This document shows, in pieces, positions 1-64,000 of a stretch of 64,000 bases of DNA. The first letter of the stretch is position 1. Each line of letters starts with the position of its first letter. Source of the DNA: Octopus vulgaris (taxonomy: Eukaryota). The notes below the pieces were generated by a model. The model saw only the letters and a list, made by a program, of their open reading frames with translations. It had not been told where the DNA came from and did no database searches. The DNA lies in assembly GCA_951406725.2 (NCBI GenBank), contig OX597815.1, positions 44,268,001 through 44,332,000 on the forward strand. The letters run 5' to 3'. The translations under genes were made by a program, and so were the position numbers.

Positions 1-235
1 AATTGAAAACTATTATATAATTGTATAATAAAATAAACAATGACAATATCTGTGCGGCCATGTGCGTTTGTGGGTGTGCATGGATATATATATATATATA
101 TATTATATTATATTAAATTAGAGATAAAACCACTATTAGGCAAATCAAACAATGAAAAACTTAAGCCAATACATAAAATTAATTAATTTATATTATTTTA
201 AATATATATCAAAACTATTAAAAGTTTAATAAAAG

Positions 236-279
<44 letters not shown>

Positions 280-328
280 CATAGATATGAGAGGGAATTT
301 GGTAGACGGAAACTGAAAGAAGCCAGTC

Positions 329-388
<60 letters not shown>

Positions 389-635
389 GTGTGTGTGTGT
401 ATTTGTGTGTGTGTCTGTGTTTGTCCCCCCACCGTCACTTGACAACCTATGTTGATGTGTCTACGTCTCCATAGCGGATCTACTTCTAGCATAAGGGTTA
501 TCCACATGGTGGTCATCCCTCTCATATGTATGTAATACAATTTTCTGAACCGTCAGATTTTAATATGCTAGACCACTTGTTTTAAATTGATGTTAATGAA
601 ATTAATATCCAATTTTTCACCCTCATTTTAAATTT

Positions 636-655
636 AGATAGATAGATAGACAGAC

Positions 656-731
<76 letters not shown>
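636..731. repeat. (GATA)n microsatellite, representative of many simple repeats across the window
   Basis: Direct reading. Other long tracts: (CA)n 2498-2576, (TACA)n 5415-5568, (TATG)n 18851-19000, (ACT)n 37330-37410, (ATT)n 56058-56310. Confidence 0.98.
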
Positions 732-732
<1 letters not shown>

Positions 733-757
733 TATGGACAATATACCGGGAATTTAT

Positions 758-985
758 GTATAGACGGTAGGAGAAACGTCTAGGGAAGAAGCTGGGTAGG
801 TAAGAACTTAGTAGCCGAGTTCCCTCAACTTCTGGAGCGTCATTAGTGAAACGTGTGGTCGAGCATTGTCATGAAGAATGATTGGCCCTCATCTGTCGTC
901 CAATCTGTGACGGAGTACCTATTTTCGTTCATTTTGGCAATATGTTTCTGCAGTAATGATTTTTCCAGGTTTTAAGAAGTTTCTT
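758..985 (-). mobile_element. Degraded mariner transposase fragment (catalytic region)
   Basis: Minus strand reads ITAETYCQ...[42 protein letters not shown], matching mariner HDNARPH and YSPDL(A/S)P motifs. Confidence 0.85.
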
Positions 986-1565
986 GGCCTTCTCTTCATT
1001 CTCATCACTTTCCCTCCTTTTTTACCTCACTCTGTCCTTTTCCTTGTTTTCTCTCTTTCTTGTCCCTTCCTAATTCTTCAATCCCTCTACCCCCTACCTC
1101 TCTCCTCTCCTTCCACGTGACCGATGTTCGGCCAAGCCTGATCTTTCTTTCTTTGTTTCACTACCATCCGTGTAGCATCTCTTATATTCCTTCCTATGAT
1201 GCTCATCCTCTATGCTCCTGCCGTAAGGCTTCACTTCCACACAAGCCAGCTTAATTTAATTCGTCCTTAGTCGAAAGACACCTGTTGTTAATGTCCTGTT
1301 GTTTGTATTTGTAATTGTGTACAATTTCACCGTTTATTATTTTTTTTCGTCCTTGTTTTCGTATACATTTGCTAGCTTTCTGCCAAAGAATATAGTGCTC
1401 TTAGCTTAGATTTTCTTGTGGCCTGCTTGATTAGAGCAGTCTCGAGAGTAACCGGCCGAAACTGCAAAGATGGTCTGGTGCTCGACTGAAGAAACTGTAA
1501 AGATGATCTGGTGCTCGACTGAAGATTGAAAGCTCCGAATGATCCGTCCTTGTTTTACCTGTCCT
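985..1565 (+). mobile_element. Penelope-like/retrozyme-like non-coding repeat, family P1
   Basis: Homologous to 54600-54900 (minus), e.g. shared gccagcttaatttaattcgtccttagtcgaaagacacctgttgtt. Also related to 30438-30580 and 33765-33880. Carries a hammerhead-like motif. Penelope-like assignment is inference. Confidence 0.6.
1436..1530 (+). ncRNA. Reverse-order hammerhead-like ribozyme motif (GUC site) with a 33-nt internal duplication
   Basis: GCAGU-C-UCGAG (1436-1446), GAAA-CUGC (1458-1465), CUCGA-CUGAAGA (1481-1492, repeated 1514-1525). Stem II is weak. Confidence 0.6.
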
Positions 1566-1757
1566 TCTAACTCATGATAGATCGCTAGCCACTACACAAT
1601 CTTTATTTTCTCTCCCTGTTTCTTTCTGTGTTCCTTTCTGTGGAAGGGCATAGGCTCGAAACGTTAAAGACTTTTTCACTTAATCTAATACATCTGTTTG
1701 TTGTCTACACCACCCACCACCTGTTTTCGTCTTTTGTTCTTTTTTGTGAATTCTCCT

Positions 1758-1758
<1 letters not shown>
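1566..1758 (+). mobile_element. Penelope-like terminal repeat fragment, family P2
   Basis: Second copy at 29425-29590 (minus). Contains a minimal hammerhead and ends in (TA)n. Confidence 0.65.
1634..1669 (+). ncRNA. Minimal type I hammerhead-like motif (core variant CUGUGGA)
   Basis: CUUU-CUGUGGA-A-GGGC[AUAG]GCUC-GAAACGU-U-AAAG. Palindromic stem III (ACGU), as in Penelope-associated minimal hammerheads. Confidence 0.6.
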
Positions 1759-1816
<58 letters not shown>

Positions 1817-1847
1817 ATATGTATATGTGTATGTATATATATATAAG

Positions 1848-1938
<91 letters not shown>

Positions 1939-2495
1939 TCAGCCTCATAGTGTGTTACCTGCAACTAGTATCTTCTACTTTAACCCCTTGTTGCCCAAAT
2001 GCTTGTGAGTGGATTTACTAGACAGAAACTAAATGAAGTCTGTCGTATATGCATATATCTGTGTGTGTGTGTGTCTAGATCTGTGATTGTATCTTTGAGT
2101 ATGTGCTTGTCCCACTCCCCACCATCTGTTGATCAACGGTGTTATTTAGGCAAATGAGACCTATAGAATAAGTACCAATACTGGCTCGTATTTGTTCGAA
2201 TAAAACGAGCCAAGTAGATGCCCCATCATGGCCATAGTAAGACATAAAACATACGTATGCATGCATGTATGTATGTACGTACGTATGAAATATACGCCCG
2301 CATCGCCCGTCTGTCTCACCAGAGAAAAAAACATAACGTGCGCGCACTCAGCAATCATCAAACGCAACCTGTATTAATCACCCACTGGTTTGTACTCGGT
2401 TCCTATTACAAAACTGTGCAATGATCTACATCCGACAACTAGGTGAGGTCACAGAATATAAAGCCAAAGTGTCTGAGTTCAGGAAAACACACATT

Positions 2496-2579
<84 letters not shown>

Positions 2580-3113
2580 AGGAAAAAATGTGACAATACG
2601 TGCGGTTTAGAAGGCATGAACTGCGACAGCGAAAATCTACAGCAAAGAAAGAAACATTGGAATGCAAATATTGTTTTCAAATTTCAGCACAAGGCCAGTA
2701 AGTTCAGGGCTGTGGGTAAGCCTATTACATCGCTTCCAATGCTTGGTTGGTGCTTATTTTATTGATCCCGAAAGGATGAAAGGCAAAGTTGAGCATACGA
2801 AATGCCGCCAAGCGTTTTTCCCGTCATGCTAACTATTCTGTGTTGGAATGCAAATATTGATGCATGTTTTGCTAACAAATATGGGTGATACCTATGAATA
2901 ATAGTTAGGGAAATAAGCTGACCACATTACCCTACCATACTCCATCTTTCTCTTCAATTCTCTGTCTTTCTGTCTGTCTGTCTCTCTCGCTGTCCCTCTC
3001 TTTCTCTCTCTCACTCCCTTTCTCTCTCTATCTCTCTCCTCTTTCTCTCTCCATCTCTTTCACTTAGACTCACACAAGCGTACAAACATGCACACACACA
3101 CTCTCTCTTTCTC

Positions 3114-3144
<31 letters not shown>

Positions 3145-3153
3145 GACTCACTC

Positions 3154-3207
<54 letters not shown>

Positions 3208-3229
3208 ACTTTAGCTGTCTATGTCTGTC

Positions 3230-3264
<35 letters not shown>

Positions 3265-3487
3265 ATCTATCTATCCCTCCGTTTCTCACTTTCTAACACT
3301 ATCTTTCCTCTAACTTTGTCACGTTTTGTCTGTGCGTAGAGAGAGCGAGGGAAACAGGTAGAGAATGTAGTCCATGCATACGTATATACATACATACAAA
3401 CATACATACATGTATGTTCATACACAGACATATTTATTCTCTCACACGGATATATATATATATATATTTATTTTCTATTTTAAAATA

Positions 3488-3760
3488 GGCGTAAGAGTGG
3501 CTGTGTGGTAAGTAGCTTGCTTACCAACCACATAGTTCGGGGTTCATTCTTACTGCGTGGCACCTTGGGCAAGTGTCTTCTACTATAGCCTCGGGCTGAC
3601 CAAAGCCTTGTGAGTAAATTTGGTAGATGGAAACTGAAATGAAGCCCGTCGTATACATGTATATATCTATGTGTGTGTATATGTTTGTGTGTCCGTGTTT
3701 GTCCCCCCAACATCGCTTGACAACCGATGGTGGTGTGTTTACGTCCCCGAAACTTGCTGG
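3488..3760 (+). mobile_element. tRNA-derived SINE family A, 3'-truncated
   Basis: A/B-box-like head plus CORE-like accttgggcaagt; matches the full copy at 20665. Confidence 0.85.
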
Positions 3761-4124
3761 TGGACAAACAGAGACACACAAACATACAAACATACATACA
3801 CGTATATATATGTATATGTATGTATGTATGTATGTATGTAGGTAGGTAGGTAGGTAGGTAGGTAGGTAGGTAGGTATGTAGGTAAGTAGGTAGGTAGGTA
3901 GGTAGGTGCAAATTTGTATGTTTTATGTATGTATTCTCATGCATATAACTGGATATATAGATATGCTCATATATATTTAAATGACAAACTTCTAGAAAGT
4001 TTTACAGATTTTTACAGTTCCAGTGATGGATTGGATGTGTAGTGTTCGAATTAGCTTTCTCGCGTAAGTATGTATATGTACAGAGTATGTATATGTGGAT
4101 ACGAAACATATTTAGATATACTCT

Positions 4125-4512
4125 CTCTTTTACTAGTTTCAGTCATTTGACTACGGCCATGTTGGAGCACCGCCTTTAGTCGAGCAAATCGACCCCAGGA
4201 CTTATTCTTTGTAAGCCTAGTACTTATTCTATCGGTTTCTTTTGCCGAACCGTTAAGTTTCGTGGACGTAAACACACCACCATCGGTTGTCAAGCGATGG
4301 TGAGGGGACAAACACAGACACACAAACAGACACACACGCACCACATATATATATATACACATATACGATGGGCTTCTTTCAGTTTCCGTCTACCAAATCC
4401 ACTCACAAGGCTTTGGTCGGCCCGAGGCTATAATAGGTGCCACGCAGTGGGACTGAACCCTAAACCATGTGGTTGGTAAGCAAGCTACTTACCACACAGT
4501 CACTCCTTCGCC
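4125..4512 (-). mobile_element. SINE family A, near full length
   Basis: Reverse complement of the 20665-21080 copy. Confidence 0.9.
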
Positions 4513-4906
4513 TTACATTTTCCTATAACACATTCACACCTAAATGTCGGTGCATGTGCTAATCTATGAATAGGTCTAGCCTCATAGAAACATATACACA
4601 TAATGCATACCGTCACAGACACTTAGAGAATAAATGAACTTGTAAGGGCTGTCAATACTACCTGGGTCCATTGTTACACCTACGTATGATGTGTGATTAT
4701 TCACACTTTGGGTGGAGTAAGTTTCAGGTAAATAAAGTGAATAATAAAAAGGAAATGGAAAAGACTTGATTCTAGCTCAAAATGAAGTGAGAAATTTCTA
4801 TCGATGTATGAATGCATCTTCCGTTAATTTTATATATTTTGTTTAGGTGTGTGTTTATATTGTATACACACACACACGCACAAACACACACACGCACACA
4901 CACACA

Positions 4907-4942
<36 letters not shown>

Positions 4943-5081
4943 CATTCAATTATAAATACATACACTCACGCGTACGCGTTTGGTCTTAAAAGCAGGACTG
5001 CATCCATAAAGTTAAATTTATATCATACATATTTATGTATGTGTGTGTGCATGTATGTGTATGTATGTGTATATATGTGTA

Positions 5082-5127
<46 letters not shown>

Positions 5128-5243
5128 TGCACACATACATAAAGGTAAATGATATAAACTTCACTGTGTATATCTATATGTATATATATATACACGCACA
5201 CACATATATATATATATATTTGTATGTGTGTGTGTATGTATGA

Positions 5244-5295
<52 letters not shown>

Positions 5296-5451
5296 GTGTA
5301 TACAAATATACAACAATATATATATATATAAACATATATATGTGTGTGTGTGTACATATATATATGTTTGTATGAATGTGTATATATACATTCATACAAG
5401 CATACATACTTGTATGCATACATACATACCTACATACATACATACATACAT

Positions 5452-5486
<35 letters not shown>

Positions 5487-5911
5487 TACATACATACATA
5501 CATACATACATACATACATACATACATACATACATACATACATACATACATACATACATACATACATACTTGCTTACATTCTCTGTCGGCGACGCCAGTG
5601 TTCTGTAGTATCCCGTGCAAGGTTCCACTAGAAAAGTGAGGACGGACAATGATTTTTTGTGCAAATAACAATATGAGTTTTTCTGTAATAATCTAATTGA
5701 AAGTCATTTCTCACTGTCATTTGATGTTACACTAGAAAAACTGAATGAAACAGGTAAGACGGTTAATGTCTATTATCTGTTACAGCAACACACGCTTTAC
5801 AAAAGCAATTCTGTTTCGGAATTTTTCTTCGACACAAAGGGTGATGTCATCAAAATTCAGATTTTTGTCATGTCATGTATACATGATAATTGTGCCAATA
5901 TTTTCCACTTT

Positions 5912-6247
5912 TACGGATTCCATGGACAGCGAGGCTCACCAATGGAGAAGTTCTTACGCAGATCAGGCAGAAAATGTCGCTAGAATCTAGGATCACCAAG
6001 CATAGGTTGGCATATTTTGTTCATACTATACGGAGAAAATCCCTGGAGAAGGACATCATGCTCGGAATGGTCAGTGGCAAGAGAGGAAGAGGCCAACCAA
6101 GAACCCGTTGGCTTGACACCATCAAGAGTGATACCGGGATGGACATAGCCAATCTGAAAAAATCGGCCCAGGATAGAACTGACTGGAAGACACTGATCCA
6201 TCGAGTAACCGAGAGTCGACTTCGACTGAGCGGATAGATGGAGATGG
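5912..6247 (+). mobile_element. RTE-clade LINE 3' end, 5'-truncated, with 12-bp TSD
   Basis: RIPWTAR..NxEVL..LEKDIMLGMVSGKRGRGQPRTRWLD is an RTE/BovB-like C-terminus, followed by a (GATGGA) tail. TSD attttccacttt at 5900-5911 and 6248-6259. Confidence 0.95.
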
Positions 6248-6644
6248 ATTTTCCACTTTGATTGCCATCAATTCTGTATATATTTCTCGATTCTCTTCCG
6301 CTTAGTTACAATAACGCACACTGCAAAACGATAATCCTTTTGCTTCGGTCTTTTACCATAAAACGAAAGACGCTGTTGTCAATATTCAGCTTTCTTGGCA
6401 TGTCTTCTATGACATGATAATTGTGCCAACATTTTCCAATTTGTTTGCCATGAAATTCTGCAGATAGATTGTATCATAAATTGAAGTCAATAAGTTTTCA
6501 GAAACTGGTCGTTTTGAAGAATATCATGGGAAAAGTGCTTCATGAAATAAGACATTTTTTTTCTGAAACTGACATCGGAAGTCCTAGGAAATCAGCTATA
6601 AATACAAGTGCGAAGTGTAAAGTCAAATATGGTATATAGCACCT

Positions 6645-6717
<73 letters not shown>

Positions 6718-7084
6718 ACTTAGTAAGTACCGTTCCTTTACAAATACAATATTACATTGACATCAAAGACCGATTGCGCACAATGAGATGAGATTCGGGA
6801 TGATCCATCATATATCTATATTTATGCGTGTGAGCGCGCGCGCGTATGTTTGACAACAAGTGTTGATTTGTTTACGTCAACGTAAGTAGCGGTTCAGCAA
6901 AAGGCACCGATAGATTAAGTTCCTGTCTAAAAAGATAAGCACTTATTTCGATTTGTTCCACCAAAACCTTTCAAAGCGGTGTCCCTGCATAGCCGCAGTC
7001 TCGCGACTGAAACAATTGACAGATAAAGATACGTGTGTGCATGTACACATGCATATACGTATGAATGTATATTGTACGTATGTA

Positions 7085-7790
7085 CAAGGGGAAGTCAAAC
7101 GTTACCCACACTTTCACCTTAATATATCTTTATTATTGTCACATTACCTTCAGAGCATGCCTGCTTATAGTTGGTACTATTGTGGTTACGTGATCGAAAT
7201 TTGAGCCTGATCGCTCCCTTTTTCTTTCTGGCTTTACAGTGTAAGCATGGCCACTCCACTAGCAATGTGCACCTAAGAAGAACAAAGAGCAGTATCCGAT
7301 TTCTCTGGTCGGAAGGTGTCAGGTGTTGAAATCCTGTATTTTAGCACAATACAGGGAGAGTGCACTACCGCGTAGATGCCTGTATGAGAGGATAGAGAAG
7401 TTTAAAAGGGGCCGGACAAACGTGACGCACGAAGAGAGAACACGAAGATTCAGCAATAGTGAACCGGCGACTTTTATTATCGATGACGTAGCTCGTTCTC
7501 TACAGATTAGTCATGTTTCTGCCTATTAAATCATCCACGATCAGCTCGGCTTCTATAAAGTTTGTGCAAGACGGGGGGTACCAAGACAGCTTACTGCAGA
7601 TTACAAGCGCAAACATCTAGAGGCCTTCCAACGTTTACTCGATCGCTACAACAATAAGGATGAGGAATTTTTTAGCAGAATAGCCACAGATGAAATGTGA
7701 GACCATCATTATGAGGCAGAATCCAAAAGACAGAGTATGAAGTGTAAACATCCAGGTTTGCTAGCGACAAAGAAATTAATGTCAAAATTG
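7085..7790 (+). mobile_element. Mariner element 5' part with degraded transposase
   Basis: TA-caagggg terminus. MATPLAMCT*EEQRAV/IRFLWSEG N-terminus and VCAR..VPRQLT motif, with stops and frameshifts. Confidence 0.85.
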
Positions 7791-8208
7791 ACTTCTTCCA
7801 GGTTAGGATTATCATGGCTTTCTTGAATAACGTGTTGCTATAGCTGGTCTTCTATTGCATTCCGACTTGTGGATATAGTGTAAAAGAGACCCACGAAATT
7901 CCTTGCCCAGCTCTTCAGAATATCTTCACTGTTACTGATTAAGGTAAATTCATCTTATTCTTTCCAATGTCTATACTCCATAGCAATAAAGTAAAAGTTT
8001 GTTTGATATTTTTGTATTTGTATCTGTGACAATAAGTAGGTGTAGATATAATGGGCACATTTTGCCCCTGCTTCTTGTCTATTAATTCCCAAGTAACATT
8101 TACTTGACAACGCCAAATTGAATAGTATTGCCCAGATGTCAAAGCCATAATGATATCTGTTAGGCAGCTGATGATGAATATATACATTTCTATGCTTGTA
8201 GAATGTGA

Positions 8209-8681
8209 GGCGGCGAGCTGGCAGAATCGTTAGCACGACGGGCGAAATGCTTAGCAGTATTTCGTCTGCCGTTACGTTCTGAGATCAAATTCCGCCGAGG
8301 TTCACTTTGCCTTTCATCCCTTCGGAGGTCGATTAAATAAGTACCAGTTCCGCACTGGGTCGATATAATCGACTTAATCCGATTGTCTGTCCTTGTTTGT
8401 CCCCTCTGTGTTTAGCCCCTTGTGGGCAGTAAAGAAATATATATGGAAGGTGGCGAGCTGGCAGAAACGTTAGCACGCCGGGCGAAATGCTTAGCAGTAT
8501 TTTCGTCTGCCGTTACGTTCTGAGTTCAAATTCCGCCGAGGTCGACTTTGCCTTTCATCCCTTCGAGGGTCGATTAAATAAGTACCAGTTACGCACTGGG
8601 GTCGATAAAATCGACTTAATCCGTTTGTCTGTCCTTGTTTGTCCCCTCTGTGTGTATACCCTCGTGGGCAGTAAAGAAATA
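8209..8681 (+). mobile_element. Head-to-tail dimer of SINE family B (tRNA head plus Meta-like central domain)
   Basis: Two units of about 230 bp (8209-8437, 8448-8681). gcctttcatcc..ggtcgat.aaataagtaccag resembles the MetaSINE domain. One TSD, agaatgtgag, at 8200-8209 and 8682-8691. Confidence 0.9.
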
Positions 8682-8740
8682 AGAATGTGAGATTTTGTAT
8701 ATTGTGCTCTCGTGCTTCTGAATTACCCTTCATTGGAATT

Positions 8741-8924
8741 CTGATCCTCGTAGAGTTAAGGATCTTTAGGATTTCTTGGTTTTCTTGGTTTAAGGTGATT
8801 ACGCCATGTATATTATACCATATATTGAAATTCTGATTCTCGTAGAGTTAAAGATCTTTAAGATTTCTTGGTTTTCTTGGTTTAAGGTGATTACGCCAAG
8901 TATATTATACCATATATTGAAATT
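8741..8924. repeat. 92-bp tandem duplication
   Basis: Units start at 8741 and 8833 and differ by a few substitutions. Confidence 0.9.
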
Positions 8925-9362
8925 GCGTAATTGTCCTTCATCCAGATTCTTATGCTAGCTAAAGGAATGGTTAGGGATTCCTAGATTATGGGCATTCTTT
9001 TGCATATTATACAGGTGCGTCTGCGTGTGTGCATGTGCAAAAATATAAATATACAAATATATTTTTCTTCAGTAACAAACAACCAGTGTTGAATATTATG
9101 GCTAATGACGTCAGCAAGCTTGTCAATATGACAAGTTATTGTGATGAGACTCCAAACTTCAAATTTTGTAGTAGAATTTGGCTTTTTTTTCGTTTTTTTT
9201 TTCTCATCAGTTAAGATGTAGGTTAGTGAGATTCACAAGACAGGGCTTTTTATATTGCATTAACTGCGCAAATATTGGTGGGAATCATGGACCTACAACT
9301 TTTGTTCATTGTCCGTAATTCTTAACAAGCGAGTATTGTTTTCTGAGCTTATGATATTGAAT

Positions 9363-9410
<48 letters not shown>

Positions 9411-9411
9411 G

Positions 9412-9528
<117 letters not shown>

Positions 9529-9639
9529 TACATATATATTTCAGTATATATGCGTAAGTGTGTGTGTGTATATGTGTGTGTGCATGTTATTGCAGTGAGT
9601 TCGAATCCTACTAGGGATGATAACTTTTGTAGGTACAGA

Positions 9640-9791
9640 CATGGCTGTAAGAAGGATGCTTCCCAACCACATCTTTTGGGGTTCAGTCTTAGTGCGTGGC
9701 ACCTTGGGAAAATATTTTCGACTTATAGCCCTTGGCCGATAAAAGTCTTGAGAGAGGATTTGGCAGCGGAAACTGGAAGAAGCCAGTCGTA

Positions 9792-9849
<58 letters not shown>

Positions 9850-10190
9850 TGTCTGTCTGTCTGTCTGGTGTTTGTCAGTGTCTGTGTGTGTGTGTATGTG
9901 TGTGTGTCTTTCAGTCTGTATGTTTGTCTGTCTATCTGTGTTTGCTTTTGTTCCCCAGCACCGCTTGACAAGCGGTATTGGTTTGTTTACATCTCCGTGA
10001 ATTAGCGTTTCGACAAAAGATTTCGATTGAATAAGTAGCATGATTAAAAACTAAGGACTGGAGTCTATACACTCGACTATCCTCTTCAAGGCGGTGCACC
10101 AGCATGGCCGCTGTCCAAACACTGGAAGAAGATAATAAAGTGGTGCCCCAGCATGACCACTATCAATTGACTAAAACAAGTAAAAGATAA
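9640..10190 (+). mobile_element. Older SINE family A with duplicated tail
   Basis: Diverged match to family A; tail motif ggtgc.ccagcatg occurs at 10090 and 10140. Confidence 0.8.
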
Positions 10191-10217
10191 AAGATATATA
10201 TATATCATGTTTTTTAT

Positions 10218-10257
<40 letters not shown>

Positions 10258-10273
10258 TAACGGGCTTCCTTCA

Positions 10274-10391
10274 CACTAGCCTAGCTAGAGTGTGTGCCGC
10301 TCTGAACCCGACAGAAACACATATTGCCTTCAGCAGATCCAAAAGTGCCGCCCGGCGCAGACTGCCCCCACTCCACCTAGCTACGCTAGTG
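10274..10391. mobile_element. 118-bp MITE (hAT-like) inserted in a minus-strand SINE A
   Basis: TIRs cactagcctagctag / ctagctacgctagtg. Degenerate 8-bp TSD ttccttca / atctttta (SINE consensus ttctttca). Confidence 0.7.
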
Positions 10392-10583
10392 ATCTTTTAG
10401 TTATCGTCTACCAAATCCACTCGCAAGGTTTTGGTCGGCCCGAGGATGTATGGGGAAGAAATTTGCTGAATGTGCCATGTTATGGGACTGAACCAGTAAC
10501 CATGTGGTTGGGAAACAAATCTCTTACCCCACTGCCACGACTGCATAAAAATATATTCAAATAATTAAAAATAGTTGAGATAT

Positions 10584-10969
10584 GGATGGAAGCACTCCGT
10601 CGGTTACGACGATGAGGGTTCCGGTTGATCCGATCAACGGAACAGCCTGCTCGTGAAATTAACGTGTAAGTGGCTGAGCACTCCACAGACACGTGTACCC
10701 TTAACGTAGTTCTCGGGGATATTCAGCGTGACACAGAGAGTGACAAGGCCGGCCCTTTGAAATACAGGTACAACAGAAACAGGAAGTAAGAGTGAGAGAA
10801 AGTTGTGGTGAAAAGTACAGCAGGGTTCACCACCATCCCCTGCTGGAGCCTCGTGGAGCTTTAGGTGTTTTCGCTCAATAAACACTCACAACGCCCGGTC
10901 TGGGAATCGAAACCGCGATCCTATGACCGCGAGTCTGCTGCCCTAACCACTGGGTCATTGCGCCTCCAC
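10584..10969 (-). mobile_element. SINE family C (tRNA-Arg-like head, OR-type), tail type 1
   Basis: Head homologous to 31364 and 38095. Degenerate TSD agttgagatat / agttaaggtat. Confidence 0.85.
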
Positions 10970-11219
10970 AGTTAAGGTATACCAATATGTATAAACGTAT
11001 GTATATGTGTATGCATGTGTGTGTGCGTACGCGCGTGTATAAAAGTGTTTATATAACACAATATGCTTAGAAAACAATACCCACTTGTTAAGAAATCACG
11101 GACAATGAACAGAAGCTGCGGGTCCATGATTCCCACCAATATTTGCGCACTTAATACAAAATAAAAGGCCCAGCCCTACATTCTGGTCGTAGTTCAAGAC
11201 AATGAATGTGACTCTAACA

Positions 11220-11505
11220 CAGTGGTTCCTAAAGTAGGCGGTACTGCCCCGCTAGGGGCGGTGGAAAGATCCAGAGGGGCGCTGAAGAGAAGTGGAGGCG
11301 ATAATGGGATGGCGAAAAGGAGGCGAAGAATGTAAAAACAACAAAATAATGGGTTAATTAGGTTAAGTTTTATTTGTGAAATCCAGTTGTTTGAATTTGC
11401 TGCAGAAAGTGGTCTATGTTTGTGGTGGTGAGTGGGATGGGAGGTTTTAAGAATGCGGCTTGGGTGCTAAGAGGGTAGCAACACGAATATGTTTGGGAAC
11501 CACTT
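11220..11505. mobile_element. hAT (Charlie-like) MITE
   Basis: TIRs cagtggttcctaaa / tttgggaaccact. Perfect 8-bp TSD ctctaaca at 11212-11219 and 11506-11513. Confidence 0.9.
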
Positions 11506-11889
11506 CTCTAACAGGACATTGGCTAGGTATTTTTTATTCTTTCTTCTGACCATTATGCAGAGGTGTCACAAGATATTAATAAAACTTTTGAGGAGTAATA
11601 TCTATCTATCTATCTTCCTATCTACTTATCTATCAATCTATCGATCTGAGTTCGTGTCTATTTATCAATCAGTCTATCTTTCTTGATATAAGTCATTGCA
11701 CTGCGGACACTCAAGTGCATACATAGACTTTCGAAGTTTAGTAGAGTATATAGACCGCTGTACATATTAATACATACACGCGCGCGCGCCCACACACACA
11801 CACATCATTTCATGAAGGCTAAGTACACCAAAACATCGAAATTACTGCCAACATTCTTCTTGTAAAAGAATTATATATATATATATATC

Positions 11890-12580
11890 GTTGAAGGTGA
11901 AAGTCGATATATATAAGTCTGTGTTTTGACATCATTGCTTTATGGTGCTGAATCTTGGACCCTGTATCGAAAGCACATCAATCAGCTTGACATTTTTCAT
12001 ATGCGATACTTGCGTACTCTCTCCATTATAAAACCGAGTGACCATATTCGTAACAGTGAGGTGCTAACAAAATGCAACATATCAAGTATTGACGCCATCC
12101 TCATCAAAATACAGCTTAGATGGTCAGGTCATATCATTTCTAACGTATGAGTGATACCAGAATTCCGAAGTTACTTCTCTTTGGCTAATTCCCAATAGGA
12201 AGGTCAGTTTGAAGATCACTCTTGCGCTTCAAAGATTAAAAAAAAAGACAATATGAAGCGATGCAAATTTCCCTTTTCTTTCTGGGACAACAAAGTATCA
12301 GTATGCAAAACCTGGCACCAGTCCTGCTACTCCTTAGTTCAAAGATTTGAGCAAAGTTGAATCCAGCATTGGGACCAACTTCGTGCAAGCATGGAAGCAC
12401 GCTGGCCAAACGCTCATTATGGTTTCGTGGCACGAAGCAAAGCAGGCCTTGCGTCCACTCAAGAAAACATACCGTAAATGATCCACAAGAACTCGAGTAA
12501 ACTGAGTCCTCAGCTTGTTCACTTTGCCAAAAGACTTTCAAGGCATCAGCAGGCCTCAAGAGATACATTCGTCTCCACAG
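11890..12580 (+). mobile_element. Degraded RTE LINE 3' region
   Basis: LLYGAESWTLYRKHINQLDIFHMRYLR..IRNSEVL..QLRWSGH..DTRIPK motifs, with stops and frameshifts. Confidence 0.9.
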
Positions 12581-12671
12581 AACATGATTACCCCTTTATA
12601 TTACTGAACCCTCATTTGTCGTTTACTACGAGAGAATCCATCATATGTATGATGCATGCATGCATGTGTGC

Positions 12672-12702
<31 letters not shown>

Positions 12703-12714
12703 TGTATGTATGGA

Positions 12715-13907
12715 CGAGGTTAGGCTGAAAAGTTCATAGGCTGACTATGAAGGAGTGATCTAGAGCTGTGAAATCTTGCATGTGTTATTTTCAACTTTTC
12801 TTATTGATAACTGCATTGTTTCTTTCCATATAAAATGATAGTTGACTGCTCAAAGACCACTATAAAAGTAACTAGTAGCAAACTTCTTTTCAAAATGGAC
12901 AAAATTCGTCATGGTGTTGTAATGAAGTATCTGCAGTAAAAGGCTTTAGACCCCAACGGCATTCATGCTGACACCGTCGATATAATAGGAGATGACGCTC
13001 CAGCTTTAGCTACAGGCAGCTGAATTTAGGAGGGAATGGAGAGTGTTGGAAATGACACAAGGTTGACGTCCTACAACTGTACCACCTAGGAAAACATTGA
13101 TTGTGTTCACCACATGCTGGTAGATGACAGGCGATTGAGTATAAATCAAATAGCTAATGTCATTAGCATATTCCGTGAGAGAATTGAGCACATTCTGCTC
13201 AATGACCTTGGCATGACGAAGGTTTCTGCTTGGTGGGAGCCACTTCTTTTGAGACCTGATGAAAAGCGCGCCAAGTTGAGCACATCACAGGAAAATATGA
13301 CATTGTTTGAGACAGATGAAGCCGGTTTCCTTGAACGTCTCTAAGCCAGGGTGAGTGTTGGAATCATCAGCTGGAGCCCGGGACAAAGAGACACTCCATG
13401 AAGTAGAAACATCCCTCCTCCCCAGCTCCAAAGAATGCCAACGTTGTTTCATCTGCAAGGAAATGATAGCTTCAGTTTTGGGGTATACAAAAGACATTGG
13501 GTTTATTGACTTTCTTCAAAAGGGCCATACCGTCACTGGAGAGTACTATGCCAACTTGCCAAGGCAGTTACGAAGAGCTATCATGACCAAACTCTAGGAA
13601 AACTGACGAAGGGTTTCTTGTTTCATCAGGCAATGTTCCAGCACATAAGTCCTCCGTTTCAATGACTGCTGTGCGTGATGTGACTTTGAACTGGTTGATC
13701 GCCCTCCTTTTTCCTCTGAACATGAAAAAGCTTTTGCTGGGAACCAATATCGCAGTCATTATCATGTCATGTCTGCTGTTGTTATCCAAATACTGTAACA
13801 CCCATGGAAGGAGCGTGTAGGCTGCAAGGGGGACTATGTTGAAATATAAACCTCATTCGGTCTCATTCTACGACAGTATCCTGGTAAACCTATAAACTCG
13901 ACCCTCG
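12715..13907 (+). mobile_element. Near full-length dead mariner element
   Basis: Ends cgaggttaggctgaaaagttcatagg and cctataaact..accctcg. Transposase from ATG 12895 with DRRLSINQIA, KVSAWWEP, DFLQKGHTVTGEYYANL and FHQ.N.PAH motifs. Confidence 0.92.
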
Positions 13908-13927
13908 TGTGCGTATGTGTGTGTGCA

Positions 13928-14033
<106 letters not shown>

Positions 14034-14852
14034 GTGTATATATATACACACATTGGGGTAACTGAATGGTAAGAAATGTGCTTCTCAACCACATCGTATT
14101 GGGTTTAGTCTCACCGCGTGGCACCTTCGGCAACTGTCATCTACTTTAGCCCCTAGCCGACTAAAGCCTTGTCAGTGGATTTGGTAAATAGAAACTGAAA
14201 ACGCCGTCGTATATATACATTTATCAAGTAATGGAACGCAACACACTCCGCATTTGTACTAACAAGTTTTTTATATACCAGTGAGATTCTCTCTTCCCCC
14301 ACTCTCTCTCACACACACACACACTTGCCTTCATTCTTTCTCCTTTCCTTTCTCTCACTTTTATTCTAGCCTTTCTACTTATTCCTTTTCTCTCTCTCCC
14401 TCTTGTATTTCTTGCCTTTCTCCTTCCCCTTCATCCCTTTCTTTTTTTTGCTCTGTTGCTGCTTTTTCTTACTCTCTTTCTTCTCTGCCTGGTGCTGTCA
14501 CTTGACCAGCAGCCGGTTCCCCTTTTTCTACCTTTCTGGCACTGGTTCCGTAGCTGACCAGTCGTAATTCACTGTTTCTCTGTCCTCCATCCTTCAAGAC
14601 ATTTTCTAAGCGTTACCCACTATTCTCGTCTCCTTGGCCCCAAGGCCGTATTTTATTCATACTTGTCCACCGTCCTACAATCACTGTGTGTCGTTTTGTT
14701 TGTTTGTTTTGTTTGCTCTTGTCCTTAATTCTCCTAACTTAGCATCTTGGCGAATGGGACTAATAGAGTAAGTATCAGGTTTTACAAAAGAAAAAAAAAC
14801 AAACAAATACTGAGGTCAAATCATTCAAATAAAATCCTTCAATGCAGTGCCC

Positions 14853-15574
14853 GGGTCTAGTTGGTTTGGCTGCCAGCATTTGAGAAATTAAAGTTTATCG
14901 AAAATTTTAAAATTTGACACATTAATATATTTTTCTAAGCTGAATTGCTGGAGTTATAAAGGTTTAAAGTTTAATCATTTCACCCAGTCTGTAAATAGGA
15001 TTTAGAGTCTGTCATTTTGTGCGTGATTGCATGTGTTGCAACATTCTGAAAATAGCACGTTTTTATATGAAACTGTAAACAAATCAAATTCTGCTTAACG
15101 TATGGCATGTAACCTCTCATAACTTTTTTAAATTTTGGAATTTTAAGAAAATTTTTGTGAATTTGTACTCTACACGCGGGAATTCATACGATTATGCAAG
15201 AAAAATTTTTAATGGAGAGCGGGGCGTGATTTGAGGCCTATTTAGCTGTTATTTTTAGCATATCTCACGACCAGGATACAAGCAACAGAGCACAGCGTCA
15301 ATGTACGTGGCATCGCGTAGAATATGTGCTTTCTCGCAGACAAAAGAATTCTCATGTTTGGCTTGTTAGAAATGGAAACAGTCATGAATGTATCTGTGGC
15401 TTACGATTGGCTAAAATTTCCCAAAATTTTCAAAACTTAATTGCTACTATCTCTATTGATTTATAACGAAAATGATTTTCACGTCATTCATTAGCCTATA
15501 AAAGTGTATCATTACACTGAATATAAAATCAGTTCGAACAGAAAATGATGCTAGCAACCAAACCAATTAGATCC
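14853..15574. mobile_element. 722-bp non-autonomous DNA transposon with GG termini and 8-bp TSD (possibly Merlin), inserted in a SINE A tail
   Basis: TIRs gggtctagttggtttggctgccagcat / atgctagcaaccaaaccaattagatcc. TSD cagtgccc at 14845-14852 and 15575-15582. Confidence 0.85.
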
Positions 15575-15625
15575 CAGTGCCCCAGCTTGGCCGCCATCAA
15601 ATGACTGAAACATAAAAGTTTAACG

Positions 15626-15656
<31 letters not shown>

Positions 15657-16143
15657 TACACATTTACAGACACTCATGCATACATATATCACAAACACAC
15701 ACACACGTACACACAATAGTACAGAATATATCTAATATTGTAACGATAAATATAAAAACAAAATCGAGCACGTGGTTGTAGTAAATCAGCATCAGAGGAT
15801 AGTAGTCATGTGAAATGATATATTTCAATAGCAGAATAAAGGCGGGAAAGTATTCGTAGTATGTAAAGTATCAGTTAAAGTGTCAAGCCTAGTAATAAGG
15901 AGTATAATACATGGCTATAAACTGTTGTACATGTCACTATATGATGAAGGCCAGTGACTGCTGTAGCATGTAGCCTTAAATCTCATGCTGGCTTATACAT
16001 GCTTCTCTGTATGTGTATTTGCGCATGTGTGTATATACACACATACATACACACACACCCACACACACATACATATATATATATATGTGTGTGTGTGTGT
16101 GTTTATAGGTAGATAGATACATACGTACACATATGTATGTGTC

Positions 16144-16184
<41 letters not shown>

Positions 16185-16367
16185 GTATATATATTTATAT
16201 TATGTATATATAGTCATACACACACACACACACACACACAAACACATGTACATACACACATGGTCAAATCGAAGAAAACTTTAAGGTAGCTATCCGTCTA
16301 TATATCTATCCAACTGCCTGTCTATCATCTCTCTCTCTCTCTCTATGTATGCATATGTATGTATATA

Positions 16368-16415
<48 letters not shown>

Positions 16416-16449
16416 AAATTACTCCAAATTATATAGATAGATAGATAGT

Positions 16450-16655
16450 CTGTATCTGTGTTTGTCCACCTGCCATCGTTTGATAACCGATGGTGGTGTG
16501 TTTACGTCCCCGTAACTTAGCGGTTCGGCAAAAGACACCGATAGAATAAGTACTAGGCTTACAAAGAATAAGTCCTGGGGTCGATTTGCTCGACTTAAAG
16601 CGGTGCTCCAGCATGGCCGCAGTCAAATGACTGAAACAAGTAAAAGATTAAAAAT
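16450..16655 (+). mobile_element. SINE family A, 3' half
   Basis: Near identical to 20880-21075. Confidence 0.9.
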
Positions 16656-16832
16656 AGAGTATATATATATATATATACACATACACATACACACACATAC
16701 ACACACACACACTCACATACATTCACAGATGTGTGTGTGTATGTGATGGAATATCCCGTTTGAATACAATGTATGAGCTGTTCAGCTTTTGCTAAAGGGT
16801 CTGTATGTAAGTATATATGTATGTATAATCAT

Positions 16833-16879
<47 letters not shown>

Positions 16880-17778
16880 GGCAAAATTAATAGAGGTCAC
16901 AATAATGACAGATGGTACTGACTAGCACCGTTTTCGCTAAAAATAAGAGGTATATGTGTGTGTGTGTGCGTGTGTGTGTGTATGTCTGTGTGTCTGTGTA
17001 TGTGTCTCTGTGTGTATACATAGATGTATGACGTATGTATTTATGTATGAGCATGTATTTGTGTTAGTCCTTATCACATCGCATGACAACTGGTGTTTGC
17101 TTTCTTTACGGCCCCGTAACGTAACGGTTCGACAAATACGATCGACAACACAACTACCACGATCGATTTGTTCGACTAAACGGCTTCAAGGCCACAGTCC
17201 AACGACTGAGACAAGCAGAAAATGAAGCTCGCATCGTCGATACCGACGTTGATCCGCTTCTCATTCTCTCTCTCTCTTTCTCTCTCTGTTTTCTCGTTTT
17301 TTATAAAGATAACCCAATTATTTTACATGCTTTGAAGATGACAGCACACATGGACATGTTCTATCTACGTTTATCTCTGTTTTGCTTATTTTTCTTTATT
17401 TGGTTATACTACTCTTGTCTTTATTCTTTTTTATTCTAGTTCACTTGGTGAGCAATCGTCTATTGAAATTGTATTTTACAAAAGACGCACACAAAAAGTG
17501 AAAAGAAATATAAAAAAACCAGTCGAGGGCTATTGAAGTTGTAATGGGCGGACCTGGCCGAAAACGGTACTGTCTCTCTCTCTCACACAAACATGCACAC
17601 ATACAGAGATTCGTACACACACACAGAGGTACATACACAAACGTATACACATAGAGAGACACATACACACGCATACGAGTATAACAACAGAGAGAGTGTA
17701 TCAAAAAGACAAAAAGAAAAACAACCATATAGACAGACAAAAAGAGAAATAGAAAGACGGATGTAAAAGGATTGAGAC

Positions 17779-17809
<31 letters not shown>

Positions 17810-17843
17810 ACTATTGAGTGAAGGAGAAACGGGGAGGAAAGGA

Positions 17844-17926
17844 AAGTGAATTTATGTAAATGTGAAAGCAGAAATTCCCACACCTATAATAAATTTTCGC
17901 GGCAAAATTCGGTGGACGACCACGTG
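17844..17926. promoter_or_regulatory. Candidate cis-regulatory module, copy 1 (PAR-bZIP/D-box-like, E2F-like, E-box)
   Basis: AAGTGAAT-TTATGTAA (17844-17859), TTTTCGCGGCAAAA (17894-17907), CACGTG (17921-17926). Same motif order at 21404-21474. Confidence 0.35.
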
Positions 17927-18033
17927 CTTTCTGCTTATATTTTGTTTTTATTTCGGTTGTGGAAAAAAACATTTTATATTTAACTATCTTTTCATAGAGA
18001 TAATTAAATATATGAGGTGGGGTGCTCTCTCTT

Positions 18034-18140
<107 letters not shown>

Positions 18141-18427
18141 ATAGAAAGAGAGACAGAGAGATATGTATATGTATATATATATTTTTTATGATTCAATCAT
18201 TTGTCAGCAGCAATGATGGAGCACAGCCTTCAACGGTTTTAATCGAAGGGATCGACCCTAGGAAACCCAATACGTATTCTATCGTATCCTGTTGTCGAAC
18301 AGCTAGGTTACGGGTCATAAACGCACCAACATTGGTTGTCAAGCGATGGTGCGGGGATAACACAGACACGATGACACACACACACACACACACATACATG
18401 TATGTATGTATGTATGTATGTATGTAT

Positions 18428-18850
18428 GTTAGTTAGTTAGTTAGTTAATTTTTTGGCTCAAAAAGCAAAAAGCAAGGCCATGTAGGGGGACATGGAGTTA
18501 TGTACAGGGTGGTGTTCATGTAAAGAGTTCAGGCCACTTGAGGTCAAAGGAGACTTTGAACCGAGCGGTCGTCGGCATCTTCACCATCTCGTCTGGCAGC
18601 TTATTCCACGGATCCGCAACCCACACGGAGAAAGCCCCTCTCCTTCGATTGAGATGAAATCGTCGCAGATAGAGCTTTTCGGAATGACCCCGCAGCCGAC
18701 GCTCTGTAGCAGGAGTGAAGAACAGCTCTTTCGAGAGGTTACACATTCCGCTTATGATGTTGTGAGCAAGAATGAGATCTCCACGGCGTCGTCGTTTTTC
18801 TAGAGAATAAAGGTCGAGCGTCTTCAGCCTTTCTTCATAAGACAAATTCT
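18428..18850 (-). mobile_element. CR1 LINE 3' end with (AACT)n tail
   Basis: [42 protein letters not shown] is the classic CR1 ORF2 C-terminus; short 3' UTR and tetranucleotide tail. Confidence 0.95.
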
Positions 18851-19064
18851 TATGTATGTATGTATGTATGTATGTATGTATGTATGTATGTATGTATGTA
18901 TGTATGTATGTGTGTGTGTATGTATGTATGTATGTATGTATGTATGTATGTATGTATGTGTGTGTGTATGTATGTATGTATGTATGTATGTATGTATATG
19001 TATATATATATATGTATGTATATATATATTATATATATAATATAATTAATATATATATGCATAT

Positions 19065-19139
<75 letters not shown>

Positions 19140-19144
19140 CATAT

Positions 19145-19780
19145 AAAAGTAAATAAATGGCACAACGAAGCACCGATATTTACTGGAAAATAGCGAACGT
19201 AATAAATACGACGCTAATGTATAGCTTCACTGCGTATGTACTAGTAAAGATGCGTGTGTGCAACAAACATGAAAAAAATTGTCTTACCTCTAGGAAGAAC
19301 ATCTGAAAAATGAAAAACCTAGAAACGGATAATGCAGTAAACAGTAAACGGCATGAAATACGAAAACAAATCAGTTGAATACACAAACAACGAGAGAAAC
19401 AAATGGAAAACAGGACAAGTAACATAAAGAACGACCCTTCATCACTTGTCAGTTGTCTTTCTACTCCTCATTTCGAGCATCGAACGACAACATGAGTCTT
19501 CGAAGGCAGTTGCTCCAGCAAATACCAAAATAAAACTTGGGATTTATGGAGGGTCAAAGTTGGGAACAAAAACGACTCTCCACGTTTATTTTCGTTCGGT
19601 TTCCTTGTATGTCTCCACTGTCCTGTTTTTGTTCCCAACATTGACCTTCCATAAATCCCAAATTTTATTTTGGTATTTGTGGGAGCAACTGCCTTCGAAG
19701 ACTCATATTGTCGTTCGATGCTCGAAATGAGGAGTAGAAAGCCACTGATAACTGATGAAGGGTAATTTTTTATGTTACTT
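19145..19780. mobile_element. Penelope-like repeat with inverted terminal duplication
   Basis: Inverted arms of about 157 bp at 19417-19573 and 19625-19780, each carrying a hammerhead-like motif. Confidence 0.7.
19702..19764 (+). ncRNA. Reverse-order hammerhead-like ribozyme motif (AUA site), intact core
   Basis: CUCAU-A-UUGUCG / UGCUC-GAAA-UGAG / UGAUAA-CUGAUGA-A-GGGUA. All three helices pair (5, 6 and 5 bp including G-U). Confidence 0.7.
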
Positions 19781-19899
19781 TGATTGGCAACCATCCAGGT
19801 ATCTACTGATATGCACTTTTCAAGGATTTCAAGAATGCTTTGTCTAACGGCTGCATCTTCTGGGTGCAATGAGGTGGCAGAGTTGTGAGTTCAATCTCA

Positions 19900-20370
19900 T
19901 TTGAACGAGCGTATTAAACAGCTGCAAGGGTTTTGTGGCTATGATGACCATCCAGTATTATTATGTGCTGTTCTGCTTGTGACAGTTTCGCTATGGCAGT
20001 GAAGTGTCTCACCCATTTTAGGAAGCTTTCTTCGTCAGTCCAGCTGCTTTTAGTGAAATGACTAGTTGCCCCAGCTGGTGCGTTATTCATAAGAGCATCT
20101 ACCATACGTTTCCTAGGAAATATGAACATCAGAGGTGTGTAAGCTCCAGCGGCATTTGTAGTACATATGACAGTTACTGTCTTTCCTTTTTTTCGACTGG
20201 TCATTTTACCTTTGGTGGTAATATTTGCAGGCTTCTGAGCATTGGATACTCCTGTCTCGTTCATGTTCCAGACTTGCATAGGACCATAGTGGTTGCTGCT
20301 TAGCACGCAATTGGAGGCATCGAAAAACTTCTCAACTTGATGTTTGTTAAATCCAGCTGCCCTGGAGTTG
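19900..20370 (-). mobile_element. pogo/Tigger-type (DDE_1, CENP-B-like) transposase fragment
   Basis: RAAGFNK..V..FF, VWNMNETG, TVTVICTTNAAG..P.MFIFPRKR, F.KW..HF and IILDGHHSH motifs. Confidence 0.9.
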
Positions 20371-20664
20371 ATGTGATCGATTCATCACCTAGCATTATTA
20401 AATGGCATTTGGAGACAACGAACATGCAGAATCGTTATCATACCGGACAAAATGCTTAGCGACATTTCTTCGGACTTTTCATCCTGTATTCAAAAGCTGC
20501 TGAGTTTGGCATTGACTTTCAATCTTTCAGGGTTGACAAAATACGTAATAGTTGAACACTGGGTTCGATGTAACCGATTCATCCCCTATCCCAAAATTGC
20601 TGCCCTTGTGGCAAAATTTTACACCATTATTATTAGTATTATTATATTTTAAAAATAAATATAT

Positions 20665-21080
20665 GTAGGAGTGGTTGTGTGGTAAGTAGCTTGCTTACCA
20701 ACCACATGCTTCCGAGTTCAGTCCCACTGCGTGGCACCTTGGGCAAGTGTCTTCTACTGTAGCCTCGGGCCGACCAAAGCCTTGTGAGTGGATTTGGTCG
20801 ACGGAAACTGAAAGAAGCCCGTCGTATATATGTATATATGTATATATGTATATGTGTGTGTATATATGTTTGTATGTCTGTGTTTGTCCCCCCAACATCG
20901 CTTGAAAACCGATGCTGGTGTGTTTACCTCCCCGTAACTTAGCGGTTCGGCAAAAGAGACCGATAGAATAAGTACTAGGCTCACAAAGAATAAGTTCTGT
21001 GGTCGATTTGCTCGACTAAAGGCGGTGCTCCAGCATGGCCACAGTCAAATGACTGAAACAAGTAAAAGATTAAAAGAGAG
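20665..21080 (+). mobile_element. SINE family A, full length (reference copy)
   Basis: tRNA-like head (tggttgtgtggt / gagttcagtccc), CORE-like block, internal TA/TG microsatellite, LINE-derived tail. Further copies or fragments near 297, 1935, 6850, 14060, 17050, 18190, 29710, 30220, 31900, 43955, 54400, 56800, 57560, 59660 and 63560. Confidence 0.92.
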
Positions 21081-21403
21081 TATACAATTATTTTACATAT
21101 TCAAAACATGAAGTCTCCTTATTACAGTTGTTTTTTTCTAGTTCAATTGATGTGCAACCATGCATTGAATAAGTGAGTTTTTTTTTTTTAAACAACAACA
21201 TAAACAAAATATCAAGGATTGTAGACGCACTAATGTGAGGGATAACGACTATGCAGTCGCAAACAAACACACGCACGCACATACACCTACAAACATGTAC
21301 GCACACGAACATACGTAGAGGGACAAAGAGAATTTGTGTGGGAATGTATGTGTGTGAGAGAGAGAGAGAGAGTTATGAGGGAGACGGCAAGACATTCCCA
21401 TTT

Positions 21404-21474
21404 AAGTGAATTTACGTAAGACATCATTCTTCTTTTATAGTTTACGCGGCAAAAATTTACTTGTGGGCCACGTG
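21404..21474. promoter_or_regulatory. Candidate cis-regulatory module, copy 2
   Basis: AAGTGAAT-TTACGTAA, TTTACGCGGCAAAA and CCACGTG in the same order as copy 1. Confidence 0.35.
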
Positions 21475-21762
21475 TTTCGGCAATGAAGTAAAAAAATATA
21501 TAAAAAACAGAGGTGAGGTTATGCAATTCACCTATCCCTTCATAGTAATTGTTAATCGTATTGGTGTTTTTGCTGTTGTGATTATTGTTATTGTGGTTAT
21601 TCTTCTTTGGACTTATTACGATAGTGAGACTAATTTCACTATCAAATGCAAACGGTGTGTGCGTGTATATGTTGTGTTTATGTGTATGTGTGTGAGCGTG
21701 TGTGTGTGTGTGAGTGAGTGTGCGTGTGTATGAGAATGTGTGTGTGTGTGTGTGTGTGTGTA

Positions 21763-21945
21763 GTAAAGAAATAGGTATTTCGTCTGTCTTTACGTTCTGA
21801 GTTCAAATTCCGTCGAGGTTGGCTTTGCCTTTCATCTTTTCGGGGTCAATAAATTGAGTACCAGCTGCGTACTGGGGTCGATCTAATCGTCTGTCCTCCT
21901 CCTCCAAAATTTCGGGTCTTGTGCCTTTAGCAGAAAAAAGATTAT
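21763..21945 (+). mobile_element. SINE family B, second-unit fragment
   Basis: Starts with the aaagaaata|ggtatttcgtc junction. Other family B copies near 2680(-), 20420, 23390(-), 24975(-), 30114(-), 45960(-) and 46343. Confidence 0.8.
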
Positions 21946-22374
21946 AAAGTAAATATAAAACGTCTGCAGTTTACGAGGAATCGATAATATATCTTTCTAA
22001 CCAACTTAATGTAGGTACCTTGTTAGAATGCCGAATACTGTGTTGCCAGTATTATGTAGAGGATATTTGTAAAGATGTAATTAATGAAAATATAGTGTCA
22101 TATTCTTGCTTGTGAATCCATGAGCCCATGCTAAAAAACAGTTCTATGTTGTGGTAATTAGAGCTCAGGATATTGGGTCTATCCTACTTTATAATATTGT
22201 CCTGGGTATGTCTTTAAACCACATCTGGAAGTTAGGCTCTCGTTCGGAAGTTTCAGGCATTTGGGGAGTGTGGAACCACCTCTTTGCCACTGTTGTTCCC
22301 AGGTCTGTTATGACCCAGGGTAGTAGCATTTGTCAGGGTCCTAGCAAAAGATTAACTAGCATATTAGGACTTAC

Positions 22375-22553
22375 CGATGCATGTGAAGACTGGATCCGGC
22401 GGACTCTGTGGAAGATTCTTGATGGTTCGACAGAGAGGAAGGTGGTGGCAACGACGCGTTGGGTAGTGCAAAGAGCAAGATGTGGCAATTAAGACATCCT
22501 GGTCGTCCGCTGCATCTGTCTCCATTCCTAGTCGTCTTGAACTGGCCTTGCCT
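22375..22553 (-). CDS. Candidate host exon, product unknown
   Basis: Unique, relatively GC-rich 179 nt. Bounded by a polypyrimidine tract plus ttccAG acceptor and a cg|GTAAGT donor. Two of three frames are open. No recognised domain. Confidence 0.45.
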
Positions 22554-22879
22554 CTGGAATATGTTCACAGATGAGAGAGAAGGGAGGGAGAGAGGGGGAG
22601 GGGAGAGAGAGAATGTCACTGTGCAAATCATCAATCATCGTGAGGGATGATTAAATAGTCCTTGTCGTTTCCGACAAGTGAACATGATCATTTACGGTTT
22701 CTTTTATTGTCGTGATACATATTTCGAACTTGTCTGATTGATTTGTTGATAGGTTGATTGATTGATTGATTGATTGATTGATTAATTGATTAAGTGCATG
22801 ATCAGTTTTAAAGCAATCTATGAAATTATATATAACTTATTCTGTTTAAAGAAAATCAGGAAAGGTAATAAAATGATTA

Positions 22880-23155
22880 AGTTTCTTGAGGATCTTTCAT
22901 GAGACTTTGAACTTAGCCCGGTTCCCATAGTGTATAAGTGACTGAAACTACGACACTCTCCACCACACTGAACAGGACGCCAGTCTGTTGCAGGGTTGAC
23001 TTCCCAGTTATTGCTGGAACTCCTTACAGCTGAGTGAACTGGAGCAACGTCATATGATATGTTCTGCTCAAGAATCCTGCTCAATTCGAAAATCGAAACT
23101 ACGATCTTACGATAGCGAATGTAAAACCTTAATCACTAGGCAACGCGCTTCCATT
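22880..23155 (-). mobile_element. Old tRNA-derived SINE family D (CORE-like plus V-like blocks)
   Basis: Shares acgttgctccagttcactcagctg with the copy at 57820-58062 (minus). Confidence 0.7.
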
Positions 23156-23684
23156 TAAGTTCCTTTGCTTCGTCAGAAGAATGCGTATGAAATAGATAAT
23201 CAATGCGGTTGTTGCTTAGTCCCTTCTCAGCAGAAAAAAATATTAGTAGTCATATGAAGGTATCTATCTATTCTACATGTGTCCTTTATTTAATGTAAGA
23301 TATTAGAGCAGTGGCTTTCAGACTAGCAAATACCAAACCCAACCCTAACTAAACATTAAAGAACTTTCTGAGCTCCTCCTATACATTGGTGTCAAATTTT
23401 GGCAAAAGCCAGCAAGTTCGGGGCAAGGGGTAAATCTATTGCCTCGATCCCCAGAGCTCAATTTGATCAACCCCGAAAGGATGAAAAACAAAATCGACCT
23501 TGACGGAATTTGAATTCAGAATGTAAAGACAGACGAAATGCAACTAAGCATTTTGTCTGACGTGTTTGCCCCACTTATATATTAATATTAAGGATGAAAA
23601 AGAGAGAAAAAGAAACAGATTTTCATCGATATAATTCTTCTTACGTTACTGTGGAGTTAGATATGCTAAAAAAGTTTTAAACCG

Positions 23685-23808
23685 GGAATATTCCTTGTAT
23701 TGTTTGTCTTGTACTCTGTTTTTTCGTTGTTAAAAAAAGTCCGTTTCCTAGTTTGTTTTTATGTTTTCGTTTCTCGTTGTGTTCTACATTTAATTGTGGT
23801 GTCCTGTA

Positions 23809-23863
<55 letters not shown>

Positions 23864-24115
23864 GTATATATGCATGTATATATATACATGTAGATGTAGG
23901 TACGTACATATATGTATGTATGCATATATTTTATTTATTAAATTATTATATGACTGAGCGCCCTCGCGTCGTTTGGTTTCTTTTCTCCAAGTAAGTTTTT
24001 AGATATAATTATGACGCGAACTCTGTAACCCTTTGCTTGACCTTTCCTTCCTTCTTTCCTGTCTGTCTTCCTCTTTGCCTGTGTCTCTCCTTATTTTTCA
24101 CTCTTTCTTGTTTCC

Positions 24116-24161
<46 letters not shown>

Positions 24162-24651
24162 TCCTCATCTCTCTCACTGCTGAATCGACTACCAACTTCC
24201 TTTCGTTCGCAGCTTTCTACAAGTCAACAACGACTTTTTCTTGCGCTCCGAATTTTTCCGTCGTCTAGGCTTAAAAAAAGCCCTCAATGTTGGTTTCATT
24301 GTCCTGTTTTTATTCTTTATGCGTACTGTATTTTAATTTGTATTGCTTTTACGTCCTGTTCTTGTCACATTTTTTTCTTTCCATTTTTTTCTTTCCTTGT
24401 TTTACCCCTCTGCAGAAGAATTTTATTTAATTATTTTGCAGGAAGGATTGGTACGACAGATCGTGTTCTGTCCTTACCTTCGAAACACGCATTGAGTCGA
24501 ACCAGGGACAGCTGATGAAGGGGAATATTTCTTGTATTGTTTGTCTTGTACTCTGTTTTTTCGTTGTTAAAATAAGTCCGTTTCCTAGTTTGTTTTTATA
24601 TTTTCGTTTCTCGTTGTGTTCTACGTTTAATTGGGGTGTCCTGTACTCATA

Positions 24652-24718
<67 letters not shown>

Positions 24719-24780
24719 GTAGATGTAGGTACGTACATATATGTATGTATGCATATATTTTATTTATTAAATTATATATA
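23685..24780 (+). mobile_element. Penelope-like/retrozyme-like element with about 265-bp terminal direct repeats
   Basis: 23685-23950 repeats at 24521-24780 (period about 835 bp). Non-coding, with a hammerhead-like motif at the junction. Confidence 0.75.
24462..24523 (+). ncRNA. Reverse-order hammerhead-like ribozyme motif (GUU site), intact core
   Basis: CGUGU-U-CUGUCCUU / CUUC-GAAA-CACG / AGGGACAG-CUGAUGA-A-GGGG. Stem III 5 bp, stem I 8 bp, stem II 4 bp. Confidence 0.72.
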
Positions 24781-26203
24781 TATATATATATATTAAAATA
24801 ACATTTTCTTCATCACCCATTTATTCTATTCTCATAAAACGTTCATCCTTTTCTGAAAAACATTGCACTGGTGTGTGACCTGAGTGAGATTTGGTTGTTC
24901 TTTCTAGCAAGTCAAGCAACCCCATAAAAGCACCCTCGTCAGTTCGTACAATAATCAATATATAATTCATTCTAACGTTGGCACAAGGATAGCAGTATGA
25001 AGCGAATTAGCAAGTTGGTTACATCAATCCCAGTACTTGACTGGTACTTTATTTTATTGCACCCAAAAAGATGAAAGGCAAAGTTGACCTCAGCGGGATT
25101 TGAACCCGGAACGTAAAGAGCATGGACTTATGACACTAAGCATTCCGTCAGGCGTGGTAACGATTCTCCTTGCTCGCCGCGTAAAATAATCAATTTATAA
25201 TAGAGGTCACGTACGATCGATGTATGCATTACCATCATGAGATATAATGTCAAAGCTCTCACTCTCTCAAAATAAAAAAAAAGAGTAAGAAACGAAAAAA
25301 TGACAGGTCTTGGCACACCCTTATTTACGGAAGATGCGTGTAGTTTGGAGACATAGTCAACAAGACAAACACATGCCTTTAAAGCGATAAATAAACGAAT
25401 ACACAAACTAACAAGCCAACTGACACACACACACATACAGTTATTGAGACAAACAGAGTGAATCATGCGATAAGAATACGTATGGTTAAAGAGCAACAAA
25501 ATGGCTGATTATAAGAGGTCTAGCGAAGGCTGAAATGAATTGACGTCAGCAATTTTTTGGAAGACCAAGTTTCATTATTTACATATTTGTTTGTTTGTTT
25601 ATTTTAGAATCACCACCTTTATTAAACAAGTTGTTTTTCTCAATTTTTTTTCCATTTTTTTTTATTTATCTCATTCTTCACATTTTTCTTCACTCCACCC
25701 ACATAGATTGTTTTCGTTCCCCACTTCTTTCTCCAGATTCAGTTCCCCTTCTACTATTTCATTTATCTCATACTACACCCCCTCGTACATATATTCGCCC
25801 TCACTATGCTTTCCCCCTTCTCTTTTTTTTTATACAATTCCATCTTTTTTTTTCTTTTCACTCTTATACTTGCTTCTTTTTTTTTCTTTTCACTCTTATA
25901 CTTGCTTCTCAACCAGGTCCATATATGATTCTACGGTTAAAATATGTGTAATACATTATTTATATTTCTATAATAGACTGCGAGTAGGTAGCAATGTGAG
26001 GACATTGGAAAAAAATTCTTTAGGTGTAGCTATGCTTGCTTCCCAACCAAATGGTTCTGTATCACTGAGTGGAACCTCGGGCAAGTTTCTTCTACTATAG
26101 CCGACCAAGCTTTGTCGGTGGATCTTGATAGACGGAAATTGAAAGACACTCGTCGTATGTATGTATGTATGTATGTATGTATGTATGTATGTATGTATGT
26201 ATG

Positions 26204-26259
<56 letters not shown>

Positions 26260-26264
<5 letters not shown>

Positions 26265-26665
26265 GGAGCGAAGGCGGGAGAGATATGCAGTGATATACAT
26301 CTGGAAAATCCTGCATGGTGCCAAAAATCCCAACATTACCATCAAAAGGCAGGACCAGATACTGCAACAGCTTGGGTTTCAGGGAACCTCAGCTCTTCAA
26401 TATCCTTCCTAAAAGCCTGAGAGACCTGCATGGTGTGGATGTGGGTTTCTTTAAAACTAAACAGGATCTCTTCTTGTCAGGGGTTCCAAATGAACCTACC
26501 TCTCGGCAGGAAACACAAATGCGGGCAGCGGCGTCGAACTCCCTTGTTGACCAAGTGCCATGTATCAGAGGTGGGTTTCATATACTAGCGTAGCACATTT
26601 AACGGTGGTGCCCCACCATGGCCGCAAATTTTGGGCCTGAAACATTTTTAAGGATTTAAGGATTT
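26260..26665 (+). mobile_element. CR1-group LINE 3' end (internally deleted) inserted into the microsatellite of a SINE A
   Basis: [49 protein letters not shown], with a (TTTAAGGA) tail. SINE A head at 26020-26160 and tail at 26700-26860. Confidence 0.88.
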
Positions 26666-27244
26666 ATAGGCACACACACATGTTTGTACGTACATGTGTA
26701 TATGTGTGTGTGTGTCTTTGTGTCTGTGTTTTTCCACCCACCACCGATAAAAAAACGTTTTAAAAAATAAGTCCTAGGATTGATTTGTTCGACTAAAAGA
26801 CTTCAAGGTGGTACTCCAACATGGTCGCAGTGAAATGACTGAAAAAGTAAAAGAAAGAAAATGCACAAAATATTTTAAAAAATTTTATACAAATCCTAAT
26901 GATATTTAATTATAAAAATACAGTAAGATCTTTTTATTATATACATCGAATGGCTATGGAGGTCCAGTAGAGTAAAATAACACTCAAAGAAGTCCAGAGG
27001 CAAAAAATGATTGTGAAGCACTGTAGTAAACTAAGAAATCGTCGCCTTCTTCGTTGTCATTATAATCTTAACTGCTTATCATGAGTACGTTCTTTACAGG
27101 TATACACACGCATATATATACATATATATATATAGATTATGCTTTACTTGTTTCAGCCATTAGACTGCAGTCGTGGTGTGGTACCACTAGGATGTCTTGG
27201 ACATTGACTGATGAAGAATCAGCTGCGAATTTTCCGGTAATTAG

Positions 27245-27540
27245 GTTTTTCTCTACGGAGAGCTTGCTAGGGGTACTAGGTCTGTGGGTAGACCGATCTT
27301 ACGTTACAAGGATGTTTGCAAAAGGGACATGAAGGCCTGCAACATCAATATTAGCGGTTAGGAGGCAGTTGCCGGCAACCGTGGAGAATGGCGACGTACC
27401 GTAAAAGAGGGAATACAAAGGAGTGACAGAGAGAGAGAGAGGAGAAATGGAAAGAAAAGAAGAGACGTCAACAAGAAACTATGGCATTACAACCAGCCAG
27501 GAACAGTCTTCGCTACATTTGCGGTACCTGCCAGAGGGAG
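27245..27540 (+). mobile_element. RTE LINE 3' fragment
   Basis: LYGELARGTRSVGRPILRYKDVCKRDMKACNI..W(*)E..A..R..WR motifs. Confidence 0.88.
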
Positions 27541-27549
27541 TGTTTGTCC

Positions 27550-28440
27550 AGGATAGAGTGGAAGGGAGGATTCCACGATGTGGGTGAGTATGGGTGAGGA
27601 TGGGGGGGGGTGTCGTCCTTCACCACGCGTGTCCTCTTCCTCCTCTTCCTGCTCCTCTTCTCCACCATTTCCCAGCTTGTATTCGATTCTTCCTCCTCAA
27701 TGCTGGTACCTGTCTTCCTGCCACACCTCTTTCGTCTTTCTTCTCGGTCAGTAGAGCATCAACCACTTTTTCGTTCTGTCATTCCTTATCCTTTTCTTGT
27801 AGTGTCCTCCACCACTAGAAAAAGACAAGGAGAGACGGAAGGAAAACGTGGTTGGTGCTACACTGCCTGTGGAGGGAGAAGTGAGGTGGAACCACAGAAG
27901 ACAGGCACCAGCGTCGAGGAGGAGGAAGAAGCGAATACGAACTGGGAAATGGTGGAGTTAAAATGTGCAGGAAAAGGAGGAAGAGGACACTCGTGGCAAA
28001 GGATGACTCCCAACCCATACCCACTCGGCCCTTACCCACACCCACTCTATCCCAACCAATCCCTACAGACACCAGCACTCTCCATGCCGCACCCGACACA
28101 AAGACAAACATAAGCACAGAGGAGCCACAAATCCTACCCCCACCCTTGCCCTGGGAGATAAAATGCATTGTGTTGTACAATGGACGAAACAAGGAACTGT
28201 GCAAGGAAATAGAGACATGGGATACGGTAATTAAAGTGGATACGACAGGATTGGGGGGAGTTGATGGAACACATGCGATGTGCGGTGGTGGACCCGAAGT
28301 ACCTGGCGAGAATGAGGAAGTATGTGGAAGATTTTAAGTGGTGGGAAAAGAGAATAAATACAAGTACTATGCCAGAACAGGTGAGTTATTTTGACATTCT
28401 CAAAAAATATAAAATAGATATGTTGAATAAAAAAAAGAGG
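27550..28440. mobile_element. Two diverged inverted copies of a coding-like segment, probably a retrotransposon ORF1 remnant
   Basis: 27550-27735 (minus) reads EEEESNTSWEMVEKRSRKRRKRTRVVKDD. 27875-28052 (plus) reads EEEEANTNWEMVE/RKRRKRTLVAKDD with a frameshift. Confidence 0.45.
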
Positions 28441-28627
28441 TAAATTGGTGTTATAAATGGTAATGAAAAAGATGCATAAACATGGTACTACAAATGGTAC
28501 TACAAACGGTGTAGTAACAGGTTCAATGAAGTCATTCGGAATTGGGGCCCAGCGACTCCATTTCATCTGTCATTATATAATTTCATTCATTCAATTCGTT
28601 TTATTATTCTTTTGTCCCGATCTTGTG

Positions 28628-28672
<45 letters not shown>

Positions 28673-28673
28673 T

Positions 28674-28730
<57 letters not shown>

Positions 28731-28899
28731 TTATTACCAGTGGCCTAGCACAAAAGACGAATTAGTCATTAGACTATATATTTTTCGTATAGAAATATAA
28801 TAAAAGGCTTCCAAATAAGGAAGCGTAGTGCTAGAAACACAAAAAGGGATAAATTCATGAAAGGAATGAAAATTAAAAACATATACCATCTCAGCTATA

Positions 28900-28975
28900 T
28901 CCCGGACCGAACGGTTTCTACCTATTTTTAGCAAACACACAGAATATATTTGCCAGGCCAGGTTCTTCAGTGGGA
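28900..28975 (-). ncRNA. Type I hammerhead ribozyme, left-arm copy
   Basis: Reverse complement of 29231-29306. Confidence 0.75.
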
Positions 28976-29230
28976 AGCCTTCGTAATCCTAGACGCACAG
29001 ACTGTTAGAAGCACATGTAGATCTAACGGTTTGTATATCCGAACTTTTATTACCCTATTTGATTATGTTTAAATATTGCTTGATAAATTTGTTCGTAAAT
29101 TTTTTTACCGGCATCCTCTCTGTCGCCGGGTATGATTTGCGTCTGCGCAGAGGTTTGAAAAGTTAGGATATACAAACCGTTAGATCTACATGTGCTTCTA
29201 ACAGTCTGTGCGTCTAGGATTACAAAGGCT

Positions 29231-29306
29231 TCCCACTGAAGAACCTGGCCTGGCAAATATATTCTGTGTGTTTGCTAAAAATAGGTAGAAACCGTTCGGT
29301 CCGGGA
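29231..29306 (+). ncRNA. Type I hammerhead ribozyme with extended stem II
   Basis: UCCCA-CUGAAGA-ACCU..UGGCAAAUAUA[UUCUG]UGUGUUUGCUA..AGGU-A-GAAACC[GUUC]GGUC-CGGGA. Predicted cleavage after 29301. Confidence 0.75.
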
Positions 29307-29424
29307 TATAGCTGAGATGGTATATGTTTTTAATTTTCATTCCTTTCATGAATTTATCCCTTTTGTGTTTCTAGCACTACGCTTCCTTATTTGGAAGCCT
29401 TTTATTATATATTATAATACATAT

Positions 29425-29590
29425 ATAGGGAGAATTCACGAAAAAAAAACCAAAAGACGAAGACAAGTGGTGTAGAATACAAACAGATGTATTAGTATAA
29501 CGCTCGAGAATTGAAAGAGTTTTTAACGTTTCGAGCCTACGCTCTTCCACAGAAAGGAACACAGAAAGAAACAAGGAGAGAAAAAAATGT
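29425..29590 (-). mobile_element. Penelope-like family P2 fragment with minimal hammerhead (29521-29556)
   Basis: CUUU-CUGUGGA-A-GAGC[GUAG]GCUC-GAAACGU-U-AAAA; homologous to 1590-1758. Confidence 0.65.
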
Positions 29591-30074
29591 AACATTTGTG
29601 TGTGCATGTATACATATCAGCAGGTGTCTGTCTGTCTGTCTGTATGTATGTGTGTGTGTATGTGCACATACACATACACTTATACGCGCGCATATTTGTG
29701 TATAGATATATAGACGGCAGACTTCTTTCAGTTTCCGTTTACCAAATCCACTGCTCGGCCCGATGAATGGATTTCTTAAACAGTAGAAAACACTTGCCCA
29801 AGGTGACGCGCAGTGGAACTGAACACGGGGCCATGTGGTTGGAGAGCAAGCGTCTTACCACATAGCCACGGTGTGTGTGAGAGTGTGTGTGTATGTGAGT
29901 GTACGCACGCGTGTGTAAAGATCATATGAATATGTTGTCCCTTTATATATACCCATACTATAAATAGTGTTTCAGGATTCTCTTTCTTTTCCCTTGTTTT
30001 CTCTCAGAGATTTTCTCCAAAGCTAATTTATATGTCCATCCACCCAGTTAATGACACAAATGCATATGTACATT

Positions 30075-30117
<43 letters not shown>

Positions 30118-30392
30118 CTTTATTGGCCACAGGGGGCTAAACATTGAGGGGACAAACAAGGACAGACAAAGAAATTAAGTCGATTACATCGACCCCAGTG
30201 CGTAACTGGTACTTATATAGGCGTAGGAGTGGCTGTGTGGTCAGTAGGTAGCTTACGAACCACATGGTTCCAGGTTGAGTCCCACTGCGTGGCACCTTGG
30301 GCAAGTTTCTTCAACTATAGCCTCGGGCCGACCAAAGCGTTGTGAGTGGATTTGGTAGACGGAAACTGAATGAAGTCCGTCGTATATATGTA

Positions 30393-30437
<45 letters not shown>

Positions 30438-30440
<3 letters not shown>

Positions 30441-30578
30441 AGATTAATCAGCCGAAATTACTACGATGATCCGGTTCTTGACTGAAGACTGAGGGCTTCG
30501 AATGTCCTGTCTGTGTTTGTTGTATCGTCTTCCTAGTTTTTATGCGTTCTTGTCTCAGTTTGTATTTTTCTACATATC

Positions 30579-30580
<2 letters not shown>
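30438..30580 (+). mobile_element. Family P1-related fragment starting at the predicted ribozyme cleavage site
   Basis: UCAAGA..UCAGCC-GAAAUUAC..UCUUGA-CUGAAGA-CUGA, set between (TA)n tracts. Shorter sister copy at 33765-33880 (minus). Confidence 0.6.
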
Positions 30581-30629
<49 letters not shown>

Positions 30630-30692
30630 ATAAAACGGTAAGATAACAAAAGAAAGAAAGAGACCTCAATATTATGTAAATAGAGGAAATTT

Positions 30693-30942
30693 ATCTATAC
30701 AATATGTTACATTACTCGGTAGTCAAGATAAAACTCTGAGTTTCAGATGCCGAAGTGGAAATCCACAACCATTCTCTTCGGTTATCTGGCTATTTGAAAA
30801 CGTTATGAAAAAAAGGGTATTTTTTTCATAACGTTTTCAAATACCCAGATAACCGAAGAGATGGTGTTGTGGATTTCCACTTCGGCATCTGAAACTCAGA
30901 GTTTTATCTTGACTACCGAGTAATGTAACATATTGTATAGAT
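30693..30942. repeat. Near-perfect 250-bp palindrome with a 5-nt loop
   Basis: Arms 30693-30814 and 30820-30942; loop gggta. Confidence 0.92.
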
Positions 30943-30963
30943 ATATATATATATATATATATA

Positions 30964-31002
<39 letters not shown>

Positions 31003-31363
31003 GTGTGTGTAAGGCTGTGCTCCAACATGGCCACAGTCAAATGAAACAAGTAAAAGAGTAAAAAAGTAAAAGTATATATATGTGTGTGTGTGTGTGTATA
31101 CATACATATTTACATACATACATTGAAGTATGTGTGTGTGTGTTTGGTCATTCCTGTCGTTTTGTTATGTTCGTTCTTTATTGTTGGGGTGAGTGAAACA
31201 AACACTCCGCCATCTTTCCATCTATCTCCATCCTATGTCATGTTTTCGCATCTGATCCTGTCAACACCATTCTATGACATATGTTATTTCTATTGACACA
31301 GATGGTGAACATTTGTGCATGATGAGGCATCTCTAACAAATAGAGGTTTGTATATCTACGGCT

Positions 31364-31687
31364 GTGGAGGCACAATGACCCAGTGGTTAGGGCAGCGGAC
31401 TCGAGGTCGGAGGATCGCGGTTTCGATTCCCAGACCGGGCGTTGTGTGTGTTTATTGAGCGAAAATACCAAAAGATCCACGGGGCTCCGGCAGCGGGTGG
31501 TGGTGCCCCCCTGTTGTACTCTTCCGCCCCAACTTTCTCTCACTCTTTCTTCCTGTTTCTTGATTAGCGCTGCGATGGACTGGCGTCCCGTCCAGCTGGG
31601 GGTGCGGGGGATGACATACGCAACAGAAACCGGGAAACCGGGCCCATGAACCTGACTAGGCTTGAAAAGGGCGCATAATAATAAAAA
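31364..31687 (+). mobile_element. SINE family C, tail type 2
   Basis: tRNA-Arg-like head and (ATA)n end. TSD atatctac(g/a)gct at 31352-31363 and 31688-31699. Confidence 0.9.
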
Positions 31688-32319
31688 ATATCTACAGCTA
31701 TTTATATGAGCTTGTGGGTATGTTAGTATGTGAGAAAGCGTGTAGATGTATGTATGTGTGTATGCATGTATGTATGTATGTATGTATGTATGTATGTATG
31801 TATGTATGTATGTATGTATGTATGTATGTATATGATACATACGCACATGCATCATCCATTCAACAGACAGACGGATGGACGAACAGACTGATAGACAGAC
31901 ATAGTTGCTTGTTTCAATCATTAGACTGCGACCACACTGGAATCCCGCATTGAACGGTTTTTAGTCGAACGAATTGAACCTAGTTCTTTTATTTTGAAGC
32001 CTTGTATTTATTCTCTCGCTCTCGTTTCGACGAACTGTTAAGCTACGGGAACGTTAACAAATCAGCAGCTGCGCGCATACACACACAGACTAATAGATAG
32101 ACACACACACACACACACATTTCCGTTTACGAAATCCACTCACAAGGCTTTGATCGGTCCGGAACTATAACAAAGAGCACCTCTGCCAAAGGTGTCACGC
32201 AGTGGGACGGGAAAGTGGCTGGAAAGCAAGTTTCTTATCACACAGACACGCCAGCAATAATTATATGGATCTGTATGTATGTATATATATATATATATAT
32301 TTTCTTCTTTCTTTTTTCT

Positions 32320-33145
<826 letters not shown>

Positions 33146-33276
33146 GTATATGTGTGTGTGTGCGCGCGCGCGCGTGAATGGGTGTGTGTGTATCTTTAGT
33201 TAGATATTGATATAGATAGATACACATATATACATATATATGTATATATATGTATATATATGTATATATATATATG

Positions 33277-33320
<44 letters not shown>

Positions 33321-33881
33321 CAAACACATATATACAAATATGCATATATACATATATATGTGTATGTATGTATTCATATGCACTCACACACACACATGGA
33401 ATGAGGAATAAATAAATAAATATATAAATAATTCAATAAATAAATAAATAAATGTATAAATAAATAAGAAAGAACTGAGAGATAGACACACAGAAATGAC
33501 CGAATGGCGGGCAGAGATATGTTAGGAAACAACACCTGCAAAGAGCTGCGTGCTCGAGAAGCATGAACCGTGAGAGCCACTACACGGTCCCCAAGGTTAC
33601 TGATGACTCATAAGTTTACAAACGCATGAAGACACAAGCATTGACACACCTATCTCAGAGTATGTGTGTGCGTGTCTGAGAGAGAGAGAGAGAAAGAGAC
33701 TCTGTGTGTGTGTGTGTGTGTGTGTATACGTGTGTTGGGGGTGTATATATATATATATATATATTAAGGTATGTAGAAAAATACAACATGGACAAGAACG
33801 TATAACTCTTAGAAGACGATACAATAAACACGGACAGGACATTCGAAACCCTCAGTCTTCAGTCAAGAACCGGATCGTGTG

Positions 33882-33948
<67 letters not shown>

Positions 33949-33987
33949 GTGTGTCTGTGTCTGTGTGTGTATGTGGGGTGTGTGTAG

Positions 33988-34450
33988 GGTCGGCGAACTG
34001 GCAGAAACGTTTGCACGCCGGGCGAAATGCTGAGTGGTATTTCGTCTGCCGTTACGTTCTGAGTTCAAATTCCGCCGAGGTCGACTTTGCCTTTCATCCT
34101 GTCGGGGTCGATTAAATAAGTACCAGTTACGCACTGGGGTCGATGTAATCGACTTAATCCTTGTTTTTCCTCTCTGTCCTTGTTTTTCCTCTCTGTCCTT
34201 GTTTTTCCTCTCTGTCCTTGTTTTTCCTCTCTGTGTGTAGCCTCTTGTGGGTGGTAAAGAAATAGGTATTTCGTCTGCCGCTACGTTCTGAGTTCAAATT
34301 CCGCTGAGTTCGACTTTGCCTTTCATCCTTTCGGGGTCGATTAAATTAGTACCAGTTTCGCACTGGAGTCTATATAATCGACTTAATCTCTTTGTCTGTC
34401 CTTGTTAGTCCCCTATATGTGTAGTCCACTGCGGGGAATAAAGAAATATA
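33988..34450 (+). mobile_element. SINE family B dimer with an internal 19-bp x4 expansion
   Basis: Full unit plus 5'-truncated unit; (tccttgtttttcctctctg)4 at 34158-34233. Confidence 0.9.
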
Positions 34451-34595
34451 TATACATACATACATTTTATATATTGGGATACTGACAACCCCGGCAGAAC
34501 ACACACACACACACAGATTTCTTCGACTAAAGGAAAAACCCTTTAAGACGGTGCTCCAGCATGTCCGCAGTAAAATGACTGAGACAAAAGAATAT

Positions 34596-34628
<33 letters not shown>

Positions 34629-34746
34629 CGAATTTATTTAAACAACTAGTCGTACTGACGCAGACCAACACCGGTCTGTTTCAGGGACTGATTGTACACA
34701 CATATATGTATATATGTGAATGTGTGTGTGTATATGTGTGTGTATG

Positions 34747-34808
<62 letters not shown>

Positions 34809-34817
34809 CATGAATAC

Positions 34818-34918
<101 letters not shown>

Positions 34919-35106
34919 CATACATACATACATACTAATGCCCATTTTCTCCCCGTTTGGGATCTATATACCCTAATATTAGACTATTTTCTGTAGTCAA
35001 TATACTGTGAAGTCATTATTATATTTACAAAATGTTCACTCTTCACTGCTTCTTAATTTACGCAAAATACGCACGTTTATTACACACATACAGCTACGAA
35101 ATCATA

Positions 35107-35156
<50 letters not shown>

Positions 35157-35491
35157 TTTTTCTTTCTCTCACACAAACACACACACACACTTTGTCTACC
35201 TCTCCTCTTTCTCTCTCTCTCTCTCACTGCATATATATGTATATATATATATAGGGGTTTGTATGATTGTGTATAGAGGAATATGTATTATTCAAAGGAA
35301 TTCCAACTCTGTTTTTATGTTTTATTTATATTCTTTATAATATTAATGTAGAATATAGAATACATAGTATAAACTGAATAGAAGAAATATTGAATATCAA
35401 ATATTAAGGGACTAGTATACTTTATTGCATTTAAGCAGTCTTCAAGGTCCCAGGTTGTGACAGGAATATTTCAACTGCCTATATATATATT

Positions 35492-35551
35492 AGGATCTGA
35501 AAAAGACTGTAAAGCTAAACGGTTTATGGACGTGAAACCTAGGGTAACCCC
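35492..35551 (+). ncRNA. Degenerate type I hammerhead remnant
   Basis: CUGAAAA (G8 to A), decayed long stem II, GAAACC[UAG]GGUA-ACCCC. Confidence 0.4.
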
Positions 35552-35746
35552 TTAGACAGGCCATATCAGTTTTAATTTATATACTCTACCGTTAAAAGCA
35601 TATGCTTATAAACTTTATATATAACACACGATACATAAGGTACCATATCCATAATTTATATCATCTGAAGACGTTTATGAACACATAACGTGTATAAAAT
35701 ACATTTTATCTTTCCAAAATGCTTACTACTATCCATCTATTTATTC

Positions 35747-35799
<53 letters not shown>

Positions 35800-36599
35800 A
35801 TCTGTCTATCTTACACACACACAAACATGACTATAATACATTCACACAGACACACAATTTATACACAGCATGCCTATAAAAAAACTTACATATTCATTAC
35901 ATCAATCTATAAAACTTAATACATAACTCATACTATTCAACATTAAAACTCTAGGCCCACTTTAAAACCACCCACTACAGTATCAAGGCCATGTGCTTTT
36001 CAAAACCGCATGTATTATTTTTCCCGCTTAATTTTTAAATACAAACCATGCGCTTTATACCATCCCTTATCACCACAGCGACCACCACCACCACCACCAC
36101 TACCACTACTACTATTACTGTGCTGGACTAGTTCAACCACTGCATGCTTAGACTGCCGCTACTACTGTCACTATTCATTTCCTCCCTTCTTCCTTCCTCG
36201 TCTTGTGTTTTTTACTACTGCTACTACTATGCTGATATTTTTTCTCAAGGTTGGCGGGAAAAGGAAAGGATATAGTTTCTAATGAGGTCACTGGTTATGA
36301 CATATGAAGGAATGTGACGAGTATTTCCTAAAGTTAGATCATTGGACAGTTCCAATACAGGATATAGAGACATGTGACTTACAATAAATATGGTTCCTCA
36401 TTATATCATTATTATTATTATTATTATTAAGGTTTAGTCATCTACCACTTTTCGTGTGTGTGTTGACTTAACTATAGAAATACATCTATTTACTTACTTA
36501 ACAATATAAATATCTATGTAACTATCAAACTATTCATATAAATCTTTCTAGTTTCCTATCTTCCTAAGCATTTTTCACCTCAACCTCTCTCTCTTTCTC

Positions 36600-36630
<31 letters not shown>

Positions 36631-36717
36631 TGCTATTTATCTATCTACCTATCTCCCTTTCTTTTCTGTATCACTCTGTCTATGTGAGTGTGTGCGCGTG
36701 TTCTCTTTCTCTTTCCT

Positions 36718-37090
36718 CTTTTACTTGTTTCAGTCATTTGACTGCGGCTATGCTGGAGCACCGCCTTTAGTCGAGCAAATCGACCCCAGGACTTATTCTT
36801 TGTAAGCCTAGTACTTATTCTATCGGTCCCTTTTGCCGAACCGCTAAGTTACGGGGACGTAGACACACCAGCATCGGTTGTCAAGCGATGTTGGGGGGAC
36901 GAACACAGAGACACAAACACACACACACATATATATACATATACATATGTTAACCAAATCCACTAACAAGGCTTTCGTCGGCCTGATTCTATAGTAGAAG
37001 ACACTAGCCCAAGGTGCCACGAGGTGGGACTCAACCCAGAACCATGTGATTGGTAAGCAAGCTACTTACCACACGGCCACTCCTGCGCCT
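36718..37090 (-). mobile_element. SINE family A, near full length
   Basis: Reverse complement match to the reference copy. Confidence 0.9.
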
Positions 37091-37095
37091 GTGTG

Positions 37096-37171
<76 letters not shown>

Positions 37172-37337
37172 GAGAAGCCTGTATATATATTTGTACACAT
37201 ATAGGCTCAGCATGGCTGTGTGGTTAAGGGGCCTGCTTTGTAACCACATGGAATCGAAACCGCAATCCTACGACCGCTGGGCCATTGCGCCTCCATATAT
37301 ATATATATATATATAATTATTATTATTATTACTACTA

Positions 37338-37412
<75 letters not shown>

Positions 37413-38094
37413 TTAAAAAAACTTTGGAAGCGTTTAATGCCATTGGTATTTTGCAGACAAGAAAGTAAATTTCGAGCATAGTAAAGCTGTAAGATCAGCA
37501 GAGTCAGACTGGATATTTACCCCTATAAGGCGGTAAAAGAAGTTACTAGCAGGCGGCTACAGGTGTCAAAACCATACCGATTGAGCGCTTTAAGAATTAA
37601 TCTAAACGGTCCCTGCCAACAATTACTGTTCATTTTAATGCTAAATCATAGCTTTTCAAATCCGACATTTTATAAGCAAATTTTGGAAGCGAAATAGTTT
37701 CTTAGATGAGATAAATGAAAGTTGAATTGTGTGTCTGTCTCTATGACATACCCAAATATCTGCAGCACATTTAAACTTAGAAATTATGAGTTGGTTGTCT
37801 TACTACTTTAGTCTACCGGCCATTTCGCCTCACTTTACGCATTCATTTCTAAATGCACGCTTTTGTATGTTTTAACGGCGTCAAAAGTAGCACATATATT
37901 TTCATACATTTTCATATATTTTCATAAATTTTCATACATTATGAGTGCTAACTGACGAAACTTTGGCAGCTATTTTCTAATTCCGCTTTTCTTTTTCTTT
38001 GTGTGATAATTATTTGTTCATTACAAGTTCCATGCTTATTCATGTTGTTTATTATGCCTTCTCCTACCACTCTCAATGACAACAACAGCAACAA

Positions 38095-38670
38095 GTAGAG
38101 GCGCAATGGCCCAGTGGTTAGGACAGCGGACTCGCGATCGTAAGAACGCGGTTTCGATTCCCAGACCGGGCTTTGTGAGTGTTTATTTAGCAAAAATACC
38201 TAAGCTTCACGAGGCTCCGGCGGGGTGGTGGTGGTGAACCCCGCTGTACTCTTTCACCACAACTTTCTCTCACTCTTTCTTCCTACTTCTGCCACAAAGC
38301 AGGGGAACCATGGTGTAACCCACTAGGGTGTGGTAAACTTTCAGACCCTAGTCTAGATTGCGAATCCTCTGTACCCCAGGATGGTTCAGCTCTCCACCCG
38401 TTAAAAAAATCCCCCGTATACGGAATGAGGATAACAACGTAGCTTTCGCGCTCGTGCAACCGCCAGTCTATCGTGTGTGGTGGATGGATCTTCAAGTTGC
38501 TACAGGCATTCTTAGTAGCTTAGAGTAGGCTCGAATTAGAGATTATTCTTTGCGGCTAAGGGCGTGAGTCTTGATTGAAAGAAGAAGAAGAAGAAGAAGA
38601 AGAAGAAGAAGAAGAAGAAGAAGAAGAAGAAGAAGAAGAAGAAGAAGAAGAAGAAAAAGAAGAAGAAGAC
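38095..38670 (+). mobile_element. SINE family C, tail type 3 ending in (GAA)n
   Basis: Same head and core as 31364 but an unrelated 3' body. TSD acagcaacaa at 38085-38094 and 38671-38680. Confidence 0.85.
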
Positions 38671-39629
38671 ACAGCAACAACGACTACACACGGTCACAAC
38701 AATCAACAAGAATCCAGTCTAAGCCGCCAACACCACTAATATATTTATTAACGGAACTATCAATATCACGAGACAACGAGAATAGTCTACGTGGGGGTAA
38801 AAGTCGGAGTGTCATGGCTGGTCAGATTTCATTGCTGGTCATCTCAACCAGGGCTGCTCATTATGCTAAACTGCAATTAACGATACTAATCTCCAATAGT
38901 GACAACAACAACAACGCCATGTAGATAATATAGTAAGTTGTAAACATTTGATCAACTGAGGTTATCGAATGATTTTGTAAAAGAAAACTCCTTCTAGTGG
39001 GGTAAAACACAATCGAAATTCTTGGACTGTATAGATAGTACAGACAAGATCAGATCTTTAAAGTCAACAAGTGAAAACAATGAACATGTTTCAATGTTAT
39101 TACAGCTTTTCAGCTAAACATATACTGCTCGGTACTTAGTTTCGTCAGTGTATTATTCATCTAAAAAATATAATGGTTTTATTGTCTTAACAGTGACAGC
39201 CTTCTTTCTATCACTTCCACCACCATGTGAATTACAGTTCCCAAATAGACTTGATAATGTTATATCCCCTTCTTACGTGAAAATAAAACACGTTGGTAAG
39301 AGGTTTTGACGACTCACAATACATTAGTGACATTTACCTTATTGATGCACAGAAATTTAAAGTCGGTTTGTCTGGGATGGGAACCCAGAATGTACAGGGG
39401 ATTAGTTCACTTTAATGTTTTATCGTTTCTGTCAGCCTATCACATACATTGATGTAACTTTGAACTGGTTTGTAAACATAAGTTCACGGATTTATAACTA
39501 GAATAAATGAGAGTTTGTGATTTCATTCAGCAATTGATATTGATATCATTGTATTAAACATTTAATATTTATTTTCATTTTAAACATTTGATAATTATTT
39601 TGTATATTGTATAAAAGAAACAGAGGTGT

Positions 39630-39830
39630 AAATGGAGATGGTTTAGGGCTGACCTGAAGGAAACCAACATCTTGCATTATACTTCAAGCCCTGTCCTAAG
39701 GCCCACAAGGGAGACAGAAGAGAGAGCACCTTAAAAATAACTGGAGGCGGATTTCTGAAGCAGAGTTGAAAAAAGCAGGGATCCAACTGAAGGAAAGATG
39801 ACCAGTGCTCTATAGAGGTGAAGAGCAAAA
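39630..39830 (+). mobile_element. Old RTE LINE 3' fragment
   Basis: PQGRQKRE.LKNNWRR..EAELKKAG resembles RTE PxGxRxRGRPKxTWRR. Confidence 0.55.
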
Positions 39831-41307
39831 GTAGTACAGAAAAGAATATAGGAACTTGAATTATAATGGTGGTATATTGATTCCTGTATGGGTCAAACGT
39901 CGATATAACTCAGAAGGAGCTTATACTTACATTATAGATGCGCTAATCTAAACATTTTGAGATAATTAGTAAGCTTTCTAGTTTTGTCTGCCAGTAAACT
40001 ACTCTTCGCCTTTTATTCCAGGACTGAAAGACGAATTGCAGGCGCAAAATACCAAATCCATCAAATGACATCGTATTGAGATCATAACTATTTCTTTGAA
40101 GCTGTTAAGAAGAGAATAAAGGTAACTCAATTTCATTGCCCTCACTCAATAAATATGAGGTTTGTACTATTATAAGAAATTAGCGTTTGTACAACAGAGG
40201 CAATGAAGGATTGGCAATTAAATATTGCTCTCTTTGAATTTGCCTTCCATGGGTTAATAAATGTTTTTTTTAAATTGTAATATTTTACAGATATATATCT
40301 TACTTCATCTGAAATATATTAAGATTCTGTTAGTTCTCTGAAATATTAATCTTATACTTTCTCCTCACACATTAACATTTATATCAGTGGTAGAGATTGT
40401 TATACAACTAGAGTTTCAGTCAGTGGTTTCCACGACTAAGTATCAATAACTGTTTTTTTTTTTTATCATTTTACTTCAGGTAGTTACGCATTTAATTCAG
40501 GTTATGTCATGCTGATGACTTCTAAAAAGAATGAAATAGAGCTAGAAATTTTAAGAACTTCGTAATATGCATCTTCTCAGTTTCAAATTAAAACTTCTAG
40601 TCTCACCAAATATTATGAAGGAATCATTATTTCCCTTGTACTAATTGTCCACTTAGGGTCTCCAGGTGTTTACCTCTAACGGATTTTTTCTTTTTTTTCG
40701 ATAAAACCTTCATTATGGTTTACCATATTTTTTACCCAGAATATAGAAATTCGGCGCGAAACAGAGACGCATTTCAAAGATATATTGTAACTATCAAAGC
40801 AAAGCTTTTTGAAAATTAGTATTTTCCCTCATAGTAGCGATATGCTACAGAGCTTACAAGCTATTATTTATCATGAAATCTGTTCTCAAACACGGCGTCT
40901 TTTTCCATACTGAATGCGAATGTTTACCACTGAGAAACGAACGTGTTGCTATGTAATAAACAAAAAACAACAAATAAATAGACAAATAAGCAATTATGTA
41001 TTCTTCTCGGGTTATTTTCATTTAATGTAGCAAAGTATATTTGTTGAAGCCAATTTTGTTGTGTAAATCTAGAATGTCGAAAATAATGGTTGACAAGTGT
41101 CAAAACTATTGTCTAAAAATAGTTTAAGAGAAAAAAACACTTAAGGTGTACCAATCAATAGGAGTAATAATAGAACTTGGGTTTAAGAGAGAAAATTAAC
41201 AGGTGAAATTCATTGTTATTCAGAGAGGATCGATGTCAGGAGTGTCTGGCGGGATACAAGAAGCTGATTCCAAACCTGTATCTAATGTCAATACCTACAA
41301 AGTCGCA

Positions 41308-41352
<45 letters not shown>

Positions 41353-41516
41353 CATACACGCAAACATGCTCACGCCCACCAACAAACACACACATACACA
41401 CACACACACACACACACATATATACAGAAACACACACATATATGCAGAGATAGGTGGGAGGGATAGAGAATTAGAAAACTAAATTAGACACATTTACATT
41501 TACTCTCATATACATA

Positions 41517-41614
<98 letters not shown>

Positions 41615-41644
41615 TATCTGTATATATATATATATATATGTCTA

Positions 41645-41675
<31 letters not shown>

Positions 41676-42381
41676 CCCTACATACATACATACGTACATA
41701 CATACCTATATACATGCATGCATACATACGCATTAATTTACATTAATTTACATAATGCACATGTAGATTTAGATACATATATATATTTATGTATGATACC
41801 ACACACACAGACACGCACGCACATACACATACATATATGCAACGAAACATCCATAAACTAGAATCCTTAAAACAAGTATTATCCCATAGAGAGTTAGAAT
41901 TTCTGTGAAGGCCAATCTCGCGACAACAATGTTTAGAATAATATCAACAGCAAAACACCATAAACCAAGAAATACATATAATCTAATAATACATTTTTTT
42001 AAATAAAAGAATCACAGGAAGAGCCTATAATTTGTCCGAGCTGGAATTATTCATGCAAGTATGGAAGCTATTAGTGAAGCTGTTTTCGCGTGAAAAGAGA
42101 ATGCACAAACATCTTTGTTTTATATCTTATTAGATGTGACGTTATCGTCGTTGTAGTGGTAATATAAAATGTCGTTTAAGATAGGTGAGTAAAAGGAAAA
42201 TGACAATGTTAAATTTTTGCAATGCAAATATGTGAATGAAAATATAGTTTAGTTGGTAGCCAAAAGCCTACTGAATCTTTTGATATCCCATACGTCAAAA
42301 TCGGCAACTCGTTTTGTAATGTATAAGGAACATACGCGCACGCACACACACACAAACACACACAGATACAAACTCTTTTAT

Positions 42382-42446
<65 letters not shown>

Positions 42447-42537
42447 ATATACACATACATACATAAGCTTTATAGAAAACAAGTATACTAATAAATACAT
42501 GCATATATACATACATACATTATATACACACACACAT

Positions 42538-42570
<33 letters not shown>

Positions 42571-42579
42571 CATACATAG

Positions 42580-42610
<31 letters not shown>

Positions 42611-42712
42611 CATACATATATGTATGTATGTATATGTGTATGTATGTGTGTGTGCGAATATTTATGTATACATACACAGATACACACACATATAATACAG
42701 AGAGAGAGAAAG

Positions 42713-42767
<55 letters not shown>

Positions 42768-44169
42768 GGAAGAGAGATTACTAAAAATGGAGATAACGTA
42801 ATTGGTATTTTAACACTTATAAAATATACGCGTTTCAGTAAATCAAGTGACAAGATAACACAATCGTTTGCCAAATTTCGTAATCCTATCGAGATATTTC
42901 TTTAGTGCTTTCACCAAAAAGTACGAAGTAGAATGTTAAGTTTGTTCAACATATATTGCTGTTATCAAAATTACCTGCAATATAAATGGTGTTGCAGAAC
43001 AAAGGCTAACAGATTGCTAAATAGTAGGGCGGTGGAAAGGAAAATACAAACGGTGTGTGCGAGGAAGCCGGCGGAGACCACGTCCTCTCTTACGTATTTT
43101 GCAGGAACATATACACAGATACATAAACACTCACAACTGTTCATCACCATATAGCCCTGTTCGAGGATTTCGGGACGATCTCCGTATAAAACGAGATTTC
43201 TAAATGATTTGACCAGATCGCCCATGATTGTCGAATCTGGGATAATCGGCGTGACTCTGGAGGCTGTATGCTGTCCCCAGTGGGGCACGGGCTTTGGCCA
43301 GATTGATTTTATATCCCATATGTATGCGTGTGTGTGTGTGCATGTATATATATATGTATGTGTGTGTGTGTGCATGTATATATATATGTATGTGTGTGTG
43401 TGTATACACACGCACACACTCACACATATGCACACTAGTAAGTTAATAAATGAAAGTAGCAGTAAGCACAAATATATATTCGTATGCATGTGTGTAGACA
43501 CACACACACACTCACATACACACACATACAGACACATGCACACACACACACACACAAATATACATCCACGTGCATATGCGTCTGCGTATATCTACCATAT
43601 ACAAGAATTGTAGTTATACACGCTGACACTTACTTTGCGGAAGGGCTCGGCCTTAACGCATGTCAATACAACATGGGTGGCCTGACAAGTATCCCGCTTT
43701 TGTAGGCATATACTTAGCAATTGACTTTCTATTTTTACTCAGCCCCAGAATACACATAGGAGGTAAAGTGTAATAAGAAACAAAATGCACACATTTATGC
43801 AAATCAGTTACACACACAACACGCACACAGACACGTGCGCACTCACACACACAAACATATATGCACATGCTTTACACATAAATGTAGCCACTACCACACA
43901 ATATATATATACCTACGTGGAATAAAACTTTGTTTTATAGATATATATATATTTTACTCTTTTACTTGTTTCAGTCATTTTGACTGTGGCCATGCAGAAG
44001 CACCGCCATTTAGTCAAAGAAATCTACTCCTGAACTTATTCTTTGTAAGCCTGGTACTTATTCCATCGTTTTTTTTTTTTGCCGAACCGCTAGATAACGG
44101 GGGCGTAAACACACTGACATCAGTTATCAAGCCATGGTGGAGGGATAAACACAGACACAAAATACAAAT

Positions 44170-44228
<59 letters not shown>

Positions 44229-44250
44229 TGACACACACATAATTCAAAAC

Positions 44251-44299
<49 letters not shown>

Positions 44300-44302
<3 letters not shown>

Positions 44303-44390
44303 CTTCGTTCCTAGAAGGGAAAGAACTAGATTGGGATTAGTCGTTGCTTACTAGGGGCTCTTCCATACCCGGCAACGCGTATGCTGCTAG
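44300..44390 (+). mobile_element. Possible Helitron 3' terminus
   Basis: Subterminal hairpin catac-ccggcaacgc-gtatg followed by ctgCTAG-t. Confidence 0.45.
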
Positions 44391-44501
<111 letters not shown>

Positions 44502-44599
44502 TCATTCGTGGCAATAGAGACGACAATGAAAAAGAGAAAACAAGGTAAATGTAGAAATGGAGAATTGTGAAACGAATATAGAGATATGAAAGACTTAAT

Positions 44600-44668
<69 letters not shown>

Positions 44669-44671
44669 TGT

Positions 44672-44705
<34 letters not shown>

Positions 44706-46806
44706 CAGACTGAGAAAAACGATCTCTAATGGAGAATATGCATGCATATACACACATATTCACATACAGAAACATATATGAACCCCGCACAGAATATTAC
44801 ACCCAAAAAAGTGAAATGCTCACGCACTCACATACAAATGCATGCACACACATAGACACAGAGAAGCACAAACACTCAAATACAAACACAGGCACACAAT
44901 GAACGCATAAATACTACGCACGCGAAAACACACGCACCTTAACACCCAATCTGCCCTTCAGACACACCTGCCACGAACATTCACGAAACTACAATTGTAA
45001 ACATGTGCCTGGATTTTACATACAACTTGAAATACGGAACATTCACATTGTCAGCTGACGACTAGAGTTCACGAAGATTTGAGCACTCTCCTACAATATC
45101 GCTCGAGATTCGTTTTGGTATAAATAGAACGACGCTTTGTCTTTTGTTATATATGCAGTCCGTATATCAAACCAGGTGCAGCAATAAGTACTCCAACCAA
45201 GCAGCAAACGATTTCGTTTTACTGCTCGTCTTATTTTGTTCTTCGATCTCTGGTTTGTTCTTTCTCTCACATGCTTCCACCATCTTGTTTTATTACTTGT
45301 TAAGGATTTGTTCTGTGTTCTCAGTTGTAGGCTGAGACAACCTCAGTTGTCTCGACACATTGTTTATTATCATCCAATCCATGGACACGATTTGATCATG
45401 TGATGTTGATTATTTAAGCTTACGTAGATTCGTCCGGAGAAAACACATTATAGGTGACATACGTAGATATATATATATATATATATATCGACTCACTGTT
45501 GTGGATTGGCTCCTGTTCACCTTAGCACCCATACTGTGGTAAGGACAGTTCATTTTTGCCTAGTGGGAAAACTGAAGTTACAATTCGCCACTGCGTACTT
45601 CAGTTTCGAATTGTTGTGATATTTAGTTCTTTCATTTTACAAAGTTATATTCCGAATACAATATTATTCATCTTACCTTATACCATAGTCTTTCGTCCTC
45701 ATATGCATCTGCAATGTCCTTGATGAAGGATTTTCTGTTTCCATCAAGAATTTGTTAATTACTGCGCTGCTATCTTTCCGAAATCTATTTTCAGCCAGAT
45801 AAGACATTAAGAAGAGCTACAAACTCACGACACCCTATCGCCACATGAACCACCATGCTTTGTCATTCCTTGTCCCCTTAGTCCGTCATAATTGCTCTCC
45901 AAATTGACTTCTCGAAGTATATCTAGCTCATGTCATAAGACGAAGCATGGCTTTATTATTGGTGTAAAATTTTGACACGAGGCCAGCAGTTTAAGGGAAA
46001 GGGCCAAGTCGATTACATAGACTACAGTTTTCAACTGGTACTTATTTTATCGATCCCGAAAGGGATAAAAAGCAAAGTCAACCTCGGCGGAATTCTAACT
46101 CAGAACGTAGAGACAAACGAAATGCCGCTAAGCATCTTAGCTGGTGCGTTAACGATTCTGCCAGCTCGCGGCCTTGTATAGCTTTACTGCTACAATATGA
46201 ATTAAGAACACAAATGTTTTCTTCAAATACAACTGCATTTTTCAATAATTCAGAGCACCCACATTCTGGGTCTCGATTCTCCTTTGTTTACGCTCTTATA
46301 TTGTGACAACAGCATTCACTTTGTGGAAAACAGCTTTATAGTAAGGCGGCGAACTGGCACAGTCGTTAGCACGCCAGGCTAAATGCTCAGCAGCATTTTG
46401 TCAGTCATTACGCTGTGAGTTCAAATTTTGCTGAGGTTGACTTTGCCTTTCATTCTTTCGAGGGCGATAAAATATATACTAGTTGATCACTGAGGTCGAT
46501 GTAATTTTGGTACAAGGTCAGTAATTTGAAACCAATTACAGTTTTATAGAACTACAAAACTGAGACACATTGTCAGATATACTCTGTAGGCGAAGAATGT
46601 TGAAGCACACTGCAACGCGGTATAACTTCCACACCGTTGAGGTTATGCGGTTATGTCATTTCTACTGTTGTACAATAACACGACACTCTCATTGTCTATG
46701 GAAACAAATCGTACAACGCAATTAGGTTATCAAATTGAAACAGTATTGACTGAAATTTCTTCAACATACTTCGGTATATTTACTTTACTCAACTCTGACA
46801 TTAGTC

Positions 46807-47135
46807 CAGTTGTTCTCATCCGAGGTCCACATGTCCCCTCAGGGTCCATATAAGGTTTTGGAGTAAATTGGAGTCCACAATAGTATTTTAAGGGCCTCTG
46901 AAAAAATTTTGCTTTAGATACATTTATAAGTATGTATTGCGGGAAACAGATTTTGTTCTCTAACATATCACATCGTTCAACCTACACAAGTTAATGTGTG
47001 AGAAACAAAATAGGTATCTTAAAAGAAATTCCTGTAAAACTAATTTTTAAAACATCGAATGGTTACGGAGAATCCACCAGAGGAAAGCAGTAAACAAAGA
47101 AGTCCAAAGAAAAAGAAAATGGTTGAGAACCCCTG
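46807..47135. mobile_element. hAT (Charlie-like) MITE
   Basis: TIRs cagttgttctcatcc / ggttgagaacccctg. Perfect 8-bp TSD cattagtc at 46799-46806 and 47136-47143. Confidence 0.88.
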
Positions 47136-47674
47136 CATTAGTCATACGATTTCCTTTTTTCGAAGTGATTGCACTATATTTCTGTAAAATGGTGTCAATC
47201 AAATAAATTTCAAGAAATTGAAAAAATAATTTCAGATCTGCACAGTCTATAGATAATAATTGGTGTAAAGATTTGTTTTTTTTTTTATCGCTGGTTTTAA
47301 ATCAAACTATGCCTTTCGAGACAAATGTCTGAACTTTTTTGGTTTTTGTTTGCTTAGAACAAGTGTTCAGTTGATAATTAAGTCCATCAATTGATCATAT
47401 TTTCTAACAATAGGCAAATTTGACTTGGTGACGTTAAACATATCCGATTATGCCAATTATAGGTCACTACAAAAGACACTGTTGTCTGGTCTTGAATCCC
47501 TCGTATTTTGGATTGCTCGAAGTTATTCTGAAGGTATGCGTTTTGCCCGATCTATACCATTTTGTAGAAGTAGGGGTGCAAAACGAAAAGAAATAAAACA
47601 AATATATAGTATATAAATATACATAAATATATATGTATATGTGTGTCTATGTGTGTATGTGTGTGTGTTTGTTT

Positions 47675-47739
<65 letters not shown>

Positions 47740-48399
47740 GGAATACTTGAAGAGTGAGATTGTGTGTAAGAGTATTGTGTCTGTGTGTGTACGTTGCATA
47801 TTACAAATATTTTTGAGCCATTGTGTTCTGACATTCCCTTAATCTCTCGCTCTCTCCCCTCTCTCTCCCTTCTCTTTTTATCTCTCTTTCACTTTAGATC
47901 TTGTATAACTTTTTTATTCACTTCATATCGTAATTGACGCCTCTTACTAAAAGTAATGAACTGTATACCAATAATCATAAGGACACACTCGAAAAAGAAA
48001 AATGAGAATTTGGGGACACTTGTTTACCAGTTGAATATCTGCCTTGTTATAACATTCCTTCAGTACTGAGTGAATGTCAGTGGACTGCGTTTTTGACACG
48101 GCAACGAAGAAGAACAAAAATAAAAACGCGTGTCTAACCAGTATATATATGTTGTAAACTATAGCCCTTTGACCAAATTGACACGTGACTAGCGGTTGTG
48201 ATAACTGAGTTACATAAACAGCACTGGTAGTATTATACACCTTCGATGTACGTGTATGTGGTTTATTACGTGTGTGTATATATGTAAGTTTGTTTATGTA
48301 TGAACGTATGTGTGTGTGTACGTGTATGATTTGAAATAGAAGCAAAATAGTCATACATACACGAACGATAGAAATCAATCTCTGATTATCTTTTATACT

Positions 48400-48621
48400 C
48401 TTACTCTTTTACTCTTTTACTTGTTTCAGTCATTTGACTGCGGCCATGCTGGAGCACCACCTTTAATCGAGCAACTCGACCCCGGGACTTATTCTTTGTA
48501 AGCCCAGTACTTATTCTATCGGTCTCTTTTGCTGAACTGCTAAGTGACGGGGACGTAAACACACCAGCATCGGTTGTCAAGCAATGCTAGGGGAACAAAC
48601 ACAGACGCACAAACACATACA

Positions 48622-48679
<58 letters not shown>

Positions 48680-48842
48680 TACGAGGCTTCTTTCAGTTTC
48701 CGTCTACCAAATCCACTCACAAGGCATTGGTCGGCCCGGGGCTATAGCAGAAGACACTTGCTCAAGATGCCACGCAGTGGGACTGAACCCGGAACCATGT
48801 GGTTGGTAAGCAAGCTACTTACCACACAGCCACTCCTGCGCC
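48400..48842 (-). mobile_element. SINE family A, full length
   Basis: Reverse complement match including head and (AGTAAAAG)n tail. Confidence 0.92.
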
Positions 48843-49155
48843 TTATGGGTATTTTATATAAATAACATTGCTAAAACTGCATCCCATTAACTTGCCTTGG
48901 TGTTCATTCTTCAGTCTTCAAGTTGCCGACTCTCTACATAATTATTTACATGCACATCATAAATTATATTCAGCAGGACGTCATTTGGCTGGTTGTCAAA
49001 AACTTTCTGATCGTTACACTACAATCACTGGCCCACATATACGTGTCCTCCTTTTTTCCTGCGCCAACGACCGCTACTACTAATGCTATTGTTGACCTGA
49101 AAGCCACACATCACCTCTTTCCATGGTCAACTGACATCTCTCCTCATAGATATTA

Positions 49156-49348
49156 CTGTATTTTCCGGCACACAAGTCGACGTAGAATCTAGTGTAAACA
49201 TTCAAATATTGTCACTATCTTTCTAAATTCTGCTGCACTTCACATGGAATTTTTGTTCCTCTAAAGCTGTCGTCGTATGTAAGGCAACCTACCTTTACTA
49301 GCTATAAATTTTGATCTGAAAAATTCGACTTGTATGCCGGAAAATAGG
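49156..49348. mobile_element. Tc1/mariner-superfamily (pogo/Tc2-like) MITE
   Basis: TA-ctgtattttccggcacacaagtcga / tcgacttgtatgccggaaaatagg TIRs. Confidence 0.75.
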
Positions 49349-49817
49349 CATATCTTCTCTGAATATCCTATTTTAAACACTTTCTGAGCCTCTCTCCATA
49401 AAACTGTCACCGTTTTTTTCTCATGTTTAACCTTGAGGTTAATGCATGCAGGAAATAAAATTACAGAATCCCAGACTAAACATCAAGAGCATAGATCCAA
49501 CCGTTTACAAATACAGTAAAATATTGTGGTCGATGCGTCTTTTACAAATAAATAACTACTCAATAAAAAACGTGTGTCATTCGGTAAATATAATCCAGCT
49601 ATGATTCTTCGTGTTGTTCTCTCTGTACTTCATCAAGAAGAGAAAGTAGAATGGGTTGGCGCACAGGCAGGTGAATATTATGTTTTGGGTTTTTTTTTTT
49701 TAATTCTCTCTGTACTTCAACATATGCAAAAGCTAAAATCAGTTGTCATACAGGGCTACTTACAATTATTAAGCAATGGTTGGACAGCAAGTTATTAGAT
49801 AAGACGAAACAGTTCTA

Positions 49818-51554
49818 GGTAAATTTCACTACGGTAAATTTCACTACAAGTAATACGAATATATTTTAGATCACATTTTATTCACACATTAAGAGAAAAA
49901 TGATGGCTAGTACATAAAAATACATAAATTATATGAATACATTTTAGCTCACATTTTATTCACATAAAAATGATGGCAAATACATAAAAATAAAGTTATG
50001 AAAAAAATGCTTAATACATTTGGAGAAAATTCTTTTATGACAAATTGCGTGCAATAGTTCTTAAAAATTGCAGAGCGTTTTCAGATTGATAATTCTCAAC
50101 TAGCTTCTTTAGTCGTGCATCAATCATTTCATAGGACTTCTTTTGCTGTTGTCGAGAGTGCGCAATTTTCGTCTGGCTTAAGCCTTCTTCGGTCTTAACA
50201 GCATTGCAAAGTTCCCACAAATTTGGATGTATGGATGTTATCGATGACCGCAAAGCATTGTGGAACCCTTCTCCCGAACTATTTGGTCTTGGCAAGTCAT
50301 TTAAAATGTGGTCGTGTATATTCCAAAGTTGGATAGGAAATTGTGGGGTCTCTCTTCGTCGATGAAAATTGTGTACCCTTACAGTCCTAATGTATGAAAT
50401 CTGAAAATAAGTGATAAATTCAAAAGGGATGCTTTCATCATCAGACAAATCTTCACATCCATTGACGTCTTCAATTGGTAAAAATGTTAAAGCGCAGAAA
50501 CACTTAATTTTAAACTGAAAACTTTCATTCGTGTTGTATCTCCTACTCTCACCAAGTGCACATATCTTCCGCCAAATACACTGTCCGTGATAAAAAAATA
50601 CACCAAACTACTTCTAAATGCAGAAATACAGAAGCATATGAATTATTGAGAGCTTTTTCAAAGTCCATGAGACAGGTAGCAAGTCGACAAATTATCCTTA
50701 AATCCAGCAAAGCAGACAGAAAATTATATGAGGCTTCTTTTTAGTCAGGAAATAAGGTAAATAGCCTGGGCACGCGTGAAAAGCTGACACCACAAACTAG
50801 AAGATACCTTAAAAGTCCCATCACAGGCCCAATTTTCAGAGCTTTCTAGAACATCCAAACCTTTTTCTGAGGAAAAACTAAAATTCTGTCCGAGTCATCA
50901 CTGCCACTGTCCAAGACCAAAAAAATATAAAGGACCTGTTTTCTACGTACTTAACTGCATCAGGAATTTCAAACCCTGAAAGAGAAATTGGAAGTACTGG
51001 GATTCTTAAAATATGTTGCCTCCAGTTACGTATGTTACATGAAAGTCCAGGAATAGTTTGCAACAATGATTGTGCTTCTTCATCGAAATTTTGTACAGTG
51101 AAGATACTGTGCCCGTTCACATGACTTCACCTTTCATTGAATTAACAGCCTTTTGGGCATTAACGTGTGCACTGCTTGCTGAGTGATTATGGGAGCCCGT
51201 TGAAAAGATAACTTCTGGTATACTGGAGTTGTAAGTTGTATGTAGTCTAGCCTGGCAACCTTTGTAAAGAACGTTTACAACGCCAATATATTTTTGTTTT
51301 GCTACTGTTAACTCCATTCTTTTCGTATATATGATTCTCTTCGTCGCAAAGCTTACGTTTTTTCTTCTCTGATGTTATAAATATTGCCATAGTTGAGGGT
51401 TTCAAAGTTAAACTGAATAGAACGAGTAACAATGGCATATACTTATAATACTTTAACTTTAACATATACCTATACTTTAATTAGTTGAGGGCGTGTGTAA
51501 TTAGTTTTCTATAGACCGTTTACTGTAGTTGAATTTACCTTAGTGGAATATACC
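49818..51554 (-). mobile_element. Mutator-like (MULE) DNA transposon, full-length relic
   Basis: TIRs built of tandem 15-mers (ggtaaatttcactac)2 / gtagttgaatttaccttagtggaatatacc enclose a transposase pseudogene. Confidence 0.85.
50035..51390 (-). pseudogene. MULE transposase pseudogene with an N-terminal FLYWCH/WRKY-like zinc finger
   Basis: IYWRC..KGCQARLHT..HNH; NWACDGTFKV; MDFEKA; GVFFYH; FPIQLWN..LPRPNSSGEGFHN..HPNLW. Multiple frameshifts. Confidence 0.88.
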
Positions 51555-52217
51555 GCAGATTAGGTGACTATGCAGAGGGTCCAATATTTATTCAATAAAA
51601 CTCCAAATTTGAAATATAATGTATCGCAGTACGAGCAATCAGTTATGTTCAAAACATCATAAGATGAAAGAGACATATTGCTTGATTAACTCCTGCAGTT
51701 TTGCTTTTGAAGAAGCGTTCTATTCCTTGGTAACTATCTCCTTCTGTTGTGAGCTTTTATAGAACTGTTATTATCAAGTGTTGGGTGGATCCAGTTTTCA
51801 ACTGCTGTTGTGACTCAAGTTCACACGAAGCTTCGTACCTCGACTACAGTATTCGCATTGTAGTCAATACTTCTGAGAAAATTAAGAACTCTATAAAATA
51901 CTATATCCTCCCCACAAGAAAACGTTGTTATCAACAGCGTCGTTGTTCTTTTTATTAGCTATTCTAAACTGGGATGAAGCCAGTAACACTAGAGCAACAA
52001 AAGTAAAAGTATGAAATGGCAGCGCCTATTACACCTATTAAAGGACTACAATAGCAGGACAGAGGAGGAAGATTCTTCAGGAAGGAGAGCTTGCCCAGTT
52101 GCTTACAACAGGTTGAATTCATTAAAGTTCAAATGTAGTTAGTTGTTACGAGAAGCATTCCAGAAGTTTCGAGTTTTATCAGATTATTATAAATTTAATA
52201 TATCATTACTACTATAA

Positions 52218-52613
52218 GGCGGCGAGCTGGCAGAAACGTTAGCGCGCCGGGCGAAATGCTTAGCGGTATTTCGTCTGCCGCTAAGTTCTGAGCTCAAATT
52301 CCGCCGAAGTCGACTTTGCCTTTCATCTTTTCGGGCTCGATAAATTAAGTACCAGTTACGCACTGCGGTCGATGTAATCGACTTAATCCCTTTGTCTGTC
52401 ACTGTTTGTCCTCTCTGTGTGTAGCCCCCTGTGGGTAGTAAAGAAATAGGTATTTCGTCCGTCGCTATGTTCTGAGTTCAAATTCAGCTGAGGTCGACTT
52501 TGCTTTTCATCCTTTTGTGCTCGATAAATTAAGTACCAGTTGCGTACTGGTGTCGATCTAGTCGATTGGTGCCCTCCCACAAAATTTCGGGCCTTGTGCC
52601 TAGAGTAGAAAAG
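52218..52613 (+). mobile_element. SINE family B dimer
   Basis: Junction aaagaaata|ggtatttcgtc near 52440. Flanking repeat aatatatcattac at 52197-52209 and 52614-52626. Confidence 0.9.
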
Positions 52614-52689
52614 AATATATCATTACATTTAATAAGCTGACCGGCCAACTTTTGTTCTTCCAGATTGAAGGAGACGGCTGTAACAACAG

Positions 52690-53420
52690 TTTTTAACACA
52701 CTCTACAAAATACTGCATGTCACAGCTGACTAGTTTGCAGAATACACACAGGACATGAAAACAATTTGGAAGCTCGCTATGCAATAAAATTCTGTGTTAA
52801 AGTTGGCAAAAACGCTATAGAATCTTACGAAATAGTAGAGACTACTTATGGATTAACTTAAATGAACCGAGCATCTGTTTTTCGCAGGCGCAAGAGGAAG
52901 GCGAAGCAAGATCTAGCAGGAAGCTTATGATGATCTCCTTTTGCAACAGCAAGGGCATCATCTGCATCCATTAGGTTCCATCTGGCTAGACTGTCAGCAA
53001 ATAGTTCATAGTAGAGGTTTTCAGGAAGAAATTTCGTCGCACTAGGAAATTTCGTTTGCACTAGGACATTTGCATCCTAGTAACCAACAACTTGATAGAG
53101 ATGGGCTTCAGAAATGTCCCTCACCTTCCCAACAGACCTTGCTCCCGGTGAGGTTTAGTTGTTCCGCAAGCTGAAAGACAAAGAGTTAGTCATTTTGAAG
53201 ATACTGAGAAAATGAAAGAGACTGAGGCGAAGGGTCTTGAATACTTTCTCTTTGAAGAACTTCCATGGGGCCTTCACGGAGAGGTTGGGGCGCTACAACA
53301 AGTGCATTGAAGTAAGAGGGTCTTAATTTGAGGAGATATGACTTCTGTTGTTTTTTTTCTTTTAAATTAATAAATGTCTTCCTTGAAAAGGTTTCAATAT
53401 TTCTGAAATGCACCTTGTGT
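52690..53420 (+). mobile_element. Internally deleted mariner relic
   Basis: YAIKFCVKVGKNAIESYEI N-terminus; HLP..DLAP..F.LF.KLK; RYNKCIEVRG C-terminus. Confidence 0.8.
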
Positions 53421-54599
53421 GATAAAAGTTTACATGTCACACGTTATAACTTGGAATATGACTAAATTCAATATTTACAAAAAAAAAGTTGTGTAGTCAT
53501 CAGAAAACTATTCGCTCCAACGAGAAGTTCAAATATACATCTAAAGGATTAAATATCAGAACAGAGCCTTCAGTCACACATATTTTTCTTCAATTTCATT
53601 AGTATGTGTGTCATAACATAGCCTCCAAAACTTATATGTATGTATGTATGTATATATGTATGTATGTATGTACGTATCTTACACACAGATATGCATATAC
53701 ATACATACGTACATATCGTTGAATAGAATAATTAGCTATATGCTTTCAATCCACACTTTCCAGAAAACGATATCCACAAAAGATTAGCACTTTCACCATA
53801 AAAAAAGGCCCCACATTCATCTTTGTAAGGCTTCAAGAATCTTAATTAAGACATCATCCGGCGAAATCCCTTTCGTTTTCCAAATAAATCACATAAGAAA
53901 ACGCAAGAGTATCAAAACAAGACTGAATAAAAAATTAAAACAAAAGGAGAAACTACACAAAAACAACTCCAAAGACACATTTACTGATATGAATTATTTT
54001 ATTGTTGTAAAATATTGTATAATCCAAGTAATAAAAATGTAGTAATACTTGCTGTTTTATTGAACTTCGTTGCTAATGGGTATTTACGATCTGTGTTAAA
54101 TCTTAAGTTATTTCTTATACTTATTTTTATTGGCAATAAACCTGTAATAGAAAAAATTATAAAAGCTCATCAGAAATATATAAGTGGAAAGATAGGCAAA
54201 CACAAAACTAAGTTGCTAAAAATCATCTTTATTTACTTATAAAATTTATATCATATATTCAACTTTTTGATATGATAATAAGGGATATATAATACCAACA
54301 ATAGAAACATTGCATGAAAGATATAGTCACGTAAACAATACACATTATATATATATATATGCATACGTGTGTGTGATTGTGTGTGTATTCTTTTATTTTT
54401 TTATACTTTTACTTGTTTCAATCATTTTGACTGTGACCATGCTGGAACACTGCCTTTTAGTCGAATAAATCGACCCCTGGACTTATTCTTTATAAGACTG
54501 GTATTTTATTCTATCGGTCGTTTTTTGCCGAATCGCTAATTTACGGGAACGTAACCACACCAACATCGGTTGTCAAGCGATATATATATATATACACAA

Positions 54600-54950
54600 A
54601 ATGGGACAAGAACGCAAAACATCCAGGCAGTTAGGTGATACAAAAAAGGGACAACAAAACATCCAGATAGACGATACAAAGAAAACAAGGACAGGTCATT
54701 CGGAGTTTCTTTCCTCAGTCGAGTTCCATCTGTGCAATGTCAGCTGGTTATACTCGAGATTGCTCCAATCTGGCCAGCCCCAAGGAAAAACGGAGAAAGT
54801 TACACAAATACAAATAACAGGACATAACAACAGGTGTCTTTCGACTAAGGACGAATTAAATTAAGCTGGCGTGTGTGGAAGTAAAGCTTAGATGTTGCAC
54901 GGACAGTGGCCGAATCATGAAGGAAAGGTCAGAGAATGAACAAGCAAAAC
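54600..54950 (-). mobile_element. Family P1 repeat with a degenerate reverse-order hammerhead (54700-54763)
   Basis: GCAAU-C-UCGAGU / GACA-UUGC / ACUCGA-CUGAGGA; homologous to 1200-1565. Confidence 0.65.
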
Positions 54951-55099
54951 ATAATAGTATTTTAAAGTCTTTTACAGCTTGTTTCTAGAATAGGTAAGTA
55001 TGTGGATCTTATACTATTGAGTAAATATTTCCTTGTCGGCTAGGTATTCCGTCATCGAAGAGATAAAAATAAAGAATATCCTTAATCCAGTATATTATT

Positions 55100-55450
55100 A
55101 GTTAGGAGTTTGTTGAAATATTAAAGAATTGAGGAATGTTTAAAGGAAAAGATGATATCGATTGGAAGATCTATGATCAAAAGATTCAAGAGAAACATAG
55201 TAAAAGATAGCAGATCCATTGCTGAAGTATCACAGAAAATCCGTGGAAAAAGGTGATAGAAGCTGCTAGTTCTATCGCTGAAAATAAAGAGAAGTGGATG
55301 TGAATGGAAAGCCTTCAGATAGTATGTGATAATATGAAGGAGAGGTATAGTAGTAAATCCAATAGGGTAGATGTTCTGAAAGACGGTACTAATAACTTCT
55401 GTCATCTCTTTTACCACATATTTTCTGTAATACTTCAAATACTGTATCTG
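55100..55450 (-). mobile_element. Very old LINE 3' fragment (CR1/Jockey-like)
   Basis: SHP..RT..FPR..DL..FK motif spacing only. Confidence 0.35.
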
Positions 55451-55636
55451 CTAACCGACACTATCAAAGGGAAAAAGAGAGAGAGAGAGAGGTGAAAGCA
55501 AAACAAGCTTAGTATAGATAACACAGAGTAGTGCTCAAATTCTTATACACGATTTTTTATAAATTTTTATAAATTGTATTTTGTGCTCCATGAAAATATG
55601 CCTCAAGCCAAACTATATTTATCTACCTTACTACCA

Positions 55637-55681
<45 letters not shown>

Positions 55682-56052
55682 TCTTCTTCCTCTCACTTTC
55701 TCTATGTATGTATATTAGGCGCGAAATTGCGATTGACCCACTGGCCGATAACTGATGTGGAGTTGGTGACCATCTCTGTTCCCCATTTGTTTCTGCGTTT
55801 ATATATATATAATGATGTGCGTGTGTGAATGTGTTAAACTTTACTATTAAAATGGTTATGGAATTCTTCAATTTATTTTACGTAGAGCCTAAATTATAAC
55901 CCAAACAGCAGATATAAATAACAATGTCTATAACAGTTAAAATGATTAAAATACGCAAAATAATAAATACTGAAATAGATGCTGTAATGAGAAACAAGAT
56001 AAAAGTCATTTGAAATTTTTGTTCGAAAAATAACAAAAATACAACTATTAGT

Positions 56053-56156
<104 letters not shown>

Positions 56157-56158
56157 GT

Positions 56159-56291
<133 letters not shown>

Positions 56292-56950
56292 TTGTTATTA
56301 TTATTATTAGTATTATTTTGTTTCATTTTGTTTTTTTCATTTTCCTTGTATGTTTTCCCAGGGGGAGAAGAGAGTTTTGAATATCGTTCAAAGAAAGCAA
56401 TATGGTTCTACTAGATCAGCTAAGCTCAATACCCAACAATCGCCTGAAATAGCAGTTACAAAAACATATGTGACAACAACAGTAAGTCAATGTCTCCTTG
56501 TAGCATTTCTTCCTATCAGTAAAGATATTTTGTTGATAAAGAAACAATGTGACTGAACACTGCAAAAGTAATTTATCAGCGCTTTACTGCCCCGCAACTA
56601 AAACTTTGAACAGTAGGAGGTTTCAAAACAGTCCCCGATTGAAAACAAAAATTTGAAACAAAAAAAAAAGAGAACAACAAAGTAAAAATCCCTTGAAAAG
56701 CAGGAGTTAGAAAATAATCCATAACAAGCAACGAAGTTGATTTTTATGATATTGTATCCAACAATGGTAATTTATTACAATCCTTTCTACAATATGCACA
56801 AGGCGTGGCAATATGGTAAGGGGTTTGCATCTCAACCAACCACATGGTTCTGGGTTCAGTCCCACAGCGCAGCACCATGGGTAAGTGGCTTCTACTATAG
56901 CCTCGGGCTGACCAAAGCCTTGTGAGTGGATTTAGTAGATGGAAACTGAT

Positions 56951-57422
56951 ATGTTTCTTTATTAGCCACACAGGACTGAACACAGAGTGGACAAATTACA
57001 AAGTAGAGCTTTTCTTTTGGGGGAGAAAAACAAGTAGGGTAGGTTTTCGATCAAAAGGGATCGTAAAAAGGAAAGAATGAAAACAATAAAGCAATCAATA
57101 GGGATCGTGTATCACAAAAATGTCCTGATGTTAAGTGTAAAGGGGGAAGCAGATAAGGTTTATCCGTGGATAGAAAAGCCTACGGAAAAGACCACGGTAA
57201 CCTCGGTCAATAATGTCACATGTTAACACATTTATTTGCAAGTAAGTAACTGTTTTAAATTTTTCCGGGTTCATAGGGTTATGCTCAAGGTGGCTTCGAC
57301 ATTCATACGTGCCATTTTCTTTGCTACATTCACCCATCTTTGTTTGAAACATTCGCTAGACAAAACTTGCCTCTCTACTCTCACTTTCCTTTTCAAGTGA
57401 TACTTGAAGAAGTTGATGAGAG
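56951..57422 (-). mobile_element. Tx1/L1-like LINE 3' end
   Basis: LINFFKYHLKRKVRVERQVLSSECFKQRW resembles Tx1-type ORF2 C-termini. The 3' UTR ends aataaagaaa and is homologous to the SINE B tail. Confidence 0.7.
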
Positions 57423-57433
57423 ATAGATAAATT

Positions 57434-57493
<60 letters not shown>

Positions 57494-58076
57494 TGTGGAA
57501 GCATCTGGCATAGTGGTTAGGGTGTTAGATTGATGATTGTAAGATTGTGTTTTTGTATCAGTGTTTGTCCCCCACCACCACTTAACAACTGGTGTTGGTA
57601 TATTTACATCCCCGTAATTTTAGCAGTTTGGCAAAAGATAACGATAAAATAAATACCAGGGTTTAAAAAAGTCTTGGGATTGATTTGTCCAACTAAAGAA
57701 ACCATTCAAGACGGTGCCCCGGCATGGCCGCAGTCAAATGACTGAAACAAGTAAAAGGTACACATTTATCTATCTGTCTATATGTATGTAGGCCTATTTA
57801 TTTATCATTGGATAAAGACGCTTCTCGAGTCAAACAGACTCATTGGGCCGCTTTCCCGGTTTTTGATGTGTACATATCTACCACTCCGAGAAGGGTCATA
57901 GTCACTCGCAGGTTAACTCATTTTGCCAGCTGAGTGAACTGGAGCAACGTGAAATGGAGTGTTTTGCTTAAGAATGCAATGCATTGCCTGGTCCAAGAAT
58001 ATAAACCACAATTTTACAATCATGAATCTAACACCCCAACCACTATGCCAGACGCTGCCACATATCTATCTATCTA

Positions 58077-58117
<41 letters not shown>

Positions 58118-58128
58118 TATATATATAT

Positions 58129-58177
<49 letters not shown>

Positions 58178-58307
58178 GAGATAGACAGACAGACAAACAG
58201 ACAGACATACTGATTGATTAATATAGTATCCTTTTACTAGTTTCAGTCATTTAGTTATTGAGCTCTGGTCATGCTGGAACAAACACACTGAGACACACAC
58301 AGACACG

Positions 58308-58338
<31 letters not shown>

Positions 58339-58856
58339 TCCCTCACATACACATGCACACACTTGCATGTATGTACGGTGGGAGAGACAGACGGACTGAC
58401 TGACAAACAGTCACATAGGAAGAAAAACTGAGATATTATAACACTAATTGCGTAAGGTGTGTATGGCAAATTAGGAAAAGAATTAAAAAAAAAAAAGAAA
58501 CGGAAAAAAGAAAAACGCTCCCTTCCATATGAAAAACTAAAAAAGTCTCGAAAAAAACACCAAAAAAAAAAACGGAAAAAAATTTAAACCAAAATCACAT
58601 GATAATCACCAAGTTTTGGCGGGAATAGGTCTCGTGGCTGAAAATGACATGTGATTCGTGTTAGAACAACTGTTACAAGTGATAGCATTCGTTAAAATAA
58701 GAGTCACTAGCATATTCCGTCCTCTTCTTGCTTCAGTGTCACCATCCCTTCCTCTCTATCATTACAATAATTTACAAGTCGAAATTTGAGCTCAAGGACA
58801 GAGCTACTGATGTTTTTGTTTTATTTTTGCTTGCCTGTACTGTGTAATTATATCTG

Positions 58857-58927
<71 letters not shown>

Positions 58928-59199
58928 CACTACTACTACTACTACTGCTACTGCTACTGCTGCTGCTACTACTACTGCTAGGTCCTGCTGCGCTCACAGA
59001 TATATATACACATACACACATGTCTATATGCATATATATATATATACACACACACACCCATGCGTTCATTTATATATGTGAGCGCGCGTGTGTATATAGA
59101 TATACATAATTTGTATATACAAATATATACGTATATATGTACATATATGTATATATACATATATATATACACATACATACATACAAACATACATACAAG

Positions 59200-59233
<34 letters not shown>

Positions 59234-60169
59234 CATACACACACATATATATATATCTATACACACATACATATGTGTATGTGTGTGTTTGGATGTATGC
59301 ATTTATATATGTATACACATGCATACATGCAGATATACATACATACGTGCATGCATACATACATGTATGTACGTACACATACACGCATGATTTTGCTCCT
59401 TATTAATTATCGTTTACTGTGAGGTTATTAGCACTTTAAAGCAAATATCACTTAACAGTGGTTAGAACTATTTAGAGGAAAATGAGACGTTATCTTCTTT
59501 ACTATTGCCACTCAGCAGAAATGCTCTAAGGTGGATGTATCTACGAAATTGTTGAAATAGCAGCCAAAAGTCCCTCTTATTTACACTTTGACTTAAAAAC
59601 GTAAAGAAAGCATTGGATAATAAAGCCCTGGATGTATTCTTAACAAAAAATACATAAAACAGGCGTAGCTGTGTCGTAAGGCGCTTGCTTTCCAACCACA
59701 TGGTTCCGGGTTCAGTCCCACAACGTCGCACCTTGAGCCAGTGTCTTCTACTAAAGCGTGAGGCCGAGTAAATCCTTGTGAGTGGATTTAGTAGACAGAA
59801 ATTAATAGAAGCCTGTCGTATATATATATATATAAGTGTGTGTCAGTATTTGTCCACCACCACCGCTTGAGAACCGGTGTCGATGTGTTTACGTTTCTGT
59901 AACTTAGCGGTTCGGCAAAAGAAACGGATAGAATAAGTACCAGGCTTAACAAAAAACAATAAGTACTGATGTTGATTCATTCGATAAAAAAAATCCTCAA
60001 GGCAGTACCTCAGCATGGCCTTAGTCTAATGACTAAAACAAGTAAACCATAAAAAAATAAAGCCTAGCTGAAGAGATGGTCATGGCCGGTGTTACGTTGA
60101 TCATAGGTTAACTCGATCAAAGCTGACTTAGGACTAGATTATTTCTCATATAAAGTAATGAAGCCTCAA

Positions 60170-61245
60170 ATATAGGGACTGGGTTAGTCGATTACATGAA
60201 CCTCAGTAACAATGGTTTTAAGTTTTGATACAACGCCAACAATTTCGGGAGAAGGGGTTCAGTCGACTACATCTCCACTACTTCTGTTGAGGCATCTACG
60301 ACTACATTAGCCACCGTTTATTTTCTTTATATGTACAGCGGTTGGGTAAGGCGGCGAGCTGGCAGAATCGTTACGACACCGGGCAAAATGCTTAGCGGCA
60401 TTTCGTCCGTCTTTAGGTTCTGAGTTCAAATTCCACCCAGGTCGACATTGCCTTTCGTCCAGTTGAGGTCGATAAAATAAGTACCAGTTGAGCACTGGAG
60501 TCGATATAATCGATTACTACTTACCTCAAATTTCAGGCCTTGTGCCTACAGTAGAAAAGATTAGTACAGCGGCTTTGTAAGTCGAGGACCTAGCAGAATC
60601 GTTATCGGTATTTCGCCTGTCTTTATGGTTTTTTTATTACTACATCGGTCTGGTAAAGCAGCGAGTAGGCATAATCGTTAGCAAGCAAGACAAAATGCTT
60701 AATGGGCTTTTCCTCCGAGTTAATGTTCTGAGTTCAAATGCCACCGAGATCAACTTTTTGCTTCTTATCCTTCAGGATCGATAAAATAAGTATCAGTTTA
60801 GCACTGGGGTCTGTGTAATCGATTTGCCCACTCCCCGAAATTACTGGCCGTGTCAAAATCTGAAACCATTATTACAGCAGGTTAGGAAGGCAGCGACCTG
60901 GCAGAATCGTTAACAAGCCAGACCAAATTCTTACACCTATGTAAGACATCGTGATTACTCACCTGAGCCGTACAAAGATCTATGAGGAAAACCTATTCTT
61001 CCTTCCTCTGTATTTACTTCTTAATTAAGGCGGTGATTTGGCAGAATCGTTAGCATGTTGCGCTATATGTTTAGAGTCACCTTTTCAAGTTTTTATATTC
61101 TGGGTTCAAATACTGCTGAAGTCGACTTTGCCTTTGAAGTCGATAAAATAAGTAGCAGTTCGGTATTTGGGCCCACGCAATCGATTAGCATCTACCCCCT
61201 CTACTTCCCAAAATTTCAGGTCTTGTACCTATAGTAGAAAGAAAT
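60170..61245 (+). mobile_element. Cluster of old SINE family B copies
   Basis: Heads at about 60348, 60585, 60655, 60888 and 61028, plus minus-strand tail fragments at 60170-60290. Confidence 0.8.
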
Positions 61246-61289
61246 CTACAAATACTCTGAGATGCAAAATAACTGTACGCTAAAATAGG

Positions 61290-62470
61290 CTTTATGAAAA
61301 TTCCCTTCATTTTTTTCTCGACCAGATCCAGTTGGAACTTTCTCAGCAGCTTCCGTCATTGTTTTACGCGATTTGGTTTACTTTCTCACAGAAATTCAGA
61401 GTCCTTTCATGAGATGACAGGCCCACAAAGCCTCTCGCTCCCACTTTGATGGCAAGCACTTTGGTTTAGAAGCGTGATTCTGTTAATCTGGTGGCTAAAC
61501 CACCATGTTTTTCTTGTAGATGTGAGTGTCTTCCATTCTTCTTTCATATGGTACAGTGAGTTTAATCAGAATTACTCGTTTTGAGGAAAATGAGTAGAAT
61601 ACAATATCCAATTTCAGTTAACATTGTCTTTCATCGTTTCGAGGTCGATAAATTAAGTACCAGTTGCGTATTGGGGTCGATCTGATCGACTGGCCTCCTC
61701 CCCCAAAATTTCGGGACTTTTGCCTAGAGTAGAAAAGATTCTTGTTGATATCTGGGTGATGTTTCTATTCTGGTAAGTCTGCTGTGCACTCCCAGTCATC
61801 CATTCCATCATGCAGACCCGACTTCCATTATTCAATTGGTATAGTTGAATAATGTTTAACCCCACCCACCGCTGTGTAGAGCACTAGTTAGGCCTCTGAT
61901 GGCATCGTCTTCCCTCAAACACTTGATTGGGCTTTCATGTGTTCCTCTCTTTGGTTTAGCGCTACTTTGTAAGAGCTCAAAACATATCACACTGTTTGTT
62001 TGCCTTTACAGTTATCCGATTTCCCCAACCTCACCAGGAGGTCATATACAGATCTGCGGAAGAAGCTAACACCAAGAGGATTTATGAGCCATATGTCATT
62101 CCAGCAGAGACTTCTCTGGATTGCACTCTCCGACGTAGTCCATTATCTCTGTTGGCCATGTTGGACTAATTTCTGGATTCTTTTGGCATCCTCTCCTCCC
62201 TTCACTGCCTGGATTACCACGCCCTACTTTTACATCTCTTTTGCTTGCCTAAACCCTATCTTTGGTCTAAATATGTTTCATTGAACTCGAGGCTCATTTT
62301 TGCTGCATTCACCATCTCCTGAAGCTTCCATTTTCTGCTAGTTCTCAACTTGCTTTAGATTTTTCTTACGATCTTATCTATGGAATCTTCGAGTATACAC
62401 AAGAGTCTTCTTTTCCAACCTTGAATTTTAGCAGATTATATCTACAGCCCAATAATTAAACACGAATTGA
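61290..62470 (-). mobile_element. HERO-like (R2-superfamily, restriction-like endonuclease) LINE relic, interrupted by a SINE B fragment at 61625-61740
   Basis: WNDIW..P..SF.RSVYDLL; VLSSYKVALNQ; DWECTADL; LDIVFYS..KRVILIKLTVPYE; KVGARGFVG; EAAEK..WIW. Confidence 0.8.
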
Positions 62471-64000
62471 AATTTACCAAAAGTATCAGCATCATGGGAC
62501 AGGCAAACTGGCACAAGGCGTGAATTTTGCCAAAAACATAAGTGCTATAAAGCAAATAAAATAACACCGGGATTTTGCTGACAGCCTTAATTTTATGTCG
62601 GTCGTTTAGTCTTTTGTTTTACGATTATTTTTATTATTATTATTATATGGGGCAATGTATCGTAATTTTAATATTCAGCCATTGTAGTTAAATATTGTGA
62701 AAGTGGTTTATTTAATTTTTTTTTTTTACTTCTTTGCAAAATTATTTTTATTATATTACATTTATTATTGGTTTATTTGAGTCACGATTTTCTCTAGTGG
62801 CATCTGTAAGCCCTTTCAGGAGTTATCAGATTGGTAATTCAGAATTGATGTTTCAGCTTGATATGGTTGATGTTCAGGTCGGTGGTTTTAAAGAGAGACC
62901 TTGGGACAAAGCGAAAAAAGAAGGAAGGGGACTGAACAAAGAAAGAAATAAAGTAAGAGTGTGTGATAAATGGGAGATTATAGGAAGAGAGAAAGAGAGA
63001 AGAAGAAAATGAGAGAGAGAGAGAGAGAGGGGGGGAAGAGAAACAGAGAAAGAAAGAGAGTGAGATATTGGCTATTTTGGAGAAGAGACACAGTGCTATG
63101 TTTCCTCAGTCAAAAGTTTGGGAAGAGGGTCACAGTCAGGGTTGACATGTGATTTTTATTCTGTTTGCAATCTTTGAAAATAAATATTTTCTTTTCTTAT
63201 CTAAGCTGATAGCGATATAGGTTGCAATCACCATGTAAATTCACCATGGAAACGGGGGAGAAAAGCAGAAACGAACAGCTGACTTCTTATATAAACGTCT
63301 CACACGTTTGATGTTTTTCAGCGACACAAACAAGAGTAATATGATTATAGTAAATTCAAAAATGCTAATTCATTGTTTGAAAGCCGATAAGAACCTTGTT
63401 TAAATTGGCATTGCTACGAAATATTAATTTTTTTTTTATACAGGCACGAAACTTCACATGAGGAAATAATATGAGGTGTTCATGCCTTTCTCATTAGTGA
63501 TATCTAATGTAATTAGATATCACTTTCTGTAATAGGTACAGGTATAGTAGTTTCAACTACATGGTTTTGTGTTCAGTCACTGCCTGGCACCTTGGACAAA
63601 CGTCTTCTGTAACGGCCTCGGGCCTTGTGTGAATGGATTTGGTACATGCACACTGAAAGAATCCCATCATATATATATATATACACACACGCGTGTATTT
63701 ATATCTGACATAAATACGCAAGTGTGTGTGTGTGTTTGTACCTTTTCTTACTGACATCGTGTGGTAGTTGTAAAGGCAGGCGGTATCATTTGTGTCCAAT
63801 CTTGAATGAACACATGTTTGGTCATAAGGAAATATTACCCTGCCGGGAAACAAGTACCAGTTGGTAACAAGAAGGCCTTTCATTCATAGAAATTGTAGTA
63901 ATACTGTTTAACCATTGTAAGCATGATGGACAAGTGGTTGTTAAAGCGGTGATACTACTGATGATTACGATAATGAATCAGCTTGTATGGCTTTTGAAAT

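Follow-up and report, generated by a model that had tools for sequence, protein, structure and literature searches.

We identify, in a stretch of 64,000 nucleotides of the Octopus vulgaris genome (contig OX597815.1, positions 44,268,001 to 44,332,000; hereafter the window), a repeat-borne motif that is best read as a split-core hammerhead ribozyme, partly decayed here, whose strands run from stem II through helix IV, the cut site, GAAA and helix IV again to CUGAnGA. It likely sits at one end of a Penelope-like retroelement, probably a Naiad. This reading is drawn from the sequence, and we put its probability at about 0.7. The proposed fold itself is very probably correct, and intact members are predicted, with good likelihood, to self-cleave.

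The copy that we describe in most detail begins its cut-site block at position 1436 (copy 1436; all coordinates refer to the window). Read directly from the sequence, the GUC site (1439–1441) is followed by GAAA at 1458 and CUGAAGA at 1486, and the core letters CUGAnGA, GAAA and NUH are all present. Block S (1436–1446, + strand; GCAG-U-C/UCGAG, the slash marking the predicted cut after C1441), located by sequence and by an order scan, comprises a stem III strand, the GUC triplet and a stem I strand. Block G (1452–1465, +) contains the 3′ strand of stem II (1452–1457), GAAA (1458–1461) and the other stem III strand (CUGC, 1462–1465). Block C (1481–1492, +; CUCGA-CUGAAGA) is truncated: it has the second stem I strand and CUGAAGA and, by pair counts, no stem II strand behind them. 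Stem III (including A15.1-U16.1) and stem I are each paired at 5/5 positions, all Watson-Crick. An initial annotation of this DNA had proposed a reverse-order hammerhead with perfect 5-bp stems I and III around a GUC triplet, and we find both the stems and the three blocks (1436–1446, 1458–1465, 1481–1492) as described. The cut that it predicted after position 1441 holds as well, and the order is that of a named type, SGC, with validated examples in the accessible part of PMC10085705.

Stem II is different. The annotation had placed a weak stem II behind CUGAAGA, at the price of a 2-nt insertion, but in this copy neither CUGAAGA is followed by such a strand: at five of six offsets no first pair can form, and the sixth offers a single G-C with mismatches thereafter. 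That placement is a misreading: the partner strand lies upstream of where the annotation began, at 1420–1425 (+; G10.1 is 1420), before the cut site and split off from CUGAAGA. It pairs with 1457–1452, directly beside GAAA, at five of six positions, with a U-C mismatch at 1424, and the stem is opened by the G10.1-C11.1 pair. A downstream stem II at offsets of 0–2 nt in copy 1436 was among the candidates tried, and was rejected on pair counts.

A fourth helix joins the outer parts of the motif. Its 5′ strand (1426–1433) and the G-A at 1434–1435 of a kink-turn-like loop make up the segment 1426–1435 (+), assigned by pairing with 1471–1478; the facing segment (1466–1478, +), assigned by pair count, carries a 3-nt bulge (1466–1468), G-A (1469–1470) and the 3′ strand (1471–1478). 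Helix IV has 7 of 8 possible pairs, three of them G-U, and its junction with stem III consists of the bulge plus tandem GA pairs. Positions 1434–1435 and 1466–1470 fit the kink-turn consensus (two helices separated by a 3-nt bulge with tandem G-A/A-G). The bulge letters vary, yet its length of 3 nt ahead of GA recurs in two relatives (54718 and 30438) and three contig pieces. The upstream stem II partner and the fourth helix together give a topology that differs from the published SGC. As to defects, the core of copy 1436 is intact, one stem II pair and one helix IV pair are broken, and others are weakened. Nested folding favours an alternative structure that joins the 3′ strand of stem II to the helix IV strand, the program being unable to draw pseudoknots. 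Judged from its letters, catalytic activity of this particular copy is possible but doubtful. One run that we presume, by guess, to be RNA has almost no cover over 1428–1465, which is no evidence on expression.

Copy 1436 also contains a tandem array (1458–1525, period 33, 94% matches), whose second unit (1491–1523, +) supplies a spare arm of helix IV, stem I and CUGAAGA. The annotation had seen in this duplication a second GAAA/CUGAAGA pair. The 33-nt unit and its second CUGAAGA arm are real; the second GAAA (1491–1494) is unusable, since part of it belongs to the first core and no strand for a stem II precedes it. The duplication sits behind the first core, the spacing of which stays unchanged, and the extra arm would compete with the original. 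It is probably incidental.

Scanning the window for the S-G-C order yields three distinct sites, at 1441, 19707 and 24467. As the annotation had stated, their linkers are alike (16, 16 and 14 nt from cut to GAAA, and 24, 24 and 26 nt from GAAA to CUGA, respectively), and their helix sequences are unrelated: BLAST gives no match of copy 1436 to 19707 or 24467. The only BLAST relatives of copy 1436 are at 54718, 30438 and 33862. The first (54712–54779, −) belongs to the same family; its GAAA has decayed to GACA and part of helix IV is lost, yet its upstream stem II has six pairs. Stems II and III each show one compensatory pair swap; in stem II, at 54779, U-A replaces the C-G of copy 1436. The second (30438–30488, +) directly follows (TA)n, its start coinciding with the predicted cut site, and shows two compensatory changes in stem I. 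The third (33856–33876, −), detected by BLAST, ends inside a helix IV strand. The host repeat of copy 1436 spans approximately 1217–1570 (+), with loose ends at 1217 and 1556 and the edge of another element at 1573; it is homologous to 54887–54682 (−) and has many related copies in the genome.

Copy 19707 (19683–19758, +) represents a second family with an intact core and an upstream stem II of 5/5 Watson-Crick pairs. Instead of a k-turn it has a symmetric loop without a hinge bulge, and its helix IV is weak (5/6 pairs, then purine mismatches). Its inverted partner, copy 19476 (19439–19515, −), has two core changes and again an upstream stem II with 5/5 Watson-Crick pairs. The two motifs stand back to back in an inverted repeat (19417–19780, 364 nt, 83%) that resembles the 5′ inversions of Penelope-like insertions; no such inverted arrangement is seen for copy 1436. 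A third family is represented by copy 24467 (24442–24518, +), the best preserved of the window, with stem II 5/5, stem III 5/5, stem I 6/6 and helix IV 8/9; its k-turn elements are imperfect, and those of 19707 absent. A separate segment, 23684–23813, repeats the tail of this 24467 element at 96% and begins just behind its CUGAUGA. Every helix differs in sequence between the families of the window yet remains paired. Pairs were counted by coordinates because MAFFT misaligned the unrelated families.

How surprising is this arrangement? With stems I and III included and at equal stringency, the S-G-C order occurs at 3 sites in the window and at 0 in 40 dinucleotide shuffles; at a looser setting, the shuffle mean is 0.025. 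When up to two core changes are allowed, stem II reaches 4 or more Watson-Crick pairs with an upstream partner at five sites and with a downstream partner at none, against means of 0.07 (upstream) and 0.03 (downstream) in 30 shuffles, the upstream offset window of −20 to −24 having been picked after the copies were seen. For the three unrelated families, shuffling the 40 nt upstream gives p-values of 0.016, 0.004 and 0.011 on Watson-Crick pairs; with G-U allowed, the same test weakens to 0.24, 0.08, 0.02 and 0.02. A further control came from a scan of metagenome and prokaryote contigs for the S+G pattern, which gave 239 loci, 236 with full flanks. Among these 236 chance matches, 13 have at least 4 upstream pairs and 0 have 5, and the stem I plus CUGAnGA arm is absent from all. 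Nested folds of the five full motifs are uninformative (z from −1.5 to +0.5). Four of the five predicted 3′ products are closed by a stem-I-like helix; a conserved product hairpin was considered and set aside, the z-scores of −1.9 to +0.5 being too weak as support. Among the 150 of 377 Rfam matches listed there is no hammerhead, nearly all being microsatellite-driven miRNA matches. To our knowledge, Rfam holds no model of this strand order.

The letters of related contigs, compared in four runs with 40 of 105 difference rows listed, pointed to the same upstream partner strand through positions 1424, 1427 and 1428. In run X1, among the rows listed, the majority letter at 1424 is G (1176 of a depth of 1669.5), and the majority letters at 1427 and 1428 account for 94% of the depth and would form Watson-Crick pairs with their helix IV partners. 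In the rows listed, these letters mend two pairs that are broken in copy 1436 (at 1424 and 1428), and at 1427 they replace the G-U by C-G. Up to 91 contigs per run bear the majority letters at 1419–1454.

The same layout can be recognized by eye in published Naiad elements. In the accessible part of PMC8557442, Naiads are reported without canonical hammerheads, a lack taken there as a hint that hammerheads may be no more than parasites of Penelope-like elements; some Naiads, including those of Octopus vulgaris and Euprymna, are flagged as “HHR_core” or “HHR_half_core,” and that part of the paper proposes no fold for the “HHR_core” elements. We parsed by eye the last 330–600 nt or more of 53 of the 54 consensus sequences in File S5 of PMC8557442. 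By this inspection, the split layout is present in 10/53 ends from four phyla, with unrelated helix sequences: Beroe, Clytia-3, three Acropora, Morbakka-2, Pomphorhynchus, two Octopus and Euprymna. One Acropora end is decayed, as is stem II in Euprymna, and stem I of Beroe is just 2 bp. Their upstream stem II is 4–6 bp long, mostly 6/6, their helix IV 5–16 bp, and the hinge is asymmetric or branched in all ten. Behind CUGAnGA there is no usable partner (at most 2 pairs, in Octopus). The two Octopus ends have the −20 offset of copy 1436 and a 3-nt bulge with tandem GA, while non-cephalopod Naiads have plain bulges or junctions instead of a kink-turn.

The same inspection by eye finds intact, textbook type CSG at the 3′ ends of six nematode Naiads (Naiad-1, -2, -3_Nbra, Hcon, Hpol and Asuum), with the same helix IV and the ring opened elsewhere. 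The ends of two spider elements, Naiad_Ptep and Naiad_Smim, read by eye, show the S-G-C order with a stem II of 3 pairs or unclear; they have a long local hairpin ahead of GAAA, and a helix closes block C. In the stretches viewed by eye, the other 35/53 ends show nothing clear of the split, CSG or SGC kind. Some Naiads (Movir-1, Chem-4, Mgal, Bpla, Mphi, Scon and Mmer) have twister-like letters near the 3′ end, and another set (Chem-1, Chem-2, CGi, Sglo, Olur, Tgra, Pmar, Skow and Pfla) shares a different conserved structured motif. The latter motif is reminiscent of twister-sister, and Naiads may swap ribozyme classes.

How does the split form relate to known hammerheads? According to the accessible text of Eckert 2023 (PMC10085705), type SGC has the S-G-C order and demonstrated cleavage and is found only in metatranscriptomes, while type CSG is known as two metagenome sequences. 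CUGAnGA with its stem I and stem II strands is assumed there to be an unbreakable block C, which leaves six possible orders, and the descriptors given demand stem II directly behind CUGAUGA(U)G. The window motif shares with Eckert's SGC the block order and an extra helix that joins the outer strands of stems I and II; with their ends joined, the split form, CSG and SGC have the same strand ring and differ in the point of opening. The window motif differs in being opened between A9 and G10.1, inside block C, in having both strands link helix IV to stem III via the hinge, and in being an animal genomic repeat rather than an environmental sequence. In types I–III, SGC, CSG and GCS the stem II strand lies 0–2 nt behind A9; in copy 1436 it does not, so this copy fits none of the six described orders. 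The minimal type I hammerheads of Penelope-like elements (PLEs) and retrozymes also have their core at the end of a Penelope-like repeat and a loose 9/10.1 junction, but they have the C-G-S order, a tiny palindromic stem III and no pseudoknot (accessible part of PMC4209133), whereas the window motif runs in the opposite cyclic order, with a full-length stem III and one further helix, the fourth.

We lean towards regarding the split form as a seventh natural hammerhead topology, with a four-strand core, no A9-G10.1 link and a hinged fourth helix, and as one of three openings (split-C, CSG and SGC) of a single Naiad-borne, non-circularly permuted ribozyme present in ctenophores, cnidarians, acanthocephalans, molluscs, nematodes and spiders. 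The literature searched, which mostly excludes subscription journals, holds no earlier account of block C being split or of Naiads with permuted hammerheads. In their accessible parts, a 2026 preprint on animal retrozymes searched type I only (bioRxiv 10.64898/2026.07.22.740005), and PMC13725137 cites hammerhead variants with extra helices. If the proposal is true, Naiads are not without ribozymes, non-circularly permuted RNAs would have their largest known reservoir in animal genomes, and such permutations would shift from a few hundred environmental RNAs to animal genomes. It would stand against two printed premises, namely that the CUGAnGA-stem II block cannot be split (PMC10085705, accessible text) and that Naiads spread without hammerheads (PMC8557442, likewise). 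If Naiads hide ribozymes, self-cleavage looks like a general need of Penelope-like elements. The three openings would form a series of permutation intermediates inside one element clade and expose a blind spot of descriptor searches.

It is tempting to picture how such a molecule might work. Stem III and helix IV would make up a single arm with a bend at an asymmetric internal loop (k-turn-like in copy 1436); the loop of this arm would pair with the 5′ flank as stem II and with the 3′ flank as stem I. Helix IV would clamp stems I and II at their outer ends, like the extra helix in Eckert's SGC RNAs, and so take the place of the usual loop-loop contact, and A9 would stack on G10.1 with no backbone link between them. 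Known precedents for loosening this region stop short of a full break: the 9/10.1 junction takes one extra base in PLE hammerheads (PMC4209133, in part), and engineered hammerheads cut with helix II shrunk or absent (PMC544870, in part). Cleavage after C1441 would part the partner strands of stem II, stem III and helix IV from the catalytic strands; as the 5′ product would take these partners with it, religation would be unlikely. A core whose product strands separate on cutting might be of use in RNA switches. For the element, self-cleavage would trim read-through or tandem transcripts and so provide a defined RNA end for retrotransposition. One of three truncated copies (30438) starts at the cut site, the junction being blurred by (TA)n.

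The main mechanistic rival is a strand-swapped dimer with the same helices, in which one pLTR copy would offer its flanks to the loop of another, in the manner of minimal PLE hammerheads. [quoted passage not shown] Most families, however, have the asymmetric III/IV hinge that a monomer needs (k-turn-like, with bulges of 4–7 nt, or with an extra junction), and stem III is 4–11 bp and non-palindromic; we consider the dimer unlikely. The chance arrangement of short motifs might be thought of as well, the motifs being short and some parses made by eye, but the shuffle and chance-locus controls already refute it, and its probability is negligible.

Two other explanations retain the motif and change its meaning. 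If it were an ordinary type SGC, stem II would come from the bases behind CUGAnGA, and the upstream pairing would be inhibitory or due to chance. A G-U-rich stem II of 4–5 pairs behind CUGAUGA-A can indeed be drawn at 19707, 19476 and 24467 (after one extra A, five pairs at 19707, three of them Watson-Crick, and four at 24467, two of them Watson-Crick), and the two spider Naiad ends resemble an intact SGC with a short stem II. The same drawing is impossible at 1436 and 54718 and in the ends of Acropora, Morbakka, Clytia, Beroe, Pomphorhynchus and Euprymna, and 0/5 window sites reach at least 4 Watson-Crick pairs downstream; we hold this explanation to be highly improbable. We find it hardly easier to believe that the motif is a non-catalytic structure keeping hammerhead letters, such as a site to which a k-turn protein or the reverse transcriptase of the element binds. 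The unlinked A9/G10.1 may break the core, many PLE hammerheads cut poorly in vitro (PMC4209133, accessible part) and most copies of the window are decayed; on the other side, the core letters, NUH and G10.1-C11.1 are kept over four phyla while the helix sequences turn over.

The host element is, somewhat more likely than not, a Naiad. The 3′ end of the Octopus Naiad consensus matches the window copies in motif and spacing, and their (TA)n tails and inverted pair are as described for Naiads (PMC8557442, in part). In 5/7 copies the element's own tail runs to (TA)n within 99–306 nt, the window itself being rich in TA repeats. The window copies are short and decayed, and the Naiad ORF (N-terminal GIY-YIG, C-terminal RT) is not detected beside them or elsewhere in the window: neither 104 translated stretches nor an HMMER library search gave a match to RT or GIY-YIG, with 101/249 filtered ORFs scanned. 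The link of these copies to Naiads is therefore by shared motif only, and they may be non-autonomous Naiad relatives.

The window is microsatellite-rich (approximately 37% GC), its SINE sequences appear cephalopod-like, and transposase fragments occur among the translated stretches scanned: DDE_1, Transposase_1 and weak FLYWCH fragments at 19917–20381 (−), 13355–13594 (+) and 51250–51480 (−) are remnants of DNA transposons. Upstream of copy 54718, a decayed coding-like stretch (54950–55480) has no match in Pfam or the library. Another long inverted repeat, at 30689–30946, is 96% perfect. A minimal type I hammerhead of the PLE kind is present at 1634–1669 (+), with a homolog near 29534 (−), both having U for A6. 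It sits in a separate and far more abundant repeat that starts at about 1573, where two different hammerhead-bearing elements adjoin.

Follow-up and report, generated by a model that had tools for sequence, protein, structure and literature searches.

The closest described systems are the non-circularly permuted hammerheads. The block order cleavage site, GAAA, CUGANGA is that of the non-circular type SGC, which has been shown to cleave and which, in the accessible part of Eckert et al. 2023 (PMC10085705), is known from environmental sequence only; the same text reports that a helix equivalent to the one called P4 below is required in this type. The insertions described in the hammerhead core are of 1-2 nt only in the available text of Perreault 2011 (PMC3088659), and one extra base between positions 9 and 10.1 is given as typical of the hammerheads of Penelope-like elements (PLEs) in the corresponding part of Cervera and de la Pena 2014 (PMC4209133). 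The accessible part of a 2026 retrozyme preprint covers type I only (bioRxiv 10.64898/2026.07.22.740005), that of a 2026 ribozyme survey mentions neither Naiad nor Penelope, and, as far as the available text of Craig et al. 2021 goes (PMC8557442), no canonical hammerhead is reported in Naiad PLEs. Outside subscription journals and bioRxiv supplements, we found no report of the opened wiring described here, none of permuted hammerheads in Naiads, and no paper with an active core opened between A9 and G10.1.

The window studied here is a 64,000-nt stretch of the Octopus vulgaris genome (contig OX597815.1, positions 44,268,001 to 44,332,000). It holds a fold-back pair whose arms, 19417-19573 and 19625-19780, are 92% identical over 157 nt. 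The original prediction placed a hammerhead core in reversed, non-circular order at 19702-19764 of the right arm. Its letters are indeed in place, and a strict descriptor matches at 19707 and 24467, while its opened version matches 1441 too. As the strict descriptor found nothing in 60 shuffles of the window, such hammerhead-like matches exceed chance. The right arm passes every part of the hammerhead letter test (CUGANGA, GAAA, U16.1-A15.1, non-G at 17), and its stems I and III both pair. The left arm, read on the minus strand, fails two of them, with the G at the cleavage position and the GUGAUGA that had been predicted. G at position 17 impairs hammerhead cutting. We consider it probable that a ~700-nt repeat gave rise to the locus as a truncated, folded-back copy. 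The 3' part of this repeat would form a conserved six-helix fold that has every hammerhead core letter and is predicted to cut itself after 19707, and the repeat was likely mobilised by Naiads. The features are as follows.

1375-1533, plus strand: family-E copy in the same opened layout, without a downstream stem II partner; 3' block duplicated locally; predicted cut after 1441.
19340-19573, minus strand: main 5'-truncated family-A piece, its putative ribozyme with G17 and C3G; equals positions 461-694 of the L014 unit.
19439-19445, minus strand: left-arm core GUGAUGA (C3G), as read from the letters (19445-39).
19491, minus strand: left-arm position 17, a G, as read from the letters.
19571-19780, plus strand: inverted piece of the family-A repeat; equals unit positions 407-617 and shares 3 nt with the left piece where the two join.
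19643-19647, plus strand: helix IV upstream strand, pairing with 19759-63.
19649-19682, plus strand: hairpin V (-12.5 kcal), flanked by helix IV and G10.1.
19683-19687, plus strand: predicted stem II 5' strand GAGCA, its first G being G10.1; pairs with UGCUC 19719-23.
19689-19694, plus strand: I-II helix (P4), 5' strand; the stretch it would pair with, near 19738-44, has decayed in the right arm.
19702-19713, plus strand: block S, with stem III strand CUCAU (19702-06), A17 at 19707 (predicted cut 3' of A17) and stem I strand UUGUCG (19708-13).
19719-19731, plus strand: block G, UGCUC-GAAA-UGAG, with stem II 3' strand, GAAA (19724-27) and stem III strand.
19746-19758, plus strand: stem I 5' strand UGAUAA (19746-51) and CUGAUGA (19752-58); two G-U pairs in the right arm, the family majority being CGACAA.
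19759-19763, plus strand: helix IV downstream strand AGGGU; the stem II strand of the original prediction begins one base later.
19774-20378, minus strand: DDE_1 transposase remnant, a neighbour outside the element that abuts the right arm.
24405-24523, plus strand: family-B copy in the six-helix layout; stem II GAAGG/CCUUC; predicted cut after 24467.

Covariation gives the strand order, 5' to 3', as helix IV, hairpin V, stem II 5' strand, P4, stem III, site, stem I, stem II 3' strand, GAAA, stem III, P4, stem I, CUGANGA and helix IV. In an alignment of 38 copies, hand-chosen across families A, B, D and relatives and themselves related, so that cells are not independent events, 91% of the cells of the six-helix model are paired and 19 of the 30 pairs show two-sided changes, against 41-47% paired in slid controls. 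Stems I, II and III, with stem II drawn to the upstream strand, are paired in 96%, 94% and 95% of cells with two-sided changes, abut the core and keep G10.1-C11.1. P4, the fourth helix, is formed by the 5' flank and the linker from block G to block C and joins the far ends of stems I and II; it is 76% paired in the alignment, a value owed partly to misaligned family B. Helix IV, between the strand after A9 and a far-upstream strand, has at least 5 Watson-Crick pairs in 70 of 99 copies (24% in shuffles), and its two-sided change is slight (1 of 5 pairs). In support of this model, 10 of the 11 majorities of multi-copy subfamilies fit the order site-GAAA-CUGANGA, with stems I and III paired by differing sequences, and all 10 have a P4 of 5-10 bp, one of them in a doubtful register. 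As had been predicted, stem III AUGAG/CUCAU is replaced by a different, compensated pair at 24462, and the hammerhead core covaries between families. We hold it very likely that the fold is real and conserved.

Known models and other block orders were also compared with these sequences. No hammerhead model was among the 150 of 279 Rfam matches listed for the window, nor did loci L012, L085 and L110 give any match at the gathering score, which is expected for a permuted strand order; the miRNA matches among those listed for the window were discarded as microsatellite-driven. The type-I order C, G, S gave no fit in the window or in loci L001-L040, and type-GCS fits were rejected because they rest on G-U pairs. 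Another abundant repeat, in which TTTCCCCAAGACACC precedes CUGAUGA, fits the search patterns but was set aside as well: it is a canonical type-I PLE hammerhead whose upstream GAAA is there by chance, and 0 of 13 fit SGC. Note that loci L094, L086 and L087 belong to a family of canonical type-I PLE hammerheads that is very abundant, lies beside (AAC)n tracts and has an additional base following A9.

The repeat at the fold-back locus, family A, is a ~700-nt non-coding unit that is seen in tandem at locus L014. Copies were sought in the 2.8-Gb genome to which the window belongs, where the arm query gave 2255 first-look candidates, 40 of them scored. Three core patterns matched 824, 7044 and 12113 times in this genome, against 3, 250 and 7 matches of the reversed controls. 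Counted by hand, about 83, 63 and 45 of the first 100 listed matches per pattern were of the opened-fold kind, the remainder being mostly of the canonical type-I family, which was removed before all counts; extrapolation from these hand counts gives about 10,000 genome copies of the opened-fold kind. First looks gave 2716 genome candidates for family B (at 24.4 kb of the window) and 2574 for family E (at 1.4 kb). The family-B element of the window (23684-23921 and 23940-24760, plus strand) carries upstream a partial tandem of its own 3' end, and its GTAAGT near 23991 and pyrimidine-tract AG at 24440-41 look like a retained intron; the intron-like motifs of the family-A unit at L014 resemble these. 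At L012 (1880-2830), a family-A and a family-B element lie tail to tail on one TA tract.

According to the accessible part of Craig et al. 2021 (PMC8557442), targeting of (TA)n, partial tandems, an inverted 5'-truncated piece and a tail are hallmarks of Penelope-type insertions. Among 70 family-A copies for which a downstream anchor was the sole criterion, 58 terminate at a TA tract, 15 continue into the start of a next unit (the tail) and 16 loci have inverted pieces; with the tandem at L014, family A thus shows the insertion features of Naiads and other PLEs. It has no RT motif upstream, and its common sequence ends within ~430 nt of GAAA, so that the ORF expected of a Naiad, with an N-terminal GIY-YIG and an RT with the DKA motif, is not part of it. 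As far as the available text on Naiads shows (PMC8557442), family A is alike in TA targeting, tandems, inverted piece and tail, and differs in having no ORF. The link of family A to Naiads is indirect, since the sequence upstream of it, as of families B and D, yielded no ORF.

For family C, the link rests on the DNA tail and on protein motifs. In the Craig supplement, Naiad_Obim and Naiad_Ovul, the latter flagged 'HHR_half_core', have 3' ends that family C matches. In 19 of the 30 best loci of the RT C-terminus linked to family C, a whole or partial fold lies downstream on the same strand, and the upstream frames of these loci show DKA, GIPMG and RYIDD motifs. A minority of the published Naiad tails was covered, read by eye, and the fold was seen in them from corals to octopus: the opened form appears in the tails of Naiad_Amil, Aacu, Anas, Naiad-2_Movir, Plae and three more entries, and plain type CSG with a I-II helix in those of the nematode Naiads Nbra-1, -2, -3 and Hcon, with type CSG also in two further supplement entries. 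Four of the 14 displayed tail ends (Movir-1, Dcar and two Pristionchus) gave no clear fit, one more had no core in the displayed stretch, and the tail preceding Naiad_Adux is ambiguous. In 14 of 23 full family-C copies (L085, L088 and others), a kink-turn-like loop (UGA facing NNN-GA) lies between stem III and P4; in families A and D the corresponding feature is tandem GA with 3-nt loops on both strands.

From the shared fold and the shared target, we infer that family A is likely mobilised by Naiad PLEs. It is possible, if unlikely, that the ribozyme is as described and that family A was moved instead by a Neptune-type PLE or a HERO-like non-LTR element. Consistent with this, family A has no ORF, no homology to family C was detected outside the fold, and the genome's Neptune-like GIY-YIG element ends at TA tracts too. 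Against it, the fold lies on the coding strand at the 3' end in none of 30 Neptune-like loci, compared with 19 of 30 Naiad-RT loci. For this reason the GIY-YIG element beside L007, considered as a partner, was set aside as a chance neighbour. As an observation in its own right, this Neptune-like PLE (CxxC and GIY-YIG; downstream part of L007, minus strand, and L041-L070) is abundant, and its 3' end gave no hammerhead fit with the descriptor used here.

Which strand forms stem II decides how the core is wired. The original prediction had all three helices pairing within 19702-19764; stems I and III bear this out, and stem II, drawn there as GGGUA/UGCUC, does not. This pairing contains two G-U pairs and is worth -2.5 kcal, against -5.4 kcal for the upstream GAGCA. 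Across the copies, the upstream strand makes at least 5 Watson-Crick pairs in 71 of 99 (1.6% in shuffles) and the strand after A9 at least 3 in only 6 of 99. The upstream stem II is built from distinct sequences in different families (GAGCA/UGCUC, GAAGG/CCUUC, GACAC/GUGUC, GGCCGG/CCGGCC), while the downstream one is weak in every subfamily majority. Thus the partner of stem II probably lies upstream, and the AGGG after CUGAUGA would close an extra helix beside a hairpin. With stem II most likely formed in this way, the 19702-19764 stretch omits stem II, helix IV, hairpin V and the I-II helix.

A plain type SGC, in which the GG after CUGAUGA-A forms stem II and the upstream strand with helix IV makes an 'off' fold that blocks cutting, seems to us improbable. 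In families A, B and D its downstream helix can be drawn with 78% pairing and covaries to some degree (one pair is either C-G or G-U), one alignment column covaries with both the upstream and the downstream partner, and the single extra base that it places between A9 and G10.1 is of the kind given as typical of PLE hammerheads in the accessible text of PMC4209133. However, that pairing comes largely from G-U, a slid control does better (86% at -3), and the invariant G-C and G-U columns were imposed by the search patterns. The 6-of-99 count given above weighs against it as well, as do the copies that dispense with this helix. Among 25 family-E copies, 14 are without an intact core; of the 11 with one, 9 form at least 4 bp with the upstream stem II strand, and the downstream stem II is missing in all 11. 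Read by eye in the Craig supplement, coral, cubozoan and acanthocephalan Naiad tails also do without the downstream stem II, and some Naiad tails have no G after A9 and yet a perfect upstream partner.

With stem II upstream, the predicted core is opened between A9 and G10.1 and is a circular permutant of the SGC/CSG class. As occurs in type SGC (HRIMA-1 and variants, in the accessible part of PMC10085705), it combines the block order S, G, C with a short stem I-stem II linker, a helix that links the far ends of stems I and II, and a double pseudoknot. In contrast to type SGC, the stem II 5' strand and the I-II helix strand stand at the 5' end in octopus. Block C, which that text assumes to be uninterruptible (PMC10085705), is here interrupted after A9, with helix IV and hairpin V lying between it and G10.1, so no stem II strand follows 1-2 nt after CUGANGA. 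Cleavage has been shown for type SGC (PMC10085705) and is predicted for the octopus fold. Type CSG, represented in the available part of PMC10085705 by two metagenomic sequences, has an equal circular strand order; its block C is whole, and that of the octopus form is not. The minimal type-I hammerheads that occur in PLEs as well as in non-LTR retrozymes, as far as the accessible parts of PMC4209133 and bioRxiv 10.64898/2026.07.22.740005 describe them, are comparable in where the hammerhead lies, namely in the terminal repeats of PLEs and in tandem units that are short and non-autonomous, and they tolerate extra sequence between positions 9 and 10.1, like the octopus fold. Unlike it, they have a short palindromic stem III and act as dimers, whereas the octopus fold has a full stem III and reversed order. 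In summary, the reversed block order is already in print, and the predicted opening between A9 and G10.1 is what makes this a new hammerhead variant.

Two kinds of evidence bear on cutting. At 10 non-CpG core positions of 35 family-A copies, chosen by the downstream anchor only, divergence is 3.4% against 11% elsewhere; this is no more than suggestive of activity, the copies being related. The other is where copies begin, mapped against full copies only to avoid shared microsatellites. Of 138 pattern-selected copies, 34 have their 5' end in the ~15 nt that separate the predicted site from GAAA on its 3' side, compared with 7 of the 104 remaining copies in the next 15 nt upstream of it (p=0.0002). 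In the unbiased 70-copy set, the 5' ends per 16 nt are 5/69, 9/64 and 13/55, and then 3/42 beyond the site, so that 13/55 differs from the upstream 3/42 at p=0.05 and from the 9/64 further 3' at p=0.24. The maximum of the pile-up lies 5-10 nt inside the predicted site, not at it, and some of the ends in it are internal deletions. Several copies begin at the predicted site right after a TA tract (L107, L189, L219 and window 30438). The last is the family-E-like copy at 30438-30495 (plus strand), which starts with the stem I strand. The drop in 5' ends at the predicted site fits a cut template; the rise before the site and the inner peak at 5-10 nt also fit RT stalling in structure.

The fold might instead be a non-catalytic signal, a site for the RT or endonuclease or for a kink-turn protein, in which the hammerhead letters are structural and the short copies come from RT stalling. 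Truncation is also raised further 3' within the fold, and the kink-turn-like loop of the 14 of 23 family-C copies would suit such a role. As far as the accessible text of PMC11167929 goes, the PLE hammerhead of Anolis needed protein and was dispensable for insertion in vitro, with C3G abolishing cutting. We give this explanation only a slim chance: the catalytic letters, U16.1-A15.1, the non-G at 17 and G10.1-C11.1 are all kept across unrelated sequences, and the 5' ends fall sharply just 5' of the predicted site, where several copies start after a TA tract. We judge it reasonably likely that the fold cuts in its opened form.

In the proposed mechanism, as the 0-2 nt junctions suggest, helix IV would be stacked on V so that A9 is kept next to G10.1, while P4 would tie stems I and II together as in type SGC. 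The fold could be completed only once its last strands were transcribed. Judging from where copies start, the predicted cut would define the 5' end that the RNA template has when transcripts are tandem. More speculatively, the cleavage products would be kept joined by stems II and III, P4 and helix IV, which could favour re-ligation or the formation of circles. Taken across the family, we lean towards the reading that Naiads and their short parasites all carry non-circularly permuted hammerheads, type CSG in nematodes and, in cnidarians, acanthocephalans and cephalopods, an opened form clamped by helices IV and V that lies outside the six published permutations. Their cutting in vivo would define where the template ends, and they may join the RNA up again as circles.

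At the locus itself, the inverted repeat comes from a single truncated element that underwent a 5' inversion and is not a terminal repeat, so that of the Penelope-type inverted duplication originally proposed, the Penelope-type insertion with its inverted piece stands and the terminal repeat does not. Six departures from the family majority are common to both arms, and each arm has another 6 that are private to it, which indicates that both were copied from one RNA; in our model they decayed afterwards, and a read-through RNA would fold them into a long duplex. In support of this, folding of the whole stretch as plus-strand RNA predicts one long arm-to-arm duplex (-247 kcal). The right arm had been called intact. 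Its private changes, however, are all in helix strands: the I-II helix (P4) is lost and stem I and helix IV are weakened. Those of the left arm include position 17 and C3. The supposed contrast between an intact and a knocked-out arm needs no special explanation. With the core intact in 22 and broken in 13 of 35 unselected family-A copies, roughly every second pair (47%) should be mixed, and the asymmetry is unremarkable. Although 2 of 6 private changes affect the core in the left arm and 0 of 6 in the right, it is very improbable that the one-intact, one-broken arrangement was selected, for instance so that one hairpin strand alone cuts: broken cores (13/35) and inverted pieces (16/70) are routine, the right arm has no P4, whose equivalent is required in type SGC (accessible text of PMC10085705), and the plus-strand RNA is predicted to fold into the arm-to-arm duplex. 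The locus thus likely reflects ordinary decay of one family copy, and neither arm is likely to be a good ribozyme now. No target duplication was readable, the DDE_1 remnant continuing on one side only; this remnant (19774-20378, minus strand) has only one other genome match (L327, 83%). Elsewhere in the window, a near-perfect inverted repeat of ~94 nt (30771-30864) carries sub-threshold miRNA matches.

If the opened fold is the ribozyme that we propose, non-circularly permuted ribozymes would go from rare environmental RNAs to some ten thousand copies in one animal genome. It would also explain the reported absence of hammerheads from Naiads, which has served as an argument that hammerheads may be mere parasites of such elements. 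The hammerhead core would tolerate a break of the backbone in a block assumed to be indivisible, which would bear on search descriptors and on ribozyme design. Finally, the role of a ribozyme in Penelope-type transposition would become testable, because the ends of the copies already mark the predicted cut.
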